Below are positions 1 through 53,966 of a stretch of DNA of 53,966 bases, one piece after another (the stretch's first letter is position 1; the number at the start of each line of letters is the position of its first letter). This stretch comes from a virus. Position numbers and translations under genes: made by a program. The DNA lies in IMG/VR virus record IMGVR_UViG_3300043639_000022, positions 1 to 53,966 of that record, one strand, 5' to 3'. The notes beneath the pieces were generated by a model. The model did not search any database, was not told where the DNA came from, and saw only the letters and a list, made by a program, of their open reading frames with translations.

Positions 1-127
1 AGACCTTTCCAGAATCCACCACCGGAACCTGTTCCCACGTTGCCAAGCATGTCTCCAAGTCCTTCAGCGAGTCGTCTGAGAAACGATTGCTCAAGTACCT
101 GAATCAACCCTTGAGCCATTGTCGCAA
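1..127. repeat. Terminal overlap, copy 1 (identical to 53840-53966); contig closes into a 53,839-bp circle
   Basis: Read directly: agacctttccagaatccacc...ttgagccattgtcgcaa is present at both ends. The repeat lies inside one continuous minus-strand reading frame (tape measure). Confidence 0.95.
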
Positions 128-1718
128 GTCCCGCCTTAACACCTTTGCTGAATCCGGCTTCAATGCTGTCACTGAAGATCGATGTTAACTGGTGTCCGAG
201 ATCGCGCAGTTGGTCACGCATCTTGGCGATCCTATCTCGGTTGCCCTGCTCTGCTGCTGTGGCAATTCGTGGGCGTGATGCACCGTCGGCCATACTTCGT
301 TTACGAGTGCCTGATGCCTCCAATGTACCGAAGGCACTGCCACCACCGAGATCGAAGTAATCTAATCCCGTAATGTCTGCCATCGAGCGACGACGACCAC
401 CAGACTGAGCCACGAGATCCGCGAACTCTTGAACCCGCCTGTTCATCTCTTGAAGTTGGCCCTCGATGATGGTGCGCTCGCGGGTAAGACCTAATACTAT
501 TTTCCCGTAGACGCTCCCGCCACCGAGTTCCTTGAAGATAATCTCTGCCGCATCGCTACTACCGCCGCCGCCGCCTCCTCTTCCGCCACCCCCACCGCCG
601 CCTCCTGAACCCCCACCACCACTAGGTGCTGATATTCGAGCCTTGAATGGATTGATCCCACGAAGACTAGGAGGACGAATACCGCCGCTCAACCTGTTCA
701 TCATGGTCAGCATCGACGTTGGGCCACCTGGTACTGACGGCGTGGATCCAAGCGCATTAAGTCCTTGCGCTGCAAGACCGGGAATCGTTAACCATCTAAT
801 GCTGAAGTCAGCAAGTTGACCGAGCATCATGCCAAGTTCGCTATGCACAACAACGCTCAGACCTCGAAGGACATTAGCGATAGACGTTCCCCACGATATC
901 CATTGATCTTTGTTCTTTTTTAGGTTCTCAGAAATGCTCACGAGCGCATCGGTAGCAACTGGTAACAGTTCCATGCCGATCGATCGAGTCACAGCTTCGA
1001 GTTGGAGCGTGGTTTCTTCCAGTAGGTCGTTGAACTTGTCGCTCGCTTGCGCTGCGTCCTTCCCGATAACCAAGCCTAGCTCTTTGTATTTCTTGATCGC
1101 TTCGTCAAGGTTGCCATTTGTCTCTTTAACGATTGCTAAGACCGCTGCACCGGAACGCCCGAACAGTTTCGTCGCTATCTCTACACCCTTTTGCGTGTCA
1201 CCGTACTTAGCAAGCACCGTGACTGCCTGGCGTAATGCTTTCTCATTATCTCGCGTGTCAATGTTGAGGCTCTTGAACAGTTCACCTTGCTTGCTCGTCG
1301 CGTCCTGAGCCGCGCCCATGTTCTTCTGAAAGATAATCAGCGAACCTGAGAGTGCCTGAATGTCCGTGCCAGTTGTTTTAGCCACGATGGAGAGGCCGGA
1401 AAGCGTCTCGACTGCAAAGCTGGTCTTTTGTGAGAGGTCAAACAGTTCGCCACCGGCTTTAGCTGAGGACTTCACCAACTCAAACAGTCCCGCCGCAACT
1501 CCACCAATGGCCGATGCTGCGGCAATCGCCGCACCCCCCGCGATGGCTAGCGGCCCCGCAAGTCCAGACACTGCGCCTATCGCAGATGTTGCCCCGCCTG
1601 TCAGTCCCTTGAAGTTAGATTCAAGCGCAAGAACCTTAGCCGCAACGCCCTTTGCACCCGCTTCAAACTTGCGAGTGTCTGCGTCAAAGACTGCTGTGAG
1701 TCGTCCGAATTCAGCCAT
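1..1718 (-). CDS. Tail tape measure protein, N-terminal about 572 codons (runs off the left edge, continues at 53839 by circular closure; whole gene about 691 aa)
   Basis: Manual translation from ATG 1718: MAEFGRLTAVFDADTRKFEAGAKGVAAKVLALESNF...KLFGRSGAAVLAIVKETNG...SAPSGGGGSGGGGGGGGRGGGGGGSS...ATMAQGLIQVLEQSF. Absent from the ORF track because it has no stop inside the window. Sits directly after the G/GT chaperone genes. The frame matches ORF 53482..53958 through the 127-bp overlap. Confidence 0.85.
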   Translation of the reverse strand, partial: MAEFGRLTAVFDADTRKFEAGAKGVAAKVLALESNFKGLTGGATSAIGAVSGLAGPLAIAGGAAIAAASAIGGVAAGLFELVKSSAKAGGELFDLSQKTSFAVETLSGLSIVAKTTGTDIQALSGSLIIFQKNMGAAQDATSKQGELFKSLNIDTRDNEKALRQAVTVLAKYGDTQKGVEIATKLFGRSGAAVLAIVKETNGNLDEAIKKYKELGLVIGKDAAQASDKFNDLLEETTLQLEAVTRSIGMELLPVATDALVSISENLKKNKDQWISWGTSIANVLRGLSVVVHSELGMMLGQLADFSIRWLTIPGLAAQGLNALGSTPSVPGGPTSMLTMMNRLSGGIRPPSLRGINPFKARISAPSGGGGSGGGGGGGGRGGGGGGSSDAAEIIFKELGGGSVYGKIVLGLTRERTIIEGQLQEMNRRVQEFADLVAQSGGRRRSMADITGLDYFDLGGGSAFGTLEASGTRKRSMADGASRPRIATAAEQGNRDRIAKMRDQLRDLGHQLTSIFSDSIEAGFSKGVKAGLATMAQGLIQVLEQSFLRRLAEGLGDMLGNVGTGSGGGFWKG

Positions 1719-2391
1719 TAGAAGTCCGGTATGAAAATCTCCGTGCTCATTGCACCGTTCTCGATAGCTTCATTGCATCTATGCACTCGCGCTTCGTGTC
1801 GCGCTTGCAAAATCACGCGTGCCTCATCCTGTCGGTAAAGAGGAACGCGTGATAAGTTCCAAACTTGAGCACTGCCAAAAAAGTAGATGGCGAGCATGTG
1901 TTCATCTACATAGCTGGGGCGTGTTCTGCTAGTTCCTTTGAGCCATTGGGCATAGCTTCCAACGTCTCCTCGTCCGCCTCTTCCGCCCTTTTTTTTACCG
2001 TCGTCGCGCTATCTAACGCCGCTGTCCAGATACCTTTTACAACCAGAGGCGGGAGTTTCATTAAGACTTCAGATGATGGTTCCAGTGATTCACCGTTCAG
2101 CGTTACATCCCAACCCTTCAAGACCCCACTCGTCAGAAGAGTCGCGTAAATCTCGCGCTCCACTTCCAGTCCCCGAGCGTTCTCCTCGAAGAAGTCTATT
2201 GAGTCCGCTTTCTTGCGCGTTTTCTTTTTCTCTTCGGTCTTCCATTGGCGCATCTTGGTGTCGAACATCTTGCCCACATGTCGAAAGAATTCCGGTGTGA
2301 AGGCATCAATGTTGACTTGTAACTGAACTATCTCGCCCGCCCTCTCGAACGGGACAGAGATAATCGTTTCACTGAATGAAGAGAATTCCAT
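1718..2391 (-). CDS. Tail assembly chaperone GT-like fusion made by -1 programmed frameshift
   Basis: The -1 frame is open from the A8 run (plus-strand T8 at 1989-1996) to TAA 1720-1718, reading KKKGGRGGRGDVGSYAQWLKGTSRTRPSYVDEHMLAIYFFGSAQVWNLSRVPLYRQDEARVILQARHEARVHRCNEAIENGAMSTEIFIPDF. Its stop overlaps the tape measure ATG (TAATG). Confidence 0.65.
1906..2391 (-). CDS. Tail assembly chaperone (G-like)
   Basis: 161-aa acidic ORF between the major tail and tape measure genes. Contains a slippery A8 run near its 3' end. Confidence 0.7.
   Translation of the reverse strand: MEFSSFSETIISVPFERAGEIVQLQVNIDAFTPEFFRHVGKMFDTKMRQWKTEEKKKTRKKADSIDFFEENARGLEVEREIYATLLTSGVLKGWDVTLNGESLEPSSEVLMKLPPLVVKGIWTAALDSATTVKKRAEEADEETLEAMPNGSKELAEHAPAM
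1989..1996 (-). promoter_or_regulatory. Slippery heptamer for -1 ribosomal frameshift (GT A AAA AAA AGG)
   Basis: A8 run in X_XXY_YYZ register within codons V-K-K-R of the chaperone gene. Confidence 0.6.
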
Positions 2392-2394
2392 AAA

Positions 2395-3369
2395 TTAAAG
2401 AGTGGTTAACGTTGTGATCAGCGTGATCTCGAACGCCTTGTTGCCATAAGTCGAGTTGTACTGAGGGAGAAGGTTGAACCCATAGGCCCAAACGCCATCA
2501 GCGTCTTTCTTTTCCGTCCCAATAACCTGAGCCGCGAAATCAATCTTCAGCGTGTAATAGGTAGAGCTTTCGATTAGCGGTCCGGTGATTAGGAAACGGA
2601 TCAACTTGACGGGATTTGACGCCGCCACGACCGCGTCGTAAAGAGTCCTCGCCTGCGAATCGAATTCCATCGTGAACGATGCAGACAGACTCAACGCCGT
2701 CTCAACCGTGTCAACGAAGGACTGATAGGTCGTGTTCAAGACCCAATTCGGTGATTGAATATTAGAGACGCTAAATGACGCCTCCTTAGCAGACGCTACT
2801 TTGGTCGTGCCTATAGTCCCACCGATCGCGTCCATGTAAATATCGACGCCGCGTGCGGTTCCTGGTAATTGACTGATTATCGACGGAGAACTTGAAAGAG
2901 TGCCGGTCGTTGGTGTTCGCCCGACAATGTTCCCTGAAATTGTCGCTCCACTGTCGTTGTAGCTAATACCAAACTCAGTCAGTAGCGCGTAGGCCATTTG
3001 CAGAGCGGCGGTCGAGTCGCCCTCTTGAATGGTGAGAGTCTTGAACGCGTTCGCGCCACTCGCTAACGCAGTAAACAACCATTGATAAGCGAGCGTGCCA
3101 GGATGAGAGATTACTGGCGTCACGATTGTGGAAAGCAGATAGACGATCTCGGTGAAGTTCATTGGCCCCGCCAAACTCCCACCGCCGAAGTCGTGAACGA
3201 TTGGAGCCGCAGTTTGGAGCTTGAAACCCTGCGCTCGAAACTGTTGAACGTCGATATTGCGCGTCAACTGCAAATCCATCGTTGGCAGTTGCTTGTCCGC
3301 AGCTACAGCCGTGCCTTTGGTTGACTCTACGCCAACTTGCACGACCCTGTTAACAGATGCTCTTGCCAT
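2395..3369 (-). CDS. Major tail (tube) protein
   Basis: 324-aa ORF directly upstream of the chaperone and tape-measure genes and downstream of the tail terminator-like gene. Call is by position only. Confidence 0.6.
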   Translation of the reverse strand: MARASVNRVVQVGVESTKGTAVAADKQLPTMDLQLTRNIDVQQFRAQGFKLQTAAPIVHDFGGGSLAGPMNFTEIVYLLSTIVTPVISHPGTLAYQWLFTALASGANAFKTLTIQEGDSTAALQMAYALLTEFGISYNDSGATISGNIVGRTPTTGTLSSSPSIISQLPGTARGVDIYMDAIGGTIGTTKVASAKEASFSVSNIQSPNWVLNTTYQSFVDTVETALSLSASFTMEFDSQARTLYDAVVAASNPVKLIRFLITGPLIESSTYYTLKIDFAAQVIGTEKKDADGVWAYGFNLLPQYNSTYGNKAFEITLITTLTTL

Positions 3370-3381
3370 CGGTGGACTCCT

Positions 3382-3576
3382 TTAGCTCTTCTTAGCTTCT
3401 TCTTTTGCTTCGACTACCGGCGTGAAATTGATTTCCGTGGTGTACAGACCTGATTCTGGACCGGACTCTGCCGGTAGTCTCATGACTGTGTTGACCTGTG
3501 GGCCTTTAGCATCCGGTGAAGTCAAGAACACCTCTGTTCCGTGTGCGGCCTTTAGTACCCGTGCGTTGAGTTTCAT
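3382..3576 (-). CDS. Small hypothetical protein
   Basis: Likely start MKLNARV at 3576, forming an ATGA overlap with the stop of the upstream gene. Confidence 0.4.
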   Translation of the reverse strand: MKLNARVLKAAHGTEVFLTSPDAKGPQVNTVMRLPAESGPESGLYTTEINFTPVVEAKEEAKKS

Positions 3577-4016
3577 ATTGTTGCTCCTATCCAAAGACGG
3601 TACAGACCGCCGAGGTTGTGGTAACGCTTGCCTGTGCTTGGATCAATCTCCGTACGATCAATCGGCTGTTCTCTGCGAGACGTGAAATAGTAGTCGCCAC
3701 TCGGTTGATACATTGCGACCTGAAGAACATCGTCAATGCGCTTCTCAAGTAGCCTCGCATCATCATCAGGACGGCTATCAAATACAACGCGAACCTGAAA
3801 TAAAGGCTCCGAAAAGATTCTCGCCGTACCGAGTCCGTCAACGTCGACGCCACCCATGTAATTGAAAAGGATGTAGGGATACGTTCGATCACTTGGCGTC
3901 TCAGGCGCGTAATCGGCATAGATACGAGTCCCCACTTGAGCCTCAATACCAGTCTCGTCGTGTAGCACGTCATAGAGCCACGCTTTAGCTTGCTGGATTT
4001 CACTAACGTCTCCCAT
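3573..4016 (-). CDS. Tail terminator / tail completion protein (DUF3168-like)
   Basis: 147 aa with the pattern ...VGTRIYADYAPE...YPYILFNYMGG... . Position between the gp10-like gene and the tail tube gene. Confidence 0.5.
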   Translation of the reverse strand: MGDVSEIQQAKAWLYDVLHDETGIEAQVGTRIYADYAPETPSDRTYPYILFNYMGGVDVDGLGTARIFSEPLFQVRVVFDSRPDDDARLLEKRIDDVLQVAMYQPSGDYYFTSRREQPIDRTEIDPSTGKRYHNLGGLYRLWIGATI

Positions 4017-4017
4017 A

Positions 4018-4353
4018 TCATCTCAACACTCGAAGTAATGAGTTGTTTACTTGCTTCTTAGCCGATTCAAACGCTGGGGTGAAGAAAGGTTGAGCATCCA
4101 TGTTGATCGTTCCGTACTCCACGAACGCCGAGTAATCAGCACCGGATTCGATTGTCGCTTTCAGGTCTGCTGATGTTGCTTCGTCTGTCTGTGAAATGTT
4201 GTCGCGCATGTATCCGGTATCAACTGGAGCTAACTGTTGAGCAAGTGATACGCAAGAATCAGCACCTTCATTCAAGACCTCTGCGATGTCCTGTCGCAGG
4301 TGTAGCGATAAGGCTTGCGCGTTGAATCCTGTTTTCTTAATCGTTACGCTCAT
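4018..4353 (-). CDS. HK97 gp10-family head-tail protein
   Basis: Motifs LAPVDTGYMRDNI and ADYSAFVEYGT are typical of the HK97 gp10 family. Confidence 0.65.
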   Translation of the reverse strand: MSVTIKKTGFNAQALSLHLRQDIAEVLNEGADSCVSLAQQLAPVDTGYMRDNISQTDEATSADLKATIESGADYSAFVEYGTINMDAQPFFTPAFESAKKQVNNSLLRVLR

Positions 4354-4742
4354 TTCACAATCTCTGCCGCGACCATCACTAAAGGCGAATACGAATCATC
4401 CATTGTTACCGGACTGAGAAACGTGCGCTCGGCAACGTCTCTAGCGGCAACTACGATCTGTTGATGCGGTTGAATCGCTCGCGTGTTCTCGGTTGCTCTC
4501 ATCGTTAACCTGTGCGTCTGCGTCGTAATCCTTGCCCCTCCAAACTCCAGCATCTTCCGCGTTAGCGGTTCGCAGTAAACTTCAATATCACTTTCAAGGA
4601 TCGTGTCGTCTGCCTCAGTCGTACCACCAAACCCGTCCGGTGTTGACGTGCCTGGTTCGCGTAGTTCGCAGCGATCAAGGAAGTAGTGCATCGCCTCTTC
4701 GACCGCTAATCCCATTTCACTTAAAAGAACTTCTGCGCTCAT
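4350..4742 (-). CDS. Head-tail joining / head closure protein
   Basis: 130 aa. Called from position in the connector module; overlapping stop-start junctions on both sides. Confidence 0.45.
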   Translation of the reverse strand: MSAEVLLSEMGLAVEEAMHYFLDRCELREPGTSTPDGFGGTTEADDTILESDIEVYCEPLTRKMLEFGGARITTQTHRLTMRATENTRAIQPHQQIVVAARDVAERTFLSPVTMDDSYSPLVMVAAEIVK

Positions 4743-5233
4743 GCTCGCACCATTGGAACGCCTGAAGCGTTAACCCTGAGACCGCGTAGTAGTTGATTAA
4801 CCTGTGGCGGCATCGTCCATCCACCACTCTTGAAATCAATCGAGACAGGCCCAATCCTCAAAGAACTCATTGCGCCTGAAAGTGGTTGATCCATCGCCTT
4901 CGATCCCAACAAACTCAGTGCCATCTCGCATGTCGCGTCTTTCACTTGCTTAGGTATCGCAGTCGCGTCGAGATATGAGTAGTAATGACCAGAGTCAGGC
5001 TTCTCGACTCCATAACGCGGCCATTTCAATGCCTGCGTGCTACTCACTCGCGTTCCCAAATAATCAAACCGTTCCAAGTGCGCCGTTGCGAGAATCAAAG
5101 ACTGCTCCTGTTTCTCAGCCGGCGCGTTGTACCAGTTGTCGTTATTGAGGCGATCATCAAAATACGTCTGCGCGTCATCCACGGAGATGTACGAGTTTGA
5201 TGTTTCGCCGCTGATAGTTGAATCAAGTGCCAT
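4739..5233 (-). CDS. Head-tail connector (gp6-like / DnaT_2-type adaptor)
   Basis: N-terminus SYISVDDAQTYFDDR...W...EKQEQSLILATAHLERF.Y.G......QALKWPR matches the connector-adaptor pattern. Confidence 0.6.
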   Translation of the reverse strand: MALDSTISGETSNSYISVDDAQTYFDDRLNNDNWYNAPAEKQEQSLILATAHLERFDYLGTRVSSTQALKWPRYGVEKPDSGHYYSYLDATAIPKQVKDATCEMALSLLGSKAMDQPLSGAMSSLRIGPVSIDFKSGGWTMPPQVNQLLRGLRVNASGVPMVRA

Positions 5234-5236
5234 TGG

Positions 5237-5746
5237 TTAAGCAACTGCAACGAACTGCCACTTCGAGCCGTCTGATGTGAACAATTTGCCGACACCAGTA
5301 GCGTGAGACGTGATAGCCAGCGAGCCCGCCGCTGCTGTTGTAGTAGTTGAGTTGGCTGTGATTGCGGTAGTAAGAGAATAGAATCCTTGACCGCTTGAGA
5401 ACACGACCCCAGGGGATGCCGTCAGCGTCAGCGATACGGCTGTGACGTTACCGCTTGCATCAACGGCGACTCCAGCCAGCGAATCAAGAGCCTGCGTTGC
5501 GGTAGCGGTTGCCTGCGTTACAGCGAGAGTGCCGGCAGTGGGAACCACATTCCATCGAGTAATGACGTTGAATGGCCCGAAGACCGTCGTGCTGCTCGCG
5601 CTAATCGCTGTGGCTCCCAAGCCCACATCGCCCGCTGCGTTGCTAAGGCGAAAAACAATACCCGTCGAGACAGCATCGGCGACGACCGTTAATGCTTCGC
5701 CCGCGGGTAGATAAAAGGTGCGGCTAATTGGCTCAGTTACGTCCAT
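5237..5746 (-). CDS. Ala/Thr/Ser/Gly-rich head-module protein (possible decoration protein)
   Basis: 169 aa, beta-rich composition with a tract TTAITANSTTTTAAAGS. Sits between the capsid gene and the connector genes. Confidence 0.35.
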   Translation of the reverse strand: MDVTEPISRTFYLPAGEALTVVADAVSTGIVFRLSNAAGDVGLGATAISASSTTVFGPFNVITRWNVVPTAGTLAVTQATATATQALDSLAGVAVDASGNVTAVSLTLTASPGVVFSSGQGFYSLTTAITANSTTTTAAAGSLAITSHATGVGKLFTSDGSKWQFVAVA

Positions 5747-5944
5747 TTACTTACCCTTCTTTTCAGTCTTCTTTGCTTCCTGTGCCTGCGCTTCGTGCAA
5801 TATCGCTCGCAGTTTCAAGTGATCCGGTATTGGCCCGACCGCATAGCCAGCATTCCGAAACGCTACTACATCGGCTTGCGGAACATACCTCTCAACTATC
5901 TCGCCGGATTCAGTGAACGCCGGTCCGTGCATTAGTATCGTCAT
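5747..5944 (-). CDS. Small hypothetical protein
   Basis: 65-aa ORF tightly packed in the head module, with a Lys-rich C-terminus. Confidence 0.4.
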   Translation of the reverse strand: MTILMHGPAFTESGEIVERYVPQADVVAFRNAGYAVGPIPDHLKLRAILHEAQAQEAKKTEKKGK

Positions 5945-6705
5945 AAGTTCGGTGCTCCGTTGTGTGACCAGTCTTGAAAGTACTGGAATCGAGGAATAAA
6001 GTTTTTGTCAGGCCACGACACGAGATTCTGAATGTGACCGACGCGAACATGGTTTGCTAGTCGAACTTCCCATCCTGATTCCTCTGCGTTGAGCCAGAAC
6101 CAAACATCTTCATCGATCTGACCGTCTCTCCACTCACCATTGACGTTCGGAACCGCGTTAAACCAGGGCTTAGGTAGTTTCGCCAGTGAAGACACGCGCA
6201 AGATCGTTAGTCCGAAGTGTCCGCAGGTGATCTTTGATAACGGCTTGGATAAATCTAAAAGCGATGGATCACCGGCCCGAATCTTTCCCTCGTTATCACG
6301 AACACCGAACATCGACAAATTCACTTCGCGTCTCACCTGTACCGGAACAATCGCATCTACGTCGGGATTCAATTCCATCAACCCGATCAGAGTCTTTACA
6401 TCTTCCGCCGTAAACACCGAGTCGTAATCGAGGGTAATTGCGTAATCCAGTTCGAGATCCACTGCTTGTTCAAAGAGCAACGTTAACGCCTGGCCCCAAA
6501 AGACCCCTGTATGTGTTGCGACTCCAATCCCTAAAGGCTGAAAGATTTGAGTGATGCAAGACCATGTATCTGTCCATCCCAATCGCGGACAGGACATCAT
6601 GGCGAAGATTCTTAGGACATCTTTCTCTCTTGGAAGCGGAGTGGGTTTAGGGCGTTCCACGATCGCGGATTGCGCCCGCCACCCATCAACAAAGTTTGGA
6701 AGCAT
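5941..6705 (-). CDS. Glycosyltransferase-like protein (GT-A fold candidate) in the head module
   Basis: DxD-like ITLDYDSVF, then CGHFGLTILR, then acidic DEDVWFWLNAEESGWEV...VGH. The order resembles GT2-type motifs. Confidence 0.5.
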   Translation of the reverse strand: MLPNFVDGWRAQSAIVERPKPTPLPREKDVLRIFAMMSCPRLGWTDTWSCITQIFQPLGIGVATHTGVFWGQALTLLFEQAVDLELDYAITLDYDSVFTAEDVKTLIGLMELNPDVDAIVPVQVRREVNLSMFGVRDNEGKIRAGDPSLLDLSKPLSKITCGHFGLTILRVSSLAKLPKPWFNAVPNVNGEWRDGQIDEDVWFWLNAEESGWEVRLANHVRVGHIQNLVSWPDKNFIPRFQYFQDWSHNGAPNL

Positions 6706-6712
6706 AAGTTGA

Positions 6713-6735
6713 GGCGAGAGACCTAGTCTCCCGCC
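6713..6735 (-). other. Stem-loop immediately downstream of the major capsid gene
   Basis: Minus RNA GGCGGGAGAC-UAG-GUCUCUCGCC: 10-bp stem with one G-U pair. No U-tract; the next ATG is 8 nt away. Confidence 0.45.
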
Positions 6736-6741
6736 AATTCG

Positions 6742-7911
6742 TTAGCCAAGTAGAACCGCGATGAAGTCAGGAACCGCAGCCTTCACGCCCCACAGTGCGC
6801 GCAGTTCAAAAGACGACTGCATGTACTGTCCATAGCGAGCGAGCTGGAAGACCAGACCAGAATGCGGATCTTGCACTGTTACCACATCCTCTGCGGAATC
6901 GTCGCCATCATCAGGTGCTCTCATTACGAGGTGCAATGCAGAGCGATGAAGAGCAATGTTACGAGTCGAGGTTGCGGTGGTGGTGATTGCGTGAGTCGCG
7001 GCTGACAATATCCCCTTCAGTCCAGGACGGTTCAGAACCATAGTTCCGCCATCAGCGACCGATGAGTCACCTGTCTTAACCACGTACTTACGAGCGGAGC
7101 CGTCTCCAGTGATTACCACAATGTCACCCGCGACAATGGTTCCGGTTCCTGCCGACGCGAGAGTAAGCGTGGTTGCGCCAACCGCATATCCCGTGTTGTC
7201 GGTAGTGCCGGCTGCCTGAGTGCCCGCCGTGACTGTGGTGATCGGATAAGAGTTGTGGACTTCAAAGCCCATCAATTCCCCAATACTGCCCTTGCGAAGC
7301 GTCTCACTTGAGCCTGCTTCATTGACCTTGAAGAGGTTCGCCTGGACACCGCGAAGGTTAGCCATAGCCGCCGCACCTACAACGAGGTGGCGATCAAGTG
7401 CTGGTGTTCCGTTGTCATCGAGAATGCGAGCAACGCCCGCCACTTCGGTGTAGTTTCCCGATGTAGCAAATGGCGTAGTCGATGCCGCACCGAAAGCAGC
7501 CGAAGCACCTTTGTACGCGGCCACCCACAACGAGTTCTCAATCTCGTTGACAAGCGTTCGCATAGCCTGTTGGAGTGTTTGGCTGATGATGTCCTGATAT
7601 GGCGCAATGTCGCCATTGCTCAAGGCACGTCTCTCTTCACCGGTCCAGTTCCAAGAGACTTTCTTGAGGTTGTCCATCACGAGACTATCTGCGGCCTGGA
7701 TAATGTCAGTGCCAGCAGGTGAAGTCGCGGCTGGACTTACTGATCCAGACGAGAGAGTCGGAACAACTGAATAGTTGACTGTTTGGTTGTATCCGGCACG
7801 ATTGGCGGAAGCGTTTTTGTGACAGGCGGGAATAAAGCCGACCAGTTCACGTCCTACGATATTCGCGCTATCTTGAAGCGTCGGAATAATCGCTGTCAGA
7901 GTGTTAGACAT
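6742..7911 (-). CDS. Major capsid protein (P22 coat-like)
   Basis: 389 aa following the scaffold gene. N-terminal LTAIIPTLQDSANIVGRELVGFIPA resembles the P22-coat family signature. Confidence 0.7.
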   Translation of the reverse strand: MSNTLTAIIPTLQDSANIVGRELVGFIPACHKNASANRAGYNQTVNYSVVPTLSSGSVSPAATSPAGTDIIQAADSLVMDNLKKVSWNWTGEERRALSNGDIAPYQDIISQTLQQAMRTLVNEIENSLWVAAYKGASAAFGAASTTPFATSGNYTEVAGVARILDDNGTPALDRHLVVGAAAMANLRGVQANLFKVNEAGSSETLRKGSIGELMGFEVHNSYPITTVTAGTQAAGTTDNTGYAVGATTLTLASAGTGTIVAGDIVVITGDGSARKYVVKTGDSSVADGGTMVLNRPGLKGILSAATHAITTTATSTRNIALHRSALHLVMRAPDDGDDSAEDVVTVQDPHSGLVFQLARYGQYMQSSFELRALWGVKAAVPDFIAVLLG

Positions 7912-8010
7912 TTGGGAAATCTCCTAAAGTTAAGGGTTAATGAGCCATCTCATCACTGACCTCATCAGTGGAGAAATTCCGCACAACGCCTGACGTTCTG
8001 CGATTAGTTT

Positions 8011-8763
8011 TCAATCTTTTAATGTGCCGCCTTCAGCAAAGAACTTGGAACTTTCAGCGGGCGTCAGAGCCTGCCATTCGGTGCGAGAAATCGTTTTCTT
8101 ACCCGTGCTTTTTGTTTGGGTATTGCCCTGAGCACCACTACCGCCCGCGCCGGTTGCTGTGTAAAACTTTGGCCGCATCTCTTTGTAGAGAGTCTCAAAG
8201 AACGTTTTGGGTGTTACCCCACTAGCCGGATCGCCGTCTTCATCGAGGACAACAATCTTTCCGTCGTCGTCCAACTGAAACCGCTTCGCTGTGTCGAGCA
8301 TCACCAGGTCAAGGTCTTCAGGGAATATCCCTGCCTTCACCGCAATGTCTTTGAGCGGAACTGTCAACCGGTAATGCCTGAGTTGCTGTTCGTACTCACC
8401 GAGCTTGCTTGTTAGAGGTTGCTTCTCAGCCTCGAACCGCTTGCGCTCTTTGTCAAGAAGCTTGTTGAAACGCTCTTCAGCCGCCTTGTCGTCGGTGCTG
8501 GTGTCCTTGCCCTTGTTGGCTCGGAGGGTCAGCAGTTCTTCAATCTCGTCGTCGTCGACTTCAGCGAGCTTCTCGTAGCGTTTAAGAGCCGACTTCGACT
8601 CGTTCAGTTTTCCGAGAATCTCTTGATTCTTTTTCTTGAGTCCTGATGCTCTGAACTCTGAATACTTGTCAGGGTCAAGTTGAAACTTTCCATCTTTCTC
8701 GGTGTAGACCGCCTTTAGCGAGTCGTCTAATCCCTCAAGGGATTCAACTACTATCTCTGGCAT
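8011..8763 (-). CDS. Scaffolding protein
   Basis: 250 aa, highly charged with coiled-coil composition. Sits directly upstream of the capsid gene. Confidence 0.6.
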   Translation of the reverse strand: MPEIVVESLEGLDDSLKAVYTEKDGKFQLDPDKYSEFRASGLKKKNQEILGKLNESKSALKRYEKLAEVDDDEIEELLTLRANKGKDTSTDDKAAEERFNKLLDKERKRFEAEKQPLTSKLGEYEQQLRHYRLTVPLKDIAVKAGIFPEDLDLVMLDTAKRFQLDDDGKIVVLDEDGDPASGVTPKTFFETLYKEMRPKFYTATGAGGSGAQGNTQTKSTGKKTISRTEWQALTPAESSKFFAEGGTLKD

Positions 8764-8809
8764 TCAATTCTCCTCTGCTTGGCTTTGGAGCCTCCCGACT
8801 TTGCCGGGG

Positions 8810-8843
8810 AAATAAAAATCCCGTCCAGATCACTCCAGACGGG
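8810..8843 (-). terminator. Intrinsic terminator between the head-morphogenesis and scaffold genes
   Basis: Minus RNA CCCGUCUGGA-GUGA-UCUGGACGGG followed by AUUUUUAUUU. The two non-canonical pairs are G-U only in the minus-strand RNA. Confidence 0.6.
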
Positions 8844-8880
8844 AAATAGTCAACCACATTTTTAGAAGATAAGTTTTAGC

Positions 8881-9774
8881 TCACTGCAACTCTACCGATC
8901 CGCCATATCGATCCTGACCACCAACTATTCCCGTGAACAGGTCAGACGTGGCGAACTGTGCGCCTTCCACGTCAAATTCAAACTCACAACGGCAGTTGTT
9001 CATGCACTGCAAAGACCCAATCTCATCCAACTGATCGAGCGGCACAAAACCTTCGCCCGCTGCCGCTACGCACTCATCACAGCTTCTTTCGTCTTCAGCA
9101 CAGACCCGACGACCTAGCCTCACGCCTTCGTCAAACTCTCGCGCCATGACGTTGTTTTCAAGCGTCGACCATGCCGCATCTGGATACATCTCGGAGCGGT
9201 TAATAATCTGTCCACCTATTAAGTCAGCGGCTTGACTACCGATCGACACCGGCACGTCACGCCCGACTACCTCAATCACTGCTCGTTTAGCGACTGCTTC
9301 TGCTTCGCCTGGAGCAACAGTCAGCAATGCTCTTGAGAGGCTTTGACGTAGTGCGGCCTGTGCGTCTGGATACTCACTAGCGATCTTGTTGGCTATCGCC
9401 TGCACGGCTCGTAATGAGGTACGTGTCTCACGCTCGAAGTTGGCGAGATATTCCAGTTCACTCGATACCTTCTGATTGATACGCGCCCAGCGTTCAGCGT
9501 TCATCTGTGGTTCACCGCCATAGGCCACAACACCAGAGATCGCATGCCAGGCTGAAACCTTATCGCGCATGAAAGCAAAGAACTCTTCTGCTCGCACTAA
9601 GGCTCTAAACTCTTCAGCGGTAATGATCGAAGAGTCGATAACCTTGAGGGCTTCAACCTTGACTAGCTTTCGCTCAGTCTCAATGTAGTCATCGATGACC
9701 TTACGGATTGCCGCAGGAGAGACGGGGCGACCCCGTTCGTCTTCATACCGGCGTTGAATTGGATCCCAAATCAT
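8881..9774 (-). CDS. Head morphogenesis / minor capsid protein (SPP1 gp7 / Mu F family)
   Basis: Follows the portal gene. C-terminal Cys motif CDECVAAAG...LQCMNNCRCEFEF is typical of the Mu F family. Confidence 0.7.
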   Translation of the reverse strand: MIWDPIQRRYEDERGRPVSPAAIRKVIDDYIETERKLVKVEALKVIDSSIITAEEFRALVRAEEFFAFMRDKVSAWHAISGVVAYGGEPQMNAERWARINQKVSSELEYLANFERETRTSLRAVQAIANKIASEYPDAQAALRQSLSRALLTVAPGEAEAVAKRAVIEVVGRDVPVSIGSQAADLIGGQIINRSEMYPDAAWSTLENNVMAREFDEGVRLGRRVCAEDERSCDECVAAAGEGFVPLDQLDEIGSLQCMNNCRCEFEFDVEGAQFATSDLFTGIVGGQDRYGGSVELQ

Positions 9775-11267
9775 GCTGCGGGTTTCTGTTGAGCATTAAA
9801 CAGGTTCGAGACTGACGCAGGCGCACTCTTCAAAGCCTTCTGAGCGAGTGTGGGAATAGCCGAAGCCTGAGCGGTCTGCTTGGCTTCCTTAACCTTTGCC
9901 ACCTCATCATCGACGGATACGTCCTCAGACAGTAAGCCAGTCTCACGAAGCATTCCAAGCACAACCGTCAGCCAGCTCTCAAGTGAGAAGTCGTTCGACC
10001 GTACCGCTGAGAGTAATACCGTCAAGTGTTGCGGTGTCAGTGCTAGATTTTCTTCCTTCACTCCTAACTTGATTGAGCCGCCCGCTTCCGTCCCTAATCC
10101 TAGATATTCAGCATGGTATGAAAGCGCGAGTTCGATACAGTCCTTCTCGGACTGTGCCATCGTCGCCAACTCACTATGCTTTTCTTCTTTGTCCTGCTTC
10201 TTTTCAGTAGCGGTGATATTCGTGTCTGCCCGTTGAGTGAGCGTCGATAGGCCCATCATGCCCATGCGCTGCTCGATGTCTAACAAGTGAGAGCGACCAA
10301 CTGACATCGCACCATCACCACGGACTTCGAGCCACTTCCAGTCGCCGCCTTCAGGTGCGTCGAGGGTGCTCTTTACTCCTACCTCAACCTCTGCCGGATC
10401 TTGATTGATGTTCGAGCCAATGCGTACCAGCATCGGGACACGTGTAACGTGCAGAATGTTTTCCTGATCCGATGAGTTCTGCCAGTGTGAGATGTTCAAA
10501 TAAGCGAGATCGAGTAATGCTGGAGCCTTGCCGATTTCACCAGATACAGCGACAGGGATACGGGTTAGCGTAGTCGTTCCGCCGTCCTCCCATATCATCT
10601 TGTCTTCGTCTTGGATAGCCTTCTCGTTTAAGCGGTAGAGATCCCAACTAACCACTCCGTTCTCTTTACGGAAGGTGCGGTACTTACAGACTTCTTTCTC
10701 ACCATACGACCCATCGGGCTCAGTCGACTTCTCTTCAAACGTTATTAGCGTGAACTCTTGCTTGCCGTTGATTCTCGCCCTGCGCCAGTTGACTGCTTGA
10801 TCCCCTTTGTAGCTTACCCAATACGGTCGACGACCACTCGCCTTCTCATCGGCATACGTCGCGCCATCCGGCAGTGCCGTATCCATGTCCACCAGGATGA
10901 ACGACCATCCCTCAAACTGATCGGTGAAGTGTCGCTTGGTAAATACGTCGAGATTATTACCTGCCAGATCAACATCTTCCATCTGATCCTGAATAGGTTG
11001 CGGGACATCATCCTCCAGCACGATCGGGTCATTGAACACCATGCCAACAAGTGATTGGACGGTTCTCAGGTAAGCGTTGAAGAAGACAGTTCGATTCAGG
11101 CGACAGCGATACTCAATCTCAGGCTCTCTCTTTTCCTTCGGTAGATAGGCAGTGCCGGCGTCACGCATTAAGGGCGTTCCGCCTGAGACATCACGGACGA
11201 CCTTGATAGCCATTGCGGTTGAGCAATGCACCGAGTTCTTGAAGTTTGGGAGATTAGGATCAGCCAT
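9771..11267 (-). CDS. Portal protein
   Basis: About 498 aa directly after TerL. Likely start MADPNLPNF at 11267, just after the TerL stop at 11272. N-terminus YLPKEKREPEIEYRCRLNRTVFFNAYLRTV resembles DUF4055-type portals. Confidence 0.75.
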   Translation of the reverse strand: MADPNLPNFKNSVHCSTAMAIKVVRDVSGGTPLMRDAGTAYLPKEKREPEIEYRCRLNRTVFFNAYLRTVQSLVGMVFNDPIVLEDDVPQPIQDQMEDVDLAGNNLDVFTKRHFTDQFEGWSFILVDMDTALPDGATYADEKASGRRPYWVSYKGDQAVNWRRARINGKQEFTLITFEEKSTEPDGSYGEKEVCKYRTFRKENGVVSWDLYRLNEKAIQDEDKMIWEDGGTTTLTRIPVAVSGEIGKAPALLDLAYLNISHWQNSSDQENILHVTRVPMLVRIGSNINQDPAEVEVGVKSTLDAPEGGDWKWLEVRGDGAMSVGRSHLLDIEQRMGMMGLSTLTQRADTNITATEKKQDKEEKHSELATMAQSEKDCIELALSYHAEYLGLGTEAGGSIKLGVKEENLALTPQHLTVLLSAVRSNDFSLESWLTVVLGMLRETGLLSEDVSVDDEVAKVKEAKQTAQASAIPTLAQKALKSAPASVSNLFNAQQKPAA

Positions 11268-11271
11268 GATG

Positions 11272-12717
11272 TTAGAAAGGTAGTCCGGTCCGTTGCGCGA
11301 ATTGACCAGGCGGTACAGCAATCATCTGCACACCACCTGAAACCGTATCAACTTGGTCGTCATGTGTTCCTTGAGGGAACGCACAAACTTCATCGAGAAA
11401 ACTGTTCACCCATTCGCCTCGTATCAGCTTGATCTTTCCTGCTTCGCCTCGAGCTGCCCACGGTAATGCTCGCGTCATCTTGTCCTTGTCGACATCAATG
11501 CCCTGAATCGAGACTCGCGCTAACGTCTGATCCCTCAATAGTTCTTGAACGGCAGCGATTCCATGTAACGCCTTCTCAACTCCGTGTCTCGTTCCGTTTC
11601 CTGTGAGCATCGTTGAAACCATTACCTTCTTCGCGTCAGGCCATTCCCATCGACCTCGAACCATATCGCGAATGAATAAGTCACCCTCTGGCCCTAATGC
11701 GACTTCTGCGCTTGCTGTGTAATCCGCTGTCGTCTTGGTTGACGCTGCGAGATCCCAATAGCGAACCCATTTCAATCCTTCTGGTGCAGTATCAACAACC
11801 GTAAACCAGTGCCGCTTAAATAAGACACCTTCCTCTGGTTGTGGTCTGCCTTGATAAAGAGCGGTAAAACTGCGAACACCTAGCACCGTCTTGATGCCTT
11901 CTAAGTCGGACACGCTGTAGCGGTCAGGACATAACGCCTCACCAACTTCTCGACCTAGTGGGTCGTTCTCTCCAGCCAGTGCGGGAAGGTTTAATACCTC
12001 CCACTTCTCGCCACCGTTCTGAGACTCAGAAATCAGTCGACCCGCTAGATCGTCTTCATGCCAGCGAGTCATCGTTAAGATGATTGCGCCTCCAGGCTCA
12101 AGTCTCGTGTAAAGATCATCCCTATACCAGTCCCACACCCTATCTCGATACGCCAACGACTCCGCTTCCTCGCGGGACTTAACCGGATCATCTATGAGAA
12201 TCAGGTTGCCGCCTTGTCCGGTGATACCACCGCCAACACCAACGGCTCTTAATCCTCCACCTGCTGCTGTCTCCCATTCTTCAACGGCAGCACGATCAGA
12301 ACTCAGCGGGATTCTTTCAACTGCAATCCGTCGTGACTTGCGCGAGAACTTATTAGCGAGCGTCTGGTTGTACGCCCCAACGATAATCCTCATTGAAGGA
12401 TCGCGCTCGAGCCTCCATACCGGATAGCGAACTGTGTTTTGCTCCGACTTTCCGTGTCGAGGCGGTTCAAAGATCATCAGGCGTTTCGTCTCGCCTTTTG
12501 TTACTCGGTCAATAGCCTCACGAGTCTTAACTAAGTGCGGCCACACCCAATTCCACTGCGGCGTGACAGTTGATAGCCAACTACTAAAAGCGGATACCTT
12601 TGACGCCTTAACGTTAGTGGACTGACTCGCCTTCAGTCTCTCCAATAACGCTTGTTTGGCTTCCACTGGTAATGAACGCCAATTCCCGCTCAATATCGGC
12701 GTCAAGTTTGTTGACAT
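11272..12717 (-). CDS. terL: Terminase large subunit
   Basis: Walker A-like FEPPRHGKS, Walker B LILIDDPV, coupling motif TRWHEDDLAGRL, nuclease-domain motif HDDQVDTVSG. Confidence 0.9.
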   Translation of the reverse strand: MSTNLTPILSGNWRSLPVEAKQALLERLKASQSTNVKASKVSAFSSWLSTVTPQWNWVWPHLVKTREAIDRVTKGETKRLMIFEPPRHGKSEQNTVRYPVWRLERDPSMRIIVGAYNQTLANKFSRKSRRIAVERIPLSSDRAAVEEWETAAGGGLRAVGVGGGITGQGGNLILIDDPVKSREEAESLAYRDRVWDWYRDDLYTRLEPGGAIILTMTRWHEDDLAGRLISESQNGGEKWEVLNLPALAGENDPLGREVGEALCPDRYSVSDLEGIKTVLGVRSFTALYQGRPQPEEGVLFKRHWFTVVDTAPEGLKWVRYWDLAASTKTTADYTASAEVALGPEGDLFIRDMVRGRWEWPDAKKVMVSTMLTGNGTRHGVEKALHGIAAVQELLRDQTLARVSIQGIDVDKDKMTRALPWAARGEAGKIKLIRGEWVNSFLDEVCAFPQGTHDDQVDTVSGGVQMIAVPPGQFAQRTGLPF

Positions 12718-13117
12718 CTATCGTTACTCGTTCGCGGTACTTGTCCGGTCGTCGCCCTTTCAACAAAAAGATAAGGAGCGTGTCCGAGTACTTCCGAACA
12801 GCTCCGCATTCTTCGCCCTGATAGAACACCGGCTCATCGACGCCAGCAAATGCTCGACGTCGCGCTTCCTCTTCGAGTTCATCTGTTCCTAGCTCAACCG
12901 CTTCATCCCATGCGAGAGCGAATACTGGATCAACCCTTCGCCATTCGTATGCGCGAGCGCGGGTTAATTCGATAGCCGCACAAGCTCGACTAACATTGCC
13001 GCCTGTTTCGCGAAGCACGGCAAGAAACTCAGATTCCTTTTTAGGCTGTACGCGGGATGTCCGTTTGTTCTTGTCTTGGACCTGTGACGTCACCCCATTT
13101 TTACTAACCTTTTTCAC
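12614..13117 (-). CDS. terS: Terminase small subunit
   Basis: HTH-like FLAVLRETGGNVSRACAAIELTRARAYEWRR and SDTLLIFLLKGRRPDKYRER. Probable GTG start at 13117 (VKKVSKNG) overlapping the stop of a small upstream ORF. The 3' end overlaps terL by 104 nt. Confidence 0.7.
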   Translation of the reverse strand: MKKVSKNGVTSQVQDKNKRTSRVQPKKESEFLAVLRETGGNVSRACAAIELTRARAYEWRRVDPVFALAWDEAVELGTDELEEEARRRAFAGVDEPVFYQGEECGAVRKYSDTLLIFLLKGRRPDKYRERVTIDVNKLDADIERELAFITSGSQTSVIGETEGESVH

Positions 13118-13266
13118 TAAACCACCTTCACGCCTGACACCGACAAACACCACACGGCTAGTCCGATAATGAATGCCCAACGACCCGCATCTTCAATCTT
13201 CGGCCTACTAGGAACGAGATAAACAATCAGCCCGATTATCCAAACAACTAAAGGTATTGAAATCAT
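13117..13266 (-). CDS. Small membrane protein (49 aa, two hydrophobic segments)
   Basis: Manual translation [49 protein letters not shown]. Below the track length cut-off. Confidence 0.4.
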
Positions 13267-13271
13267 TCTCT

Positions 13272-13373
13272 TTACCTCACCACCCAATTAACAAATGCCG
13301 CACACAGAAGAATTACTTCAAATGTGATGACGGCGAGTAATACCAACCACTTCCAGTCTTTCTCTTCTGGCAT
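13272..13373 (-). CDS. Small membrane protein (33 aa)
   Basis: Manual translation [33 protein letters not shown]. Confidence 0.3.
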
Positions 13374-13457
13374 CTTTCGTTGGGTGTCAGCGAGCGCGTT
13401 GCCTTTGCTTAATTGGACCCGCACACGCGAAACAAATCACCGACACCCGTACTATAA

Positions 13458-13631
13458 TTACTTATTTTTCTGCCTTAGTTTCTCAACCCAAAAGTTACAC
13501 GCCCCACAACTGAGCATCGTCCGTACTTTGGTCGACCACTGTATGTCCATTCGTTTCGAGTGACACTTCGGACATAGATACTTCGACGCTTTCACTTTGC
13601 GTGGGACTTTCGGGACTCTCTCGTATTCCAT
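13458..13631 (-). CDS. Zinc-ribbon protein (57 aa)
   Basis: Manual translation MEYERVPKVPRKVKASKYLCPKCHSKRMDIQWSTKVRTMLSCGACNFWVEKLRQKNK, with two CxxC pairs. The ATG abuts the upstream stop. Confidence 0.45.
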   Translation of the reverse strand: MEYERVPKVPRKVKASKYLCPKCHSKRMDIQWSTKVRTMLSCGACNFWVEKLRQKNK

Positions 13632-13883
13632 TCATACTGCCCAATCACTCGTGTGAGTCTCGACTAATGAAGGATCAATGATGTGCGGGTTGTCGCGTTG
13701 CTGTCTCAGGACGTGAGCGTAAACGTAGAAGTCAACACATTCGTCCATGAGCATTTCGAGGACTCCAGGCTTCTTCCAAAGGTTGCCTCCATGTTCGGCT
13801 TGCCCTTTTCTGTACTTGGCGTCAACGGCATCAAGGAAGTCGAGTTTGACTCGCTGTAGGTGTTCTTCTTGTTCTGGTGTCAT
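13632..13883 (-). CDS. Hypothetical protein
   Basis: 83-aa ORF with an overlapping junction to the upstream gene. Motif KYRKGQAEHGGNLW. Confidence 0.45.
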   Translation of the reverse strand: MTPEQEEHLQRVKLDFLDAVDAKYRKGQAEHGGNLWKKPGVLEMLMDECVDFYVYAHVLRQQRDNPHIIDPSLVETHTSDWAV

Positions 13884-14095
13884 ATCGTCCTGAATGAATT
13901 GAATAATCTTCTTAGTAGGTATGAACGAATCAAGCTAACCGCTGTGAACCACGCCGTAATCTGAGCATTTGTTGCCAGCGATATCTGGAACCCGTAGTAA
14001 GGGAGAACGATTCGATTCACTACGAAGGCGACTACGATACCAACCACGATATTGGTTACAGCTTCGAGTAGTGAGCCTTTCTTTGTTTGCCTCAT
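13880..14095 (-). CDS. Small membrane protein (two TM segments), first gene after the large non-coding region
   Basis: 71 aa, LLEAVTNIVVGIVVAFVV...ITAWFTAVSLIRSYLLRRLF. Confidence 0.5.
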   Translation of the reverse strand: MRQTKKGSLLEAVTNIVVGIVVAFVVNRIVLPYYGFQISLATNAQITAWFTAVSLIRSYLLRRLFNSFRTI

Positions 14096-14586
14096 CTCCT
14101 GCGCCTCGCCGCTCTCAACCTGTTTCTCATTCTTCTGTTGTACTTGCTCATATTCGCGCCTTTTTCGCGGCTCCGCGAAAATCTCTTTCTGTTTACGCCC
14201 TAGTTAGTCGAGCCATACTTATCTTGCTCATGTAAACTTCCTGCCGTTCCCTTACATTTGAGAGTTGCGTGTGTAAAGTTACCTTGGCCGTGTTAATTAA
14301 CATGATCGTGGTAACTATCTTGCTCACGATATTTCAACTCTTGTAATGATTCCTGTTTTGCCAACTTTCTTATTTAAGAAAATGCCGTTTGTCAGAAATA
14401 GGCATCTCTTTTTCTGACCAGAGATGTGAACACTGGCGCGTGTAATGTTCACCATACTTGCAATTAAGTGATGGCACTTCTACACATCTACCGACGCTTT
14501 CGCGCCAAAACTCTGGTGCTTTAGTGGCGCGAATACGTTATTTGCGCCATTAGCATGCCCGTGGTAGATGTCTTGGCCGTGGTAGT
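14096..14586. promoter_or_regulatory. 490-bp non-coding region between the early-left and late gene blocks, dense in inverted and direct repeats
   Basis: Palindrome TTTTCGCGG-CT-CCGCGAAAA (about 14160-14180). Hairpins GTCAGAAA/TTTCTGAC, GTGAACA/TGTTCAC and TGGCGCGAA/TTTGCGCCA. Direct repeats (minus sense) TGAGCAAGATA x2 plus TGAGCAAGTA, CTACCACGG x2, CACGGCCAAG x2. Confidence 0.6.
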
Positions 14587-15888
14587 TCATGCCGCCTTCT
14601 TTCGATAAACGCTCTGTCCCGTATCCGATACTAATTGCTCAACGATCTCCGCTTCCGGTCGTGCTTCCCATTCAATCCCGTCATAAATCGCTTTCCCTGA
14701 ATGAATCTGAATCAAATAGACGTTGAAGAATCCGTTGCCTTCCTGATACTCCGCGACCGCGACCCCTTGCTGCCAGTTCTGTCTTTGTTTGTGAGCTGGC
14801 ACGATGCCAGGATCAATCCTTGCTAATGTGCCGGGCGAGAACGCCATGTAAACCTTTGGTCCTTCCTTCGTCCAAACCGTCTTGCAAGCTAATTCCTCAC
14901 GGTGAATGTGTCCTTGTCCTTCCGAGTGTCGTAAATCCTCGAGCATTGCTCTCACAGTCGCTCCAGATTTGTTTCGCGCAATCTCCCCGTGTTGAAGTGC
15001 TAGGTTGTCGTTCAACCACACTCGACCACTTGGATACGGCCCGTGATACGTGACCCCGAGACTCTTCAAACCTAAGAATCTTTCAATACTCAGCGATGGT
15101 GGCCCGTCCATGTCGTCAACCGGTTTCAGGCCGTAGGAATAAGGTAGGTATTTAGTGATTGCCTTTTCCATCCTGAATTCATGGTTTCCTTCGATAGCGT
15201 CGATCTTTAGTTCGGCATTCAAAGAACGGACCCTTGAGTACCACCACGCCATCTCGATTCCGGCAAACTGCGTTGAGACGTGGAACTCAGGTGACCTGAT
15301 GAACTTGTCGCTCCAGTCGCAGAGATCCAAGTTGTCTCCGAGAAACACGACGCGATCAGGATTGACGTGTCGGGTTATCAAATACGCGACTTCTAACGCC
15401 CTGCGATCGTGGAATGGATCTAGTTCACCCGTTATCAAATCCCGTCTAAACCCTGTTTGGATATCCGGCCAGATAACTGCTCGGAATAGCTTCGCCGGCT
15501 TCGGCTTTGGTAACACTCTCGCCTTGACCGTTATTTCAATCGGCCTTAATTCGGGTATCTCGGTGACGACCGCTATTTTACGAATCAACCAGGCTTTGAT
15601 TTGAAAGAGCGGAGTAACAACGATCTCACCGTCTGCGTCCTTCGCGCCCATGTCCCATTTGTTGCAGACGAATCTTTCAACTACCCAAACATTCAGATCG
15701 ACTTGGCAAATAGCTAATAAAGCTTCAACCGTTTGCGGGTTACGATTCCACGATTCCGCTGTGGCTGACTGTCCGTCTTCGCCGTACTCGACTCGCTCTT
15801 TTGCGGCTATCTGAGACTCGCGTTTATCTTCAGCCGCTTTCTGATCGGCTTCATCGAGAAACGATTCGAGGTCTTCAGCGTCACTCAT
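14587..15888 (-). CDS. Calcineurin-like metallophosphoesterase with N-terminal extension
   Basis: Ordered motifs DPFHD, FLGDNLD, IEGNHEF, LQHGE, GQGHIHRE. Confidence 0.7.
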   Translation of the reverse strand: MSDAEDLESFLDEADQKAAEDKRESQIAAKERVEYGEDGQSATAESWNRNPQTVEALLAICQVDLNVWVVERFVCNKWDMGAKDADGEIVVTPLFQIKAWLIRKIAVVTEIPELRPIEITVKARVLPKPKPAKLFRAVIWPDIQTGFRRDLITGELDPFHDRRALEVAYLITRHVNPDRVVFLGDNLDLCDWSDKFIRSPEFHVSTQFAGIEMAWWYSRVRSLNAELKIDAIEGNHEFRMEKAITKYLPYSYGLKPVDDMDGPPSLSIERFLGLKSLGVTYHGPYPSGRVWLNDNLALQHGEIARNKSGATVRAMLEDLRHSEGQGHIHREELACKTVWTKEGPKVYMAFSPGTLARIDPGIVPAHKQRQNWQQGVAVAEYQEGNGFFNVYLIQIHSGKAIYDGIEWEARPEAEIVEQLVSDTGQSVYRKKAA

Positions 15889-16121
15889 TTAACGCACTTC
15901 TCGAAGTGAGTCTGAAATATCCCGCGACCCGGCAGATCCTCTTCCTTGTATCCCTTACGCTCAACCAACCAGTTGACTGCTCGCCGCGTCCCAAACTTGT
16001 TGCCTCTTTTCTTCCGTACTGCGTTCAGCGTCGGTGACTCAGGTAACTGACAGATTCGACATTCATGGCGATCAAGAAAGTCCTCCAGGTCGGCTAAGTC
16101 CGTGTCAGATGGTTTCTTCAT
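15885..16121 (-). CDS. Hypothetical small protein
   Basis: 78-aa ORF with overlapping junctions. Confidence 0.45.
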   Translation of the reverse strand: MKKPSDTDLADLEDFLDRHECRICQLPESPTLNAVRKKRGNKFGTRRAVNWLVERKGYKEEDLPGRGIFQTHFEKCVK

Positions 16122-16474
16122 TTTCTTCTCAGTGCAACCAGAGCGTCCGCAGTCGAGTCGATAGCGAACTCAAAAGCCTTATCATCTTCCTTGTCCACGG
16201 AATAGAACCTGATATGTAGTAGCTCATGGCAGAGAACCTGTTCCGCGTCGTAAGAGTTGAAGTGATCCTTTGGTCTGAAGTCTTCTTCTGATAAGACCAT
16301 GATCTCCGCGTTCTGTGACTCTGCGTGATGGTTTGAGTATCCCTGTAACTTCGGTTCGGGCATCTCCGACTCGCGCACGAATGAGACTTTGATCTGCCAG
16401 TCCTGAAGCCTCAACATCTTCTGGTAGATCGCGCACAGAGATTCGAGTTCGGTTATTCCCATTCCCATAAGCAA
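16118..16474 (-). CDS. Putative zinc metallopeptidase-like protein (HExxH)
   Basis: HELLH motif in VLCHELLHIRF. 118 aa. Confidence 0.4.
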   Translation of the reverse strand: MLMGMGITELESLCAIYQKMLRLQDWQIKVSFVRESEMPEPKLQGYSNHHAESQNAEIMVLSEEDFRPKDHFNSYDAEQVLCHELLHIRFYSVDKEDDKAFEFAIDSTADALVALRRK

Positions 16475-16692
16475 TGCTCGGGATTAACAATCAAATACAG
16501 AGCCTCGAAGCCGTGCGTCTCTTGCTCTAGTTCGGTCATCTTCAGGACTACTTTCTCTTTGGTCCAGCCGGCTAACCTTCCATAGACGCCCTGACAAAGT
16601 TCATCGCCACAACTCTTGTAAAGCACACGACGCCCTATGTCGGACTTTGGTTCTCTGTAGTTTCCTAACCTTAATTTCTTAACATCAATCAA
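16453..16692 (-). CDS. Hypothetical protein
   Basis: 79-aa ORF. Confidence 0.4.
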   Translation of the reverse strand: MIDVKKLRLGNYREPKSDIGRRVLYKSCGDELCQGVYGRLAGWTKEKVVLKMTELEQETHGFEALYLIVNPEHCLWEWE

Positions 16693-17147
16693 GACTTCAG
16701 AGACGCGAGCTTTCTCTGCAAGATGTCTACTTGCGCTTCCAGAACGCCTATTTGCCCCTTGAGTTCGGCAATGGTTACGTCCCGTGCTTTGATTTCTAAT
16801 TGGAGAGTAAGGTTCAGGGTGGTGATTTCGTGGAACTGTCTTTCCTGCTCACTGAAGCGTATTTGCAGTCGCTTGAAAGAATCGGAGAGTACGAGTATTT
16901 CTTCGCCGCGCTGCTTGTAGAGCTTCTCCCAGCCGTCTGCGGTTTCTCTTAGTTGCGTCTGGTTCTGTTTGGCGAGTTCAAAGTTCTGCTTGCGGTATAA
17001 CAACGCTCCCAGCGCAAACAGTACAAGAGCAGGTATTGTCGCCTTGAGAATTGGTCCCACGTATAACCAAAGATTTTCCATTGTTACCCCAAACACAATG
17101 CCGCTTCGCTGGGAGTGAGGAAACGGAATTGCGATTGCATCTGCCAT
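16689..17147 (-). CDS. Membrane-anchored coiled-coil protein (i-spanin-like architecture)
   Basis: One TM segment (LKATIPALVLFALGALLY) followed by about 100 aa of heptad-rich helix. Alternative start MENLW. Confidence 0.4.
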   Translation of the reverse strand: MADAIAIPFPHSQRSGIVFGVTMENLWLYVGPILKATIPALVLFALGALLYRKQNFELAKQNQTQLRETADGWEKLYKQRGEEILVLSDSFKRLQIRFSEQERQFHEITTLNLTLQLEIKARDVTIAELKGQIGVLEAQVDILQRKLASLKS

Positions 17148-17153
17148 GACGAA

Positions 17154-17315
17154 TTACTTCTTCTTACTCTGCGTCAACGCACTCGACGCGATGCCGTTAA
17201 TTACTTTCAACTGTCCCACTTCAGCGTCACGATAGATGTAGGGCGAGTTACTTTGCACTCGCCTTATGTCCTCTAACGCTTGAGTGAGCGTCTTGATCTT
17301 CTGAGCGTCTGTCAC
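17154..17315 (-). CDS. Small hypothetical protein (53 aa, GTG start)
   Basis: Manual translation VTDAQKIKTLTQALEDIRRVQSNSPYIYRDAEVGQLKVINGIASSALTQSKKK. GTGA start-stop overlap with the upstream gene. Confidence 0.3.
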   Translation of the reverse strand: MTDAQKIKTLTQALEDIRRVQSNSPYIYRDAEVGQLKVINGIASSALTQSKKK

Positions 17316-17500
17316 GCCTGCGACCCCATGTCTTCTTCGGTGATCTGTTTCGTCTCCGCGACCTTTGCCCGAGCCGCGGCGATGATTTCCTCATCCGTGC
17401 GCGTGTCGCCCTTCCTGAGTTCACCAATCAACGCAATCACTAAAGGCGAAAGAGTGTTGATGGCCGTTAAGCCGGATAGAATTTTGTCTTCTGCTGGCAT
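17312..17500 (-). CDS. Hypothetical protein
   Basis: 62-aa ORF. Confidence 0.4.
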   Translation of the reverse strand: MPAEDKILSGLTAINTLSPLVIALIGELRKGDTRTDEEIIAAARAKVAETKQITEEDMGSQA

Positions 17501-17970
17501 TATTTCACCTTCATTGTTTGCGCAATCAGAATTGCTGAGTTAATCGCCGTGACCGCCGACTGGATGAGGATATCGATCCGGTCGTTGCCAACCCTTGTGT
17601 GTACGAGTTGCTGCGCCGCTTTCGTTAGTAAGTCGATTACCGCTTGCCCGCTCATGCCAGGCTGTAATTGTGCGGCGACTTCCACGGCTTCAGATAGATA
17701 CTCGTTTGCTTCGTGGACGCCCGTCGCCACCTTTTGACGGGTAGCGATAGCACCGGGTGAACCGACAGCACCGTATACGGCAGAGCGGTACAGTTCACGA
17801 TTCGATTTGGCTGCGGTATTGAGAATTGATGCGGCTTGATCGACTTTGACTTTGACCTTGTGAACATCATTCGATGAACACGCGAAGCCGTAACCGCTAT
17901 AGGCTATCGCTGCGATCAGTAACAAGACTGCAATTTGCTTTCGTTGAATTCCTAGATACAAGTAGACCAC
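17500..17970 (-). CDS. Putative lipoprotein
   Basis: Signal-like LLLIAAIAYSGYGFAC followed by an all-helical mature region. Cys after a hydrophobic stretch. Confidence 0.45.
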   Translation of the reverse strand: MVYLYLGIQRKQIAVLLLIAAIAYSGYGFACSSNDVHKVKVKVDQAASILNTAAKSNRELYRSAVYGAVGSPGAIATRQKVATGVHEANEYLSEAVEVAAQLQPGMSGQAVIDLLTKAAQQLVHTRVGNDRIDILIQSAVTAINSAILIAQTMKVK

Positions 17971-17983
17971 CCGCCTTTCCGCC

Positions 17984-18199
17984 TTAGAAGGCTCTGCGCT
18001 GATTCAACCACTCTGCAAAGGAGTGGCCTTTTGCAAAGTTTCGTTCCTCTAACTTTCGTTCTGTTTCGTAAAGTCTGAGCAGTAGTTCCTGCTCTAGTGC
18101 TGAATGTGAGTCGCAGCACTGGCATCGGGGAGTGAAAACAATGCTACCTACTGTCGGGGTTTCAAATCCGGTCTTAGGTTGTAATCGCTTGCCGGTCAT
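17984..18199 (-). CDS. Hypothetical protein
   Basis: 71-aa ORF containing CQCC. Confidence 0.4.
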   Translation of the reverse strand: MTGKRLQPKTGFETPTVGSIVFTPRCQCCDSHSALEQELLLRLYETERKLEERNFAKGHSFAEWLNQRRAF

Positions 18200-18453
18200 T
18201 TCGGATCACCCGTTACATCCTTTGTCACCGTGATTGTTGTTTCAGTGTGCTTCGCGGGCAAAGGTGACTGTTTCAAATATGACGCGATCGCCACGAGCGC
18301 AGACGCTCCACAAGCGGTTGAAATGTTCTTCCAGCCAGCTTTTGAGTAGATGTCGAACGTGTTGGGATTGACGACGATCAACAAGACGCCGGAGGCCGCC
18401 GCGCCTATTGCGCCGCTTGCTAGTCCATACAGCCAGTTCTTGAAGTCGTCCAT
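18196..18453 (-). CDS. Small two-TM membrane protein (holin-like candidate)
   Basis: 85 aa, GLASGAIGAAASGVLLIVV and ACGASALVAIASYL hydrophobic segments. Confidence 0.4.
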   Translation of the reverse strand: MDDFKNWLYGLASGAIGAAASGVLLIVVNPNTFDIYSKAGWKNISTACGASALVAIASYLKQSPLPAKHTETTITVTKDVTGDPK

Positions 18454-18487
18454 GCAAGCATTCTTGCTTAATTGCTGGATTTATTTA

Positions 18488-18516
18488 TTGAGGCTTTGGG
18501 TTTTGCGGAGTAGAAT
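18488..18516 (+). promoter_or_regulatory. Sigma70-like promoter TTGAGG-17-TAGAAT
   Basis: ttgagg (18488-18493), 17-nt spacer, tagaat (18511-18516), in an otherwise minus-strand region. Confidence 0.4.
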
Positions 18517-18522
18517 GAAGAC

Positions 18523-18648
18523 CACTGCCGGTTCAAATCCAGCCGGACGGTAAGGCGTCCGACGCATCTGCGGTGGAAGCAGAGAATCGAGGTCATTCCT
18601 CGACCTTACAAATAGGGCTGGGCTATACCGCTCGGCCCTTTTCTTCTT
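18523..18648 (+). ncRNA. Candidate phage sRNA of about 125 nt (promoter, three hairpins, terminator)
   Basis: Hairpins CGGACG-GTAAGG-CGTCCG (18544-18561) and TCGAGG-TCATT-CCTCGA (18587-18603), then a terminator. The 5' part contains a T-loop-like GGTTCAAATCC. No ORF. Confidence 0.4.
18615..18648 (+). terminator. Intrinsic terminator on the plus strand
   Basis: GGGCTGGGC-TATACC-GCTCGGCCC followed by TTTTCTTCTT. The two wobble pairs are G-U only in plus-strand RNA. Confidence 0.5.
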
Positions 18649-18809
18649 CATTCAAACGCACGAAACCCGCTGGGCTTGAGACCAACGGGTTCCACACTCT
18701 CAAATCTAAATGTTTTGTTTTTGAACCGACCGCTAACGAACTCTCCTGCCTCAATCAATTTGGTATTGCGCTCCTAAGAGCAAAAGCTAATCTACTCCCG
18801 TGCTCGTTC

Positions 18810-19448
18810 TTATTTCTGTCCTAAAGGCGTATCGACCATCGAATAACCTATCGGCCATTGATACACGGCTTGCTCGTCGCAAGGGCTGACCGACAACGTA
18901 GTGATCTCAATGGTGATCTTTCCCTCTGCGCCCGTCTCTTTGTGGTAGAACTCCACTATCCCATAGTCAGGTGACTGCCAACTCTCGCCACCGTTATCGA
19001 GTCGTCTACCGTACACCGTCACGCCCGCGATTTCCTTCGTCCCGATGTAACTGGCAAGGCTTGTGTAGTGCGCTGGCGTCAAATGCTGAACAGGTAAGCC
19101 CGCTTCCCGCATCTTCTGAATCTCTTTCCCTGCGTGCATGACGAAAAACGTTCCTATGCCTGGACGGATGATGAACTCCATCACATCGCTTCGACCTGTC
19201 AATAAACTGTGCCGCTCTTGCACGCGCCGAATTGCGCCGTCTGCCCCGACGTAGGTGTTCCAATCTTCAGTCTCCAGCACTTGACCTTGCGCGTTCGTCT
19301 TAACCGAGTGCTGTTTGACCAAGTGGGGAACGAAACCGCCAAGCGTGGTAGGTGGCAGTCGGTAATGAAGGCGAGTGACGGCGTAACCGAGTCCCGTTAC
19401 CGCCACCGTCAATACTAAGACCTTGAGTGTCATTTTTAGTCGTTTCAT
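18810..19448 (-). CDS. Exported or membrane-anchored protein of unknown function
   Basis: Likely start MKRLKMTLKVLVLTVAVTGLGYAV at 19448 with AAGGA 7 nt upstream. The longer track ORF would overlap the upstream gene. Confidence 0.5.
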   Translation of the reverse strand: MKRLKMTLKVLVLTVAVTGLGYAVTRLHYRLPPTTLGGFVPHLVKQHSVKTNAQGQVLETEDWNTYVGADGAIRRVQERHSLLTGRSDVMEFIIRPGIGTFFVMHAGKEIQKMREAGLPVQHLTPAHYTSLASYIGTKEIAGVTVYGRRLDNGGESWQSPDYGIVEFYHKETGAEGKITIEITTLSVSPCDEQAVYQWPIGYSMVDTPLGQK

Positions 19449-19462
19449 TTTCAATCCTTTCG

Positions 19463-19747
19463 TCAGCCAGTACAGCCAATGCAGCAAGCAGGGCATTTGG
19501 CAAATCCACCCGCGCAACCATAATGATTCGTGCCCGCACATGGATAGTGACATTGCCAGTGGGTACAAGCACTGTCGGTACAATGGTTCGTACAGCCCTC
19601 AAAGCAACCTATAAAGTCCATGTCGCACTGTCCATAACAGAAGAACTGGTTACACGCGGCTTTTCCTGACCGTGATCCGAAGTAGGCTCCCAGCGAGAAT
19701 CCGAGTGCCAGGATGATGATTAGGATAATCCTTCTATGTGTTTTCAT
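19463..19747 (-). CDS. Cysteine-rich exported peptide (94 aa; 14 Cys and 4 His in the last 64 residues)
   Basis: MKTHRRIILIIILALGFSLGAYFGSRSGKAA then CNQFFCYGQCDMDFIGCFEGCTNHCTDSACTHWQCHYPCAGTNHYGCAGGFAKCPACCIGCTG. AGGAAA lies upstream of the ATG. Confidence 0.55.
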   Translation of the reverse strand: MKTHRRIILIIILALGFSLGAYFGSRSGKAACNQFFCYGQCDMDFIGCFEGCTNHCTDSACTHWQCHYPCAGTNHYGCAGGFAKCPACCIGCTG

Positions 19748-19764
19748 CTAGTGTTTTCCTTTCG

Positions 19765-20694
19765 TTATGCGTCTTCGTCGTCTTCATCACGTTGATGTTT
19801 GCCCCATGACTCAGGACGTGGTGGAAACCATCGGGTTAGCAGCGATGGCAACTTGCCGCGGCGATTGTCCTGCTTGCCTTCGCCCGCGTCGGTCCGACTT
19901 AGCATCTTCCGACTTGGTTCAAGCATGTACTCGACTCGTTCGTCCAGTTCAGGATCGCTCATAAAGTAGCCGCGTGTCTGAAGCCATGTGTACAGATCAT
20001 CCTCGGCAATCGTTCCGCCTTCGTCTACCGCCTGAAGTATTACCTCGCAGTCGTCCGCAATCGTCCGGTTCTTTTGCCAGAAGGCTTGGGCCGCGTGGTT
20101 CTGCAACATCGCCCGTAGAAATCTGGCCGTCAGTGGAACGCTTTCCTCAAACCGCTTCAGTGTGTCGACATAGAGTTGCAGAAACTCTTGAACCTCGGCA
20201 GTGTGAATAACTTCGAGTTCGGTTTTCTCTTTTCCTTCGCTTCGTTTGATCCGAGAGATTTCACGTCGCGCATGTTTCACGGTGAAGTGATCGTGATCGT
20301 CTTCGGCCTTCTGCAAAACTGCCTCTTGCTGTGCTGGTTTAAGGCCTGCTACTTCCGCTTGAATCGAGTAGTCAACCAGATCCGTGTCCCGACGTCGGGA
20401 CAGGTCGAGATTTTGCGCGACAAACACATAGTTCCTTAGCGTCTTCTCGGCCTTGCCTGTTGCTTCGATTGCTTGCGTGTACTTTTCGCCGTACTGGTGC
20501 TCGCCATAGCGAATCCAATCACCGATCCAAAACTGAATTCCTTTACCCGCTTTTCGCAATGCACCGCCTAAATCCTGCCAACGCTCGAACTCCATCCCTT
20601 CAGGAATAAGAAGTCCGGTGGTGCTGAATGTGCATTCTGGAAAGTTTAGTAGCTCAACATCTGTTTCAGGGGCTTCCAGTAAAGCTGTCGTCAT
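19765..20694 (-). CDS. Hypothetical protein (possible DNA-binding)
   Basis: 309 aa with IQFWIGDWIRYGEHQYGEKYTQAIEATG...TLRNYVFVA. Family not identified. Confidence 0.5.
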   Translation of the reverse strand: MTTALLEAPETDVELLNFPECTFSTTGLLIPEGMEFERWQDLGGALRKAGKGIQFWIGDWIRYGEHQYGEKYTQAIEATGKAEKTLRNYVFVAQNLDLSRRRDTDLVDYSIQAEVAGLKPAQQEAVLQKAEDDHDHFTVKHARREISRIKRSEGKEKTELEVIHTAEVQEFLQLYVDTLKRFEESVPLTARFLRAMLQNHAAQAFWQKNRTIADDCEVILQAVDEGGTIAEDDLYTWLQTRGYFMSDPELDERVEYMLEPSRKMLSRTDAGEGKQDNRRGKLPSLLTRWFPPRPESWGKHQRDEDDEDA

Positions 20695-21242
20695 TTGTCG
20701 TTTTCTCCCACGTAGTTATCCGGCCACCAATTAAACATCGGGTAGATTTCGATATGTGTGAGGATTTCGTTGGGCAACAAGTGGGAGCGAGGACGAATCA
20801 AGCCATCCTCATCAACATAGACTTCCTCAGTTGACAGCAACGCAATACAGTTCGCCTGTGCAACTGGAAGATCGTAGCCTTCCAAGAACGCCCTTCGCTC
20901 TTGAATGGTGTTGTCGGTCTTGCCGCTGGCCCAATGCACAAGAGCATGGCAGTTCGGGCAGAGTCGCACGATATTCTCAATCCACGACTCTCCATCCTTC
21001 GCTACCGGCTTTATGTGGTGACGGGTAAGCACGGGAGGGAAGTACTTCTCACACGCGAAGCATCGCCCCCGTCCATACCTCTGATTTAGCCGTCTGGTTG
21101 TTGCCTCAGAGCGTGTGCGGCCTCGAACTAGACCACGATGATACTTACGATGCCAGTCTGTTACGGACAAGATAGGTCTCCCACTACCTATATTTCGACT
21201 CTTGAGAATTGGTGAGTAAGTCGATTGATTTGTTGCCAGCAT
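20691..21242 (-). CDS. HNH endonuclease
   Basis: CFACEKY...RHHIKPVAKDG...NIVRLCPNCHALVH. Confidence 0.8.
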   Translation of the reverse strand: MLATNQSTYSPILKSRNIGSGRPILSVTDWHRKYHRGLVRGRTRSEATTRRLNQRYGRGRCFACEKYFPPVLTRHHIKPVAKDGESWIENIVRLCPNCHALVHWASGKTDNTIQERRAFLEGYDLPVAQANCIALLSTEEVYVDEDGLIRPRSHLLPNEILTHIEIYPMFNWWPDNYVGENDK

Positions 21243-21272
21243 TTTACTTGATTTGGCCCATGCTACCTACAA

Positions 21273-21665
21273 CTATTTCGTCGCTCCGATTGCTTCTTCA
21301 ACCCATTTCAAAGCCTGTCCACTGGTTACATGGTTCGGAGCGATTCTGATAACCGTGTAGCCCAGCAATGCCGCTGAGTTGTACTTCTCCATGTCTCGCA
21401 GGATGCCGCTGACGCTCGAGTGGCCTTGCTTACCTTTAGCGAACAAACCGCCCTCGAACTCGATCAGCACCTTTGTATTCTTGACTCGATAGTCAGACCG
21501 CCACTTGCGTGGAGATGCGAAGATGAATTCAGTCTCAACCTGGATGCCGCTTAACTTCATCTGCACTTCAAAGTCCGACTTGTAATCCTTCTTGACAGTC
21601 TTGCTTTGCGCTTCCGGCGCACCTATCAAGGCTCGGTACTGACTGAGAGACGTTGATTGACTCAA
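21273..21665 (-). CDS. PD-(D/E)XK nuclease, Vsr/DUF559-like
   Basis: FIFASPRKWRSDYRV...VLIEFEGGLFAKGKQGHSS..GILRDMEKYNSAALLGYTVIRI. Confidence 0.45.
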   Translation of the reverse strand: MSQSTSLSQYRALIGAPEAQSKTVKKDYKSDFEVQMKLSGIQVETEFIFASPRKWRSDYRVKNTKVLIEFEGGLFAKGKQGHSSVSGILRDMEKYNSAALLGYTVIRIAPNHVTSGQALKWVEEAIGATK

Positions 21666-21880
21666 CTCTTCTGCTCCTGTTCAAACTCGATCAGTTCTGC
21701 GACTGCGTTCATCAAGGTTCGTTCAGCGTGTCCCGCTCCGGGATGTTTGTAATAACCCTTCGCCGCGTTGATTACCGCGTCCCACAGTTGAGCCTTCTCC
21801 GCAAACACTTTCATGTTGGCTTCAAACGTTTCTTGCGCCGACTTGTAATCAGGGGAGTATTCGACCTTGCCAACTGTCAT
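21662..21880 (-). CDS. Hypothetical protein
   Basis: 72-aa ORF with overlapping junctions. Confidence 0.4.
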   Translation of the reverse strand: MTVGKVEYSPDYKSAQETFEANMKVFAEKAQLWDAVINAAKGYYKHPGAGHAERTLMNAVAELIEFEQEQKS

Positions 21881-22107
21881 CGCTTCCGCTCCTGTTCGGC
21901 CTTGTCCGCATCAAGTATGTCTTGCGCTACATGTCCCGCAATCATGTGCGTTCGTACTATCTGCTCAACGGCTTGCTCAAGTTCTCCGTTCTTATAGAAA
22001 CGGCTCGCGCAATTGCCTGTGATGTGGGTGGTTCCGAATAAGTAGCGTGTCTCGCAAGCCCTACGAAGATCATCTATCTCAGTAACCGTGTACGCCCGCT
22101 CGCTCAA
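21877..22107 (-). CDS. Hypothetical protein
   Basis: 76-aa ORF (TTG start in the track). Confidence 0.35.
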   Translation of the reverse strand: MSERAYTVTEIDDLRRACETRYLFGTTHITGNCASRFYKNGELEQAVEQIVRTHMIAGHVAQDILDADKAEQERKR

Positions 22108-22269
22108 CGCTTCCGCTCCCTCACCACCGCCACCAAAGAAACAAAAATAATCATGGTCAGCGTTGCGCCGGATAATCTAAGGATTGATTTCATGTATCCT
22201 TCCCTTCAAGTTAGTTTCCTTTTCCACCTGGGGTCGAGTCTATCTAATTGATTCGGCCCCGCTCCCTTT

Positions 22270-22479
22270 TCAGCCGATCACTTCCGGCCAATCCATCCGC
22301 TCTCTTAATTCGTTCGCAATGCGCTTGTAGGTATCAGCTCGTCGCCGTTCATCTTCCACCTTGTCGCGCTCGTATTTGAGGAAGTGATCGCAAATCTTGT
22401 GAATGAGTAGCCACGCGACCGTGAAGCCTGCCAGCAAGCCAACGATTAACCCGAAGATGAATGTTCCCGCGTCGTTCAT
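22270..22479 (-). CDS. Small membrane protein
   Basis: 69 aa with N-terminal TM FIFGLIVGLLAGFTVAWLLI. Confidence 0.45.
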   Translation of the reverse strand: MNDAGTFIFGLIVGLLAGFTVAWLLIHKICDHFLKYERDKVEDERRRADTYKRIANELRERMDWPEVIG

Positions 22480-22701
22480 AGCAATGCTCAGGTCACACGC
22501 ATGACCTCACACACAACCCCTGCGGAGTTGAAACTGTCACATACGTTTTGTCGGAATTCGCCGCTGAATTGCGGCTGACTGAAACAGGCAAAAACGGCTT
22601 AGAAGTATTTGTTAAACATGATGTTCTGCCGTTTCCCTCAGTAAAATGGTGCATTTCTCAATACCTTTGTTCAAAGGACACTCAAGCCACCCACAAAAAG
22701 G
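22480..22701. other. Candidate attP region downstream of int
   Basis: 222-bp non-coding stretch directly 3' of xis-int (lambda-like order xis, int, attP). Contains AGGTCA-N6-TGACCT, CCTTTG-TT-CAAAGG and repeated TCACA motifs. Core not identifiable without the host site. Confidence 0.35.
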
Positions 22702-23826
22702 CTATTTTGTCCCGCGCAAAAGACGCTCCCGTTTCTCTGCCGCGTCCTCTTTCATTTCCTTCAAAACGTGCGTGTAAGTGTCGAGTGTGAACGCGACGTT
22801 TGCGTGTCCCATTTCATCCGACAGCGTTTTGTAGTCAACCTCTGCCTGGAGACAGATAGTGGCGAACGTGTGTCTCAGGTCGTAGAGCCTCAGTCCCTTT
22901 GGTAGTCCCGCCTTGACTACTATCTTCCGAAACTCGTTGGAGTGATCACCTTGATTAACTGGAGTGCCGATGCTTGACGCGAACACTAGATCCAGATCGT
23001 GCCATGCGGTCCCTGCGGCCATACGATCTTGGAGCTGCGCGACTCGATACGCTTTCAACTCTTGCGCGAGTCGTGAACTGAACATGATTTGCCGGAATCC
23101 CTTGATTGTTTTCGGCTCATCGAAGTGCCAACCGCCACCCTCGTGTCGAATCACAACCTTGCGAACGTGGCAGACTCCATAACGCCCATCCAATTCCAAC
23201 GCTCCCCAAGTCAACCCAAACATCTCTTCCGGTCGTAGTCCGGTTTCCATCACGAAGCGATAAGACAATCCCCAGCGAGTGCCTTCACACGCTTTCTCTA
23301 GGTCTTTCCGCTGTACCGCATTCAACGCCTGTGCGCGACTCTTGCCCTTGCGTGGTGCGTCGGTAGCCTTTAGTGGATTGAGATAGATTGAGCGTAACTT
23401 GACAGCTCGGTTGAGTGCTGTGTTGAGTACAGCCCTTGCTTGTCGTGCCGTCGAGTTGTCGACAAGGGACAGAAGTTCAGTCTGCCACCGGTCGAGATGG
23501 ATCGGTTTAAGTTGCTGAAGTATCAATTCACCCAAATAAGGAATGATGTAACACCGGACTGCCTGTCGATAACCCTTGACCGTGTTGTGTCGCAATCGCT
23601 TCTCGCAGAATTCCAGCCACGCATTCAGGTAGTCAGCGATCGACTCGCGGGAGAGTTCAATCTGTTGCCCTAAATCCTTCTCGCGTATCTTTGCTGTGCG
23701 CCACTTCACCGCGTCACCGTAGTGACTGAATGTCTTTGATGGGTCGATTCGTCGCCCGCGTCCGTCGTAGCCGGCGAAGTAGCGAGCCTGGTAGCGTCCA
23801 CTTTTTAGCTTTTTGATTCCGGTCAT
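22702..23826 (-). CDS. int: Tyrosine integrase
   Basis: C-terminal catalytic region LYDLRHTFATICL...MGHANVAFTLDTYTHV, N-terminal SAM-like domain, ATGA overlap with xis. Confidence 0.9.
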   Translation of the reverse strand: MTGIKKLKSGRYQARYFAGYDGRGRRIDPSKTFSHYGDAVKWRTAKIREKDLGQQIELSRESIADYLNAWLEFCEKRLRHNTVKGYRQAVRCYIIPYLGELILQQLKPIHLDRWQTELLSLVDNSTARQARAVLNTALNRAVKLRSIYLNPLKATDAPRKGKSRAQALNAVQRKDLEKACEGTRWGLSYRFVMETGLRPEEMFGLTWGALELDGRYGVCHVRKVVIRHEGGGWHFDEPKTIKGFRQIMFSSRLAQELKAYRVAQLQDRMAAGTAWHDLDLVFASSIGTPVNQGDHSNEFRKIVVKAGLPKGLRLYDLRHTFATICLQAEVDYKTLSDEMGHANVAFTLDTYTHVLKEMKEDAAEKRERLLRGTK

Positions 23827-24122
23827 AGTGCGCGCACTTTACTTTGTGGCACTTCTTTCAGGCAAGATTTTCTCGCGCCACCCTCACGGACGAAGCGTTC
23901 AATCTCTTCCACTTGGAAGCGGAATCGAGTCTGTGAAATGTAGATCGGACGCAACGCGCCTTCTCGCGCAAGTCGATAGACTGACTGCTTATCCAGCCCG
24001 CCTAACAACTCGCCCGCCTGGTCTGCGGTAAGCAACGGACGCGGCAGACGTGGAGCGGATTGGATATGTTCGGCAACCGCATCGCGCACGATCTTTTGAA
24101 TAACTTCCTCTAGCTCGCTCAT
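23823..24122 (-). CDS. xis: Excisionase-family HTH protein
   Basis: LLTADQAGELLGGLDKQSVYRLAREGALRP...FQVEEIERFV. Start MSELEEV at 24122 forms ATGA with the upstream stop. Confidence 0.7.
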   Translation of the reverse strand: MSELEEVIQKIVRDAVAEHIQSAPRLPRPLLTADQAGELLGGLDKQSVYRLAREGALRPIYISQTRFRFQVEEIERFVREGGARKSCLKEVPQSKVRAL

Positions 24123-24448
24123 AAACTCCACCACCTGCAATCTTCAGCCTGTGTCTCAACTCTTCTCACTCGATGCTCTTTCAATAAATCTGCTAAACGT
24201 CTCGCTAACTGATACCGGTCCAGCGTCCCTAACTGACTCAACTCTTTCGAGGTCTTACCTGGATACTGCTCGACTAAATTCAACGCGATGAGCCTCTGCC
24301 CTTTGAGTGCGCCACTTCTCTCAATCTCCCTCGCTGCCCGCTTACTCGACGCTGGATCCGTTTGCCGACTTGCTGCTTCCAGTTCTTGACGGCGTACCGG
24401 TAGCGGAGGGCCAGAGAAGATGTCTACCATTGAAAGCTGAGTACTCAT
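24119..24448 (-). CDS. Winged-helix DNA-binding protein
   Basis: LNLVEQYPGKTSKELSQLGTLDRYQLARRLADL. Confidence 0.45.
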   Translation of the reverse strand: MSTQLSMVDIFSGPPLPVRRQELEAASRQTDPASSKRAAREIERSGALKGQRLIALNLVEQYPGKTSKELSQLGTLDRYQLARRLADLLKEHRVRRVETQAEDCRWWSL

Positions 24449-24497
24449 TGAAGTAAGTCGGTAGCGGCCCTCCCTTGAGAGCCGCGTCCCGAGTTGA

Positions 24498-24806
24498 CTA
24501 GCCTTCTGGTGTTGGTTCTGGTGCGGGTGGATTCAGTACTGCGTTGATCTGATCCGCCATTGATTGAGCCGACGCTTTTACTCCATCGATCTCATCCTGG
24601 ATTGCCGGGTTGTCTGTTGGTAGCGCTTCGAGGCGAGAGATAATCTCCGTGACGCCACTGGCTACGACACCCAATAGACTTAGTGCGTCCTGTAACTGTG
24701 CTTCCTGTGTTGCCATGTGCTTGTTAATTCTCCTTCTCAGGTTGAAGACCCCTACTCCCACTAGCAAAGTAAGAATCAAGTTTATTGTTGGAATGAGATC
24801 GATCAT
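24498..24806 (-). CDS. Membrane protein (single TM)
   Basis: Likely start MIDLIPTINLILTLLVGVGVF at 24806 (ATGA overlap). Confidence 0.4.
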   Translation of the reverse strand: MIDLIPTINLILTLLVGVGVFNLRRRINKHMATQEAQLQDALSLLGVVASGVTEIISRLEALPTDNPAIQDEIDGVKASAQSMADQINAVLNPPAPEPTPEG

Positions 24807-24920
24807 GTAGTCGTTCTCCGTTTCGTTACTCTCTTCGGCTTGTCGGGGTAGTCTTTCAAACTGATCGCCCACGCTCTAAGAATCGCCCGCTCAATCGGGA
24901 GCATGTCTGCAACATCTGGA

Positions 24921-25178
24921 TCACCGGGAAACTCCGGTGCGGGTGGTAGTTCCGGTGTCGGCCAATGTTCGTTTTCTTCGTTGATACTCACGGCTTCGTT
25001 TACTCGCGCACTTGAAACAGTATTCGCTAACTCCGTTCGGTCTACTCGCGTCACTCGGAAAGCGGTTAACGTCTGTGATGTCGCACATGCGGCACTTGTG
25101 AAACGCCCTGCGCGGTCGTCCTAGTGGATAGCCGTATCTAGTTAGTCGTTGCGCTCTCATTCGCTTTGGTTCCTGCAA
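24921..25178 (-). CDS. Zinc-finger-like small basic protein
   Basis: HKCRMC...YCFKC pairs. Overlaps alternative ORF 24803..25054, so boundaries are uncertain. Confidence 0.3.
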   Translation of the reverse strand: MQEPKRMRAQRLTRYGYPLGRPRRAFHKCRMCDITDVNRFPSDASRPNGVSEYCFKCASKRSREYQRRKRTLADTGTTTRTGVSR

Positions 25179-25366
25179 GAGTCCTCAAGGTTCCTTCTCA
25201 ACTCTCTGAACGTGCTCGGTCTTACTTTCACCGAGTCCTGGTTGTCTGCGTGGACCGCTTTACACTTCGGAACTGAGCGGACGTAGCGACCAAGCCTCAA
25301 CGTGGTACTCAGCTCGCGCACGACTGTGATAGGGCGCTGACAGACTCGGCAGATAGGTTCGCTCAT
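25157..25366 (-). CDS. Hypothetical protein
   Basis: 69-aa ORF with N-terminal CRVC. Confidence 0.35.
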   Translation of the reverse strand: MSEPICRVCQRPITVVRELSTTLRLGRYVRSVPKCKAVHADNQDSVKVRPSTFRELRRNLEDSCRNQSE

Positions 25367-25581
25367 GCTGCCGTCCTAATGCTTTTATGCTCTTTCGTCC
25401 TGGTCAGATCTCCCGCTTGCTCAAGACGTTCAATCGCGTCACGAACACAGGTGACTGATACCCCGTAGCGACTAGCGAGCATTTGCAGCGTGGGTGACTC
25501 GCCGTTGCTTGCGATGAACCCGCGAATGAATTTCAGCAGCGATGCTGAGTCGAGTTTTTCTCTGTGTCTGGTGAATCTCAT
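25363..25581 (-). CDS. LexA-N-terminal-like winged-helix DNA-binding protein (no peptidase domain)
   Basis: LLKFIRGFIASNGESPTLQMLASRYGVSVTCVRDAIERLEQAGDLTR. Confidence 0.5.
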   Translation of the reverse strand: MRFTRHREKLDSASLLKFIRGFIASNGESPTLQMLASRYGVSVTCVRDAIERLEQAGDLTRTKEHKSIRTAA

Positions 25582-25802
25582 TTGGTTTTAAGATCGATTG
25601 TTCGCCCGCAATGCACCGGTAAGGACTTCATCAAGAGTTTGACCACCTGATCGTGCGTGTACTCGCGTTCCTTCTTGCACACGTAGCAGATGCCCGTCCC
25701 GCCGTTGGGGAATCCGAGTCTCGCCACCTTGACGTAGGCTTCCACGCTCACCGCTAACGGAGCCATAGGTTCGTTTGCGCTCATCCGTCGCTCTGCGCTC
25801 AT
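25578..25802 (-). CDS. Small zinc-ribbon-like protein
   Basis: GICYVCKKE...VHCGR. Lies entirely inside the other-frame ORF 25588..26040. Confidence 0.4.
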   Translation of the reverse strand: MSAERRMSANEPMAPLAVSVEAYVKVARLGFPNGGTGICYVCKKEREYTHDQVVKLLMKSLPVHCGRTIDLKTK

Positions 25803-26040
25803 ATTCCTGCACCATTCCTTTCACGTTTAAGGGGTTGAACTTGATCCACTTACCTTCCTTCTCGTAACCCCAATTCGTTAGAACGTTTTTCCACAGGTCG
25901 AAATCTTTTACCGTTTTCACGATGTCCATTCTGAATCCCAACTTCGGGCAGAACTTGAACACGTCCCGGTACAGTTTGACCGCTTCATGGTCTAAATATT
26001 CTTCAGGTTCTTCGTTTCCTAAGAATCCAAGTTGCTTCAT
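25588..26040 (-). CDS. Hypothetical protein; 3' extent doubtful
   Basis: The first 80 or so aa look protein-like (MKQLGFLGNEEPEEYLDHEAVKLYRDVF...NVKGMVQEYE). The rest is Arg/Gly-rich and overlaps 25578..25802. Confidence 0.4.
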   Translation of the reverse strand: MKQLGFLGNEEPEEYLDHEAVKLYRDVFKFCPKLGFRMDIVKTVKDFDLWKNVLTNWGYEKEGKWIKFNPLNVKGMVQEYERRATDERKRTYGSVSGERGSLRQGGETRIPQRRDGHLLRVQEGTRVHARSGGQTLDEVLTGALRANNRS

Positions 26041-26507
26041 CAGACCGAAACCCCTCGCTCGTTTCGCTGTTGCACGTAGGAATCACGCCGCGCTCGGTAC
26101 TCCGCTCTCAGCCAGGGATGCACGTCTGCGTGACATTCAAAGCAAAGCGTGACCATGTTTCGCTTCGAGTTGATCCCGCCGTTCCTAAGCCAGATCAGGT
26201 GATGACGCGCGGGTGTGTTTGTGATTTGTCGACACGCAAAGCAATGTTTGTGACTCGACAGCTTATGGCGGTCGGCTTTAATCGCATTGAAGGCTTCGCG
26301 CCTTTCAGCCGGACTCTTGCCGTGATACCTCAGAACAACTCGGCCCAACCTCTTCATGGCCTCCAGTGTTGCTGATTTGCTCTTCGGTGAAACGAAGGTC
26401 TTCTTTCCGTCCAGTCCGAACTCTTTCCAGAAGTCCGCAATAAACGCTTTATGAACATCAAGCGGACGCTCGGTGAAGACCACGTTTCCATTAGTTTCTT
26501 GAGTCAT
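26040..26507 (-). CDS. HNH endonuclease
   Basis: CFACRQITNTPARHHLIWLRNGG...NMVTLCFECHADVH. Confidence 0.8.
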   Translation of the reverse strand: MTQETNGNVVFTERPLDVHKAFIADFWKEFGLDGKKTFVSPKSKSATLEAMKRLGRVVLRYHGKSPAERREAFNAIKADRHKLSSHKHCFACRQITNTPARHHLIWLRNGGINSKRNMVTLCFECHADVHPWLRAEYRARRDSYVQQRNERGVSV

Positions 26508-26891
26508 AGATACACTCCAACCTTTACCCCGTGATCTTAGCTTTACGGTGCTCAGGCATTTGTATTAACCAAGTCGAGTGTTGCGCTGTTTCAGGTTCGA
26601 GACCGAGGCTTAGTCTTCAGCTTTCGCTGGATCACGTCTGCCGGGTCGTACAGGTTGGCCGTCGTTGCCCGGATTCGCCTTCAGTCCGCTACGTCCCTCG
26701 TAGCATTTCAAACCACTCACCGCCGATGATGCGCGTTCCTGTGATTTTCTAGGTGCTCACAGGCTGTCAAGAACCTTGTGCCAGATGAAGAAAGCGAGTA
26801 AACTGCGCTTACCACAACACCTGACCGCCTTTCGCTTGGTTGGCGGTTCTTCTTGAGAGCGATTCTTACCGGAGTCGCTCTCTTGCTGTCT

Positions 26892-27000
26892 AAAAACAAA
26901 AAAGCGATTTAGATAAGTCGCGCTCGCGTTTTGGCCCCTCCGACTGTCTCCCAAACCAAAGACAACAGAAGTTGCGAATACGCGACTTATCTAAATCGCT
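26892..27000 (-). terminator. Very long hairpin (20-bp perfect stem, 58-nt internal region) followed by U5GU5
   Basis: AGCGATTTAGATAAGTCGCG (26903-26922) is the exact reverse complement of 26981-27000. In the minus RNA the stem is followed by TTTTTGTTTTT (26902-26892). Confidence 0.5.
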
Positions 27001-27086
27001 CGGTTTGGCATATGCGCTAGGGCCAACTAGCGTTCTCAAAGAACCACTAACCTCTAACATGATTTGAAAACTTAAGTTTTTGATCA

Positions 27087-27275
27087 TCACGCCGCTGTTC
27101 CTTGTGGCTTGACGACCTCAGTTAGTGAAGGCTGATCGACTTTCTTCATCGCCTTCTTTCGTGGTGTTGCGGTCTTACTTCGTAGATAGTCAGCCAGGGT
27201 CAAGATTTCTTCTGAACTGAGTTGATCGACAGCGAGTAACGCTGCTGCCAGTGGTGTCGGTTTTCTTTTAGCCAT
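27087..27275 (-). CDS. Hypothetical basic protein
   Basis: 62-aa ORF. Confidence 0.4.
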   Translation of the reverse strand: MAKRKPTPLAAALLAVDQLSSEEILTLADYLRSKTATPRKKAMKKVDQPSLTEVVKPQGTAA

Positions 27276-27584
27276 GATTTACCTTTCAAGTTTTGACGAA
27301 CGGGAGCGTTGAAGTTTCGAGCTTGGCTGCTCCCGTCCGCTCTGGCCCACTTTCCCCAAAGGAACCAAGAGATTTAGCGGGCAAGTCAGGAGACTCGCGA
27401 TCTCACTTACCCGCTGTGTTGAATAGACTGAGCTTCTGTCCTCTCGTTCCTCTACACAGAGTGCAGTTGCCTCGTCTACTCAATTTCAAATAACTAGAGA
27501 GCGGTTCTGGGTGTCTCACGCCTTTGGACGCTCTCTGTTTCTGGCTAACAACACTCAGATCCCCATCCTCGTGGCTAGCCAAAA
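27276..27584 (-). other. 309-bp structured non-coding spacer downstream of ssb
   Basis: Three long hairpins: ACGGGAGC/GCTCCCGT (8 bp), AGCGGGCAAGT/ACTTACCCGCT (11 bp, 1 mismatch), AGAGAGCG/CGCTCTCT (8 bp). Confidence 0.5.
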
Positions 27585-27974
27585 CTAAAACGGAACATCT
27601 TCGTCCGGTACTTGCTGCCCGCCAGTGCCAGGACTTTCCTTTTGATCCTTGCTACCGATGAACTGCATATCGGTTGCTGTGACTTCTAACGAGTGACGAT
27701 CCTTGCCGTCTTTGTCGGTAAACGTCTCGACTCGTAGCCGGCCTTCGATGTAGACAGTTTTCCCCTTAACGAGATACTGACTTGCTGTCTCTGCTTGACG
27801 ATGCCAGAGCGTCACCTTGAACCAGGTGGTCTGTTCCTGCATCTCGCCGCTCTTGTCCTTACGGCGTTCGCTGGTAGCCATTGAAAAGGAACAGACCGGA
27901 GTGCCTTGCGGCGTATATCTCAACTCAGGATCGCGTCCAAGATTCCCTACGATGATGATCTTGTTGAAACTCAT
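27585..27974 (-). CDS. ssb: Single-stranded DNA-binding protein
   Basis: MSFNKIIIVGNLGRDPELRYTPQG...WFKVTLW...VYIEGRL... with acidic tail DEDVPF. Start at 27974, next to the upstream stop. Confidence 0.9.
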   Translation of the reverse strand: MSFNKIIIVGNLGRDPELRYTPQGTPVCSFSMATSERRKDKSGEMQEQTTWFKVTLWHRQAETASQYLVKGKTVYIEGRLRVETFTDKDGKDRHSLEVTATDMQFIGSKDQKESPGTGGQQVPDEDVPF

Positions 27975-27975
27975 A

Positions 27976-28437
27976 TCAACCTCTCTCCACCGACATGTAC
28001 GGAGTCTTTGCGACCGTCTTAACGACCTCACTGATAACCTGTCGCGCCGTCTCCGTCCGTTCATTCGCTGAGACGCTGTTCAGAAACGTCTTCAGCGTTC
28101 TTGCTTTGGGCTTATAGGTGGTTCCGAACAGTTCATTGAACTTCTCGTCGCTCAATAGCTCCTTAACCATTTCAATCTCAGACTGATCGATAATCGCCAG
28201 CTCAGTCTTGAATTCAACCTTGACCTTCTGCGATTCATCGGCTGTCTCCAGGTGAACCGTGTTCTGTCCGTTCCGTGCCATTTCAGCCCGTTCTAACAAA
28301 GCAGCGTGATAGTCTGCTCGTTCTTTCGCTGCTTCTTTAACCTTCTTATCGAGTCTGACGTACTCCCGAATCATCTGGTCGACAGATAGACCGGAAACGC
28401 CAACGCCAATCTCTTCAAACATTTCTGCTACGCCCAT
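27976..28437 (-). CDS. Hypothetical protein in the recombination module
   Basis: Start MGVAEMFEE preceded by GGAGG. Coiled-coil N-terminal part. Confidence 0.45.
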   Translation of the reverse strand: MGVAEMFEEIGVGVSGLSVDQMIREYVRLDKKVKEAAKERADYHAALLERAEMARNGQNTVHLETADESQKVKVEFKTELAIIDQSEIEMVKELLSDEKFNELFGTTYKPKARTLKTFLNSVSANERTETARQVISEVVKTVAKTPYMSVERG

Positions 28438-28448
28438 AACGCCTCCAA

Positions 28449-29309
28449 TCAAAAAGGAATGATTTCGTCTTCGACCGTGATCAACTGGTCGAGTGTTAGT
28501 TCGTCCAGCGACTTCTCGATCTTCAAGCGGCCCGTTACTTCCTCGAGCGCTTTCGGATCTAGCTTCTTCAGTTTGGCTAGCTTCACTTGACGTTCCTGTT
28601 CAGTCCGCTCGTCTGGTGTTGCATTCTTCGCGCCCGCTTGCGCTTTCAGGGTGTCGAGTTTGTTGCTCAACTTCTTGAGAAGTTCGCGCATCGGTTCAAG
28701 TTCGAGAAGATCCGCTTTCTTGCCGTACTCCTGCATCGCAAACTCGTTCAGCCGTTTCTCGCCCCACGCTGGTTTGTCACCTACTCCGTTGAGCATCTTG
28801 CACGTACCGACGAGGGCTTGCTTGAGTGCGGTTATCTCCGCTTCGTCTGGTGTTGGTTCTGCCGCCGCTGCCTTAGCTCTCGGCTTATTGACCGTCTGTG
28901 ACCCGTTTGAGTGAGACGCGGCGTTACCGTCGTCGTCTTCACTCGCCACACCAGCAAACGACGCTAATGCGTAGCGACGTAGATAGGTGATGCACGATCC
29001 GATTCCCTGCGGGTCTGTCTTAACCGGTATCGCGCTCAGTTCTTCAGATACCCACTCACCCGACGAATGGCATAGCAAAGTCTCAAGACCGATAATCGTC
29101 GCGTCTTCGGTGATGGTGGTTTTAGGTGTTTGGATGACTGCAAGTCCGTTCTCAGCGAACGGCCCCTGGCAAGCCTCACGAACCGCTGCAAGGTCTGCAT
29201 ACTTCGACTTAAAGAACGGGTTCTCTGAATCTTTTTTGGCGTTTTGAATCTTCCCTTGTGCGGTAGCGAGAGCCTTTGCCAGTTCGCCTATCGTTTCGGA
29301 TTTCAACAT
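28449..29309 (-). CDS. erf: ERF-family single-strand annealing recombinase
   Basis: KDSENPFFKSKYADLAAV...GLAVIQ...CHSSGEW...GIGSCITYLRRYALASFAGVASEDDDGN. Confidence 0.8.
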   Translation of the reverse strand: MLKSETIGELAKALATAQGKIQNAKKDSENPFFKSKYADLAAVREACQGPFAENGLAVIQTPKTTITEDATIIGLETLLCHSSGEWVSEELSAIPVKTDPQGIGSCITYLRRYALASFAGVASEDDDGNAASHSNGSQTVNKPRAKAAAAEPTPDEAEITALKQALVGTCKMLNGVGDKPAWGEKRLNEFAMQEYGKKADLLELEPMRELLKKLSNKLDTLKAQAGAKNATPDERTEQERQVKLAKLKKLDPKALEEVTGRLKIEKSLDELTLDQLITVEDEIIPF

Positions 29310-29384
29310 CGTTCTTCTCCCTGTTTAAGACCTCGCGTGGTTGTAGCTCGGTCTGTGTTTAGGTTTCGTATCTGAACCCCTTGT

Positions 29385-29474
29385 TCACTTAATCCCTAGA
29401 AGTACAGTGGCCCACGCTCCCAACATCACCAGCGCAGCCAGTAGAGTTGCTAACTCGTACAATGCTCGTTTCAT
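29385..29474 (-). CDS. Small membrane peptide (29 aa)
   Basis: Manual translation MKRALYELATLLAALVMLGAWATVLLGIK. Confidence 0.3.
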   Translation of the reverse strand: MKRALYELATLLAALVMLGAWATVLLGIK

Positions 29475-29750
29475 TTACCAAGCCTTCCTCAGACTCCCCA
29501 TTACTGAAGTCCGTATCTGAGACAGGTGAAACGTGAATCCGCGTCGATGCTCTCCCGATCCATCAATGGCCGATTGCGTCAGCCGTGGTTTAGTCGTCGC
29601 CTCGCGCAGACTGTCCTGCACTGCCGTATAAGAGCCTTCACAGACCTCAACGCCATCCACGTAGCCAACCCACGTCCACGCCTTGCCAGTGAATCGCTGT
29701 CTGATTTCTGTCTTTGGTCTAATGTCGATGAAATAAGTTTTCTCTCTCAT
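29475..29750 (-). CDS. Hypothetical protein
   Basis: 91-aa ORF. Confidence 0.4.
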   Translation of the reverse strand: MREKTYFIDIRPKTEIRQRFTGKAWTWVGYVDGVEVCEGSYTAVQDSLREATTKPRLTQSAIDGSGEHRRGFTFHLSQIRTSVMGSLRKAW

Positions 29751-29887
29751 GTGATTAGCTCCGTGTACGTTAGCGTTCGGTCACATTGGCTATTGCCCGT
29801 ATGGGCCATTCGTGGTAAATACTTTTTCCAGTTCTCGTAACTGCTTTAGCGCAAGGCCGATGGCACTCCCACTCACACCGGCCCCGT

Positions 29888-30151
29888 TCACCGCACCGTT
29901 CCTCGTACAGCACGGCGAAGTTGAGACTCAGACAAGTTCTCTCGAAACAGGAGATCCCATTGCAGGTTTACGGCGTCGCAAACCTTACGGAGCTTCGGCA
30001 ACGTGCTCATCCGGCCATCACACGCCCGCTCCACAGAGACTCGGCATGTACCCGAAGCGTCAACGATCTGCTTGATGTCAAAACCCTGTTCATCGAGGAA
30101 GGCAACTCGCTGTTTGACCAATTCGTGATTGTATAAAAAGGTAGATTGCAT
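29888..30151 (-). CDS. Cro-like HTH regulator, first gene of the early-left operon
   Basis: 87 aa with HTH-like IKQIVDASGTCRVSVERACDGR. Divergent from a plus-strand HTH repressor. Confidence 0.55.
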   Translation of the reverse strand: MQSTFLYNHELVKQRVAFLDEQGFDIKQIVDASGTCRVSVERACDGRMSTLPKLRKVCDAVNLQWDLLFRENLSESQLRRAVRGTVR

Positions 30152-30266
30152 GATAAATCAGGTGTCCCGCACAGTCTTATACGCCTCTTCCCAGCGCGAT
30201 GCAAGTACTATTTTGAAATCTTTTAAAAGTTTATCAGGTGGAGAGTCTGTTACCGTGTCCGATTCG
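30152..30266. promoter_or_regulatory. Divergent control region with two ATCAGGTG operator-like sites
   Basis: ATCAGGTG at 30157-30164 and 30233-30240. Confidence 0.5.
30176..30204 (-). promoter_or_regulatory. Early-left promoter candidate TTGCAT-17-TATAAG
   Basis: Minus strand TTGCAT (30204-30199), 17-nt spacer, TATAAG (30181-30176). Operator-like CACCTGAT sits between the -10 and the ATG. Confidence 0.45.
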
Positions 30267-30647
30267 ATGGCAACCGAATCGCTTCAGGACTACGTGAACC
30301 GGATCATGCTGGAGAACCCCGAATTGTCGGAGGTGAAAGTCTCCAAGCGGGCCGCGCACATGAGGAAAAAGATTAGCGCAGGATACGTCAGCAATATCCG
30401 TTCTGGTTCGGCTACCAACATCTCCATTGAACGCTTGAAGGCTCTCGCCGCAGGGCTTGGCCGTCCCGCTGAAGAGGTTTTAGCGGTGGCGTTTGGTAAG
30501 GCTCTCACTGAAGACAACAAGTTTCAGGAGAGCTTGTTCGCTTCGTTATGGAACGAGTTCCAGCATCTCTCGCCAGGTGATCAGAAGGAGATGCGGCCAA
30601 TGATTGAGATGGTGCGAAATGAGATTCAGCGTCGGCTGAAAACCTAA
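30267..30647 (+). CDS. XRE/CI-type HTH repressor lacking a peptidase domain
   Basis: KISAGYVSNIRSGSATNISIERLKALAAGLGRPAEEVL. Start ATG 30267, or GTG 30255 with GGAGAG upstream. The track N-terminus overlaps the Cro-like gene. Confidence 0.6.
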   Translation: MATESLQDYVNRIMLENPELSEVKVSKRAAHMRKKISAGYVSNIRSGSATNISIERLKALAAGLGRPAEEVLAVAFGKALTEDNKFQESLFASLWNEFQHLSPGDQKEMRPMIEMVRNEIQRRLKT

Positions 30648-30850
30648 GCCGCCCGCCGCTCAAAGTAGTTTGAAAAACTCGCCTCAAATTCCGGCGTAAA
30701 CGTGAATAGATAACGCTTCACTTCTAAGGCCACGGTATTATCAGGGTCCGTAATTCCGTTTAACAGTTCAAGCAATTCAGGAGCATGGGCACCATCGTCG
30801 TCAACGATGATCCTTTCAATCAGTTCTCTCGCGTGAGCACTGGTGAGCAT
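30644..30850 (-). CDS. Small acidic hypothetical protein
   Basis: 68-aa ORF downstream of the TPR regulator. Confidence 0.4.
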   Translation of the reverse strand: MLTSAHARELIERIIVDDDGAHAPELLELLNGITDPDNTVALEVKRYLFTFTPEFEASFSNYFERRAA

Positions 30851-31014
30851 TCTAAGTACCGTCCCTTTCAGATCCTCCCTTTGGGTAAGGGAAAATCCTT
30901 ATTCGTAACTAGGGCGAGTTCCGAGGATTCACAGGCACTATACACGACACATTTTCGGAACAACAAGCGAAAAATTGGAGAGGCTTCAGGCAGTCTAAGT
31001 GCAGGATTCAGAAA

Positions 31015-32091
31015 CTACTTGGAGGAATTGCACATAATGCTTCTTGGTCTTTTGTCTTTCCAGCGAACTTTATTTTTCTCGAGGACGCTGATCAGTGTGG
31101 GATGGGTGATTCCGAGCTTGAGCGCAGCAGCCCGATACGAGTCGTGACAGATCATTAAGGCTAATTGACAGACTTCCAGTTCTCTCACTCTCACGTACTC
31201 TTCAGCGGTCCGCTTGCGAGCTGTGGCGACCTTAAACCTCAATTCATTGTCGTCCAGGTTATCAGCAACCTCCCGCGCCCGATCAAAGAGCTTTAATGAT
31301 TCCGTGTAGCGCGCCTGATCGTGCTGTCCTTGCCCTGCTAGTGACTCAGCGAGCGTACAGAGGGATTCGACAATGAACCGCTGGCAGTCTTTCCCTTCGA
31401 CCAGGTTCAACGCCTCACGCGCCCATGTTTCAGCTTCTTCAAAGCGTCTTTCAGCATTGAGGATTTGAGCCTTATGATCCTTGAACTGCGAGAGAAACGG
31501 ATCTCCCTTTGGGGTTATTGCCAGACAGCGATCGACATCGGCGTGAGCGCGTTCAAAGTCCTCAAACTCTGCGTCTATTGCGGCCCGGTTGTTAAGCGTG
31601 TGCGCGATGCCGCGAACGTCTTTGATTTCCTCGAAGAAGTGGAGTGCACCGGAATACTCAATCCGCGCTTCATCGAGGTGATTTAAGTCTCGATAACGTC
31701 GCGCAAATTGCGTGTGAATCCGGCCAAGTAGATACGCCGGCAGACCTTCGAGGTTGATCTTCTTGAGCGTCTCGAGCGAGCGGGAAGGCGTTTCTCGTTC
31801 CAGAACGGCTAGAACCATAATGGCGTGAGCGAGATTCTCTTGTGACAGTCCACCACGCTTGATGAGTGCGCGAATCAGAATCCTGCCTTCTGCCAGTTGA
31901 CCGAGATAGTCATAAGCCCGCGCTTCGTAGATCGCGGCCTTGTCAGACCGGCTACCGCTCAACGTGCGCTTCGCCATCCCTAACAGGTCTTTGGCCTTTT
32001 CCGGTTCAGAACTGAGTAATTCATAGGCTCTCATTAAAGCGATTTCAGCTTGGTAGACGGAGGGGAACTTGTTGGTAATTATCTTTTCCAT
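31015..32091 (-). CDS. TPR-repeat protein with C-terminal Fis-type HTH
   Basis: Repeated A..Y/L...G helical pairs through about 300 aa, then CQLALMICHDSYRAAALKLGITHPTLISVLEKNKV. Confidence 0.6.
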   Translation of the reverse strand: MEKIITNKFPSVYQAEIALMRAYELLSSEPEKAKDLLGMAKRTLSGSRSDKAAIYEARAYDYLGQLAEGRILIRALIKRGGLSQENLAHAIMVLAVLERETPSRSLETLKKINLEGLPAYLLGRIHTQFARRYRDLNHLDEARIEYSGALHFFEEIKDVRGIAHTLNNRAAIDAEFEDFERAHADVDRCLAITPKGDPFLSQFKDHKAQILNAERRFEEAETWAREALNLVEGKDCQRFIVESLCTLAESLAGQGQHDQARYTESLKLFDRAREVADNLDDNELRFKVATARKRTAEEYVRVRELEVCQLALMICHDSYRAAALKLGITHPTLISVLEKNKVRWKDKRPRSIMCNSSK

Positions 32092-32140
32092 TTAGACTAC
32101 AATCCTTTGTTATGAGTGAGTTGCAAAGGAGTACCTCCCG

Positions 32141-32344
32141 ATGAAACGATTAGCTTTAATCCTTGTGTTGCTTTCCCTGATCTCTATCCCCGTGCTTGCC
32201 GGTGAGACCGAAGGACCACCGTCGCCGCCGCAACCACCGCCCTGCCGTGAAGACTGCGGTAACGGCTTAGTGAGCATCCCGCCCGGATCAAACTTTGGGC
32301 AGATCGTCGCCGCTATCGTGCTCGCCATTCTTGGCAGACGGTAG
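32141..32344 (+). CDS. Small exported Pro-rich peptide with C-terminal PEP-CTERM-like anchor
   Basis: MKRLALILVLLSLISIPVLA / GETEGPPSPPQPPPCREDCGNGLVSIPPGSNFGQIVAAIVLAILGRR. AGGAG lies 9 nt before the ATG. Confidence 0.55.
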   Translation: MKRLALILVLLSLISIPVLAGETEGPPSPPQPPPCREDCGNGLVSIPPGSNFGQIVAAIVLAILGRR

Positions 32345-32542
32345 GCGCGTACTCAGATACAAATCCTCAATCCGACATCCCAGCTTGAGGGCATACGTCT
32401 CCAGTGCCCCGAGCCTGGGTATCGGCGTGCCTGCCCATAATCTGCCGCCTACGGAGTGAGGTACGTGAAGGAATCGCTCCAACTCCGCCGCCGAATTTAT
32501 ACCCTGCCGCTTTGCCACTTGTCTAATTCGTAACTTAATCAT
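32288..32542 (-). CDS. Small XRE-type HTH regulator
   Basis: Start MIKLRIRQVAKRQGINSAAELERFLHV at 32542. The 3' end overlaps the convergent peptide gene by 57 nt. Confidence 0.55.
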   Translation of the reverse strand: MIKLRIRQVAKRQGINSAAELERFLHVPHSVGGRLWAGTPIPRLGALETYALKLGCRIEDLYLSTRLPSAKNGEHDSGDDLPKV

Positions 32543-32553
32543 TGCCGCAGTAT

Positions 32554-32569
32554 AGCCCAAAAGTGGGCG
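32554..32569. repeat. 16-bp operator-like repeat AGCCCAAAAGTGGGCG, copy 1
   Basis: Identical to 32665-32680. Internal dyad GCCCA-N4-TGGGC. Abuts a TATACT -10 on the minus strand. Confidence 0.7.
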
Positions 32570-32657
32570 CACGTTGCAAGAAATATATTTTAATCTCTTA
32601 ACTCTATCAGGTGTAAAGACTTACAGGATTCAGCAGGTATTTCACCTGAAATAGTTG

Positions 32658-32686
32658 TAGACAAAGCCCAAAAGTGGGCGTATAAA
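32658..32686 (+). promoter_or_regulatory. Early-right promoter candidate TAGACA-17-TATAAA
   Basis: tagaca (32658-32663), 17-nt spacer, tataaa (32681-32686). GGAGAAGGAGA RBS, then ATG at 32715. Confidence 0.5.
32665..32680. repeat. 16-bp operator-like repeat AGCCCAAAAGTGGGCG, copy 2
   Basis: Occupies 16 of the 17 spacer positions of the TAGACA-17-TATAAA promoter. Confidence 0.7.
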
Positions 32687-32714
32687 TATTCGTGTCAGGA
32701 GAAGGAGACACGCC

Positions 32715-32993
32715 ATGACAATCACCTACGCAATCGAAACTGAACCAGTCAAGACGGATCCAGAAATGATCAAGGTATATCCAGATTGTGAAGCCTGTCG
32801 CGGAACAGGGCAGCGATACAACGAAGACGAGGGTGCGGATTATCCCTGCCGCAAGTGCGACGGTGAAGGGTGGATCGCGGTTGAGGTTTGCGAAGCGTGT
32901 TTACAGGACGAGACCGGTTGCAAGTGTCTCGATGAAGCAGACGATGGCTTGAGTGAAATGGAACGACTCGGAGAAGGAAGGTACTTCGGATGA
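32715..32993 (+). CDS. DnaJ-type Cys-rich zinc-finger protein
   Basis: CEACRGTGQ and CRKCDGEGW (CxxCxGxG repeats). Confidence 0.5.
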   Translation: MTITYAIETEPVKTDPEMIKVYPDCEACRGTGQRYNEDEGADYPCRKCDGEGWIAVEVCEACLQDETGCKCLDEADDGLSEMERLGEGRYFG

Positions 32994-33223
32994 GCAGCGA
33001 AACCACATATTGCCGATTCCACGAGTTCGGTTGCGACAACAAAATCCCTGCCGAGCTAGAAGGCGAACTTTGCCAGAGTTGTGATGCTGATTACCGAGCT
33101 GTCGCCGCTTCTTATGAACGCCAGTATTGCGCTGAGAAGCGGTACACCGCAGATGAAGTGCGCGATGCCTACTCGGACCGGAGCGAGATAAGCAAGGCTC
33201 ACGCCTTACTGGAGAGACTATGA
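32990..33223 (+). CDS. Small Cys-containing hypothetical protein
   Basis: 77-aa ORF with overlapping junctions. Confidence 0.4.
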   Translation: MSSETTYCRFHEFGCDNKIPAELEGELCQSCDADYRAVAASYERQYCAEKRYTADEVRDAYSDRSEISKAHALLERL

Positions 33224-33543
33224 GTACCCAAATACCGACACACGATCAACTCGTGGACTTCGCTTACATCATGCATAAAACGCAGTGGCAGTTTGACGAT
33301 GAACCAGGCGAACGAGTGATCGACTATTTCTCTAAACCGCACAAGTGGGAGAGTGAATATCAACGCTGGCAAGAGCTCGGCGGCTCACTCGATAAGGACT
33401 GTATCGAGAGGTTCGAGTTCTTTATGGATCGAAAGCAAGACACCGGCGAGTGCCAGAAGTGCAACGGGCGACCATCGGATAGTCAGCACGACATGAAACA
33501 CGCTGGGATTGGATCGCACGAGTTTGAAGAAGACGAGGACTAA
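33220..33543 (+). CDS. Hypothetical protein
   Basis: 107-aa ORF. Confidence 0.4.
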   Translation: MSTQIPTHDQLVDFAYIMHKTQWQFDDEPGERVIDYFSKPHKWESEYQRWQELGGSLDKDCIERFEFFMDRKQDTGECQKCNGRPSDSQHDMKHAGIGSHEFEEDED

Positions 33544-33551
33544 CTACCGCG

Positions 33552-33848
33552 ATGATTCTCAAGTCTCAACTCAAATTCGCCAGTGACGAGCAGAAGCGTA
33601 AAGCGAAGCGTTGCCATTCATTTGAACGCCAACAGGAAGTCTATGTCATTCCCCGCGATCAGACGAAGGATGCTCGCATTGTAGTCTTTCTGGCTGAAGG
33701 GATTCTCTGTATGACCGCTGACGGGATTTATTGCCGCGCTAATCAGATGGGCCATTTGTGCTATCACGTTTTGGCGGGTGCGCGTCGAAAGTTATTGAAC
33801 GCGAAACGACGCTCGACCATTGCGAGTAAACGATTGAGGGCAGCATGA
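33552..33848 (+). CDS. SWIM-type zinc-finger protein
   Basis: CMTADGIYCRANQMGHLCYHVLA (CxC...CxH). Confidence 0.45.
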   Translation: MILKSQLKFASDEQKRKAKRCHSFERQQEVYVIPRDQTKDARIVVFLAEGILCMTADGIYCRANQMGHLCYHVLAGARRKLLNAKRRSTIASKRLRAA

Positions 33849-34186
33849 AAACAATCATCGCCGGATCGCGCACGATTACAAATAGAAACGAGATAGCCGT
33901 AGCCGTTGCGCGTTCACGATTTCAAATCTCAGAAGTCGTCTCAGGCGGTGCGCGTGGCATCGACCAACTCGGAGAGCGTTGGGCTGAGACGAATGAAATA
34001 CCAATCAAGCAATTTCTCCCACGCTATGAGACGTTTGGAAAGAAAGCCCCGATCATACGCAACGCTGAAATGGCACGTTACGCCGATGCGCTGATTGCGA
34101 TTTGGGACGGTAAAAGCGGCGGGACGCGCAACATGATTGAGCAAGCAAAGAAGTACGGACTCCGACTGTACGTGGTAACGAAGTGA
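33845..34186 (+). CDS. DUF2493 / SLOG-fold protein
   Basis: IIAGSR...VVSGGARGIDQLGERWA...IAIWDGKSGGTRNMI. Confidence 0.6.
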   Translation: MKTIIAGSRTITNRNEIAVAVARSRFQISEVVSGGARGIDQLGERWAETNEIPIKQFLPRYETFGKKAPIIRNAEMARYADALIAIWDGKSGGTRNMIEQAKKYGLRLYVVTK

Positions 34187-34629
34187 ACGAACTGACGTAT
34201 AGCACGAACCTGAAGCCCGCGAAGTTGAAACTGAAGCGTTCAGCAATGAAGCGCGGCGTCAAGAAACTGCGACCCGTCAGGAAGTCAGCGATCAACTCGG
34301 AACACTGGCTAAAGAGTAAGTTGACGATCGCGTTCTCGAAGTTCATCCGTGCGCGAGATCCGTTTTGCTACTGCGGGCAACCGTCGACAGAGAATGGTCA
34401 TTACTTCAGCCGTGCGGTTCCCTCAACTGAATATGAGCCTGATGCGTGTCTTGGCTCCTGTAGTCGCTGCAACCTACTCCACGAGACAAATCCGGCGCCG
34501 ATGAAGCGCGCACTGATCGCCAGGATAGGTGAAGAACGATTCAGCGAGCTCGAGCAGAAAAGCTGGGATCATTCCAAGTTGACTTATTCAGAATTAGAAG
34601 ACCTTTGCGAGTTATACCGGGAGAGATAA
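34183..34629 (+). CDS. ninG: NinG-like recombination protein
   Basis: FSKFIRARDPFCYCGQ...NGHYFSR...CSRCNLLHETN...IARIGEERFSELE. Confidence 0.65.
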   Translation: MNELTYSTNLKPAKLKLKRSAMKRGVKKLRPVRKSAINSEHWLKSKLTIAFSKFIRARDPFCYCGQPSTENGHYFSRAVPSTEYEPDACLGSCSRCNLLHETNPAPMKRALIARIGEERFSELEQKSWDHSKLTYSELEDLCELYRER

Positions 34630-35132
34630 TGAATAAACTTCTACCCTGCCTCGCCTTACTGACCATCTCGAGTATCTGCATGGCCGATGGTGTCAACAAG
34701 CCTAAGAAGAAACGTCACAAGGCTGCTGTGGTCAAGCAAGACACTAAGCCTGCGGCCAAGCCGAAGCTCCCGTCTCTGCTCACATCCAAGTACGACTTGA
34801 TTGCAGAACCATTCGTCAGACCGTTACGACCACTCAACGAGATTCCGCCATTGCCGGCTGAAGTGTTGGTGACAACCGAGACGAGAGTTTATGATTTCGA
34901 GGAGGACAAGAAACCTAAGTGGGCCTGGTTGCTACTCGGTACAGCAGCGATACCGTTTCTGATCCCTCATGGACATGATGATGTGATACCAGTCCCGCCA
35001 GTAGGCCCAGCACCGCAGATTGCGCCTCAGAGTGTGCCGCCGACAGCAGTGCCAGAAGGTTCGACGCTGCTTTTGCTGTCGATTGGGTTTGTGTGTCTAG
35101 GTTTCTCAATCAGAAGGAGGCGGAATGCCTGA
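34629..35132 (+). CDS. Exported protein with PEP-CTERM sorting signal
   Basis: Signal peptide MNKLLPCLALLTISSICMA. C-terminus VPEGSTLLLLSIGFVCLGFSIRRRRNA has a PE(P)-like motif, TM helix and Arg cluster. Confidence 0.6.
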   Translation: MNKLLPCLALLTISSICMADGVNKPKKKRHKAAVVKQDTKPAAKPKLPSLLTSKYDLIAEPFVRPLRPLNEIPPLPAEVLVTTETRVYDFEEDKKPKWAWLLLGTAAIPFLIPHGHDDVIPVPPVGPAPQIAPQSVPPTAVPEGSTLLLLSIGFVCLGFSIRRRRNA

Positions 35133-35319
35133 ATCCCAACCACCAATCAAGCATCAATGTCGCTATTGTGCCAAGTTCGCCGCTGATATTGTCGATGTTG
35201 AACTGCGTCCCGATGGGTGCAACTGGACGCAAGCCTACGCGTCTCGTGTCTGTGGAAAATGCCGAAAATACTTGCAAGGACGGTTTCGCTATCCTAATCG
35301 AAAGGCGACCACGAAATGA
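35125..35319 (+). CDS. Zinc-ribbon protein
   Basis: CRYC...CGKC. Confidence 0.4.
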   Translation: MPESQPPIKHQCRYCAKFAADIVDVELRPDGCNWTQAYASRVCGKCRKYLQGRFRYPNRKATTK

Positions 35320-35459
35320 CCACCCAACCACCAATGACGAGTGAGCGAGATAGCGAGCAAGCCCGAGCGATAGGTGGTGCTGTCAAGGTAATCCCGATTG
35401 CAGCATGAGTTTCAGTCAGCGTGAAACCAAAGAGGCCCGTAACGAAGGGAACAGCAAAC

Positions 35460-35651
35460 ATGAGTGAGAAGTGGATCGCGGTTAAAGACGATCTGCCGCC
35501 GAAGTCGGTCATGGTTGACACCAAGATTGACGACGAAGATGGCCTTCGCAATGAGCAGCAACTTTGCTTTCACAGCAACCTTTGGTGGACAGGCGACGAC
35601 GGAAACGCGATGTATGTTTACTACTGTCCGACGCATTGGAGACAGCCATGA
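35460..35651 (+). CDS. DUF551-like protein
   Basis: MSEKWIAVKDDLPPKSVMV... Confidence 0.45.
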   Translation: MSEKWIAVKDDLPPKSVMVDTKIDDEDGLRNEQQLCFHSNLWWTGDDGNAMYVYYCPTHWRQP

Positions 35652-36091
35652 CTAAACCAACCACTACCCCAACAGAAATAGATTTGCTTAGGGATGAACT
35701 CGCCACGCATGGCAAGACTTGCGATTGCGCTCACAAACTGATGTGCGAAGACCGCGAAGTGTGGTTGCTCTCACAAATTGAGCCAACTAAATATACGAGT
35801 CCACGCAAGTCCGTACCGAATCAGATTCAGCGAATTGAGGAAGAACTAAACGCTGCTCATATTCCTAAAGAAGTTTGGATCGGCACAGACTCGACCGCCG
35901 ACCGTGTGACGTGGCTGATTACACGCAACAAGTTGAACCAGCAAAACTCCCGCTCGCGTCACACGGCACTACAGAACTGCGCGGAAGTTATTGAGGCCGC
36001 GCTTATCAGCACCGACTCGCCGGAATGGAGAGAAGCGGCTGAGTACGCACTTCAACTTGCGGGCCGACGACAAAGCAAAAGGATGATTTGA
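35648..36091 (+). CDS. Hypothetical protein
   Basis: Start MTKPTTTP (ATGA overlap). Confidence 0.4.
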   Translation: MTKPTTTPTEIDLLRDELATHGKTCDCAHKLMCEDREVWLLSQIEPTKYTSPRKSVPNQIQRIEEELNAAHIPKEVWIGTDSTADRVTWLITRNKLNQQNSRSRHTALQNCAEVIEAALISTDSPEWREAAEYALQLAGRRQSKRMI

Positions 36092-36092
36092 A

Positions 36093-36551
36093 ATGACCAC
36101 TACCCCAACACCCGTAGTAGCAGGAGACGCAATCATGGAACTAGAAGCCGATGTGACCGCGTTGACGTATCACCTACGCCGCGCACTCGATGTACTCAAA
36201 GGCGAGACGCCGCTTGATGTAAGCCAAGTTCAGGAAGCAGAACGAGCACTGGAGAATTGCGTCACTGGAGGCGCAGGGTGTGAGTGGTTGCCTGTCGGTG
36301 AAGTGTGGCCCGCGATGTATCGCATGGTGCTCGTTGCCACCGATAAGTTTGAAGGTTCAGCACCCGCTATCAACGTCGGCTACATGAAGTACGCAGCGGG
36401 CGACAAGGATTGTCCCTACTTCGTCTGTCCCGGCGCACAGGCGCGATTCAAACCGCTCTACTGGTGCGACTGCTTGGGCGACGCCTTTGCGCCTCCAAAT
36501 TGGCAAATGAAGCAGCCCGCACCACCTGAAGGAAAGGAAAACAATGACTGA
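36093..36551 (+). CDS. Hypothetical protein with DUF551-like C-terminal part
   Basis: EWLPVGEVWPAMYRMVLVA... Confidence 0.4.
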   Translation: MTTTPTPVVAGDAIMELEADVTALTYHLRRALDVLKGETPLDVSQVQEAERALENCVTGGAGCEWLPVGEVWPAMYRMVLVATDKFEGSAPAINVGYMKYAAGDKDCPYFVCPGAQARFKPLYWCDCLGDAFAPPNWQMKQPAPPEGKENND

Positions 36552-36726
36552 CTACTGGCTACAGCAAATCGTTGATGCTCTACGCACAGCGATTGGTCTA
36601 ATGTTTCCGGTTGCGCTTTATCTTGGAGTTGTTCTAGTGGTAGCCGCTGTCATTGTTCGTGATGGGCTAGCAGAAGTTGCTAAGGCTATCAGGGAAGCGA
36701 AGGAAAGGAAAGCAAATGACCAATGA
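36544..36726 (+). CDS. Small membrane protein
   Basis: FPVALYLGVVLVVAAVIV. Confidence 0.4.
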   Translation: MTDYWLQQIVDALRTAIGLMFPVALYLGVVLVVAAVIVRDGLAEVAKAIREAKERKANDQ

Positions 36727-37183
36727 CGACTCCATCTCTAGACGAGAAGCGATGCACGCCTGCTTGCTTGAGCAGGTAGACGCAGACTATACCAAGCAAG
36801 AATCTGACTATGCTTACAATCGAGGCTGCAAAGACTGCGCTGAAGCGGTATCGGTGTTGCCCGCCACGCAACCAGCACTCGCTAGTGAGGGAGTAAGAAA
36901 AGCGGCGGAGGCGATAGCTAACGACGACGATTGGGGGCCAGCATGGAAAGACCACGAAGCCCGAGTCAAGCGAATTGCCGCGATCATCTCCCGCCACGTC
37001 TCCCCTACTGCCGAGCAGATGAGAGCCGCGATTAAGGAACTCATTGATGTGATGGAGATTCAAGAACAGCGAGAGACAGAGGCGTTCCACTTACATGTCA
37101 GTCAGTTTAGACCGATGTGGGATGAGGCAAAAGCAAAAGGTCGTGCCGCCCTGAATACGTCAACGCCCCAACCCGAAAGCTGA
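36716..37183 (+). CDS. Hypothetical protein
   Basis: Start MTNDDSISRRE with AAGGAAAGGAA upstream. Confidence 0.4.
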   Translation: MTNDDSISRREAMHACLLEQVDADYTKQESDYAYNRGCKDCAEAVSVLPATQPALASEGVRKAAEAIANDDDWGPAWKDHEARVKRIAAIISRHVSPTAEQMRAAIKELIDVMEIQEQRETEAFHLHVSQFRPMWDEAKAKGRAALNTSTPQPES

Positions 37184-37233
37184 GGCGTGGACATTTCTCT
37201 GTCATCCAGTGCTGGTAACGAAACGAGTATAGC

Positions 37234-37602
37234 ATGAACAACAATGACAACGATCAACTTTTGCCGTGTCCATTTTGTTCTGATGGTGGCGACGTGTGGC
37301 AACCCGCACGTTTAGAAGTTATCAGGTGCTCGTCATGTGGCGCAGAAGGCCCACGCGGTAAGACCGATGACGAGATAGTCAGACTATGGAACGCCCGCGC
37401 TACTGCCGAGCAGATGAAGAATGAAGTCGTTGACGAAGTTCAGCGGCGCATGGATGCGGTGGTTGAGGCCGCTGTCGAGTGGCATCAAGCGTGTGGAGAG
37501 AATAACGAATGGTTCGAGAAGGCTGGCACGCTGGCCTGTGCTATTGATTCGTTATTAGCGTTGCGAGACAAGCCTGCGTTGCAACAAGTGGAGGTGAAGT
37601 AG
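37234..37602 (+). CDS. lar: Lar-family restriction alleviation protein
   Basis: LLPCPFCSDGG...VIRCSSCGAEGP...EIVRLWNARA. Confidence 0.6.
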   Translation: MNNNDNDQLLPCPFCSDGGDVWQPARLEVIRCSSCGAEGPRGKTDDEIVRLWNARATAEQMKNEVVDEVQRRMDAVVEAAVEWHQACGENNEWFEKAGTLACAIDSLLALRDKPALQQVEVK

Positions 37603-37656
37603 ATATCAGCTAACGCCCCGAAGGGAAATGATTGCTGTTAGGAATGTGGCGCTGTT

Positions 37657-37809
37657 ATGCTCAAACAGATGAATCTCATCTTCTTACCCTACTACTTCCA
37701 GTATTACGTTGACCGACCAGGCTTATTGGTCCTTGCGCTTTTCTTTCTTGTGCTGACGATTGTCGGCTTAGTAACTATGCTCAAGGGAGAGTTTCGTGAT
37801 GATATGTGA
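37657..37809 (+). CDS. Small membrane protein (50 aa)
   Basis: Manual translation MLKQMNLIFLPYYFQYYVDRPGLLVLALFFLVLTIVGLVTMLKGEFRDDM. Confidence 0.3.
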   Translation: MLKQMNLIFLPYYFQYYVDRPGLLVLALFFLVLTIVGLVTMLKGEFRDDM

Positions 37810-37978
37810 TAGATGCGCTGACCGCCGTCATAGCCACTGTGAACTCAAGCAGAAATGTGGCTGTCGGTCTTGGAAGTGCTGTCAAGCCTTTGGCCGGTCC
37901 GTTCCGTCACTCAGTATCTTGGCGAGAATCGTATGGTGGTTTAAGTTGAACTTCATCTACGGTGTCGAACGCTACTGA
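37796..37978 (+). CDS. Small Cys-rich protein
   Basis: 60-aa ORF, CDRC...HC...CGC...CC. The 3' end overlaps the convergent late gene by 7 nt. Confidence 0.3.
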   Translation: MMICDRCADRRHSHCELKQKCGCRSWKCCQAFGRSVPSLSILARIVWWFKLNFIYGVERY

Positions 37979-40188
37979 GTAATACACCCACTCGCCCAAG
38001 TACAGACTGTAATTCCGGTTGCACCTAACCCTGTTAATAGCGTAGACCAATCAACGCCTGGATCAGTTCCCGCCGTTCCCATTCCCTTATAGCTACTAAG
38101 CGCGGTTAGTGAGTAGTTACCCGCCGTCGCGCCGGATTGAGCGTTAGTAAAGCCCACGCTACTGAACGAGGTAATCACTGGACAGATGTTTGCTCCGCTG
38201 CCCCACTCGCTCGACGCACCGCAATGAGTCGCTCCTGAACCTGCTGTGTCGTTCTCTACGACCACGTTGTTAGAGAACGATGCGCCAGGATAGCAACCCG
38301 CAAGACCACCCGCGCCGCCACAGGTATCGAGAGCCTGCATCCCGTAAGTCTGATAGGCAACGATATTGTCTCGAAAGACAAAGTTCGTGACAGGAGCACC
38401 GTAAACACCCCAGGTATCATAGTAAGCAAAGGCTGTGTTGGCAGTGTTGATGACGGTGTTGTGGTACACCTGCATGTCATCGACATTTTTCGAGTAGGCC
38501 AATGACGAAACATTCTTGATGAGGTTGTTGTAAATCAGAACGTGTTTAGTGGGATCAATCGTCGCGTAGTTTCCCGCATCAACTACTCCAAAGGCTTCCC
38601 GTGTTCCCGCTGTCGGATCTAGGTCAGGCGCAATCCAGTTGTTCCTAATTGTGATGTACTTACAAGTGGACCACGGAGCTGTGCCGTACTGATTGCCGGG
38701 GTAAGTCGTCAGGATCGCCGGATAGCCGAGAACATAATTACCTTCAAAGGTGAAGCGGTTAATGTTCTTGATCTCGTACAGACCTTTCGGAGTCGCCCCG
38801 CTTCGAGCTAAGACATCAGCGGCAAACACTGGCTCAACATAGAATGTGTTGCGCTTGATTAGAACGTCGTTTACTAACCCTTGATCGCCGTAGTTCCAAT
38901 CGGCCACCACTGCACTGTTAGAAGCAAGAGCGTTCGTGCCAAAGGGTGTGTAATTCACCGTCGAACCGACAACGCTCGTGACTACAGCAGTTTCGTACAC
39001 CGTCCAAGTAACAGTGCCTGGAGTTGATGATGCCGATCGGGTTCTAGCCCATGTATAAGTCCCGCCTGAGACCGTACAGATGCCAATGTAGCCATCAAAG
39101 TTATCGACCACATTGCGGGTAATGCCGTACATGATCGCGTCTGATGACGTGAGAGAACTTCCTGAGAGACGGGTTAGCGTGGCTGACGAGTAAGGCATCG
39201 AACCATTCGCGGGAAACGAACCGTTGCACGAATCATTCAGTCCAGTAGCGTCAAGCGTGGCAGTGCCAGTGAAAGCCAACCGAAGCATCCCGCCGGCGGT
39301 GAGTCCAGTGGTATTCGAGAAGGTTGCGCTCGTAGTCGTCGCCCCCGTTAAGGTTGCGGTATTCTGCGGCAGCGTATCGCCACCGCCAAAGAATCCGCTA
39401 TTCCACCACGAAGATAAGTAGTTATCTTCGAGCGTTGGAGATTGACACGAAACACACAAGAAGGCACTCGTCTCCATCTGCGTGTGCGTAAACGGAGATG
39501 AACCTTGCGCTTGAGATGTGTAGTAATACCCGATGAAGGGTTCCGTATAACACCACTTGTAGAGCAGCGTCGTCCCTTCAAATTGCACTGCGCGAATGAC
39601 TGCGCGATGGTAGCCAATACCGCTTTCAGTAGTTCCCGTTCCTGTTTCTTTCTGGTGCAGGTAGAGACGCTTGATAACGATGTCGTGACAGCCTGAGAAC
39701 GAATTGCCGAGATCGAGCAAGCTCTGGACTGTGTTCTCCACTCCTGGCGCGTCAGTGAGTTCTAATCCGTCAAGAGTCCAGAAGCCCGCATCCGTGGCAG
39801 TGGTGAATACCGACGCTCCCGAGCCTGCCGTTGTTCTAATCTTCGGCATGTTAGCCGCATCACTTGGCCCAACTCGTCCACTAGGTAGTGACGCCTTAGC
39901 GTCAGACTCGACCGTGCAGGGGCTTAAAGACGTGCAGGATCTATTCGGTAAGGTGAACACTCCGTCGAACGTGTCACCCGCATGGATAACAACCGTATCG
40001 CCGGCGACGACCGCATCAAGAGCATTCTGAAGGTTCGAGTAAGCGCAGTTGGGTGCAGACGCGACAGTCGCATTTGAGTGTCCGTTGCACTGAACTGTAG
40101 TTCCGCCGTTATTCCTCACGTACCAAGTCGAGGCGTTAGCGGAGGCGAACAGCCCGCAGATAAAAACGAGTGCGAGTATGAATTTCAT
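37972..40188 (-). CDS. Exported right-handed beta-helix (pectate-lyase-fold) protein, polysaccharide depolymerase candidate
   Basis: Start MKFILALVFICGLFASANA/STWYVRNNGG...LQNALDAVVAGDTVVIHAGDTF, then many N/G/T-rich repeat turns. Confidence 0.55.
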   Translation of the reverse strand: MKFILALVFICGLFASANASTWYVRNNGGTTVQCNGHSNATVASAPNCAYSNLQNALDAVVAGDTVVIHAGDTFDGVFTLPNRSCTSLSPCTVESDAKASLPSGRVGPSDAANMPKIRTTAGSGASVFTTATDAGFWTLDGLELTDAPGVENTVQSLLDLGNSFSGCHDIVIKRLYLHQKETGTGTTESGIGYHRAVIRAVQFEGTTLLYKWCYTEPFIGYYYTSQAQGSSPFTHTQMETSAFLCVSCQSPTLEDNYLSSWWNSGFFGGGDTLPQNTATLTGATTTSATFSNTTGLTAGGMLRLAFTGTATLDATGLNDSCNGSFPANGSMPYSSATLTRLSGSSLTSSDAIMYGITRNVVDNFDGYIGICTVSGGTYTWARTRSASSTPGTVTWTVYETAVVTSVVGSTVNYTPFGTNALASNSAVVADWNYGDQGLVNDVLIKRNTFYVEPVFAADVLARSGATPKGLYEIKNINRFTFEGNYVLGYPAILTTYPGNQYGTAPWSTCKYITIRNNWIAPDLDPTAGTREAFGVVDAGNYATIDPTKHVLIYNNLIKNVSSLAYSKNVDDMQVYHNTVINTANTAFAYYDTWGVYGAPVTNFVFRDNIVAYQTYGMQALDTCGGAGGLAGCYPGASFSNNVVVENDTAGSGATHCGASSEWGSGANICPVITSFSSVGFTNAQSGATAGNYSLTALSSYKGMGTAGTDPGVDWSTLLTGLGATGITVCTWASGCITQ

Positions 40189-40196
40189 GCTTGAAA

Positions 40197-41255
40197 TCAA
40201 ATGCCAATACAGCCCAACGCCCATGTGCAGATCGGAATACCCGCCGCCCCTACTTCAGCAACTCCCATCTGCCAGTGGTTTGATCCATAGGGTTGATCGA
40301 GGTCAGTGGCTCCACAATAAAACAGCCACCATAGCCCGTTGATCTTAATCAAATGCGGAGTTGCCGTGTGGTAGCGATCAAACGCTCCAGGCGTTCCGGT
40401 CTTAGCTAGAAAAGGATTGATTGAGTAACGCACCCAGCCTGTACTTGGATCAGATGACGTAGCGAGTCTGACATCCCAATCAACGTCAGTGCCGCCACTT
40501 TCATAAGCCAGAAAGTAGGTTGAGCCAATCTTGAAGAGTTGATGGAACTCATGGTAGCGAGTGCCGTCGTGGTAAACATCAACTCCACCCTTAGTCCACG
40601 TCAGACCATCACTCGAACTCGCGTATCGATAAGCTGGTAACACGGCTCCCGATGCGCGATATGAATAGATTGCGTGCCATGATGAGCCTTCTCTAAGGAC
40701 AGCCAACTGAGATGTGTATGTTTCATCTCCTGAAGCCATCATCACCGGATTAGAAGCGTATCTAGTCCAGGTGAGTCCTAAGTCAGACGATCGCATCAAC
40801 CCAATTTGGTTTTGATGTGCCGTGTAGTACAACCAAATCTTAGAGTCGTCTGAATTGTAGAAACACGAGTCAACTCGAATCCCGTCGCCACCGTTTTCCC
40901 AGCCTGCAAGTATCTGTTCGGCCACCGGTAGCCCGCCATTACTGACTGTTAGCGTCGTGGGATCGCTCGTTGAGAAGGTTGCTCGACCGATTGATTGAGT
41001 TCCCGATGCCACCGGTGCGCCCATGCCGGAAAAGAACATGATCACCTGAGTACTATCGGATGGATTCACGACCGTACAAGGATCGAAAGATTGCGAGTCG
41101 AAAAAGTTTCCCTGACTCGTAGCGAGGGCAGCAATCTGATGACGCGTTCCTGGTGCGGGCAGTTGCGCTAACCCTGCCACTTGACAGACGAGAATGATCG
41201 CCAATAGCGAGAGGTATCTAGCAACCACTGAATGGATACTCCTTGCTCGCGCCAC
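40197..41255 (-). CDS. Exported beta-propeller glycoside-hydrolase-like protein (GH32/43/130-type fold candidate)
   Basis: Hydrophobic N-terminus LSLLAIILVCQVAGLAQ. Repeated blade-like segments ...SSDLGLTW..., ...SSDGLTWTK..., ...SSDPSTGW... . Start uncertain (38-nt overlap with the upstream gene). Confidence 0.4.
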   Translation of the reverse strand: MARARSIHSVVARYLSLLAIILVCQVAGLAQLPAPGTRHQIAALATSQGNFFDSQSFDPCTVVNPSDSTQVIMFFSGMGAPVASGTQSIGRATFSTSDPTTLTVSNGGLPVAEQILAGWENGGDGIRVDSCFYNSDDSKIWLYYTAHQNQIGLMRSSDLGLTWTRYASNPVMMASGDETYTSQLAVLREGSSWHAIYSYRASGAVLPAYRYASSSDGLTWTKGGVDVYHDGTRYHEFHQLFKIGSTYFLAYESGGTDVDWDVRLATSSDPSTGWVRYSINPFLAKTGTPGAFDRYHTATPHLIKINGLWWLFYCGATDLDQPYGSNHWQMGVAEVGAAGIPICTWALGCIGI

Positions 41256-42009
41256 TGTTGTACAGACAGGTTTTCTCGGTAGGTGTTAGCAGTCTCTTCC
41301 AAATAGCGACGTTATCGATCTCGCCCGGAAGGTAATCTTCAAAGCCTGAATAAGCTCGCGCTCCAATGCGAAACTCGGTAGAGGTGTTTTGTGGTGCGGT
41401 TCCAGTGGTGGAGACACTCACGGCAGTATTATTGTTGACCTGAATGTTGACTGTATCTGCCGTCGCGTCATGCCAAGCGACGATGTGATACCAAGTCGCG
41501 GTAGTGACGGATACCGCGTTGTCTGTCACGATGATCGACCCGTTGACATAGAACCGGAAACGACCTGTCCCTCCTGGATCTGAAATATCCAGCGTGTAAT
41601 CTCTGCTTGACGCAGGTGAATCGCTATCCTTGCTGACAATGGAGTACGAAATGCCGGAAGGAATCGAACTGAGCAGCACGTCAGCGACAATCGTAAAGTC
41701 GATATCACCCATCTTTACGTCTGCCGAAGTTCCAGCCAGAGAAAGATAATGGGTAGCACTACCATTAAGGTATACCGCGTTGCCGATTAGTCCTGTGTTG
41801 AAGGTTGCGCCTCCAGCATTCGTGAGAGTGTTTCCCCGTCCTGAAGCGTCGGTAGTATCCGAGAGTTTGTACGCTGCCGTGAGGCTAGTCAGGATAGGTG
41901 AACTACTGGTGACAATCGGACGCCTGACAACTTCTTGAGCCTTCTGCTTTGAACCAGCAAAGCAGAGCGCAAGGATGCAGAAGGGAAGTATTAAGAGTGC
42001 TCGTTTCAT
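41218..42009 (-). CDS. Exported LamG / concanavalin-A-like lectin domain protein
   Basis: Signal MKRALLILPFCILALCFAGS. LamG pattern GNAVYLNGSATHYL...DFTIVADVLL...FRFYVNG...WYHIVAWHD...EIDNVAIWKRLLT. Confidence 0.55.
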   Translation of the reverse strand: MKRALLILPFCILALCFAGSKQKAQEVVRRPIVTSSSPILTSLTAAYKLSDTTDASGRGNTLTNAGGATFNTGLIGNAVYLNGSATHYLSLAGTSADVKMGDIDFTIVADVLLSSIPSGISYSIVSKDSDSPASSRDYTLDISDPGGTGRFRFYVNGSIIVTDNAVSVTTATWYHIVAWHDATADTVNIQVNNNTAVSVSTTGTAPQNTSTEFRIGARAYSGFEDYLPGEIDNVAIWKRLLTPTEKTCLYNSGASKEYPFSGC

Positions 42010-42011
42010 AA

Positions 42012-44114
42012 TTATTGTGCGCGACGAATCTTGAGTTCCACTCCGATCACGTCGAGCGATGCGCTCAAAGTGTCGGAACCATCATTGCCATCTCGGAATA
42101 GTTTCAGGTGGAGAAACTCACCCGCGGCACAGCCCGTCACGGTCAAACTTGTTATCGTGCTGGTTTGTAGTCGGCTTCCTGTACCTGGAGCCGCCGTGGT
42201 CGCTGTGCTCGCAGTATTGAATGCAGTGTCGTCCGTTTCCGTGGCTCCTACAGCCGTGCAGATAGTTGACAGAGAGAACTTGGCATTGCCTGAAGTGGCA
42301 GCGGTTTTCCAAATGATCTTCGCGTCGACGGTTCCGGTCCAGTCATCCGGTAAGAGCGTCGAGTTCTGAGCACTAAAGCCGCCTGACGTGTCGGCAAATT
42401 GTAAGACACCCTTCTGCGTGTTTGAACCTGTCACACAAGCAGCAACTGCCGGCGTAGATGTTGGGAGATCCCAAAACGATGCCGCCGTCGCATTGTTACA
42501 GCCAGCTCCAGCGAACCAGATGTTATGAACGGTCGTGAGTACGTTTCCGGTCGACTCAACGTTGAGCGTCTTATTAGTTAGAGTCTCGCTACTTGACGGA
42601 CTAACGAAGTCCGTTCCTGCCGTAGCCGCAGAGATAGCCGACGTACCGTTGCCTTTGAGAACTCCGGTGAGTGTCGCCGCGCCCGTACCGCCATTAGCTA
42701 CACTTATCGCTCCTGAGATGCCGTTAAGGAATACTTCTCGATAGGCAGTCCCGTCGTAGAAGAAGACTCTATTACTTGAGGCGTTCGTGTTTCGGTAGAA
42801 AGTTCCAGTGACAGGAGAACCAGGCATCGAGCCGTCTGACGCGCCGTAATCGCCACCAACGAGCTTTAGAGTGCCGTCAGTGAAGGACTTCAGACCTGTA
42901 ACAGACTCAGCACCACCAAGCGTCATTAAGTCGGCATCCGAGACCGCTGTATTGAGTTGCGCGATCGTGCTGGTAACTGTGTTACTTCCGAGTGAGATGG
43001 TTTTATTCGAGAACGAGTTCGAACTGGAGATTGTTGGCACAGCCACGCTACCAATCGTCACGCCGGTAGTGAAGTCGGGAGACGTGCCGAACACTAATGC
43101 ACCCGTACCTGTTTCACCTGTAACCGCAGAGGCGAGATTGGATGATGACGGTGTGGCTAGAAATGTTCCCACGCCAGTACCGAATCCGGTAATGCCTGTC
43201 GATACTGGAAGCCCTGTGGCGTTCGTTAGCGTCACCGCTGACGGAGTACCAAGATCGGGAGTCGTTAAAGCTGGAGATGTAGCGAACACCAACAGCCCGC
43301 TGCCCGTCTCATTCGTCACCGTTGACGCAAGATTTGCGCTTGTTGGTGTGACAAGAAACGTTCCCATCCCCGTTCCGAATCCAGTGATACCCGTGCTCAC
43401 AGGAAGTCCAGTGCCGTTAGTTAAAACGACCGCTGAAGGCGTACCGAGTGCTGGAGTGGTGAACGTCGGAGAAGTAGCAAAGACCAGCAAGCCTGATCCT
43501 GTTTCGTTGGAGACGACTCCTGCTAACTGCGCTGATGTCGTGGTCGCAAACTGCGAAAGAGGACTAGAGGTAAGCGCGTCACCACCGCCAGGAATCGACT
43601 GCCACGAGTTGTCGTCCCTGAGAAACTTTGAACCGTTTGGCGTTCCAGTAGGATCGTCATACTTGGCATCGAGCGCAGTCTGCAAATCGGTTTGAGCCGA
43701 AAGAGTGCCGGTAATTGATCCCCACGGTAACGCGCCCGCAATACCGGTATTTCCTATCAGGTAATTGCTGCCGTTAGAAATCACCCTCGCGCTCTGCCCT
43801 GTAGTGAGAGCTAGAGTCGACGCGCCACCAATAGTCGACGTGGTAGGCGTAATCGTGACCGTGCCGGCCCCGATGTTCTTAATGTCCACAAACCAATCAG
43901 AGGGGAAGTTTGGGCTGATAGCTCGCGGAATGGAGACCGCTACGGATGCAGCGTTGGAGAGTGTCACCAACTTACCCGCGTCGGAACTGACAACCGTGTA
44001 CGTCGTACCCGTCTGTGACTTCACGATCTGACGGTTAGCGCGTATCGGAGTCTGTCCCTGTGCCGCGAAAGGAACACTCAACAGAAGAAAGATTAGGAAA
44101 ATTCTAGCTAACAT
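42012..44114 (-). CDS. Tail fibre-like protein with N-terminal signal-like sequence and 65-aa tandem repeats
   Basis: MLARIFLIFLLLSVPFAAQG/QTP. Fibre motif LPWGSITGTLSAQTDLQTALDAK. Repeats NETGSGLLVFATSP..TTP.LGTPSAV.LTN.TGLPVSTGITGFGTG. Confidence 0.6.
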   Translation of the reverse strand: MLARIFLIFLLLSVPFAAQGQTPIRANRQIVKSQTGTTYTVVSSDAGKLVTLSNAASVAVSIPRAISPNFPSDWFVDIKNIGAGTVTITPTTSTIGGASTLALTTGQSARVISNGSNYLIGNTGIAGALPWGSITGTLSAQTDLQTALDAKYDDPTGTPNGSKFLRDDNSWQSIPGGGDALTSSPLSQFATTTSAQLAGVVSNETGSGLLVFATSPTFTTPALGTPSAVVLTNGTGLPVSTGITGFGTGMGTFLVTPTSANLASTVTNETGSGLLVFATSPALTTPDLGTPSAVTLTNATGLPVSTGITGFGTGVGTFLATPSSSNLASAVTGETGTGALVFGTSPDFTTGVTIGSVAVPTISSSNSFSNKTISLGSNTVTSTIAQLNTAVSDADLMTLGGAESVTGLKSFTDGTLKLVGGDYGASDGSMPGSPVTGTFYRNTNASSNRVFFYDGTAYREVFLNGISGAISVANGGTGAATLTGVLKGNGTSAISAATAGTDFVSPSSSETLTNKTLNVESTGNVLTTVHNIWFAGAGCNNATAASFWDLPTSTPAVAACVTGSNTQKGVLQFADTSGGFSAQNSTLLPDDWTGTVDAKIIWKTAATSGNAKFSLSTICTAVGATETDDTAFNTASTATTAAPGTGSRLQTSTITSLTVTGCAAGEFLHLKLFRDGNDGSDTLSASLDVIGVELKIRRAQ
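43050..43535 (-). repeat. About 2.5 tandem copies of a 195-nt (65-aa) coding repeat in the fibre gene
   Basis: Units start at aa 194, 259 and 324 of the 700-aa protein and are near-identical. Confidence 0.75.
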
Positions 44115-45213
44115 AGCTTACCCTCAAATAGTCTCCCGTTTCAGGGATGGTGATCATGGTTATGGTTGCGCCTGAGATCGTGTAGTCGGTCAAGTCAGTC
44201 AGTAACCAACCGTTAAGAAAGACTTCTTCACTGCCGTCCGTAGGTGTTGCCGCCAGAACAAAGGTCGCATTCGATCCGTCAACTGAGCCTGTAGGCGTTT
44301 CGTTGACTACGCGATCGGTTACGTCGGTCTCATAGCTGACAACGAAAGTATCCCCTGTTTGCGGGATTAAGATTTGCGTCAGAGTTGAGCCTGAGAGTGT
44401 GTAGTCAACCGTCGAAGCTAGAAGCTGACCGTTAAGAAACACTTCAGCGGAATTAACGACTGGAGTGCCACCGAGAGCGAATGAGGCGTTCGATCCGTCT
44501 ATCGATCCTGACGGTGTTTCTCTAACGATCCGGCTTGACGTTCCCGTCTCATAACTGACAACTAAAGAATCGCCTGTATGGGCGACGACAATTAACGTGA
44601 TGGTCGAACCGGAGATCGTGTAATCAACATCAGCGGTGAGTAGTTGACCGTTAAGAAATACTTCCTCTGAGTCTGAAGTTGGAGCGTCATCCAGGACAAA
44701 CGTTGCGTTGCTGCCGTCGATACTGCCGGAAGGAATCTCGCGCACCACGCGCCCGTCAGTTGTGCCAGTACCACCGCCGCCGATTGATGCGATGTCGAGA
44801 ATGCCCGCAGACGGACTTGATACCGTCATCGTTGCTGAATCGAAGTTGAACGTCGTGTAAAGACCTGGTAGCGCAACGCCATCGACTGTGACCGTCACTC
44901 CCGAAGTCGGAGCGGAGACAGCCGCGCCTAAAGACTCAAGAGTCGCTGTGGCAGTAGCGGGAATGTCAACAGGAACGCCGGATGTGGGCGAGAAGCTCGC
45001 TGATCCGATAAAGAACTGACCTTGTAGCCAGACGCGAGCGTTCTGAGGAAGGTTAAAACTTACGAGACCGTTAGCGTCTGATGTGTCGAGAGTGACTTGC
45101 TTGAATTGGATTACCGCTGACGAAAGGGTTGTTCTGACGGCGTAAATCTTGACGTGCGGGATAGGGACACCCTGCACATTTTTCACCGTTCCAGTAATCA
45201 GACAATCAGCCAT
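44104..45213 (-). CDS. Tail fibre / receptor-binding protein with three 73-aa tandem repeats
   Basis: Likely start MADCLITGTVKNVQG. Repeats R.V.E.P.GS.DGSNA.F.L...P....EVFLNG.LL...DYT.SG.T.T......TGD...VSY. Confidence 0.55.
   Translation of the reverse strand: MADCLITGTVKNVQGVPIPHVKIYAVRTTLSSAVIQFKQVTLDTSDANGLVSFNLPQNARVWLQGQFFIGSASFSPTSGVPVDIPATATATLESLGAAVSAPTSGVTVTVDGVALPGLYTTFNFDSATMTVSSPSAGILDIASIGGGGTGTTDGRVVREIPSGSIDGSNATFVLDDAPTSDSEEVFLNGQLLTADVDYTISGSTITLIVVAHTGDSLVVSYETGTSSRIVRETPSGSIDGSNASFALGGTPVVNSAEVFLNGQLLASTVDYTLSGSTLTQILIPQTGDTFVVSYETDVTDRVVNETPTGSVDGSNATFVLAATPTDGSEEVFLNGWLLTDLTDYTISGATITMITIPETGDYLRVSYVS
44107..44751 (-). repeat. Three tandem 219-nt (73-aa) coding repeats
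   Basis: aa 162-234, 235-307 and 308-376 align by eye. Confidence 0.75.
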
Positions 45214-45287
45214 GTAAAACACCTTCCGCAGCACACTGTTTTAGTGCGGAAGGAGAATGGCACAGACTTGATCTTTAAGTTTTGGGC

Positions 45288-45317
45288 TTGAGGATTCGGA
45301 CGGAGTGGGCGTAATAT
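45288..45317 (+). promoter_or_regulatory. Moron promoter candidate TTGAGG-18-TAATAT
   Basis: ttgagg (45288-45293), 18-nt spacer, taatat (45312-45317). A structured leader of about 120 nt follows, then AAGGAG before the ATG at 45449. Confidence 0.3.
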
Positions 45318-45448
45318 GTGGGCATTGAAGCGGGTCGCCCGACTGCGGAAACAGTCAGAACGACCCTAACCCTTAACGCTACGATAGGAAGCGCAAAAGG
45401 CTGCTCGCATAATAAGCAAGCCTCCGCTCCCACTCAAGGAGACTTCTC

Positions 45449-45985
45449 ATGATCGCCTTACTTCTCACTGCTTTCGTTTCTATTACTCCAACTCTTTTAG
45501 ATCGCTCCGACTACGACGTTCGGCAGATATGGCCGACTCGAACAATCACCCAAGAGCACATCGTTAATGGTGGATATATCGAGAGCCTTTCCACGCTCGC
45601 GCCTAACCATTTTCCTGAGTGCGGCATCCTGGATAACAATGTTGCGGAGTATTACAGCTACGAGGACGAGACTGGATGGGCGTTCGTTCCCCGCTGGCGC
45701 ATCAGTGCCATCGTTTCCCGTGACCGAGGACTGCTAATCTTCGGCAACAACAACGAGATCATCTACGAGCAACACCAACCGTATACAGAGTTCTTCGCTC
45801 GCGTGAAGATGGAAGTAAAAGGCGACGAGTTGTGGGTCTATCTGAACGGTGAATTGATGGACGTGTCAAAGCATCCTGGCTTGCAGTTCAGAGACCTTCG
45901 AGGGTGGTTCTACGACAGCGTGATTCTGCCGAGCATGGGCTATCCGGTGAGGCAAACAAAGAACGGTGTTCACCTGACGGACTAG
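45449..45985 (+). CDS. Opposite-strand moron: protein with hydrophobic N-terminus, unknown function
   Basis: MIALLLTAFVSITPTLL... with AAGGAG RBS. Embedded antisense in the minus-strand tail-fibre block. Confidence 0.5.
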   Translation: MIALLLTAFVSITPTLLDRSDYDVRQIWPTRTITQEHIVNGGYIESLSTLAPNHFPECGILDNNVAEYYSYEDETGWAFVPRWRISAIVSRDRGLLIFGNNNEIIYEQHQPYTEFFARVKMEVKGDELWVYLNGELMDVSKHPGLQFRDLRGWFYDSVILPSMGYPVRQTKNGVHLTD

Positions 45986-47325
45986 ATCGTATACTTCGTT
46001 CTCAGATACCCTTCGACTCTTTGACGATTCACCGTCGAGAGCGCACCTTCATAGACGAGAACTTCGGCGATATCTCCATCAAACGGCAGAGAGTCGTCAT
46101 ACGCCGAGCCTAGTGTATAGCCGGTGAGCACCTGTGAACCCGCCGCACCTGAAGCAACAGAAGTCCCATTCTTGTAGATCGCGCTCGATCCCGCATTGAA
46201 TACCGCGCTCAGAACCACAAAGCTAGTACCTACATCTGTCGCGCTGTTGAGGCTGGTTCCCGCGTTGATGACCAACACTCCATCTGTGACATTAGAGAAG
46301 ACCAGTTGGCGATTTGACCCCCCGATACCGTCAAACCATATCTGGCTAGCAGTAGCGTTATCATGCTTGCCAACTATGAAGACCGTACATTGTTGAGCAA
46401 GCGCGGCGAAACTTGCGCTTCGTAGAAAATCATTTGACCCATCGAATCGAACAATCGGTCTATGGTTCTGAATGTCTCTCTTGTAGATCGGCTGTTTGCT
46501 TCCGGTCGCCTGAACCAGATCATAACTACCATAACCGTCGAGCCATTCACTCACCGCCTCACCGTCTCTTAATCTCAAGGCGTCAGCCATGAACACGCTC
46601 CTCAGTCCGGTGATGGAAGAAGGGTCGAAATAGTCGATCTTATACTTCGCCATCAATGCCCGTCTGATCGTGTACGCGTTATCGGTCGAGAGTGTACCGT
46701 CAAAGTAGAGAGCCTCTGCGATGTAACCAACCCACGGAGCCGAGAAATCGTAGGCCGCACCCATCGTTATTCCAGTGAGAGTTTGCGATCCGGTATTACC
46801 TGAGATTTGGTAAATGTCATTCAACCGAATCGTGGACGTGGTGGTATTAAACACTACTTCCAGAAGAAACCAATCCAACCCAACATCGTGGAGACCGGTC
46901 AAGTTCGTCCCTGAACTAGCGATCGGAGCACCACTAGGAAATGCTGTGGCGACTAACATTCGATTGCTCGCCCCAATACCATCTACGAGGAACCGACCAG
47001 TAGACCCAGAGGGACTACTAGCTACCAGATAGACGGTTACTGGATGAGCGCGAGCACCGAATGCCGCTGTAGCTAGATAGTCATTTGAACCATCGAATAA
47101 GAGTGCTGCCCGACCATTCGCGGCACTGATTTTGAATAGTGGCTTGTTGGCTCCTGTCGCTTGTGTAAGGTGGTAGCCATTACCAGATTGATCCGTGAAC
47201 GTACCTACCGCATCACCGTCAGCAAAGGACTCTTGTGAGGCGTCGTACCAGGCGCGGAGAGTACCGAGCGTCGAAGGACGATACGCGGAGAAAAGCTCTG
47301 TTGTGAAACCTATTCCATCAGCCAT
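45982..47325 (-). CDS. Tail fibre / RBP with two tandem LamG-like domains
   Basis: Two units of about 215 aa, each L R...DG.AV....D.SG.G..L.QATG...P........R....FDGSND.L....F...... ending G.IAE.L.Y.G.LS.....R......KY.I. Confidence 0.6.
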   Translation of the reverse strand: MADGIGFTTELFSAYRPSTLGTLRAWYDASQESFADGDAVGTFTDQSGNGYHLTQATGANKPLFKISAANGRAALLFDGSNDYLATAAFGARAHPVTVYLVASSPSGSTGRFLVDGIGASNRMLVATAFPSGAPIASSGTNLTGLHDVGLDWFLLEVVFNTTTSTIRLNDIYQISGNTGSQTLTGITMGAAYDFSAPWVGYIAEALYFDGTLSTDNAYTIRRALMAKYKIDYFDPSSITGLRSVFMADALRLRDGEAVSEWLDGYGSYDLVQATGSKQPIYKRDIQNHRPIVRFDGSNDFLRSASFAALAQQCTVFIVGKHDNATASQIWFDGIGGSNRQLVFSNVTDGVLVINAGTSLNSATDVGTSFVVLSAVFNAGSSAIYKNGTSVASGAAGSQVLTGYTLGSAYDDSLPFDGDIAEVLVYEGALSTVNRQRVEGYLRTKYTI

Positions 47326-50300
47326 TAGATATCCACCGGATTACCGATTCCTTCGTAACGAGCTTTCTGATAGATGCGGAGAAACAGAACTGATTGATTA
47401 ACTCCGAAGTCTTCAATCTGTTGCGAGCTTGAGTAGATCGTTGTTGGAAACAGATCGCCACCTGCCACGATGTTGTCGATGAGAAACGGTCCGATAGAAG
47501 CCTGAACGAGAAACATCTTCAAGCGTAGAGGGAAAGGGAACCCGCCTGACTGTGCTGGAATGATTACCAGTGGAACGTCGCCTCTGCCTGGTTGATAGTC
47601 AGAGTAAATTCGATACTCAGTGCCAGCCAATAGAATGGTGTAGCGCGTGGTCTGTCCGTCTGAGTCCCACGCGAACGTGCGAGTCGAACCTACCTGAACG
47701 CCGTAGTTGTAAATCTTTTCCTCGATATTCGCCGCATCAGGTGACGACCATTCAATGAACACGGGACAGTCTGCCGTCACCATCGACCGCGCCAGCGTGT
47801 CAAAAACATCATCGTGATCCAGCCCCGCAGTTGCGAGAGTTCCCGTACTTGTCAATCCATCAGTATCAACTCTGAAAGTGAAGTCGTAACGAGTAAACGT
47901 AGCTTGCAGGTCTTCGATTGTTTGCGCGGTTGCAGCACCTACGCCTGAACTCAGATTGTTCTTATCAGCGTGAGACGAGATGATATTAACCACATCAGCG
48001 TCAGCGTCGTATGTGGTGTCGCCCGTTGAATCCAACAGACAAGCATGGGTCGTGCCTTCGGTCACAGGCAGCGAGCGCATTAGATCCGCAGATGGATTAG
48101 TTCGGTCGTGACTGCGCCATATTTCAACAACGTACTGAGCGGGAATCTCACTAGACCGTGGACGCCCGACGAACTTAATCAGCGCATCGTTGGAAGCATC
48201 AAACGCAACGGATATGTTTGTAACTTTGCGCGGCCTGAGATTTCCGCCTAACCAGGCAAAGTTGAACGAGGCGGCATCTCCAAGTGACTGACCGACTGCC
48301 ACGGAGCGGAAGGTTAGCGAGTCGCGCAGTTCGTCTAGCCCTGCGTCGATAAACTTGATCGCATTGTCGAGCAGGACAAATCTTGTGTCCGTCAGATCGG
48401 GAGCGTTCCATAGTTCTTCTGTTTCAGTTAGACCACTCAACAGCCCTGTCAATTCCCAGCGGTTAGCGTAGTCCGTCAACTGAGTCGCTGTAGTGAATCC
48501 GAATATCGACTGATCGACAATCGCTCGATTCTCGCCGTCTCGCATTGCGTCTTCAGACACAGACGACAGAGTTGCGGTCGTGCCGTACAGGTCAACCGTG
48601 ATCTTCCCAACGCTGTCCAGTGTGTCGGAATCAACAGCCAGAGCAGTTGAGCTAACTACCTTGCCAATTGTGGCGGGAAGGTTTGAAGATCCCCGTAACG
48701 ACCAAACACTGTTTCGCTGAGACTGAAGCGTCCACCCTGCGAATGTTTGACCTACTGCCGTTCGTGGTGTGCCACCTGCATACCATCCGATCCGGTCTTG
48801 ATCTGCATCCCTGAATTGCGGAATGTCCAGCACCGTAGCAATGATCATCGCGGGGATTGGCTGTGGTGGAATGTATCCAGGCGGGAAGACGCCGTTAGCT
48901 GGCTGATCAAATATCTCAGGTTCGAGTGCGAAGCCTTCACACGTCAACAGACCAATTCCGCCCTCGATAGAACTCAACCTTAGTACGTGCGTAAAGCCCT
49001 CTGCGCGAGTGACTGTGACTTTGTAACCAGGGTGCAGATAAAGATACTTCCACGGCAGGGTGAACCGGTGAACTGTTCCCGCTACATAATCTCGATAAAG
49101 TTTCCGCTGTGCCGTCGCTCTGCGCTCGTCTGACAACTGAGCAATGTTGATTTCTACTAACTCAACTGTTGAGCCATCGGTAATCTGCCGCATTGCGCTT
49201 TGCGTGTTCGCATCCCAATCGTTATCAGGGTCGAGGGATTTAACGTGGACATCTCGCGCAAGGTCTTTTTCAGCGACTAAGATGGAATCAATTTCAGGTA
49301 GTACATCAGGCAGATCCCCATCGCCTTCCAACCAACCGATTTCAGTGTCAGGAATCGTGATTGACGGTTCATCACCTTCTGGAAAGCCAACCAGTTGACC
49401 CTCGACCTCAGTAACGAAGAAGTTACCTGCCAACTGAATGTCTGGACTGCCGATAATTTCAGCCGGCGCGTAAGGGCGACCGCTAACCAGTAATCCACGA
49501 CACGCAATGTCAAGATCAGTGAAATCGTAATCACCATTCGCCGTTAGTACTCCAACACGCTCACACATCGAAGCAAATATCTCGCCCCATGTATCGAGTG
49601 TCTGGTGTTCCCAAACTGCGGTGATGTTCGGGACCGTGCCACCCCAGCGGGACATGTCCAGCGTGTTGTGAACTACGAGCGCGTGATTCTTGTAGGCAGG
49701 AGTTGATCCGGTTCCGTATTTCGCGTCGACGTCAGACTCGATAGTTGGATCCGGTTGTTGGTCGTCGTTGCCTGGATAGATAGCGAAGCCAGAACTACCA
49801 CCTTGAACTGTTCCTGTCCCTACTCCGTCACCATCAACCGCAATGTCTCCGTCAACCCGATCGAAAGAGTCTCTATAGTTCAGCGTTGGGTCTGGAGGTT
49901 CGAGTGGATCGTAGTCGTCATCTGCTCCTACGCCCGAGTCGTGTACGCCTGAAGGGTTAGCAGACTGTGTGAACTGATCAATCAGAATGTCCGCATTGCC
50001 GTACTCACGGATCAAGTCAAGCGGCCCACGGGCGAACAATAGACCGAGATCAATGTTGTATGAGACGTTATCAACTGTCTGTGAGTGGCCGCCAAACCCC
50101 TTACCGCCCTGCGTCGGAACCTGTGAAGTCGTAATAACTTTGCGAATACCCGAACTCCACACGATGATGGCCGGAACCTTAATCCCGCCTCGTCCCTGAT
50201 TCGGAGCGTCACCGATTGAGCTAATCTGCACCTTGCCATTAGAGATCCCCGCACCGGACGAGTACATCGTTAAGCCCATGTAGAGAGGGAAAGTTGCTGA

Positions 50301-51026
50301 GACAGCCGTTGTGACGAGTAACTCCGCACTGTTCTTATAGAGTCTGAACCTGCCTTCTCGATACTCGATTCTCAGCACGTCAGTGTTAGACCAAACAGAA
50401 ACCTTTTCACCAACGTCGTTGACGACTGACAGTAAGGAACCATCCGGTCCCCAACTAAGACCGAACAGACATCCTGAATGAACTGTTGACCCCGTAGGAC
50501 TCGCCGTTGTGTAAAAGCCGCAGGTAGCCCACCCCGTTGACGGTATCACCTGAATGAAGGCGTCCTGAGTCGCAGTAAACGATGTGTTGTGGGTTGCGCC
50601 TGCGTTATAGGTATTCGCAGTTCCAGATGTTTTAGTTATAGAACCGTTCGCGCCGCCTGTCGTGTTCGTGAGGTTCTGGTAAGTCGGATTAGATCCCGCA
50701 ACCAGACTGATTGCTGGTCCCTTGCCGTAAATCTCAGGGATCATTATCCCTTGTTCAGAGTTCTGAAGCTGGAGCGTTCCTGACAGTTCACCGAGTCGTC
50801 GTCGTGGAGGTTTAGGCGCAAGAGCTGCGCTAATCGTATAGGACGCAGCGGCTAGAGCGACCGAGATGGCGACCGAGATCGCAATGGAGACCGGATCGTG
50901 AATAACGCCTTGCTCAAGAGACGCTTCTATCTCAGCCCGTTTCCGCGCTTTCGTCTCTTCCCATTCTTCTTTGATCCAACTGATCACTCTTTGATTCTCC
51001 AGATCGAGTGAACCCGCTTCCGCCAA
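47325..51026 (-). CDS. Host-specificity / central tail-tip protein (RcGTA g15 'megatron'-like, lambda J-class)
   Basis: 1233 aa directly after the NlpC/P60 gene. N-terminal hydrophobic ISVAISVALAAASYTISAALAPKPP. Start uncertain (43-nt overlap). Confidence 0.65.
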   Translation of the reverse strand: MAEAGSLDLENQRVISWIKEEWEETKARKRAEIEASLEQGVIHDPVSIAISVAISVALAAASYTISAALAPKPPRRRLGELSGTLQLQNSEQGIMIPEIYGKGPAISLVAGSNPTYQNLTNTTGGANGSITKTSGTANTYNAGATHNTSFTATQDAFIQVIPSTGWATCGFYTTASPTGSTVHSGCLFGLSWGPDGSLLSVVNDVGEKVSVWSNTDVLRIEYREGRFRLYKNSAELLVTTAVSATFPLYMGLTMYSSGAGISNGKVQISSIGDAPNQGRGGIKVPAIIVWSSGIRKVITTSQVPTQGGKGFGGHSQTVDNVSYNIDLGLLFARGPLDLIREYGNADILIDQFTQSANPSGVHDSGVGADDDYDPLEPPDPTLNYRDSFDRVDGDIAVDGDGVGTGTVQGGSSGFAIYPGNDDQQPDPTIESDVDAKYGTGSTPAYKNHALVVHNTLDMSRWGGTVPNITAVWEHQTLDTWGEIFASMCERVGVLTANGDYDFTDLDIACRGLLVSGRPYAPAEIIGSPDIQLAGNFFVTEVEGQLVGFPEGDEPSITIPDTEIGWLEGDGDLPDVLPEIDSILVAEKDLARDVHVKSLDPDNDWDANTQSAMRQITDGSTVELVEINIAQLSDERRATAQRKLYRDYVAGTVHRFTLPWKYLYLHPGYKVTVTRAEGFTHVLRLSSIEGGIGLLTCEGFALEPEIFDQPANGVFPPGYIPPQPIPAMIIATVLDIPQFRDADQDRIGWYAGGTPRTAVGQTFAGWTLQSQRNSVWSLRGSSNLPATIGKVVSSTALAVDSDTLDSVGKITVDLYGTTATLSSVSEDAMRDGENRAIVDQSIFGFTTATQLTDYANRWELTGLLSGLTETEELWNAPDLTDTRFVLLDNAIKFIDAGLDELRDSLTFRSVAVGQSLGDAASFNFAWLGGNLRPRKVTNISVAFDASNDALIKFVGRPRSSEIPAQYVVEIWRSHDRTNPSADLMRSLPVTEGTTHACLLDSTGDTTYDADADVVNIISSHADKNNLSSGVGAATAQTIEDLQATFTRYDFTFRVDTDGLTSTGTLATAGLDHDDVFDTLARSMVTADCPVFIEWSSPDAANIEEKIYNYGVQVGSTRTFAWDSDGQTTRYTILLAGTEYRIYSDYQPGRGDVPLVIIPAQSGGFPFPLRLKMFLVQASIGPFLIDNIVAGGDLFPTTIYSSSQQIEDFGVNQSVLFLRIYQKARYEGIGNPVDI

Positions 51027-51412
51027 TGGTCGTTAATGCGATGCTCTCTCACGCCGTGCTGAGACGCGTGGACGATAAATGTAGTCTTGGGTGTGATGTC
51101 TGACACGAAAACCAGGTGACGTGGAATCTCAGGTTTGGCGCAAGCCTCATCGCACAAGGCTAGAACATCACCAACCTGCATCTCTTCGACCATCTCCATG
51201 TGCTCAGTCAGTAGACGAAGCATGATCTGCCCGTCTTCGTGAGGTCGATAGTCACGAGGGATACTGAGATCCTTAACGCCTGCATCTTTAGCGACAGATG
51301 CAATGAAGTTTACGCAGTCGACACCAACATTCTTGATGTTTCCCTGATGCTGAAAGCGCGTACCCTTCCAAGTTCGCGCCTCTTCGATTAGCCGTTGTGC
51401 GAGTGTGCTCAT
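50984..51412 (-). CDS. NlpC/P60 cell-wall peptidase (tail-associated)
   Basis: ARTWKGTRFQHQGNIKNVGVDCVNFI with catalytic Cys context and downstream His residues. Confidence 0.75.
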   Translation of the reverse strand: MSTLAQRLIEEARTWKGTRFQHQGNIKNVGVDCVNFIASVAKDAGVKDLSIPRDYRPHEDGQIMLRLLTEHMEMVEEMQVGDVLALCDEACAKPEIPRHLVFVSDITPKTTFIVHASQHGVREHRINDHWRKRVHSIWRIKE

Positions 51413-52236
51413 TCGGGGTATTTCAGAACGGCTTTAAGACCTGGTAGATCCGGTTCACCTTGAAACATTTCCATCGCGCTAAACTTGTCTCGCGCCTGAT
51501 CCCGTGATCCGTCGTACCCAGCAATCAGATCAACTGTGTCGCCTACTTGGATCACGCTTCTCATTGGCAGTTGCAGGGTAATGGCATTACCGACATTTGA
51601 TTTGATCTCCATCTCAAGTCCGTCGTTATCGCCGGCAGTCCATTCAGCCCTTCCATACGCAAAATAATCGTTAGCCTTCGCGGTTCCGCCGACCGTGAAA
51701 TTCATCCGATCAGTAACCACAGTCACAGTGCGAGAGAACGTGAACGCACCCATTGAGACGCCGAGGTCTTCGGGTCGACGGTTGCGATCTACTGGACTTG
51801 TCAGATCGCCAATCTCTTGAGTGAGAAGATCAGACAACGACCGAAACTCAACAGTAAACGTGCCGTTATTGATCGTGAACTTACCCGTCTGCCCTCTCAT
51901 CCGTCCAACTGATCCGAGTGCGAGATTCAAATAGTTCACATACTCGAAAGTGATTCTTGCGTTCTTCCACTTCCCGCCCTGCACGTCTTCTTCTGTCACC
52001 GTGTCATCAAACACGCCGAACAGTTCAACGTGGTTCGCCTCTGCAACACTTAGGGTCTGAGTAAAGCGGGACGGCTCAACAGGGGCAGCGGCATAGGCGA
52101 CTGAACTAAAGGTGAGATTGCGTGTATGCGCTGCGTAGGCTGCAACCGTACCGTCCGTCGCAACCATTTTCCAGACTGCGCAGAGCGTCGTGACGTTTGA
52201 ACCTAAGTGGTCGAGCATTCCTGCGCTGACTGTCAT
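51409..52236 (-). CDS. DUF2163 / BR0599-type tail hub protein
   Basis: LDHLGSNVTTLCAVWKMVATDGTVAAYAAHTRNLTF..VAY... and C-terminal GDTVDLIAGYDGSRDQARDKF...FQGEPDLP. Confidence 0.7.
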   Translation of the reverse strand: MTVSAGMLDHLGSNVTTLCAVWKMVATDGTVAAYAAHTRNLTFSSVAYAAAPVEPSRFTQTLSVAEANHVELFGVFDDTVTEEDVQGGKWKNARITFEYVNYLNLALGSVGRMRGQTGKFTINNGTFTVEFRSLSDLLTQEIGDLTSPVDRNRRPEDLGVSMGAFTFSRTVTVVTDRMNFTVGGTAKANDYFAYGRAEWTAGDNDGLEMEIKSNVGNAITLQLPMRSVIQVGDTVDLIAGYDGSRDQARDKFSAMEMFQGEPDLPGLKAVLKYPE

Positions 52237-52271
52237 TGGAGTGTCAGAGTAGCGGTAATGGCGGGTTTATT

Positions 52272-52301
52272 TTGACATCCAAGCTCGGATGGGCGTAGAG
52301 T
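52272..52301 (+). promoter_or_regulatory. Moron promoter candidate TTGACA-18-TAGAGT (near-leaderless)
   Basis: ttgaca (52272-52277), 18-nt spacer, tagagt (52296-52301). The ATG at 52309 has no SD. Confidence 0.4.
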
Positions 52302-52308
52302 TTGGTCT

Positions 52309-52758
52309 ATGAAGCCTCTACTTCTAATCCTAGCCCTCGCCACAGTCGCCGCCGCACAAGAACTCCAGTGGAAACCAATCAGAGAGATGTCTGGAGAGAT
52401 TCCCAATCATCCAGGCGTTACAGTCGAATTCTCTGCGGCTGAAATAGCGAGACGAGATGATGGAGTGAAACTGATTCTGCGAGCTGAGTTCCCGTGGGGT
52501 GCGCCTAGTGATCTCATTAAGGTTCCCGCATCAGAGTTAGATGTGACAAGCCTGTTCAGGTTTACGGGTCGAATGGATTTCAACTGCCGCACTTTAGTCG
52601 TTAAGCCTGACGGTGGTGGTGAGGCAATGCAGTTCAACGGGAAGAAGCACAAGACTAAAGAATCGCCCTTCAGCATTCCTCAGTCACACATCCTGTCGCA
52701 GTATTTCTGTGAACGTGGATCCGCACCAACCGAAGCACCAACACTGAAGCCTAAGTAA
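52309..52758 (+). CDS. Opposite-strand moron: secreted protein of unknown function
   Basis: Signal peptide MKPLLLILALATVAAA/QE; two Cys in the mature part. Inserted between the distal tail and hub genes. Confidence 0.6.
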   Translation: MKPLLLILALATVAAAQELQWKPIREMSGEIPNHPGVTVEFSAAEIARRDDGVKLILRAEFPWGAPSDLIKVPASELDVTSLFRFTGRMDFNCRTLVVKPDGGGEAMQFNGKKHKTKESPFSIPQSHILSQYFCERGSAPTEAPTLKPK

Positions 52759-53482
52759 TACCCAACTCAGCCGGCAGAATCTCGCACAACTGCAAGCCTT
52801 GAATATCTGAAGATACATCAGGCTTTAGTGAGAATTGATTCTGCATGAAGCGAACCGGAGTATCGTATTCACCCGACCACGAGATAACGACACCGTTTGC
52901 TGGTGCTGCCGAGAACGTGATCTTGCCAGTTGTATTGTCCACAGTGTACGCGGTAGTCGTCACGCCATTCTTTTTCACCGTGAACGCTGGAACTCCTACG
53001 CCTGTTGCGCGAGTGGAAGGAATAACTCGAGCGGTTGCGCCGTCATACTCATATAGAGCGACTCCACCACCACTCAAAAGAGCGTTAACGACCGGCTTGA
53101 TGATTCGTCGGATGTAGCTATGCGATGCGCCAGGACGTTTGTAGGTGCGGTAAAGAGGGAAGACCGCTGTAACTCCGTCACCTGTGCCTATTACTTCGTC
53201 AATCACGTAGAAGTCAGCATGTATAACGGCCCGAAAACCGTAAGCACTTCCTTGACCGCCACCCCAAAACTCAACGAAGTAATCCAGTTTGGCAGGGGTT
53301 AATAGATCAGTATGAAAGTCCCAAACGTGCTGAAAGTCGTAGCGCGTGACGTTGACTTTATAAATACCCGTCGCTGGATTCTTAATGAGCGTGTTCGCGT
53401 ACTGTGGCCCGCCTGAACCACCGCCCGCGGTAAAGATATTCGGGTCAAGTAAAATCTCGTCAAATAGATAAGTCACGGACAT
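52751..53482 (-). CDS. DUF2460 / TIGR02217-type distal tail protein
   Basis: FDEILLDPNIFTAGGGSGGPQYANTLI...YDFQHVW...LDYFVEFWGGGQGSAYGFR. Immediately follows the tape measure gene. Confidence 0.7.
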   Translation of the reverse strand: MSVTYLFDEILLDPNIFTAGGGSGGPQYANTLIKNPATGIYKVNVTRYDFQHVWDFHTDLLTPAKLDYFVEFWGGGQGSAYGFRAVIHADFYVIDEVIGTGDGVTAVFPLYRTYKRPGASHSYIRRIIKPVVNALLSGGGVALYEYDGATARVIPSTRATGVGVPAFTVKKNGVTTTAYTVDNTTGKITFSAAPANGVVISWSGEYDTPVRFMQNQFSLKPDVSSDIQGLQLCEILPAELGIT

Positions 53483-53966
53483 TAGGCGTTTGCTCCTTGA
53501 ATCGCTGCCATCATATCCCGCGCCAACTGTCGACGTGACTTAGGCGAACTGTAATTACCGCCGCGATCGGGTGGAAGGTTGATGCTGTAATTGTTAACGA
53601 CTTGCCCGCTGTTTTTCCTGCCAAACACTGTGGCTCCTGCTCGTCCACCAAAGACTACTTCAGGACGACCGCCATCTCCTGCGATACCCCATTGTCCCGG
53701 CGCAATGTATCCGCCGTCTGCAAACTTGCCCGCAAAAGCTCCTGCGGCTGACGATCCCGCCGCACCACCACCGCCGCCGCCTCCACCGCCTATACCTCCC
53801 GCAGCTCCACCAATCGCGGCTCCAAGAACGGTGCGGAATAGACCTTTCCAGAATCCACCACCGGAACCTGTTCCCACGTTGCCAAGCATGTCTCCAAGTC
53901 CTTCAGCGAGTCGTCTGAGAAACGATTGCTCAAGTACCTGAATCAACCCTTGAGCCATTGTCGCAA
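53482..53966 (-). CDS. Tail tape measure protein, C-terminal part (same gene as 1..1718)
   Basis: The track ORF begins at internal Met MAQGLIQVLEQSF, which is in frame with the upstream part via the overlap. Gly-rich tract GGIGGGGGGGGGAAG. Followed immediately by the distal tail gene. Confidence 0.85.
   Translation of the reverse strand, partial: ATMAQGLIQVLEQSFLRRLAEGLGDMLGNVGTGSGGGFWKGLFRTVLGAAIGGAAGGIGGGGGGGGGAAGSSAAGAFAGKFADGGYIAPGQWGIAGDGGRPEVVFGGRAGATVFGRKNSGQVVNNYSINLPPDRGGNYSSPKSRRQLARDMMAAIQGANA
53840..53966. repeat. Terminal overlap, copy 2 (identical to 1-127)
   Basis: Same 127-nt string as the window start. Confidence 0.95.

Follow-up and report, generated by a model that had tools for sequence, protein, structure and literature searches.

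A rare mobile phage gene pair encoding an exported 14-cysteine mini-protein and a predicted extracytoplasmic partner

Sublancin 168 (SunA), encoded with SunI by the Bacillus prophage SPbeta, is a small Cys-rich secreted antimicrobial, and SunI is held at the membrane by a single N-terminal helix. Sublancin has 5 Cys and a double-glycine leader, and its operon supplies a dedicated ABC exporter, an S-glycosyltransferase, and two thiol-disulfide oxidoreductase genes. The colicin M immunity protein, Cmi, is periplasmic and N-terminally anchored, and guards against a bacteriocin that acts in the periplasm. STa of E. coli is a Sec-exported pre-pro-peptide encoded on a mobile element, without a partner gene dedicated to it; it has a long pro-region and a Cys-dense mature part (6 Cys in 18-19 residues), which becomes oxidised once in the periplasm, and it targets animal guanylate cyclase C. 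The chlamydial OmcA is a lipoprotein of ~90 aa with a leader, roughly 14 Cys, and extracytoplasmic disulfides; its gene lies just upstream of that for the Cys-rich OmcB. Here we describe a phage locus that recalls each of these systems in part.

The window (the whole stretch of DNA analysed, 53,966 nucleotides of IMG/VR virus record IMGVR_UViG_3300043639_000022) carries two consecutive genes on the minus strand that constitute a well-supported mobile accessory pair of extracytoplasmic proteins. Contig L001 contains a 93%-identical copy of exactly these two genes, with the Cys-gene orthologue at L001:198-485, and is phage-like but otherwise unrelated to the window. Contig L002 encodes a distant Cys homologue, P0004 (L002:1851-2144; 38% identity, E 5e-10), found by an exhaustive HMMER search of 1.84 billion representatives; the contig keeps 14 of the 14 Cys, the gene order, and the spacing, with a partner homologue directly downstream of P0004. 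Both genes are under purifying selection, are always adjacent, and have export-type N-termini, and the cassette moves between genomes.

The first gene (19463-19747, minus strand, stop codon included) is an ORF of 94 aa whose ATG is the first start past the upstream stop; its product reads MKTHRRIILIIILALGFSLGAYFGSRSGKAA-CNQFF...CCIGCTG. As the earlier note on this DNA proposed, a hydrophobic leader is followed by a peptide with 14 Cys and 4 His, which fall in the C-terminal 63 residues; a fifth His lies in the leader. The plausible RBS that it described corresponds to a Shine-Dalgarno-like AAGGA (19757-19761, minus strand; read from the sequence) located 9 nt 5' of the ATG, and RBS-like motifs also precede the orthologues in L001 (GAGAGGAAAA) and L002 (AAGGAGG). 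The Cys density of the ORF is not a chance feature: the densest 63-residue stretch contains 14 Cys here, against 8 in the best stretch elsewhere, among the 295 open segments of at least 63 codons in the six frames of the window.

The leader (residues 1-31; 19655-19747, minus strand; delimited by hydropathy) consists of a basic n-region (KTHRR), an 18-residue hydrophobic core with a mean Kyte-Doolittle value of 2.8, and a small-residue site, G-K-A/A, at its end. It is predicted to be a Sec-type signal peptide that is cleaved off or, alternatively, an anchor that holds the N-terminus in the membrane. All three members of the family share this arrangement, with a basic n-region, a hydrophobic core of 15-18 residues averaging 2.2-2.8 on the Kyte-Doolittle scale, and a small-residue site ahead of the first Cys. 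A lipobox, [LVI][ASTVI][GAS]C, is absent at the first Cys, where the sequence is K-A-A-C in the window and L001 and T-P-S-C in P0004, and a lipoprotein was rejected for this reason. The mature domain (residues 32-94, 63 aa; 19466-19654, minus strand) has its 14 Cys at spacings of 4,3,6,3,3,4,4,3,7,6,2,0,2. In the window copy it is acidic, with a net charge of -3, 14% aromatic residues, and 22% Cys; across members the net charge is -3 and -0.3 (acidic or neutral) and aromatics account for 12-14%. A cytochrome c was also considered and rejected, as the single CX4CH motif is not conserved in P0004.

Gene callers left this ORF uncalled in three of four assemblies (the IMG contig, L001, and the Logan contig L004, from IMG, NCBI or Logan), and those of IMG and NCBI chose instead an upstream-extended form of the partner of 228-257 aa, a frame that stays open upstream to 19583. 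These choices would fit a Cys ORF that arose by chance, or a true gene consisting of the extended partner frame. The substitution pattern argues that the Cys ORF is a genuine coding gene under selection. Compared with L001, the mature domain is 100% identical in amino acids, and the 5 nucleotide changes are all synonymous (dN 0, dS 0.16, P about 2e-4), while the same 5 substitutions alter residues when read in the antisense frame or as the extended partner. In contrast to the unchanged mature part, the leader evolves fast, with a dN of 0.18 relative to L001. In L002 the antisense and alternative frames are not conserved, and the partner frame opens merely 16 codons 5' of its ATG, so that the extension is not conserved either; the distant homologue, in turn, has 14 aligned Cys and its own strong AAGGAGG. 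All 14 Cys and several Gly are invariant in the alignment with P0004, the His are not conserved, and the Cys count is even in both subfamilies. Frame-disrupting variation among relatives had been named beforehand as the sign of a non-coding stretch; the frame is instead conserved in two independent loci. The synonymous changes and the P0004 alignment appear, in effect, to have refuted the non-coding alternative already, and we put its chances close to nil.

The second gene (18810-19448, minus strand) encodes a partner of 212 aa. Its ATG, at 19448, lies exactly 14 nt past the TGA of the Cys gene, and a Shine-Dalgarno-like AAGGA (19455-19459, minus strand) sits inside this spacer, 6 nt 5' of the ATG. 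L001 has the same 14-nt spacer, and in L002 the spacer is 20 nt and contains GAGGAG. The partner begins with a basic n-region and a hydrophobic helix that ends in a conserved G-Y-A, followed by an acidic domain of ~180 aa without conserved Cys (0 or 1 non-conserved Cys); a beta-rich character is predicted for this domain at low confidence. Conserved motifs include IIRPG.G.[FY]F..H and PVQHL. Identity to P0001, the partner in L001, is 96%, and to the L002 protein 28% (E 1e-25), and dN/dS is 0.087. The exported or anchored protein of 212 aa that had been proposed 14 nt downstream of the peptide gene is thus borne out, and it is syntenic in all three lineages.

The cassette is real but very rare, and the two proteins represent a new orphan family. 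Only three lineages were found among about 15 billion proteins, in which the partner was sought by word-indexed search only, and in DNA pattern scans. With the peptide as query, the word-indexed protein search gave no match; the exhaustive HMMER search with the Cys protein returned only P0004 and P0005, which was rejected as a spurious repeat protein, and a profile search with the Cys protein recovered P0004 and nothing else. With both proteins or their alignments as queries, back-translated scans through viral, genome, and metagenome contigs yielded none, and neither did tblastn against phage and plasmid collections. A strict degenerate DNA pattern, G-C-x2-G-C-x3-C-x-D-x2-C-x3-Q-C, is absent from metagenome and viral contigs; one match in Pandoraea was due to chance. 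A looser pattern matched more than 119 viral loci, which were rejected because they are (CCxG)n simple repeats out of frame or long proteins with Cys/Gly/Ser repeats and because none has a partner homologue.

Likewise, the profile searches against bacteriocin, RiPP, and metallothionein families that had been advised for the peptide were run and produced no valid match. Pfam, PHROGs, NCBIfam, and PADLOC contain no valid match to either protein, even at E <= 10 for all members, and PDB sequence and profile searches gave none; the sole PDB match, an AIRE PHD finger at E 2.4, is noise. AlphaFold2 gave no usable model: pLDDT was 42 for the partner, run as a single sequence, and 47 for the Cys protein combined with P0004, and only the N-terminal helices were confident (helix 2-24 in the Cys protein). 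A literature search turned up no relevant account of similar Cys-rich peptides exported from phage genes, or of the CXXX-repeat family.

In the phage, a tightly spaced run of genes, which includes those for an HNH endonuclease and an LmbU-like protein, ends with the pair, ~3 kb downstream of the integrase; small membrane-protein genes and the terminase follow downstream. The lysogeny-side placement given in the earlier note is only approximate. Between 17000 and 22000 the minus strand shows no sigma-70-like site that could serve the cassette as its own promoter, and a canonical minus-strand terminator after 18810 was not found. The block shared with L001 (18832-19708, minus strand; L001 positions 240-1116) aligns by blastn at 92.7% nucleotide identity with no gaps. 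Its similarity stops at the partner stop codon and fades within the leader, and these ends mark the limits of the movable cassette; tblastx of L001 against the window detected no similarity outside the cassette. The gene that follows the L001 cassette is related, at 57% identity, to one in a 73-kb IMG/VR virus (contig L124), and the cassette is absent from the 10.8 kb of L124 that were read, which extend about 2 kb to the upstream side of the relative and 8 kb to its downstream side. The L002 copy adjoins a methyltransferase gene and an amidohydrolase gene, a cellular-looking context with no phage gene in view. The proposal that these genes are accessory cargo agrees with the presence of the same cassette in two unrelated phage-type backbones and one cellular-looking context. 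At 0.50-0.53, the cassette matches the phage (0.516) in GC content. No tRNA genes were found in the phage, the cyanobacterial HIP1 palindrome is not enriched, the nearest phage relatives are distant with mixed hosts, and the protein clusters looked up for flanking genes are all singletons without names.

Our best guess, which we hold tentatively, is that the cassette encodes a secreted disulfide-rich toxin and a periplasmic immunity-like partner. The region would be a bicistronic, moron-type accessory cassette of a temperate tailed phage. The first gene product would be a pre-protein that its leader directs, most likely through Sec, across the cytoplasmic membrane. Once in the oxidising extracytoplasmic space, the 14 Cys of the 63-residue mini-protein would most plausibly pair into seven disulfides and so give a compact, very stable scaffold. 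The second gene would be translated from the same mRNA, and its anchored or exported domain of ~180 aa would share the compartment and work with the mini-protein. The latter may be a bacteriocin-like or other target-binding toxin, freed from the producer (possibly at phage lysis), while the lysogen would be guarded by the partner, acting in the periplasm as its cognate immunity or neutralising protein. Disulfide formation, the interaction of the two proteins, toxic activity, and the timing of expression are parts of this scheme that we infer.

Several features favour a toxin and its protector. A gene for a small exported peptide followed by one for an anchored extracytoplasmic protein is the usual bacteriocin-immunity layout; of the features of Sec-dependent bacteriocins, an export leader on the peptide is present (predicted), as is a co-oriented, conserved downstream gene at 14-20 nt. 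The evidence for coding and selection, the obligate pairing, the export-type N-termini, the even Cys count, and the mobility point the same way. Other features weaken the assignment: neither protein matches bacteriocin, toxin, or immunity families in Pfam, NCBIfam, PHROGs, PADLOC, or the PDB; the mature peptide is acidic or neutral, unlike most bacteriocins, which are typically cationic; the mature domain is extremely conserved and not diversifying; a Sec leader alone leaves the peptide in the periplasm of a diderm host; the lack of a minus-strand promoter-like site of its own leaves expression of the cassette in the lysogen putative; and structure predictions failed (pLDDT 42 and 47).

The pair could alternatively protect the envelope, through superinfection exclusion or receptor masking, if an anchored or envelope-bound mini-protein and its partner blocked a phage receptor, a DNA-entry step, or an envelope enzyme to the benefit of the lysogen. 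Such a role would suit two proteins that both carry an N-terminal hydrophobic helix and are predicted to lie outside the cytoplasm, a peptide that is acidic and not membrane-lytic, and a cassette carried as accessory cargo by two different phage backbones. Leader positions G20-x3-G24 and F17-S/T18, kept across the 38%-identical homologues, and the G-Y-A of the partner helix would likewise fit retained, associating transmembrane segments. Against it stand the rapid divergence of the leader among close relatives, a trait of cleaved signal peptides, the position of the third copy amid cellular-looking genes with no phage gene in view, and the lack of resemblance to known exclusion proteins in PHROGs or PADLOC. 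We regard envelope protection as unlikely. Less probable again is an extracytoplasmic metal-thiolate protein, in which the 14 thiols would bind Cu(I), Zn, or Cd as a periplasmic metallothionein- or Csp-like store, possibly exported in folded form by Tat, with the partner as metallochaperone or receptor. No metallothionein or Csp/DUF326 model in Pfam matches any of the three members at E <= 10. The high proportion of Cys and many i/i+4 spacings are what such a protein might have, as are the four His of the window copy, but P0004 does not keep the His, neither a Met nor a His motif is conserved, the Cys spacings are mostly 3-7 and do not form CxC/CxxC clusters, and the aromatic content together with conserved Gly-Cys turns better suits a disulfide scaffold. 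Csp1 of methanotrophs is a Tat-exported Cys-rich copper store, and a twin arginine occurs in the leaders of the window copy (T-H-R-R-I-I-L) and P0004 (S-V-R-R-L-L-M); the near-identical L001 has R-P-R-M in its place. All three leaders have basic residues in the c-region, while the hydropathy of their cores is that of Sec substrates. The suggestion of the earlier note that the peptide binds metal is accordingly disfavoured in its metallothionein-like form, against which the extracytoplasmic location also counts.

Two further alternatives are far less probable. Given two ORFs with hydrophobic segments downstream on the same strand, one of 85 aa (18196-18453; two hydrophobic stretches) and one of 156 aa (17500-17970; an N-terminal hydrophobic segment), the exported peptide and its partner might act on lysis timing as periplasmic antiholin or lysis regulators; T4 RI has a size and topology like those of the Cys peptide. 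These membrane-protein genes are separated from the cassette by 355 bp, are not linked to it in L001 or L002, and have no holin or spanin family match, and one copy of the cassette lies outside any visible phage context; a part in lysis seems very improbable. The peptide had also been suggested to be a modified-peptide precursor. A RiPP such as a CXXX-repeat radical-SAM target, with the partner as processing factor, seems scarcely credible: the leader is a classical export signal and not a RiPP recognition leader, and no radical-SAM, lanthipeptide, cyclodehydratase, or other maturase gene occurs in the ORFs next to the cassette or in the scanned phage ORFs of 243 aa or more, nor any maturase in the visible flanks of L001 or L002, contigs of only 2.4 and 3.5 kb. 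The only conserved neighbour is itself exported and lacks a cofactor motif or conserved Cys. What speaks for a RiPP is the NCBIfam model TIGR04117 ('Cys-Xaa-Xaa-Xaa repeat radical SAM target'), which the window protein matches weakly (E 2.3e-6); the 27.6 bits of this match are far under the curated cut-off of 50, and P0004 has no match at E <= 1.

Beyond the preferred toxin and protective partner, a broader proposal, which we consider rather doubtful, is that the pair founds a new class: phage-mobilised, Sec-exported mini-proteins with seven disulfides, knottin-like stability, and an unseen Cys framework, each with a periplasmic partner that neutralises or presents it, amounting to an unrecognised, gene-caller-invisible type of bacterial toxin or receptor blocker. 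If the mini-protein is indeed a stable disulfide-rich toxin or receptor binder, it would be a new scaffold among the few Cys-dense exported peptides of bacteria and a new kind of lysogenic-conversion cargo. Because standard callers dropped the Cys ORF in most of the assemblies, such families are under-counted in protein databases, and DNA-level searches are needed. The value of the locus at present is that of a well-defined, testable orphan module found in three lineages, not of a demonstrated function.

The known systems each resemble the cassette in some respects. Like SunA/SunI, it is phage-borne and pairs a small Cys-rich exported peptide with a second protein predicted to be N-terminally anchored; unlike the sublancin operon, it lacks ABC exporter, S-glycosyltransferase, and oxidoreductase genes, its peptide has 14 Cys and a Sec-type leader, its partner is much larger, and there is no sequence similarity. 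The partner shares with Cmi the predicted topology (an N-terminal helix and an extracytoplasmic domain) and an adjacent, co-oriented effector gene, but there is no detectable homology, the partner has ~212 aa without conserved Cys, and the effector is a 63-residue mini-protein, not a large colicin. An export leader, a mobile element, and a Cys-dense mature part are shared with STa, from which the present locus differs in having a partner gene and no sequence similarity. OmcA and OmcB offer a similar size, Cys count, and gene order, whereas here there is no lipobox, the partner has no conserved Cys, and Pfam gives no match. TIGR04117 proteins are also small, with many Cys ~4 residues apart, and theirs is the only library model that gave any score; the peptide described here differs in its irregular Cys spacing, its export leader, and the lack of a radical-SAM neighbour. 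High Cys content is shared with Csp1, which is likewise exported, and with bacterial metallothioneins, but the mature domain here is rich in aromatic residues and Gly, is not a four-helix bundle, has no Pfam match, and follows a leader whose twin arginine is not conserved in L001.

The cysteine-rich ORF lies on the minus strand, running from an ATG at 19747 to 19463 (94 codons), with an AAGGA motif 9 nt upstream of its start. Its product begins with MKTHRR, an 18-residue Ile/Leu-rich core, and SRSGKAA, and the last 63 residues include 14 Cys, 4 His, 9 Gly, and 9 aromatic residues, with a net charge of -3. This Cys density is a clear outlier within the window: across the 295 open segments of 63 or more codons in all six frames, no other stretch of this length exceeds 8 Cys. 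The partner gene, also on the minus strand, starts with an ATG at 19448, 14 nt past the TGA of the Cys ORF and 6 nt downstream of a second AAGGA, and ends at 18810 after 212 codons. The earlier note had described the hydrophobic leader, the 14 Cys, a plausible RBS, and the 14-nt spacing correctly in every detail. In the AlphaFold model of the partner, residues 1-30 form a confident helix; the remainder is mostly beta, at unusable confidence.

A close copy of the pair is found in L001, a 2.4-kb phage-like contig from NCBI that has in common with window positions 18832-19708 an ungapped 877-bp block (92.7% identity) and nothing else. It encodes a partner relative of 96% identity and an orthologous Cys ORF (95 aa, 198-485). 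In the mature domain (63 residues), all five nucleotide differences are synonymous (dN 0, dS 0.16), a pattern with a neutral probability of ~2e-4; dN is 0.18 in the leader, and dN/dS is 0.087 in the partner. The substitutions that are silent in the Cys frame alter residues when read in the antisense ORFs or in the partner frame as extended upstream. An exhaustive HMMER search of 1.84 billion cluster representatives recovered one true homologue of the Cys protein, the 97-aa P0004 (E 5e-10, 38% identity), encoded in the 3.5-kb Logan contig L002 behind a strong AAGGAGG site. Every one of its 14 Cys and several of its Gly can be aligned with the window protein, and only two single-residue indels set the Cys spacings apart. 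Together with the synonymous-only changes, this alignment upholds the earlier claim that the ORF is coding, and it is, on this comparative evidence, a gene. Only 20 nt downstream of P0004, L002 encodes a 221-aa protein 28% identical to the partner (pairwise E 1e-25); the two genes are thus a unit conserved across deep divergence. The partner has one Cys in the window and none in L002; because none is conserved, we ruled out that it is an oxidoreductase or is disulfide-linked to the peptide.

A sigma-70-like site antisense to the Cys ORF (TTGGCA-16-CATAAT, 10/12 matches; 19497-19524, plus strand) lies inside its 3' part and is kept in L001 (451-424, minus strand); this retention may stem from the conserved coding sequence alone.

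Neither protein has a valid family match in Pfam, PHROGs, NCBIfam, PADLOC, or the PDB, and the Cys framework matches no described family. A lipoprotein reading was rejected, there being no lipobox before the first Cys. Further family members were absent from a word-indexed search of 5.8 billion clusters, from back-translated scans of viral, genome, and metagenome contigs, from matches to a strict degenerate DNA pattern, and from phage and plasmid collections. This apparent rarity may be partly an annotation artefact, because gene callers omit the Cys ORF: the protein collection lacks it for three assemblies, namely the IMG contig, L001, and L004, the Logan copy of the phage (about 10948-11232), where it was skipped or replaced by an upstream extension of the partner (228 aa in IMG, 226 aa in NCBI), and it was called only in L002. 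Cys-pattern matches in viral contigs were discarded as family members, being repeat proteins or, for many, off-frame (CCxG)n simple repeats, none related to the cassette. Those in three IMG/VR contigs (L006, about 9500-10270; L008; L066) are long proteins (152-545 aa) in which a non-repetitive N-terminal domain precedes extended Cys/Gly/Ser-rich CxxxC-type repeats.

The window is the 53,966-bp IMG contig of a temperate tailed phage, whose identified genes include those for a large terminase, portal protein, P22-like coat protein, scaffolding protein, tail proteins, an ERF recombinase, and a tyrosine integrase; a near-identical 53,869-bp contig is present in a Logan assembly from another sequencing run. 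On the same strand as the integrase gene, and some 3 kb downstream from it, the pair closes a tightly spaced string of genes encoding a phrog_503 protein, an HNH endonuclease, and a 309-aa LmbU-family-like protein. On its 3' side are a 355-bp gap, small membrane-protein genes, a metallophosphoesterase gene, and the terminase genes. Since neither a sigma-70-like promoter nor a canonical terminator was found on the minus strand near the pair, it is likely co-transcribed with the upstream genes. Residues 26-164 of the 309-aa protein (19765-20694, minus strand), encoded just 5' of the cassette, score 95.8 bits (E 2.8e-27; cut-off 125) against the LmbU-family transcriptional regulator model, and the protein might be a phage transcription activator; its gene shows no linkage to the cassette in either L001 or L002.

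Other small elements were observed in the window. The 355-bp gap holds a candidate small RNA of ~125 nt (18488-18650, plus strand), convergent with the cassette, with a promoter-like TTGAGG-17-TAGAAT (18488-18516), two hairpins, a terminator composed of a 10-bp GC-rich hairpin (18614-18639) and TTTTCTTCTTC, and a fold z-score of -3.7. Its 5' part contains the tRNA T-loop-like GGTTCAAATCC; no tRNA or tmRNA was detected. No Rfam family reached its gathering score, the sub-threshold resemblance to SorY and mmgR being terminator-driven, and the candidate is not conserved in L001. Downstream of the gap, the block 17500-18453 contains an 85-aa ORF with two hydrophobic stretches (18196-18453, minus strand), a 71-aa ORF, and a 156-aa ORF (17500-17970, minus strand) with an N-terminal hydrophobic segment, an Ala-rich region, and only a weak Lpp-like match (E 0.38); these could form a lysis cassette, one lacking family support. 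A 67-aa ORF between the genes for a TPR protein and a small putative repressor (32141-32344, plus strand) bears a textbook signal peptide (MKRLALILVLLSLISIPVLA), is Pro-rich in the middle, and closes with hydrophobic residues and a final GRR, which together look like a C-terminal sorting signal. It has no NCBIfam match and, because it overlaps a minus-strand ORF, is only putatively coding. A 92-aa ORF that opens the rightward gene block (32715-32993, plus strand) is among the stretches ranking next in the window for Cys, with 8 in 63 residues. These form CxxCxGxG repeats of the DnaJ or anti-TRAP zinc-finger type, and the NCBIfam matches are weak (E 1e-3).

On either side of the pair, L001 resembles no part of the window, even when translated sequences are compared. 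The gene downstream of it has a 57%-identical relative in L124, a 73-kb IMG/VR viral contig, where the surrounding 10.8 kb contain no cassette and other small genes lie upstream of the relative. Directly after the 402-aa gene common to both contigs, L124 encodes a 1942-aa protein (3997-9825), supporting a phage origin for L001. In L002, the genes beside the pair encode a methyltransferase and, in divergent orientation, an amidohydrolase. The block common to the window and L001 stops exactly at the partner stop codon and decays within the leader. Given the unrelated flanks and a block limited to the two genes, the cassette behaves like a moron-type module that genomes of similar GC content (0.52-0.53) exchange.

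The earlier note had proposed a modified-peptide precursor, a metal-binding peptide, or a disulfide-knotted toxin or bacteriocin. The first of these, a RiPP precursor, is very improbable: the sole family score of the Cys protein, 27.6 bits to TIGR04117, a CXXX-repeat radical-SAM target model, lies below the cut-off of 50, P0004 has no such match, no maturase gene was found in the scanned phage ORFs or the visible flanks of the L001 and L002 loci, and the leader is of the export type. Metal binding of the metallothionein or Csp type also seems unlikely. The leaders have RR in 2 of 3 cases and basic c-regions in all three, but the near-identical L001 copy reads R-P-R-M and the leader cores are very hydrophobic; moreover, the aromatic content of the mature domain, Cys spacings mostly of 3-7 residues rather than CxC/CxxC clusters, non-conserved His residues, and an extracytoplasmic location disfavor a metallothionein-like protein. 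A part in lysis regulation is highly improbable, and a role in the envelope or in exclusion is conceivable, if doubtful.

The cassette consists of two selected, always-adjacent genes that are movable and whose products have export-type N-termini. The mini-protein would be exported, most likely by Sec, and its even Cys count, conserved Gly-Cys turns, and the oxidizing compartment suggest folding into a seven-disulfide scaffold; the ~180-aa ectodomain of the partner would meet it outside the cytoplasm. We tentatively rank a toxin and its protector first, because gene order and partner topology match pairs in which a bacteriocin or toxin is accompanied by a periplasmic, N-anchored immunity protein. 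Counting against this reading are the acidic charge, an absence of homology, and a release route that is not known. The pair is a real orphan two-gene module, conserved and encoding extracytoplasmic proteins, that phages carry as accessory cargo. It is of moderate interest until activity is shown, and its general type, an exported Cys-rich peptide with a cognate partner on a mobile element, is already known.

Follow-up and report, generated by a model that had tools for sequence, protein, structure and literature searches.

A mostly phage-borne protein family with a predicted PEP-CTERM sorting signal in a soil phage and its relatives

Introduction

Sorting of bacterial proteins by exosortases has been inferred almost wholly by comparative genomics, and few of the substrates have a known role. 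The closest described systems for the protein discussed here are these substrates, i.e., the PEP-CTERM proteins, which include the TIGR02595 proteins of Verrucomicrobium and Nostoc as well as the Zoogloea floc protein PepA (Haft et al. 2006, PMC1569441). PEP-CTERM genes typically stand alone, behind upstream regions of more than 200 nt, and the encoded proteins have fewer basic residues, are enriched in S, T and N, and have no transmembrane (TM) segment that would separate the signal peptide from the C-terminal tail (Haft et al., PMC1569441).

A surface protein that carries a C-terminal, host-sorted signal may also be supplied by a mobile viral element. SasX, an LPXTG protein of a staphylococcal prophage, is such a case (e.g., PMC7047976), but it belongs to the Gram-positive LPXTG/sortase system, is a colonization factor expressed by the lysogen and displays no sequence relationship to the protein described below. 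The nearest case in the literature is a 2026 preprint, in which one protein (HOG10) of the virus-like IME1 elements of Dehalococcoides was assigned a PEP-CTERM domain (bioRxiv 10.64898/2026.09.15.751708). Here too, a mobile element encodes a PEP-CTERM-domain protein, but both the host phylum and the type of element are different, and the preprint gives only a single line of domain annotation on HOG10. Apart from this near case, full-text literature searches combining PEP-CTERM with phage, prophage or virus yielded no characterized phage-borne exosortase substrate, in agreement with an earlier note on this DNA, which was aware of none.

Phages T5 (Llp) and phi80/N15 (Cor) express early envelope exclusion proteins, which are sorted through the lipoprotein (Lgt/Lsp/Lol) pathway and for which a receptor-blocking activity has been shown. 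The protein discussed here resembles Llp and Cor in being a small, exported phage protein that would be expressed early, use a host sorting pathway and, as proposed below, alter the cell surface; in contrast to Llp and Cor, both its pathway and its activity are predictions only.

Results

The phage genome

The window, i.e., the whole stretch of 53,966 nucleotides that was analyzed, encodes proteins that match PHROG families of a P22-type coat protein, a portal protein, the large and small terminase subunits, a large tail protein and an integrase. A 127-bp direct repeat is present at both of its ends, so that the contig can be closed to a ~53.8-kb circle. The window is the complete, circularly closed genome of a temperate soil phage, and the gene described below is phage-encoded, as the earlier note had stated. 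The nearest cultured phages display 45% identity in the coat protein and 43% in the large terminase (TerL). A search for coat-protein homologues yielded many relatives. When viral contigs were scanned with the coat protein, the related phages L023 and L024 were identified, where a member of the protein family discussed below was absent from the parts examined; scans of the same kind yielded no match with NinG and distant matches only with a 447-aa tail protein. The window is devoid of tRNA genes, and an Rfam search revealed no tRNA-like attP fragment near the integrase gene.

Position of the gene

The gene of interest and the elements that adjoin it are:

34183..34629, + strand: gene for a NinG-like protein, the upstream operon neighbor (PF05766 NinG, 48.9 bits)
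34620..34625, + strand: Shine-Dalgarno-like GGAGAG, read from the sequence
34629..35132, + strand: gene for the 167-aa PEP-CTERM protein, from the ORF list and the sequence; the stop codon lies within the range
35125..35319, + strand: downstream ORF of 64 aa, CxxC-type, which starts (ATG) within the 3′ end of the PEP-CTERM gene, with an overlap of 8 nt

The open reading frame and its 167-aa product are found as previously described, with a C-terminus, VPEGSTLLLLSIGFVCLGFSIRRRRNA, that is identical to that quoted in the earlier note. The ATG start codon at position 34629 shares one nucleotide with the TAA stop codon of the NinG-like gene, as read from the sequence, i.e., the two genes are translationally coupled. 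Both adjoining genes are overlapped, and the neighbors in the window are the NinG-like gene and small CxxC ORFs, where the 64-aa ORF has no family match. On the 5′ side, the NinG homologue is accompanied by a SLOG/YspA-like gene, and farther 5′ a Cro/C1-type HTH gene and a gene for a TPR protein are found, which are transcribed in the opposite direction. The PEP-CTERM gene directly follows the NinG homologue in an operon divergent from the HTH repressor-like gene, and the earlier assignment to an early right operon stands. From the position of the gene and the translational coupling we infer that it is transcribed with this operon.

Layout of the protein

The product is composed of the following segments:

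34629..34685, + strand: signal peptide, aa 1–19 (MNKLLPCLALLTISSICMA, followed by DG), with a site of the SPase-I type and no lipobox; hydropathy peak at aa 3–22, AlphaFold2 (AF2) helix 4–20
34686..34778, + strand: basic, disordered mature N-terminus, aa 20–50 (DGVNKPKKKRHK...KPK); K+R 32%, pI 10.5, predicted coil
34920..34964, + strand: central hydrophobic helix, aa 98–112 (WAWLLLGTAAIPFLI), followed by PHGxDD; KD 1.86, AF2 helices 98–106 and 108–111
34965..35048, + strand: Pro-rich linker, aa 113–140; 32% Pro
35049..35123, + strand: PEP-CTERM domain, aa 141–165, with a V-P-E-G motif, a TM helix and an RRRR cluster; TIGR02595 match of 23.3 bits

The hydropathy profile displays three hydrophobic segments (aa 3–22, 98–115 and 141–163). 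The AF2 model, which was built on a four-sequence alignment and is of low confidence (pLDDT 57, below the quality needed for a fold search), harbors three helices only (4–20, 98–111 and 143–166), with the remainder being coil-like. The signal peptide, as judged from sequence and conservation, consists of an n-region, MNK, and an h-region at aa 4–17, and cleavage is predicted between A19 and D20. The junction of A or G with D-G is kept across the family: residue D20 is present in all 18 sequences of an alignment, and conservation of G21 is at least 90%. The cleavage region reads [VCS]x[AG] followed by DG, where the Cys is not conserved, being absent or unaligned in most members. A motif in the basic N-terminal region, DG[VI]NKPK+K, is also conserved in the family. 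In the mature part as a whole, K+R amount to 14% and S+T+N to 9.9%.

The central helix has the consensus LLxGxxAIPFL, followed by PHGxD, and its residues L102 and G104 reach at least 90% conservation in the 18-sequence alignment. It is flanked by Lys on the preceding side and by Asp on the following side, i.e., the charge distribution is opposite to that expected of a second membrane span once the signal peptide has been removed, which argues that the helix is probably not membrane-spanning. The linker that follows is of variable length and is Pro/Thr-rich in cellular homologues. At the C-terminus, the TM helix (KD peak at aa 143–162) leads into RRRR at residues 162–165, with two residues between this cluster and the end of the protein.

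A holin with three TM segments was also considered and rejected. The N-terminal h-region is too short (~14 residues) and is followed by a conserved SPase-I site, and the charges that flank the central helix oppose a spanning topology.

The C-terminal tail as a predicted sorting signal

The earlier note had recognized the PEP-CTERM layout from the sequence and suggested a scan with a TIGR02595-type model. All expected elements are found, the signal peptide at the N-terminus and, toward the other end, the P-E motif, the TM helix and a terminal Arg cluster, and the TIGR02595 PEP_CTERM model matches aa 141–165 with 23.3 bits (E 7.4e-5), over the curated cutoff of 16. The corresponding Pfam model, PF07589, yields 16.6 bits, under its gathering score of 20.7; this miss carries little weight because PF07589 recognizes only ~22% of the TIGR02595 hits (Haft et al., PMC1569441). 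A six-frame regex scan of the window revealed no other convincing tail of this type. The tail domain comprises ~24 residues and is of low complexity.

Comparison with known PEP-CTERM substrates reveals both likenesses and differences. The protein has in common with these substrates the signal peptide, the P-E motif, the TM helix and an Arg cluster that ends two residues from the C-terminus, and it is likewise fast-evolving, of soil origin, above the curated HMM cutoff and without homology outside the tail (for the present protein, none to Pfam, NCBIfam or PHROG families). It differs in that the motif is P-E-G rather than the near-invariant P-E-P, in that the chain is basic rather than S/T/N-rich, and in that an extra conserved hydrophobic helix precedes the linker. 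Furthermore, the gene is carried by phages, resides in an early operon and overlaps both its neighbors, unlike the typical single-gene unit with its long upstream region. The 167-aa product qualifies by sequence definition as a PEP-CTERM protein. We assign a probability of roughly 0.6 to the reading that this is a real phage gene, the PEP-CTERM tail of which is a functional, exosortase-dependent sorting signal.

A second peptide in the window had been described as a weaker version of the same layout:

32141..32344, + strand: ORF of 67 aa; N-terminus signal-peptide-like, C-terminal segment hydrophobic and ending in RR

That description does not hold. The 67-aa peptide has no match to C-terminal sorting-signal models even at E ≤ 10 and is devoid of the Glu present in all family members; it was rejected as a PEP-CTERM protein. 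The ORF has a good Shine-Dalgarno sequence (AAGGAG, 9 nt upstream). Its 3′ end and the end of the opposite-strand HTH gene overlap. It may be a real gene for a small membrane protein.

Conservation of the family

Relatives of the 167-aa protein were obtained from a word-indexed search (three), from a metagenome scan (eight loci) and from a profile search of 1.84 billion protein representatives, which gave 64 matches at E ≤ 1e-3, ~15 of them full-length. Homologues at 36–52% identity are distributed over 10 phage-like contigs and ~9 cellular contigs. No match to the family is found in PHROGs, nor to the protein in 50,697 GenBank phage records; profile scans with the family alignment in 185,579 species genomes, and with alignment A1 in viral contigs, gave no relative. 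The family, previously undescribed, is mostly phage-borne, and the window protein is no isolated case.

The alignment of 18 members has a mean column identity of 40%, and only three residues are invariant, D20, L51 and E143, where D20 is the first residue of the mature protein and E143 the Glu of the motif. In the tail, conservation is at least 90% at V141, P142 and G153. The invariance of E143 together with the conservation of V141 and P142 indicates that the PE motif is under selection: a fast-evolving, disordered protein that retains V-P-E suggests that the motif is recognized by something, because a plain membrane anchor would not constrain these residues. This retention is the strongest argument for recognition of the motif. 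At the third motif position, all cellular copies and five phage-context copies have P, and the other five of the ten phage-context copies have G, S or A.

The same data bear on the trivial explanation, i.e., that the ORF is spurious or that an ordinary TM anchor resembles a PEP-CTERM tail by chance. Such a resemblance could be suspected from the short, low-complexity domain, the Pfam score under threshold and the low confidence of the AF2 model (pLDDT 57). [quoted passage not shown] With this conservation the explanation is effectively refuted, and we consider it highly improbable.

Approximately 45 further PEP-CTERM proteins, all small, share the C-terminal module of the family, composed of the central hydrophobic segment, the P/T linker and the tail (profile positions ~95–161). 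The gene for one of these, P0028, is flanked by uvrA and a tRNA synthetase gene in a core region of the chromosome. The central helix may belong to a larger module for sorting or interaction.

Phage contexts and a possible role in lysis

The family has ten members in phage contexts, the window and nine others with the following genes on their contigs:

L001: phage-like; primase, helicase, methylase and lysozyme
L019: phage-like; ERF recombinase and an adjacent gene, 63–73% identical to those of the window
L020 and a 59.8-kb contig: phage-like; D5 primase, Lar, HNH and amidase
L021: phage-like; family gene after a DNA methylase gene
L022: phage-like; tail genes 49–74% identical to those of the window
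L038: phage-like; Lar
L039: phage-like; ribonucleotide reductase and HNH
L042: phage-like; dozens of tiny ORFs
L044: phage-like; RNA ligase and T4 Y00F

Replication or tail genes with 49–74% identity to those of the window are thus found on L019 and L022. On L039, a second, unrelated PEP-CTERM gene is located immediately 3′ of the family gene.

The upstream boundary was read in the window, L001, L020, L021 and L022, and in all five the family gene overlaps or abuts the preceding gene, which indicates that it is a member of an operon rather than a free-standing moron. The coupling within the early operon, in the window and in these copies, points to expression during lytic development rather than to a moron expressed in lysogeny.

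An early lytic gene for an exported, membrane-anchored protein might also serve in lysis, and the product could be a periplasm-spanning tether or a cationic disruptor of the outer membrane (u-spanin-like or “disruptin”-like), anchored in the inner membrane through its C-terminal helix and independent of an exosortase. The protein resembles the u-spanin gp11 of phage T1 in its N-terminal export signal, C-terminal TM domain (aa 143–162) and periplasmic middle part (Kongari et al. 2018, PMC6139136), and on L001 the start of the homologue coincides with the stop codon of a gene for a GH24 phage lysozyme. The strongly cationic mature N-terminus is also reminiscent of the cationic lysis peptide of phage phiKT (bioRxiv 10.1101/515445). 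Several observations speak against this assignment. Unlike T1 gp11, the protein carries no lipoylation signal (no lipobox Cys, and no conserved Cys at the A/G-D-G site), is disordered and Pro-rich rather than beta-rich, and has the conserved V-P-E motif; an invariant Glu with a conserved V-P is left unexplained by a lysis function. An endolysin gene adjoins the family gene in one of ten phage contexts (L001), the other nine being without, and on L020 the amidase gene is 6 kb away, i.e., the family gene lies outside a lysis cassette in 9/10 contexts, the window among them. The window copy comes after NinG within the early operon, and a separate candidate lysis cluster is located at 16689-18453 on the other strand, with genes for a holin-like protein, a lipoprotein and a protein with an N-terminal TM segment plus coiled coil. 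A scan for an o-spanin lipobox at 12–22 kb, with ATG starts required, yielded none, and no endolysin gene was recognized in the window. Stand-alone chromosomal homologues, found in non-phage contexts, are also difficult to reconcile with a lysis accessory. We consider a lysis role, the main rival reading, unlikely, and the predicted sorting signal remains the preferred explanation of the tail.

Cellular relatives and the probable host

The cellular copies (L002–L010) have the canonical tail VPEP[TS]S and a longer Pro/Thr linker, and form a tight clade on soil contigs. Three of these contigs (L003–L005, ~11 kb each) have chromosomal neighbors, i.e., genes for an inositol monophosphatase (IMPase), a glyoxalase, a hybrid histidine kinase, a DUF502 protein and a pectinesterase-like protein. 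The cellular copies are single genes with an upstream spacer of ~435 nt and flanking genes on the other strand, and in this respect they share the usual layout of PEP-CTERM genes, i.e., a single-gene unit with a long upstream spacer (PMC1569441). In two species, the cellular copies adjoin a gene for a CAP12/Pycsar-type TIR effector.

The closest named relatives of the L005 IMPase are two proteins from metagenome-assembled genomes of Pyrinomonadaceae (Acidobacteriota), at 69–71% identity, and a protein annotated as [quoted passage not shown] (MGH9944102.1) shares the C-terminal module of the family. A scan of species genomes with the L005 IMPase (arbitrary peptides) gave distant matches only, the best being 43% to Actinospongicola. 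The tetranucleotide-frequency (TNF) correlations of the window are:

Window against the cellular contigs L003–L006: r = 0.82–0.85
Window against its own phage relatives (L022, L001 and L019): r = 0.80–0.86
The two halves of the window against each other: r = 0.92
Window against unrelated loci: r at most 0.66
Window against L040, a chromosomal contig of identical GC content (control): r = 0.36

In a neighbor-joining tree the cellular copies form one clade within the phage-context sequences, as the sister of the window protein. Taken together, the IMPase identity, the TNF match and the position in the tree indicate that the host of the phage is probably a Pyrinomonadaceae-like acidobacterium. 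We know of no cultured phage of the Acidobacteriota. We further conclude, on these sequence relationships, that phage and host exchanged the gene. The nesting of the cellular clade among phage sequences suggests that the transfer was from phage to cell, although the root of the tree is uncertain.

No exosortase gene was found in the window or in any locus examined, and literature searches on exosortases of Acidobacteria were uninformative. PEP-CTERM proteins are expected to co-occur with an exosortase (EpsH/Xrt), an outer membrane and EPS genes in the same organism. Haft et al. (PMC1569441) reported that PEP-CTERM domains are always accompanied by an EpsH homologue. An exosortase-bearing host is indirectly supported, as the presumed lineage has canonical PEP-CTERM homologues as well as annotated PEP-CTERM proteins.

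The presence of a chromosomal homologue in the host lineage, with the window protein as its sister, also allows for an exosortase decoy or inhibitor, i.e., a mimic of the host protein that jams the exosortase and blocks sorting of surface or EPS proteins of the host. The replacement of the third motif residue by G, S or A in five of the ten phage-context copies, where all cellular copies have P-E-P, would fit such a function, as would the inferred expression from the early operon. On the other hand, the canonical P-E-P is kept in the five other phage-context copies, the P-E-G tail is still above the TIGR02595 cutoff, and the proposal is speculative. A decoy function seems quite improbable.

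Discussion

The data are best explained by a small, largely disordered envelope protein with a functional PEP-CTERM signal, as predicted from its sequence. The gene would be transcribed together with the early right operon, and the product exported by the Sec system, with the signal peptide cut between A19 and D20, as the conserved site of SPase-I type suggests. The C-terminal helix would then anchor the protein in the inner membrane, in a predicted topology with RRRR on the cytoplasmic side and V-P-E at the periplasmic face. As its family membership suggests, the host exosortase would recognize and cleave it at the PE motif and pass the protein to the cell surface or the exopolysaccharide. 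As a favored but speculative role, the basic, Pro-rich chain might there remodel the envelope of the infected cell, e.g., by masking a receptor or excluding superinfecting phages, in the manner of Llp of T5. The placement in the early operon and the TIR effector gene beside the cellular copies are weak hints at such a role, and masking or exclusion is in our estimate a doubtful proposal.

That the molecule belongs among the PEP-CTERM proteins places it in a known group; the new elements are the recurrent carriage by phages, the placement in an operon and the motif variants. Together, these features suggest that phages that carry the family use the exosortase pathway of the host. A more far-reaching picture, which is tentative and to which we give somewhat less than an even chance, is that these early proteins of soil phages, as a widespread family, are the first viral exosortase substrates or decoys, by which the pathway is hijacked or jammed and the cell surface rebuilt, and that the family marks a Pyrinomonadaceae-like host.

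If the main reading is correct, exosortase signals would join lipoprotein and sortase signals among the host sorting routes known to be exploited by phages. A compact, disordered substrate of 167 aa with a single conserved motif and natural P-E-P, P-E-G, P-E-S and P-E-A variants would then also offer a convenient probe of recognition and cleavage by exosortases. In addition, the family, in combination with oligonucleotide usage, provides a host hypothesis, i.e., Pyrinomonadaceae-like Acidobacteriota, for the complete genome of a temperate phage from a poorly sampled virus–host pair.

Genome completeness

The window begins and ends with a direct terminal repeat of 127 bp (1-127 = 53840-53966) and closes on itself as a circular contig; it is therefore the whole genome of a temperate phage, about 53.8 kb long and without host flanks.

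PEP-CTERM tails in phage-like and cellular contigs

At position three of the PEP motif (aa 144 of the window's protein in the family alignment, A2), all cellular copies carry Pro, and Gly, Ser or Ala replaces it in 5 of 10 phage-context copies; by copy, Gly is found in the window and the phage-like contig L001, Ser in L019, L022 and L042, and Ala in L020. Another phage-like contig, L039 (GC 45%), which harbors genes for ribonucleotide reductase, HNH and HD proteins, carries two PEP-CTERM genes in tandem (10001-10534 and 10531-11121), i.e., one family member and an unrelated protein with the canonical tail DVPEPASLFLLGLGLSAAGFLRRRN, which scores 27.2 bits with TIGR02595.

In two related species, the chromosomal PEP-CTERM homologue lies convergent to a gene for a CAP12/Pycsar-type TIR effector, assigned from Pfam PF10137 and the PADLOC TIR effector model (E 7e-32). 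No cyclase was seen near these genes, which are located on the cellular contigs:

L005 7860-8789, -, TIR effector locus
L002 2466-3122, -, TIR effector locus

Immunity region

Two copies of a palindromic 15-mer, GCCCAAAAGTGGGCG, are found between an HTH repressor-like gene and the point where the right operon begins, and resemble paired operators of a lysis/lysogeny switch.

Features of the immunity region
32141-32344, +, 67-aa ORF
32288-32572, -, HTH repressor-like gene
32555-32569 and 32666-32680, palindromic 15-mer
32715, +, right-operon start

The 67-aa ORF, which overlaps the 3' end of the HTH gene in antisense orientation, has a strong SD, a signal-peptide-like N-terminus, the stretch PPSPPQPPP and a hydrophobic C-terminal segment. 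Its assignment in the earlier note as a weaker PEP-CTERM protein was rejected; it may be a genuine small envelope protein of this region.

Candidate lysis cluster

The minus-strand segment 16689-18453 is probably a lysis cluster, with three products:

18196-18453, -, holin-like protein, 85 aa, two TM segments
17500-17970, -, lipoprotein, 156 aa, lipobox GFAC
16689-17147, -, i-spanin-like protein, 152 aa, N-terminal TM segment and coiled coil

None of the three matches a Pfam or PHROG family, and no endolysin was recognised across the whole window.

Tail-tip module and putative exported late proteins

The tail-tip module (47325-53482, -; counterpart in L022, 3020-9631) encodes a 1233-aa tail protein and proteins of 142, 275 and 243 aa, of which the 142-aa protein looks NlpC/P60-like by eye. 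The L022 homologue of the 1233-aa protein (69% identical), with Pfam Phage-tail_3 and Rcc01698_C, resembles RcGTA-like distal tail genes. Such genes are known mainly from Alphaproteobacteria; the probable host of this phage is an acidobacterium.

Signal-peptide-like starts are found on five successive late-strand proteins (37972-45234, -; 750, 352, 263, 700 and 376 aa), with Pfam matches to GH43 (under the cut-off), Laminin_G_3/ConA-like and CBM_X2 domains. Exported proteins that bind or degrade glycans would be unusual as tail fibres; the members of this set could act on the host exopolysaccharide.

Follow-up and report, generated by a model that had tools for sequence, protein, structure and literature searches.

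Soluble phage depolymerases that are not part of the virion, of which the exopolysaccharide (EPS) depolymerase of Erwinia phage PhiEa1h is an example, are released at lysis, and free phage enzymes lie behind the halos that surround plaques. To our knowledge, the known soluble depolymerases carry no signal peptide and accumulate in the cytoplasm until lysis. Free phage enzymes are likewise mentioned in the literature (PMC6116005). As read below, the four phage genes described here (g1 to g4) have in common with the soluble depolymerases a beta-helix-type protein, free action on capsule or EPS, a position near tail or lysis genes and a putative role in the spread of progeny, yet differ from them in comprising two binders and two enzyme-like proteins, each with a predicted Sec leader and with disulfide signatures. 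The first of the four, g1, may also be compared with PblA and PblB of Streptococcus mitis phage SM1, which are tail-fibre-like and play a role outside the virion after lysis; these two proteins belong to the virion itself, have no signal peptide, and attach to the Gram-positive wall once lysis has occurred. Similarly, g1 to g4 resemble morons such as lambda Lom and Bor or T5 Llp in that the phage is temperate, the products are predicted to be exported and the genes lie within or beside the tail-fibre region. Morons, however, are small single genes that possess their own promoter and terminator and are expressed from the prophage, whereas g1 to g4 form a translationally coupled four-gene block encoding large carbohydrate-related proteins. 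Bacterial EPS loci encode glycanases and lyases of their own (AlgL, PslG and BcsZ; ExoK of Sinorhizobium), and the cellular homologues of g4, predicted exported beta-helix proteins within exosortase EPS loci, fit the same polymer-trimming logic, although the g4 family shows no sequence relationship to these enzymes and its acidobacterial members are uncharacterised.

Two further groups of phage proteins invite comparison. Signal-peptide and SAR endolysins, including Lys44 of Oenococcus phage fOg44 and those of the P1 Lyz type, are late phage proteins that travel to the envelope through the host Sec system ahead of lysis (PMC6116005, PMC8878798); these are peptidoglycan hydrolases of lysis, whereas g1 to g4 correspond to a fibre, a lectin, a propeller and a beta-helix with no endolysin similarity. 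Carbohydrate-active enzymes (CAZymes) are also found, as here, in the temperate phages of soil, in a survey that left out genes related to tail fibres, regarded each enzyme as a metabolic gene on its own, and described no tail- or lysis-coupled series of genes with leaders (PMC13507307).

The window analysed here, a stretch of 53,966 nucleotides, is the complete genome of a temperate siphovirus-type soil phage (integrase at 22702-23826) that most likely infects a member of the Pyrinomonadaceae (Acidobacteriota). The late (tail) operon closes distally with four tightly packed minus-strand genes spanning 37972-44114, and in this respect an earlier, sequence-only reading holds: all four open reading frames are present where it had located them, downstream of the fibre genes. 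The first, g1 (42012..44114), encodes a 700-aa pre-protein and is defined by its reading frame, a GAGGG ribosome-binding site, fibre-repeat homologues and matches to phrog_6002 and phrog_21978; g2 (41218..42009; 263 aa) by a PF13385 match and a gap of 2 nt after g1; g3 (40197..41228; 343 aa, a length also returned by an independent gene call) by an AAGGAG ribosome-binding site; and g4 (37972..40188; 738 aa, with a longer listed frame of 750 aa from 40224) by its homologue family, structure model and the EPS-locus context of its relatives. Immediately upstream is a leaderless 376-aa fibre (44104..45234, minus strand; phrog_2710 tail fibre) containing three tandem repeats of ~73 aa, and beyond it are a leaderless 447-aa double LamG virion-type protein (45982..47325, minus strand; phrog_10356, 3.5e-41) and a 1,233-aa host-specificity or central tail fibre protein (47325..51026, minus strand; Phage-tail_3, Rcc01698_C). 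These three leaderless products are candidates for the real virion fibres.

From the upstream fibre gene through g4 the genes are closely joined: the ATG of g1, preceded by the GAGGG site, overlaps the stop of the fibre gene by 11 nt, and g1 is translationally coupled to that gene; g2 follows g1 after 2 nt, g3 overlaps g2, and 8 nt separate g3 from g4. Over this same interval a scan with consensus sigma-70 models, which may miss acidobacterial promoters, returned no promoter-like or terminator-like site. The GC content of g1 to g4 (0.51-0.54) is the same as that of the remaining genome, and their composition is not atypical. None of the four, and neither of two opposite-strand genes, matched the PADLOC defence models, and no g1 to g4 protein found a match among 50,697 GenBank phage records.

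The observation that first drew attention to the block, namely Sec-type leaders on all four proteins, is borne out by a rule-based test combined with Kyte-Doolittle hydrophobic windows, in which each protein begins with a tripartite predicted signal peptide. The strict form of the rule demands that the n-region be charged, the h-region uncharged and the residues at -3/-1 small. In g1 the leader (44055..44114, minus strand; residues 1-20, MLARIFLIFLLLSVPFAAQG) consists of MLAR, IFLIFLLLSVPFAA and A-Q-G, with predicted cleavage before Q; in g2 (MKRALLILPFCILALCFAGS) of MKR, ALLILPFCILALCFA and A-G-S, with predicted cleavage before K; in g3 (MVARYLSLLAIILVCQVAGLA) of MVAR, YLSLLAIILVC..AG and G-L-A, with predicted cleavage before Q; and in g4 (MKFILALVFICGLFASANA) of MK, FILALVFICGLFASA and A-N-A, with predicted cleavage before S. 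Four of the top six N-terminal hydrophobic windows among the 93 called ORFs belong to g1 to g4 (2.97-3.32). The strict rule flags nine of 80 ORFs in the window, none of them a capsid, portal, terminase or tail-tip gene, and a run of at least four flagged ORFs would arise by chance with p = 0.006. Read directly, the four sequences contain neither a lipobox nor a twin-arginine (RR) motif, cysteines within the leaders being preceded by L or I and never by A, G or S. For g3, the likeliest start is the GTG at 41228, with its AAGGAG site 10 nt upstream; a longer frame from 41255 (352 aa) is likewise leader-bearing, so that the start is ambiguous between the two. In independently assembled homologues of g1, g3 and g4, leaders occupy the same position while differing in sequence.

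The g1 product was originally described as fibre-like, and analysis of its layout both confirms and extends this description: the signal peptide (residues 1-20) is followed by a small beta domain (~21-125), tail-fibre repeats (~175-350), and a C-terminal tip. The repeat is common to 6,663 homologues, some of which also contain Collar, Peptidase_S74 or Phage_fiber_2 domains. The tip (42015..42599, minus strand) is a jelly-roll of ~195 aa that resembles carbohydrate-binding modules (CBMs), with conserved cysteines C539, C560, C619 and C662; it is confidently modelled (pLDDT 82-94), and Foldseek matches it to CBM11/27/6/16 and to tailspike C-domains. No enzyme domain is present in g1. Among 119 g1 fibre homologues the full-length four-cysteine tip occurs in 16, all 16 of which bear leaders (Fisher p = 3.6e-12), and the median cysteine content of leader-bearing fibres is 1.41%, versus 0.32% in leaderless ones (p = 3.5e-10), with an even cysteine count in 22 of the 24 leader-bearing fibres. 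A search with the tip alone returned at least 2,534 clusters at 50% identity; leaders are found in 117 of 136 complete members of this family (86%), and 98 of these 117 have an even number of cysteines (p = 5e-14). When the first 130 residues of leader-bearing and leaderless fibres were compared by BLAST, no common N-terminal adaptor domain was detected, the alignments beginning only from about residue 60 and mostly at 85-100, which is the shared repeat. The N-terminal domain of g1 corresponds to the C-terminal (distal) end of other fibres.

Consistent with the pattern seen for g1 is the finding that, across four phages, leader-bearing tail-distal proteins contain 1.79% cysteine versus 0.24% in leaderless virion proteins, a difference of ~7x. 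Together, these cysteine statistics indicate probable oxidative folding outside the cytoplasm. The arrangement also recurs: unrelated uncultured phages (loci L002, L029, L030, L032 and L033) carry between three and seven leader-bearing genes in a row, in three cases (L029, L032 and L033) beside lysis genes. At 24 loci, drawn mostly from IMG/VR viral contigs along with four metagenome contigs, leaders are present in 19 of 98 neighbours of the tip-domain gene versus 7 of 133 (p = 0.0012).

The folds initially proposed for the remaining three proteins are also upheld. The LamG assignment of g2 rests on a PF13385 match over residues 98-245, which scores 63.7 bits (cut-off, 27.6; E = 2.8e-17) and places g2 among LamG/concanavalin-A-like lectin domains, with cysteines C248 and C263 near the C-terminus. 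The g3 product, taken earlier for a beta-propeller glycosidase, appears from its sequence to be five-bladed and to resemble the GH43-related clan that includes GH32 and GH130: its own match to PF04616 (GH43; 1.2e-5, 25.3 bits) falls under the gathering cut-off of 32.2, its homologues match PF04616, PF00251 and PF04041 (GH43, GH32 and GH130, respectively), and the closest match among PDB sequences is at E = 0.011. We refer to it as a GH43-like putative glycosidase. The closest leader-bearing homologue (P0145) is 58% identical, chromosomal, and adjoins a GH78 rhamnosidase, and the catalytic domain is also found, with no leader and with another N-terminus, inside a phage structural module. A C-terminal tail in g3 (GIPICTWALGCIGI; 40200..40241, minus strand), absent from its homologues, has a motif in common with the tail of g4 (GITVCTWASGCITQ; 37975..38016, minus strand), where model confidence is low.

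For g4, an AlphaFold2 model (pLDDT 79.6, pTM 0.83) predicts the right-handed parallel beta-helix that had been anticipated. The model has 51 PDB matches at E <= 1e-3, and the 50 listed are all beta-helix enzymes or tailspikes; it resembles GH136 and GH110 hydrolases, PL6 lyases and phage tailspikes, at low Foldseek TM-scores of 0.25-0.35. Neither Pfam nor NCBIfam yields a match, and a profile similarity to PL6 lyase 7o79 (2.3e-5) is limited to the first ~55 residues of the N-terminal cap. Over 98% of its length g4 is 49% identical to a protein encoded in exosortase/EpsI/PEP-CTERM/glycosyltransferase loci of Pyrinomonadaceae, and 17 of its 20 genome matches are to Acidobacteriota, mainly that family. 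Homologues sit among glycosyltransferases at three loci (L004, L005 and L006), in the first of which a PEP-CTERM protein, exosortase EpsH and EpsI adjoin the gene (Pfam), and another occupies a similar setting on a 3-Mb contig. A leader or signal anchor is present in 16 of 22 homologues; judging from their sequences, the phage copy has a putatively cleavable leader and what may be a cysteine-bridged N-terminal cap, and the cellular copies a signal anchor instead.

Taken together, these data point to g1 to g4 as a Sec-exported, disulfide-stabilised accessory set that binds and degrades EPS and is released at lysis, a proposal that we hold to be evenly poised between true and false. Of the three explanations put forward in the sequence-only reading, that of secreted EPS-stripping enzymes is the best supported, by the EPS-locus homologues of g4, the rhamnosidase-adjacent homologue of g3 and the cysteine statistics, with the modification that the set would include binders as well as enzyme-like proteins. 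We infer export, cleavage, disulfides, substrate, activity and timing of action along the following route. The four genes would be transcribed and translated along with the tail genes, and each pre-protein would pass through SecYEG, with signal peptidase I cutting after A-Q-G, A-G-S, G-L-A and A-N-A, respectively. The mature proteins would then fold with disulfide bonds in the oxidising periplasm. As a Sec signal in a diderm host leads to the periplasm only, extracellular release needs lysis or a further secretion step; at lysis, or possibly earlier by a host secretion route, g1 to g4 would leave as free proteins beside virions rather than as parts of them. Glycan binding would fall to g1, through the CBM-like tip of its fibre, and to the g2 lectin, and glycan cutting or modification to the g3 propeller and to the g4 beta-helix, the latter presumably a relative of an enzyme that the host encodes in its own exosortase-linked EPS locus. 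This might loosen the matrix that surrounds the lysed cell and those nearby, such that progeny escape and reach their receptors. Against the accessory-set proposal stand the genuine fibre repeats of g1 and its coupling to a fibre gene, a free fibre being hard to rationalise; the odd cysteine counts of g3 (five) and g4 (17); the GH43 match of g3, which is below threshold; and the confinement of the PL6 similarity of g4 to the cap, together with its low TM-scores.

Were export confirmed, it would follow that some phages use the host Sec and disulfide machinery to place extracellular glycan binders and cutters beside the virion, and that some of the proteins annotated as 'tail fibres' in soil viromes do not belong to the virion, with consequences for host-range prediction based on receptor-binding proteins. 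The tip family would then represent a large, unexplored pool of disulfide-stabilised, EPS-directed phage proteins, which in its at least 2,534 clusters is absent from the 50,697 deposited phage genomes and might serve as a source of stable matrix-degrading enzymes. Likewise, a direct evolutionary link would exist between a phage enzyme and the exosortase-dependent EPS loci of Acidobacteriota, offering a handle on EPS polymer structure and on phage-host interplay in a dominant, poorly cultured soil phylum.

An unlikely alternative is lysogenic conversion, in which g1 to g4, expressed from the prophage, remodel or trim the EPS or surface glycans of the lysogen, an effect that could amount to a block on superinfection or to changed matrix properties. 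Models for such conversion are lambda Lom and Bor and the O-antigen-modifying genes of prophages. The integrase marks this phage as temperate, other exported cargo is present (a PEP-CTERM protein, together with a leader-bearing gene that lies on the opposite strand within the tail module), the block occupies the extreme end of the late operon, where morons are frequent, and both g3 and g4 have close cellular homologues. The overlaps and gaps of 2-8 nt nevertheless leave no room for a promoter of the block's own, the fibre gene is coupled to g1 with no preceding terminator, and GC content equals that of the genome. In addition, equivalent clusters elsewhere are in line with lysis cassettes, which argues that these are late genes. 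Conversion cargo, the second of the explanations originally offered, is disfavoured on these grounds of gene coupling, unremarkable composition and lysis-cassette neighbours.

Distinctly unlikely is the possibility that g1 to g4 are receptor-binding proteins of the virion, either matured in the periplasm and attached after lysis or endowed with a hydrophobic N-terminus that serves assembly. In support of such a role, the fibre repeats of g1 are canonical, its tip domain sits where receptor-binding tips sit and belongs to a family found in the tail modules of bona fide viral contigs, and the flexible cysteine-loop tail common to g3 and g4 could be a docking tag. Tail fibres of T4 are, moreover, able to attach to fibre-less particles in vitro. 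At L029 and L032, where few other fibre-like candidates occur, the leader-bearing proteins are the most fibre-like visible and thus could be true receptor-binding proteins. We know of no precedent, however, for assembly of a tailed-phage part outside the cytoplasm; the leader-bearing fibres lack an adaptor domain related to that of ordinary fibres, the three leaderless tail-tip and fibre proteins in the window suffice for a virion, and after lysis the components would be too dilute to attach efficiently. The version with an uncleaved helix conflicts further with the high and even cysteine counts, which point to an oxidising compartment. Its counterpart among the earlier explanations, that the leaders are baseplate-attachment helices, loses ground because cellular homologues have the same type of leader, the leader co-varies with the disulfide-rich tip, and N-terminal adaptors are missing.

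Improbable, too, is an auxiliary metabolic function, in which secreted CAZymes widen the host's degradation of environmental polysaccharides for nutrition, a role that has been proposed for the CAZymes of soil viruses and prophages. CAZymes are common in soil prophages, ~5% of them with SignalP signal peptides (PMC13507307), and the rhamnosidase beside the cellular homologue of g3 represents a catabolic context. Two of the four proteins (g1 and g2) are, on the other hand, binders with no catalytic fold, the cellular relatives of g4 reside in EPS biosynthesis rather than catabolic loci, the four would be co-expressed with tail genes at a time when the host is about to die, and similar clusters adjoin lysis genes. 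Highly improbable is assembly in two compartments, whereby capsids and tails would form in the cytoplasm and the exported receptor-binding fibres and depolymerases, folded with disulfide bonds in the periplasm, would join fibre-less particles only as the compartments mix at lysis; docking could involve the three repeats of the leaderless 376-aa fibre on the one side and the cysteine-loop tail common to g3 and g4 on the other. If true, soil phages would carry oxidatively stabilised adhesins unable to fold in the cytoplasm, and the question is raised of whether parts of tailed phages mature outside it.

That the leaders are non-functional, being chance hydrophobic N-termini or products of wrong starts on cytoplasmic proteins, has very little to recommend it, since a rule-based score and the ambiguous start of g3 (41255 versus 41228) are outweighed by the recurrence, across independently assembled homologues of g1, g3 and g4, of divergent leaders at one position, the ribosome-binding sites before leader-including starts, the improbability of chance clustering and the strong association of leaders with cysteine content and tip domain. 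Across the genome as a whole, the suggestion of at least ten exported proteins is approximately right, with nine flagged by the strict rule and a few small membrane proteins in addition. The several PEP-CTERM proteins once proposed are reduced to one: g1 to g4 have no NCBIfam PEP-CTERM match, and a six-frame motif scan points to a single ORF at 34605-35132.

ORF calling confirmed the four consecutive minus-strand late genes, g1 to g4, for which the sequence-only reading had proposed Sec-type leaders, and each encoded protein begins with one or two basic residues followed by 11-15 uncharged hydrophobic residues and small residues at positions -3 and -1. Specifically, g1 (42012-44114, -; 700 aa) has the n-region MLAR, the h-region IFLIFLLLSVPFAA and a predicted cleavage between AQG and Q; g2 (41218-42009, -; 263 aa) has MKR, ALLILPFCILALCFA and a predicted cleavage between AGS and K; g3 (40197-41228, -; 343 aa), which starts at a GTG with an AAGGAG ribosome-binding site, has MVAR, YLSLLAIILVC..AG and a predicted cleavage between GLA and Q; and g4 (37972-40188, -; 738 aa) has MK, FILALVFICGLFASA and a predicted cleavage between ANA and S. 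Two measures agree in predicting Sec-type leaders on all four proteins: a ranking by hydrophobicity, in which these N-termini fall within the top six (93 ORFs called in the genome), and a stricter leader rule. The latter, a rule-based scoring and not a trained predictor, flagged 9 of 80 ORFs, namely g1-g4, a PEP-CTERM protein, one opposite-strand tail-module gene and three genes of the probable lysis region, while none of the capsid, portal, terminase and tail-tip genes among the 80 was flagged. The chance of four flagged genes occurring in a row is p = 0.006.

The layout of the genes is that of a compact operon: g1 begins at an ATG preceded by a GAGGG site, with an 11-nt overlap between this start and the stop of the fibre gene upstream; the g2-g3 junction is likewise an overlap, and gaps of 2 nt and 8 nt separate g1 from g2 and g3 from g4, respectively. 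A consensus scan found no promoter-like or terminator-like sites from the fibre gene to the end of g4, and the composition of g1-g4 is the same as that of the remainder of the genome. Since plus-strand genes converge after g4, g1-g4 form the distal end of the late transcript.

That these predicted leaders serve export is supported by three independent co-variations observed among homologous sequences. Among the best 119 homologues of g1, 24 carry leaders; the tip domain, a C-terminal CBM-like jelly-roll of ~195 aa with four conserved cysteines, occurs at full length in 16 of these 119, each of which carries a leader (Fisher p = 3.6e-12). Median cysteine content is 1.41% in leader-bearing versus 0.32% in leaderless fibres (p = 3.5e-10), and the post-leader cysteine count is even in 22 of the 24 leader-bearing fibres. 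Similarly, across this phage and three others, cysteine makes up 1.79% of leader-bearing tail-distal proteins versus 0.24% of leaderless virion proteins. When the tip domain served as the sole query, so that N-termini could not influence the result, 2,534 of 1.84 billion cluster representatives matched; nearly all of the 150 matches listed have the tip domain at the extreme C-terminus, and among these listed matches leaders are found in 117 of 136 Met-starting proteins (86%), with even cysteine counts in 98 of the 117 leader-bearing tip proteins (binomial p = 5e-14). Cysteines in high and even number are the signature to be expected when disulfide-bonded proteins fold outside the cytoplasm. 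The products of g1 (4 Cys) and g2 (2 Cys) fit this signature; those of g3 (5 Cys) and g4 (17 Cys) have odd counts, and several g4 cysteines are gained or lost pairwise across the family alignment. For the g3 family the signature was dropped, as it did not separate leader-bearing from leaderless members. It is quite probable that the four proteins are truly extracytoplasmic, more so than the full mechanism set out below.

Runs of leader-bearing genes recur in other phages. A 58-kb contig encoding DnaB and a GH25 lysozyme (L002) carries four in a row at the end of its late block, homologues of g1 and g4 among them; at a second locus (L029) three to four in a row precede genes for an M15 endolysin, a holin-like protein and a lipoprotein spanin-like protein; and at a third (L032), which has an SU10-type portal and terminase, four lie immediately before a DUF5675 gene and membrane proteins, with L033 similar to it in context and run. 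The unrelated phage L030 has about seven leader-bearing tail-distal genes in a row within its tail module and, among its tail genes, an acyl-carrier-type (PP-binding) gene at 5511-5759. Over 24 loci (20 viral, 4 metagenomic), leaders occur in 19 of 98 same-strand neighbours within three genes of the tip-domain gene versus 7 of 133 further off (p = 0.0012). The gene directly downstream was ruled out as a conserved partner family; it often has a leader, and these genes do not cluster by BLAST. Pfam returned almost nothing for the leader-bearing neighbours in L029, L030 and L002 or for large tip-family members.

The carbohydrate-active folds initially assigned to the four proteins hold when judged by Pfam, homologue domains, and structure models and matches, the activities of g3 and g4 being putative. 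The g1 fibre repeat is common to 6,663 proteins, many with tail-fibre Pfam domains; its structure model is confident for the last ~190 residues only (pLDDT 82-94) and unreliable beyond the tip at full length (mean pLDDT 50), where BFVD matches were uninformative, and the modelled C-terminal jelly-roll resembles CBM11, 27, 6 and 16 modules as well as tailspike C-terminal domains. A LamG/concanavalin-A-like domain is found in g2 (PF13385, 63.7 bits versus a cut-off of 27.6). The leaderless double-LamG protein that follows the host-specificity gene in the late operon (45982-47325, -) was ruled out as a paralogue of g2 (BLASTP E = 0.29). The g3 protein resembles five-bladed beta-propeller glycosidases, with GH43 at 1.2e-5, under the gathering score; many of its 89 homologues have GH43, GH32 or GH130 Pfam matches, and its PDB sequence matches, to GH43-like, GH32 and GH117 enzymes, are weak. 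For g4, an AlphaFold2 model built from a 17-homologue alignment gave a right-handed beta-helix (pLDDT 79.6, pTM 0.83), for which Foldseek returned, with low TM-scores, GH136 and GH110 hydrolases, PL6 alginate lyases and chondroitinase B, a fucoidan lyase and phage tailspikes; the match between the g4 family profile and a PL6 lyase is confined to the N-terminal cap. Neither g1 nor g4 has a match in Pfam or NCBIfam, and neither g1 nor g2 has one in a PDB sequence search.

The explanation that best fits these predictions, to which we give an even chance of being correct, is that g1-g4 encode an exported set of proteins that binds and degrades exopolysaccharide (EPS) and is released at lysis. Late in infection, the four genes would be expressed together with the tail genes; Sec would export the pre-proteins, and cleavage and oxidative folding would follow in the periplasm. 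Bursting of the cell would then release the proteins along with the virions, and earlier periplasmic action on nascent polymer may also occur. Matrix binding would fall to the LamG lectin and the fibre with the CBM-like tip, and cutting or modification to the propeller and the beta-helix; progeny would thereby escape the burst cell's exopolysaccharide, and the matrix around neighbouring cells would be opened. Export would offer a clear advantage over accumulation in the cytoplasm, since disulfide-stabilised proteins can be made only outside it. A different role, that of lysogenic-conversion cargo, would match the temperate lifestyle of the phage and its other exported cargo, but is unlikely given the coupling of g1 to the fibre gene, the absence of a promoter-like site in the scan and the lysis-adjacent position of such genes in other phages.

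Somewhat less likely again is that the four are virion proteins after all, either attached after lysis or bearing a leader that is unused for export, as might be suggested by the fibre nature of g1 and by L029 and L032, where other fibre candidates are scarce. Against this reading, which has no known precedent, stand missing adaptor domains: within their first 130 residues, leader-bearing and leaderless fibres align from about residue 60, mostly 85-100, and the aligned stretch is the shared repeat and not a conserved N-terminal adaptor. Additionally, the g1 domain following the leader (residues 21-125, phrog_21978) occupies a C-terminal position in other fibres, as it does in L002's g1 homologue; the domains at either end of g1 are therefore of distal type, and no anchor can be recognised. 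Together with the three leaderless tail-tip or fibre proteins encoded upstream of g1, the missing anchor favours, short of proof, a function outside the virion. Assembly after lysis, if shown, would be the only case making the finding categorically new.

The genomic settings of relatives bear on the likely substrate of the proposed exported set. The g4 family is small (23 proteins), with an N-terminal leader or signal anchor in 16 of 22 homologues, and 17 of its 20 genome loci belong to Acidobacteriota, chiefly to Pyrinomonadaceae and also to Chloracidobacterium. The g4-like gene of the three best loci lies inside an exopolysaccharide locus: Pfam identified glycosyltransferases, a DUF218 protein, a PEP-CTERM protein, exosortase EpsH (1.6e-66) and EpsI/DUF3485 (1.5e-50) in L004, and the gene order is the same, by ORF inspection only, in L005 and L006. 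The surroundings are similar on a 3-Mb metagenomic contig, where asparagine synthase, heparinase II/III-like and MBOAT genes occur. These loci probably identify the host lineage, consistent with the phage's own PEP-CTERM protein, and point to the exosortase-linked polymer as the probable substrate. The same EPS-biosynthesis context, and the presence of two non-catalytic binders, make it improbable that the four are metabolic CAZymes; an annotation artefact is still more improbable, the leaders being conserved across independent homologues. In L004 (3409-5040 and 5058-7217), and also in L005 and L006, the g4-like genes are tandem paralogues of ~540 aa and ~700 aa, each of which has a signal anchor at the N-terminus and, after it, a Q-x-R-P-R-R linker. 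The g4 homologue P0005 (594 aa; L003 9500-10100), on the 3-Mb bacterial contig, is seemingly truncated; in-frame homology continues upstream but is interrupted by a stop, suggesting a frameshift, pseudogene or assembly error.

The closest leader-bearing homologue of g3 (58% identity) is chromosomal and adjoins a GH78 rhamnosidase and ClpXP, and leaderless versions with a different N-terminus lie within a phage structural module that also contains an SU10-type capsid gene; these settings suggest one catalytic domain occurring in a virion-context form and an exported form, the latter being that of this phage. A nucleotide search of 37972-47325 against GenBank phages returned no match, nor did tblastn with the g1 tip, g3 and g4 against 50,697 GenBank phage records, which places the phenomenon in uncultured phages and leaves no cultured relative from which to borrow annotation. 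Single-sequence scans of IMG/VR returned nothing for g3 and g4 and one locus for g1; alone among the queries, the tip-domain alignment reached 20 IMG/VR viral contigs.

The C-terminal peptides of g3 (40200-40241, -) and g4 (37975-38016, -) are near-identical, GIPICTWALGCIGI and GITVCTWASGCITQ, with synonymous differences in coding, and share the cysteine-loop G-I-x-[IV]-C-T-W-A-x-G-C-I. This tail, of low confidence in the structure model, is absent from the homologues of g3 and present in the g4 relatives P0004 and P0017, and may be a docking or sorting tag. The CTWAxGC tail as a widespread sorting signal was ruled out, as among the fetched loci it occurs at ORF ends solely in this phage.

Among known systems, soluble phage depolymerases are close to g1-g4 in being freed at lysis, but are not known to have a leader. 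Also among the closest are exported morons such as Lom and Bor of phage lambda, bacterial EPS-locus glycanases such as AlgL, PslG and ExoK, and the phage SM1 proteins PblA and PblB. Signal-peptide and SAR endolysins are phage proteins that take the same Sec-type export route with a different function (PMC6116005, PMC8878798). A 2026 survey reported SignalP leaders on 5% of prophage CAZymes, with tail-fibre-related genes excluded (PMC13507307). The full-text literature searched contains no description of runs of leader-bearing tail-fibre-type genes, an absence that is no proof of novelty.

The window has a 127-base terminal direct repeat at 1-127 and 53840-53966, and the same sequence, assembled independently in Logan (SRR35183378, 53,869 bp), starts within g1; together these indicate a complete genome, circular or terminally redundant. 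By its predicted gene content the phage is temperate and siphovirus-type: it encodes a P22-type coat protein (6742-7911), a DUF4055 portal (9771-11321), a large terminase (11272-12717), a tyrosine integrase (22702-23826), an ERF recombinase (28449-29309) and a GTA-like tail tip composed of DUF2460 (52751-53482), hub (51409-52236), NlpC/P60 (50984-51412) and 1,233-aa host-specificity (47325-51026) proteins. The leaderless 376-aa fibre directly before g1-g4 (44104-45234, -) is translationally coupled to g1 and has three tandem ~73-aa repeats, ..R[VI]V[RN]E[IT]P[ST]GS[IV]DGSNA[TS]F.L...., and a borderline CBM_X2 Pfam match.

Several PEP-CTERM proteins had been claimed; only one was found, with no second in the window. 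Encoded at 34605-35132 (+), it carries the leader MNKLLPCLALLTISSICMA, read from an internal ATG, and its C-terminus has a VPEGST motif with a hydrophobic helix and RRRR after it (TIGR02595 at 8.2e-5); such a protein implies that the host has an exosortase. The tail module contains two inserted genes on the opposite strand, one (52309-52758, +) with the classical leader MKPLLLILALATVAAA ending before QE and the other (45449-45985, +) with a hydrophobic N-terminus lacking a basic n-region; neither has a Pfam or PADLOC match. The probable lysis region (16689-19583, -), which has no Pfam matches, contains three ORFs with leader-like or anchor-like N-termini and a small membrane protein at 18196-18453; the ORF at 17500-17970 is lipoprotein-like (..AYSGYGFAC, then SS) and could be an outer-membrane spanin. 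Among the head genes, a 254-aa ORF (5941-6705, -) has a weak glycosyltransferase-2 Pfam match (7e-4, under the cut-off). Finally, two small ORFs at 37657-37978 (+) are convergent on g4, one encoding a 50-aa membrane peptide and the other a 60-aa cysteine-rich peptide with 8 Cys within its first 30 residues.
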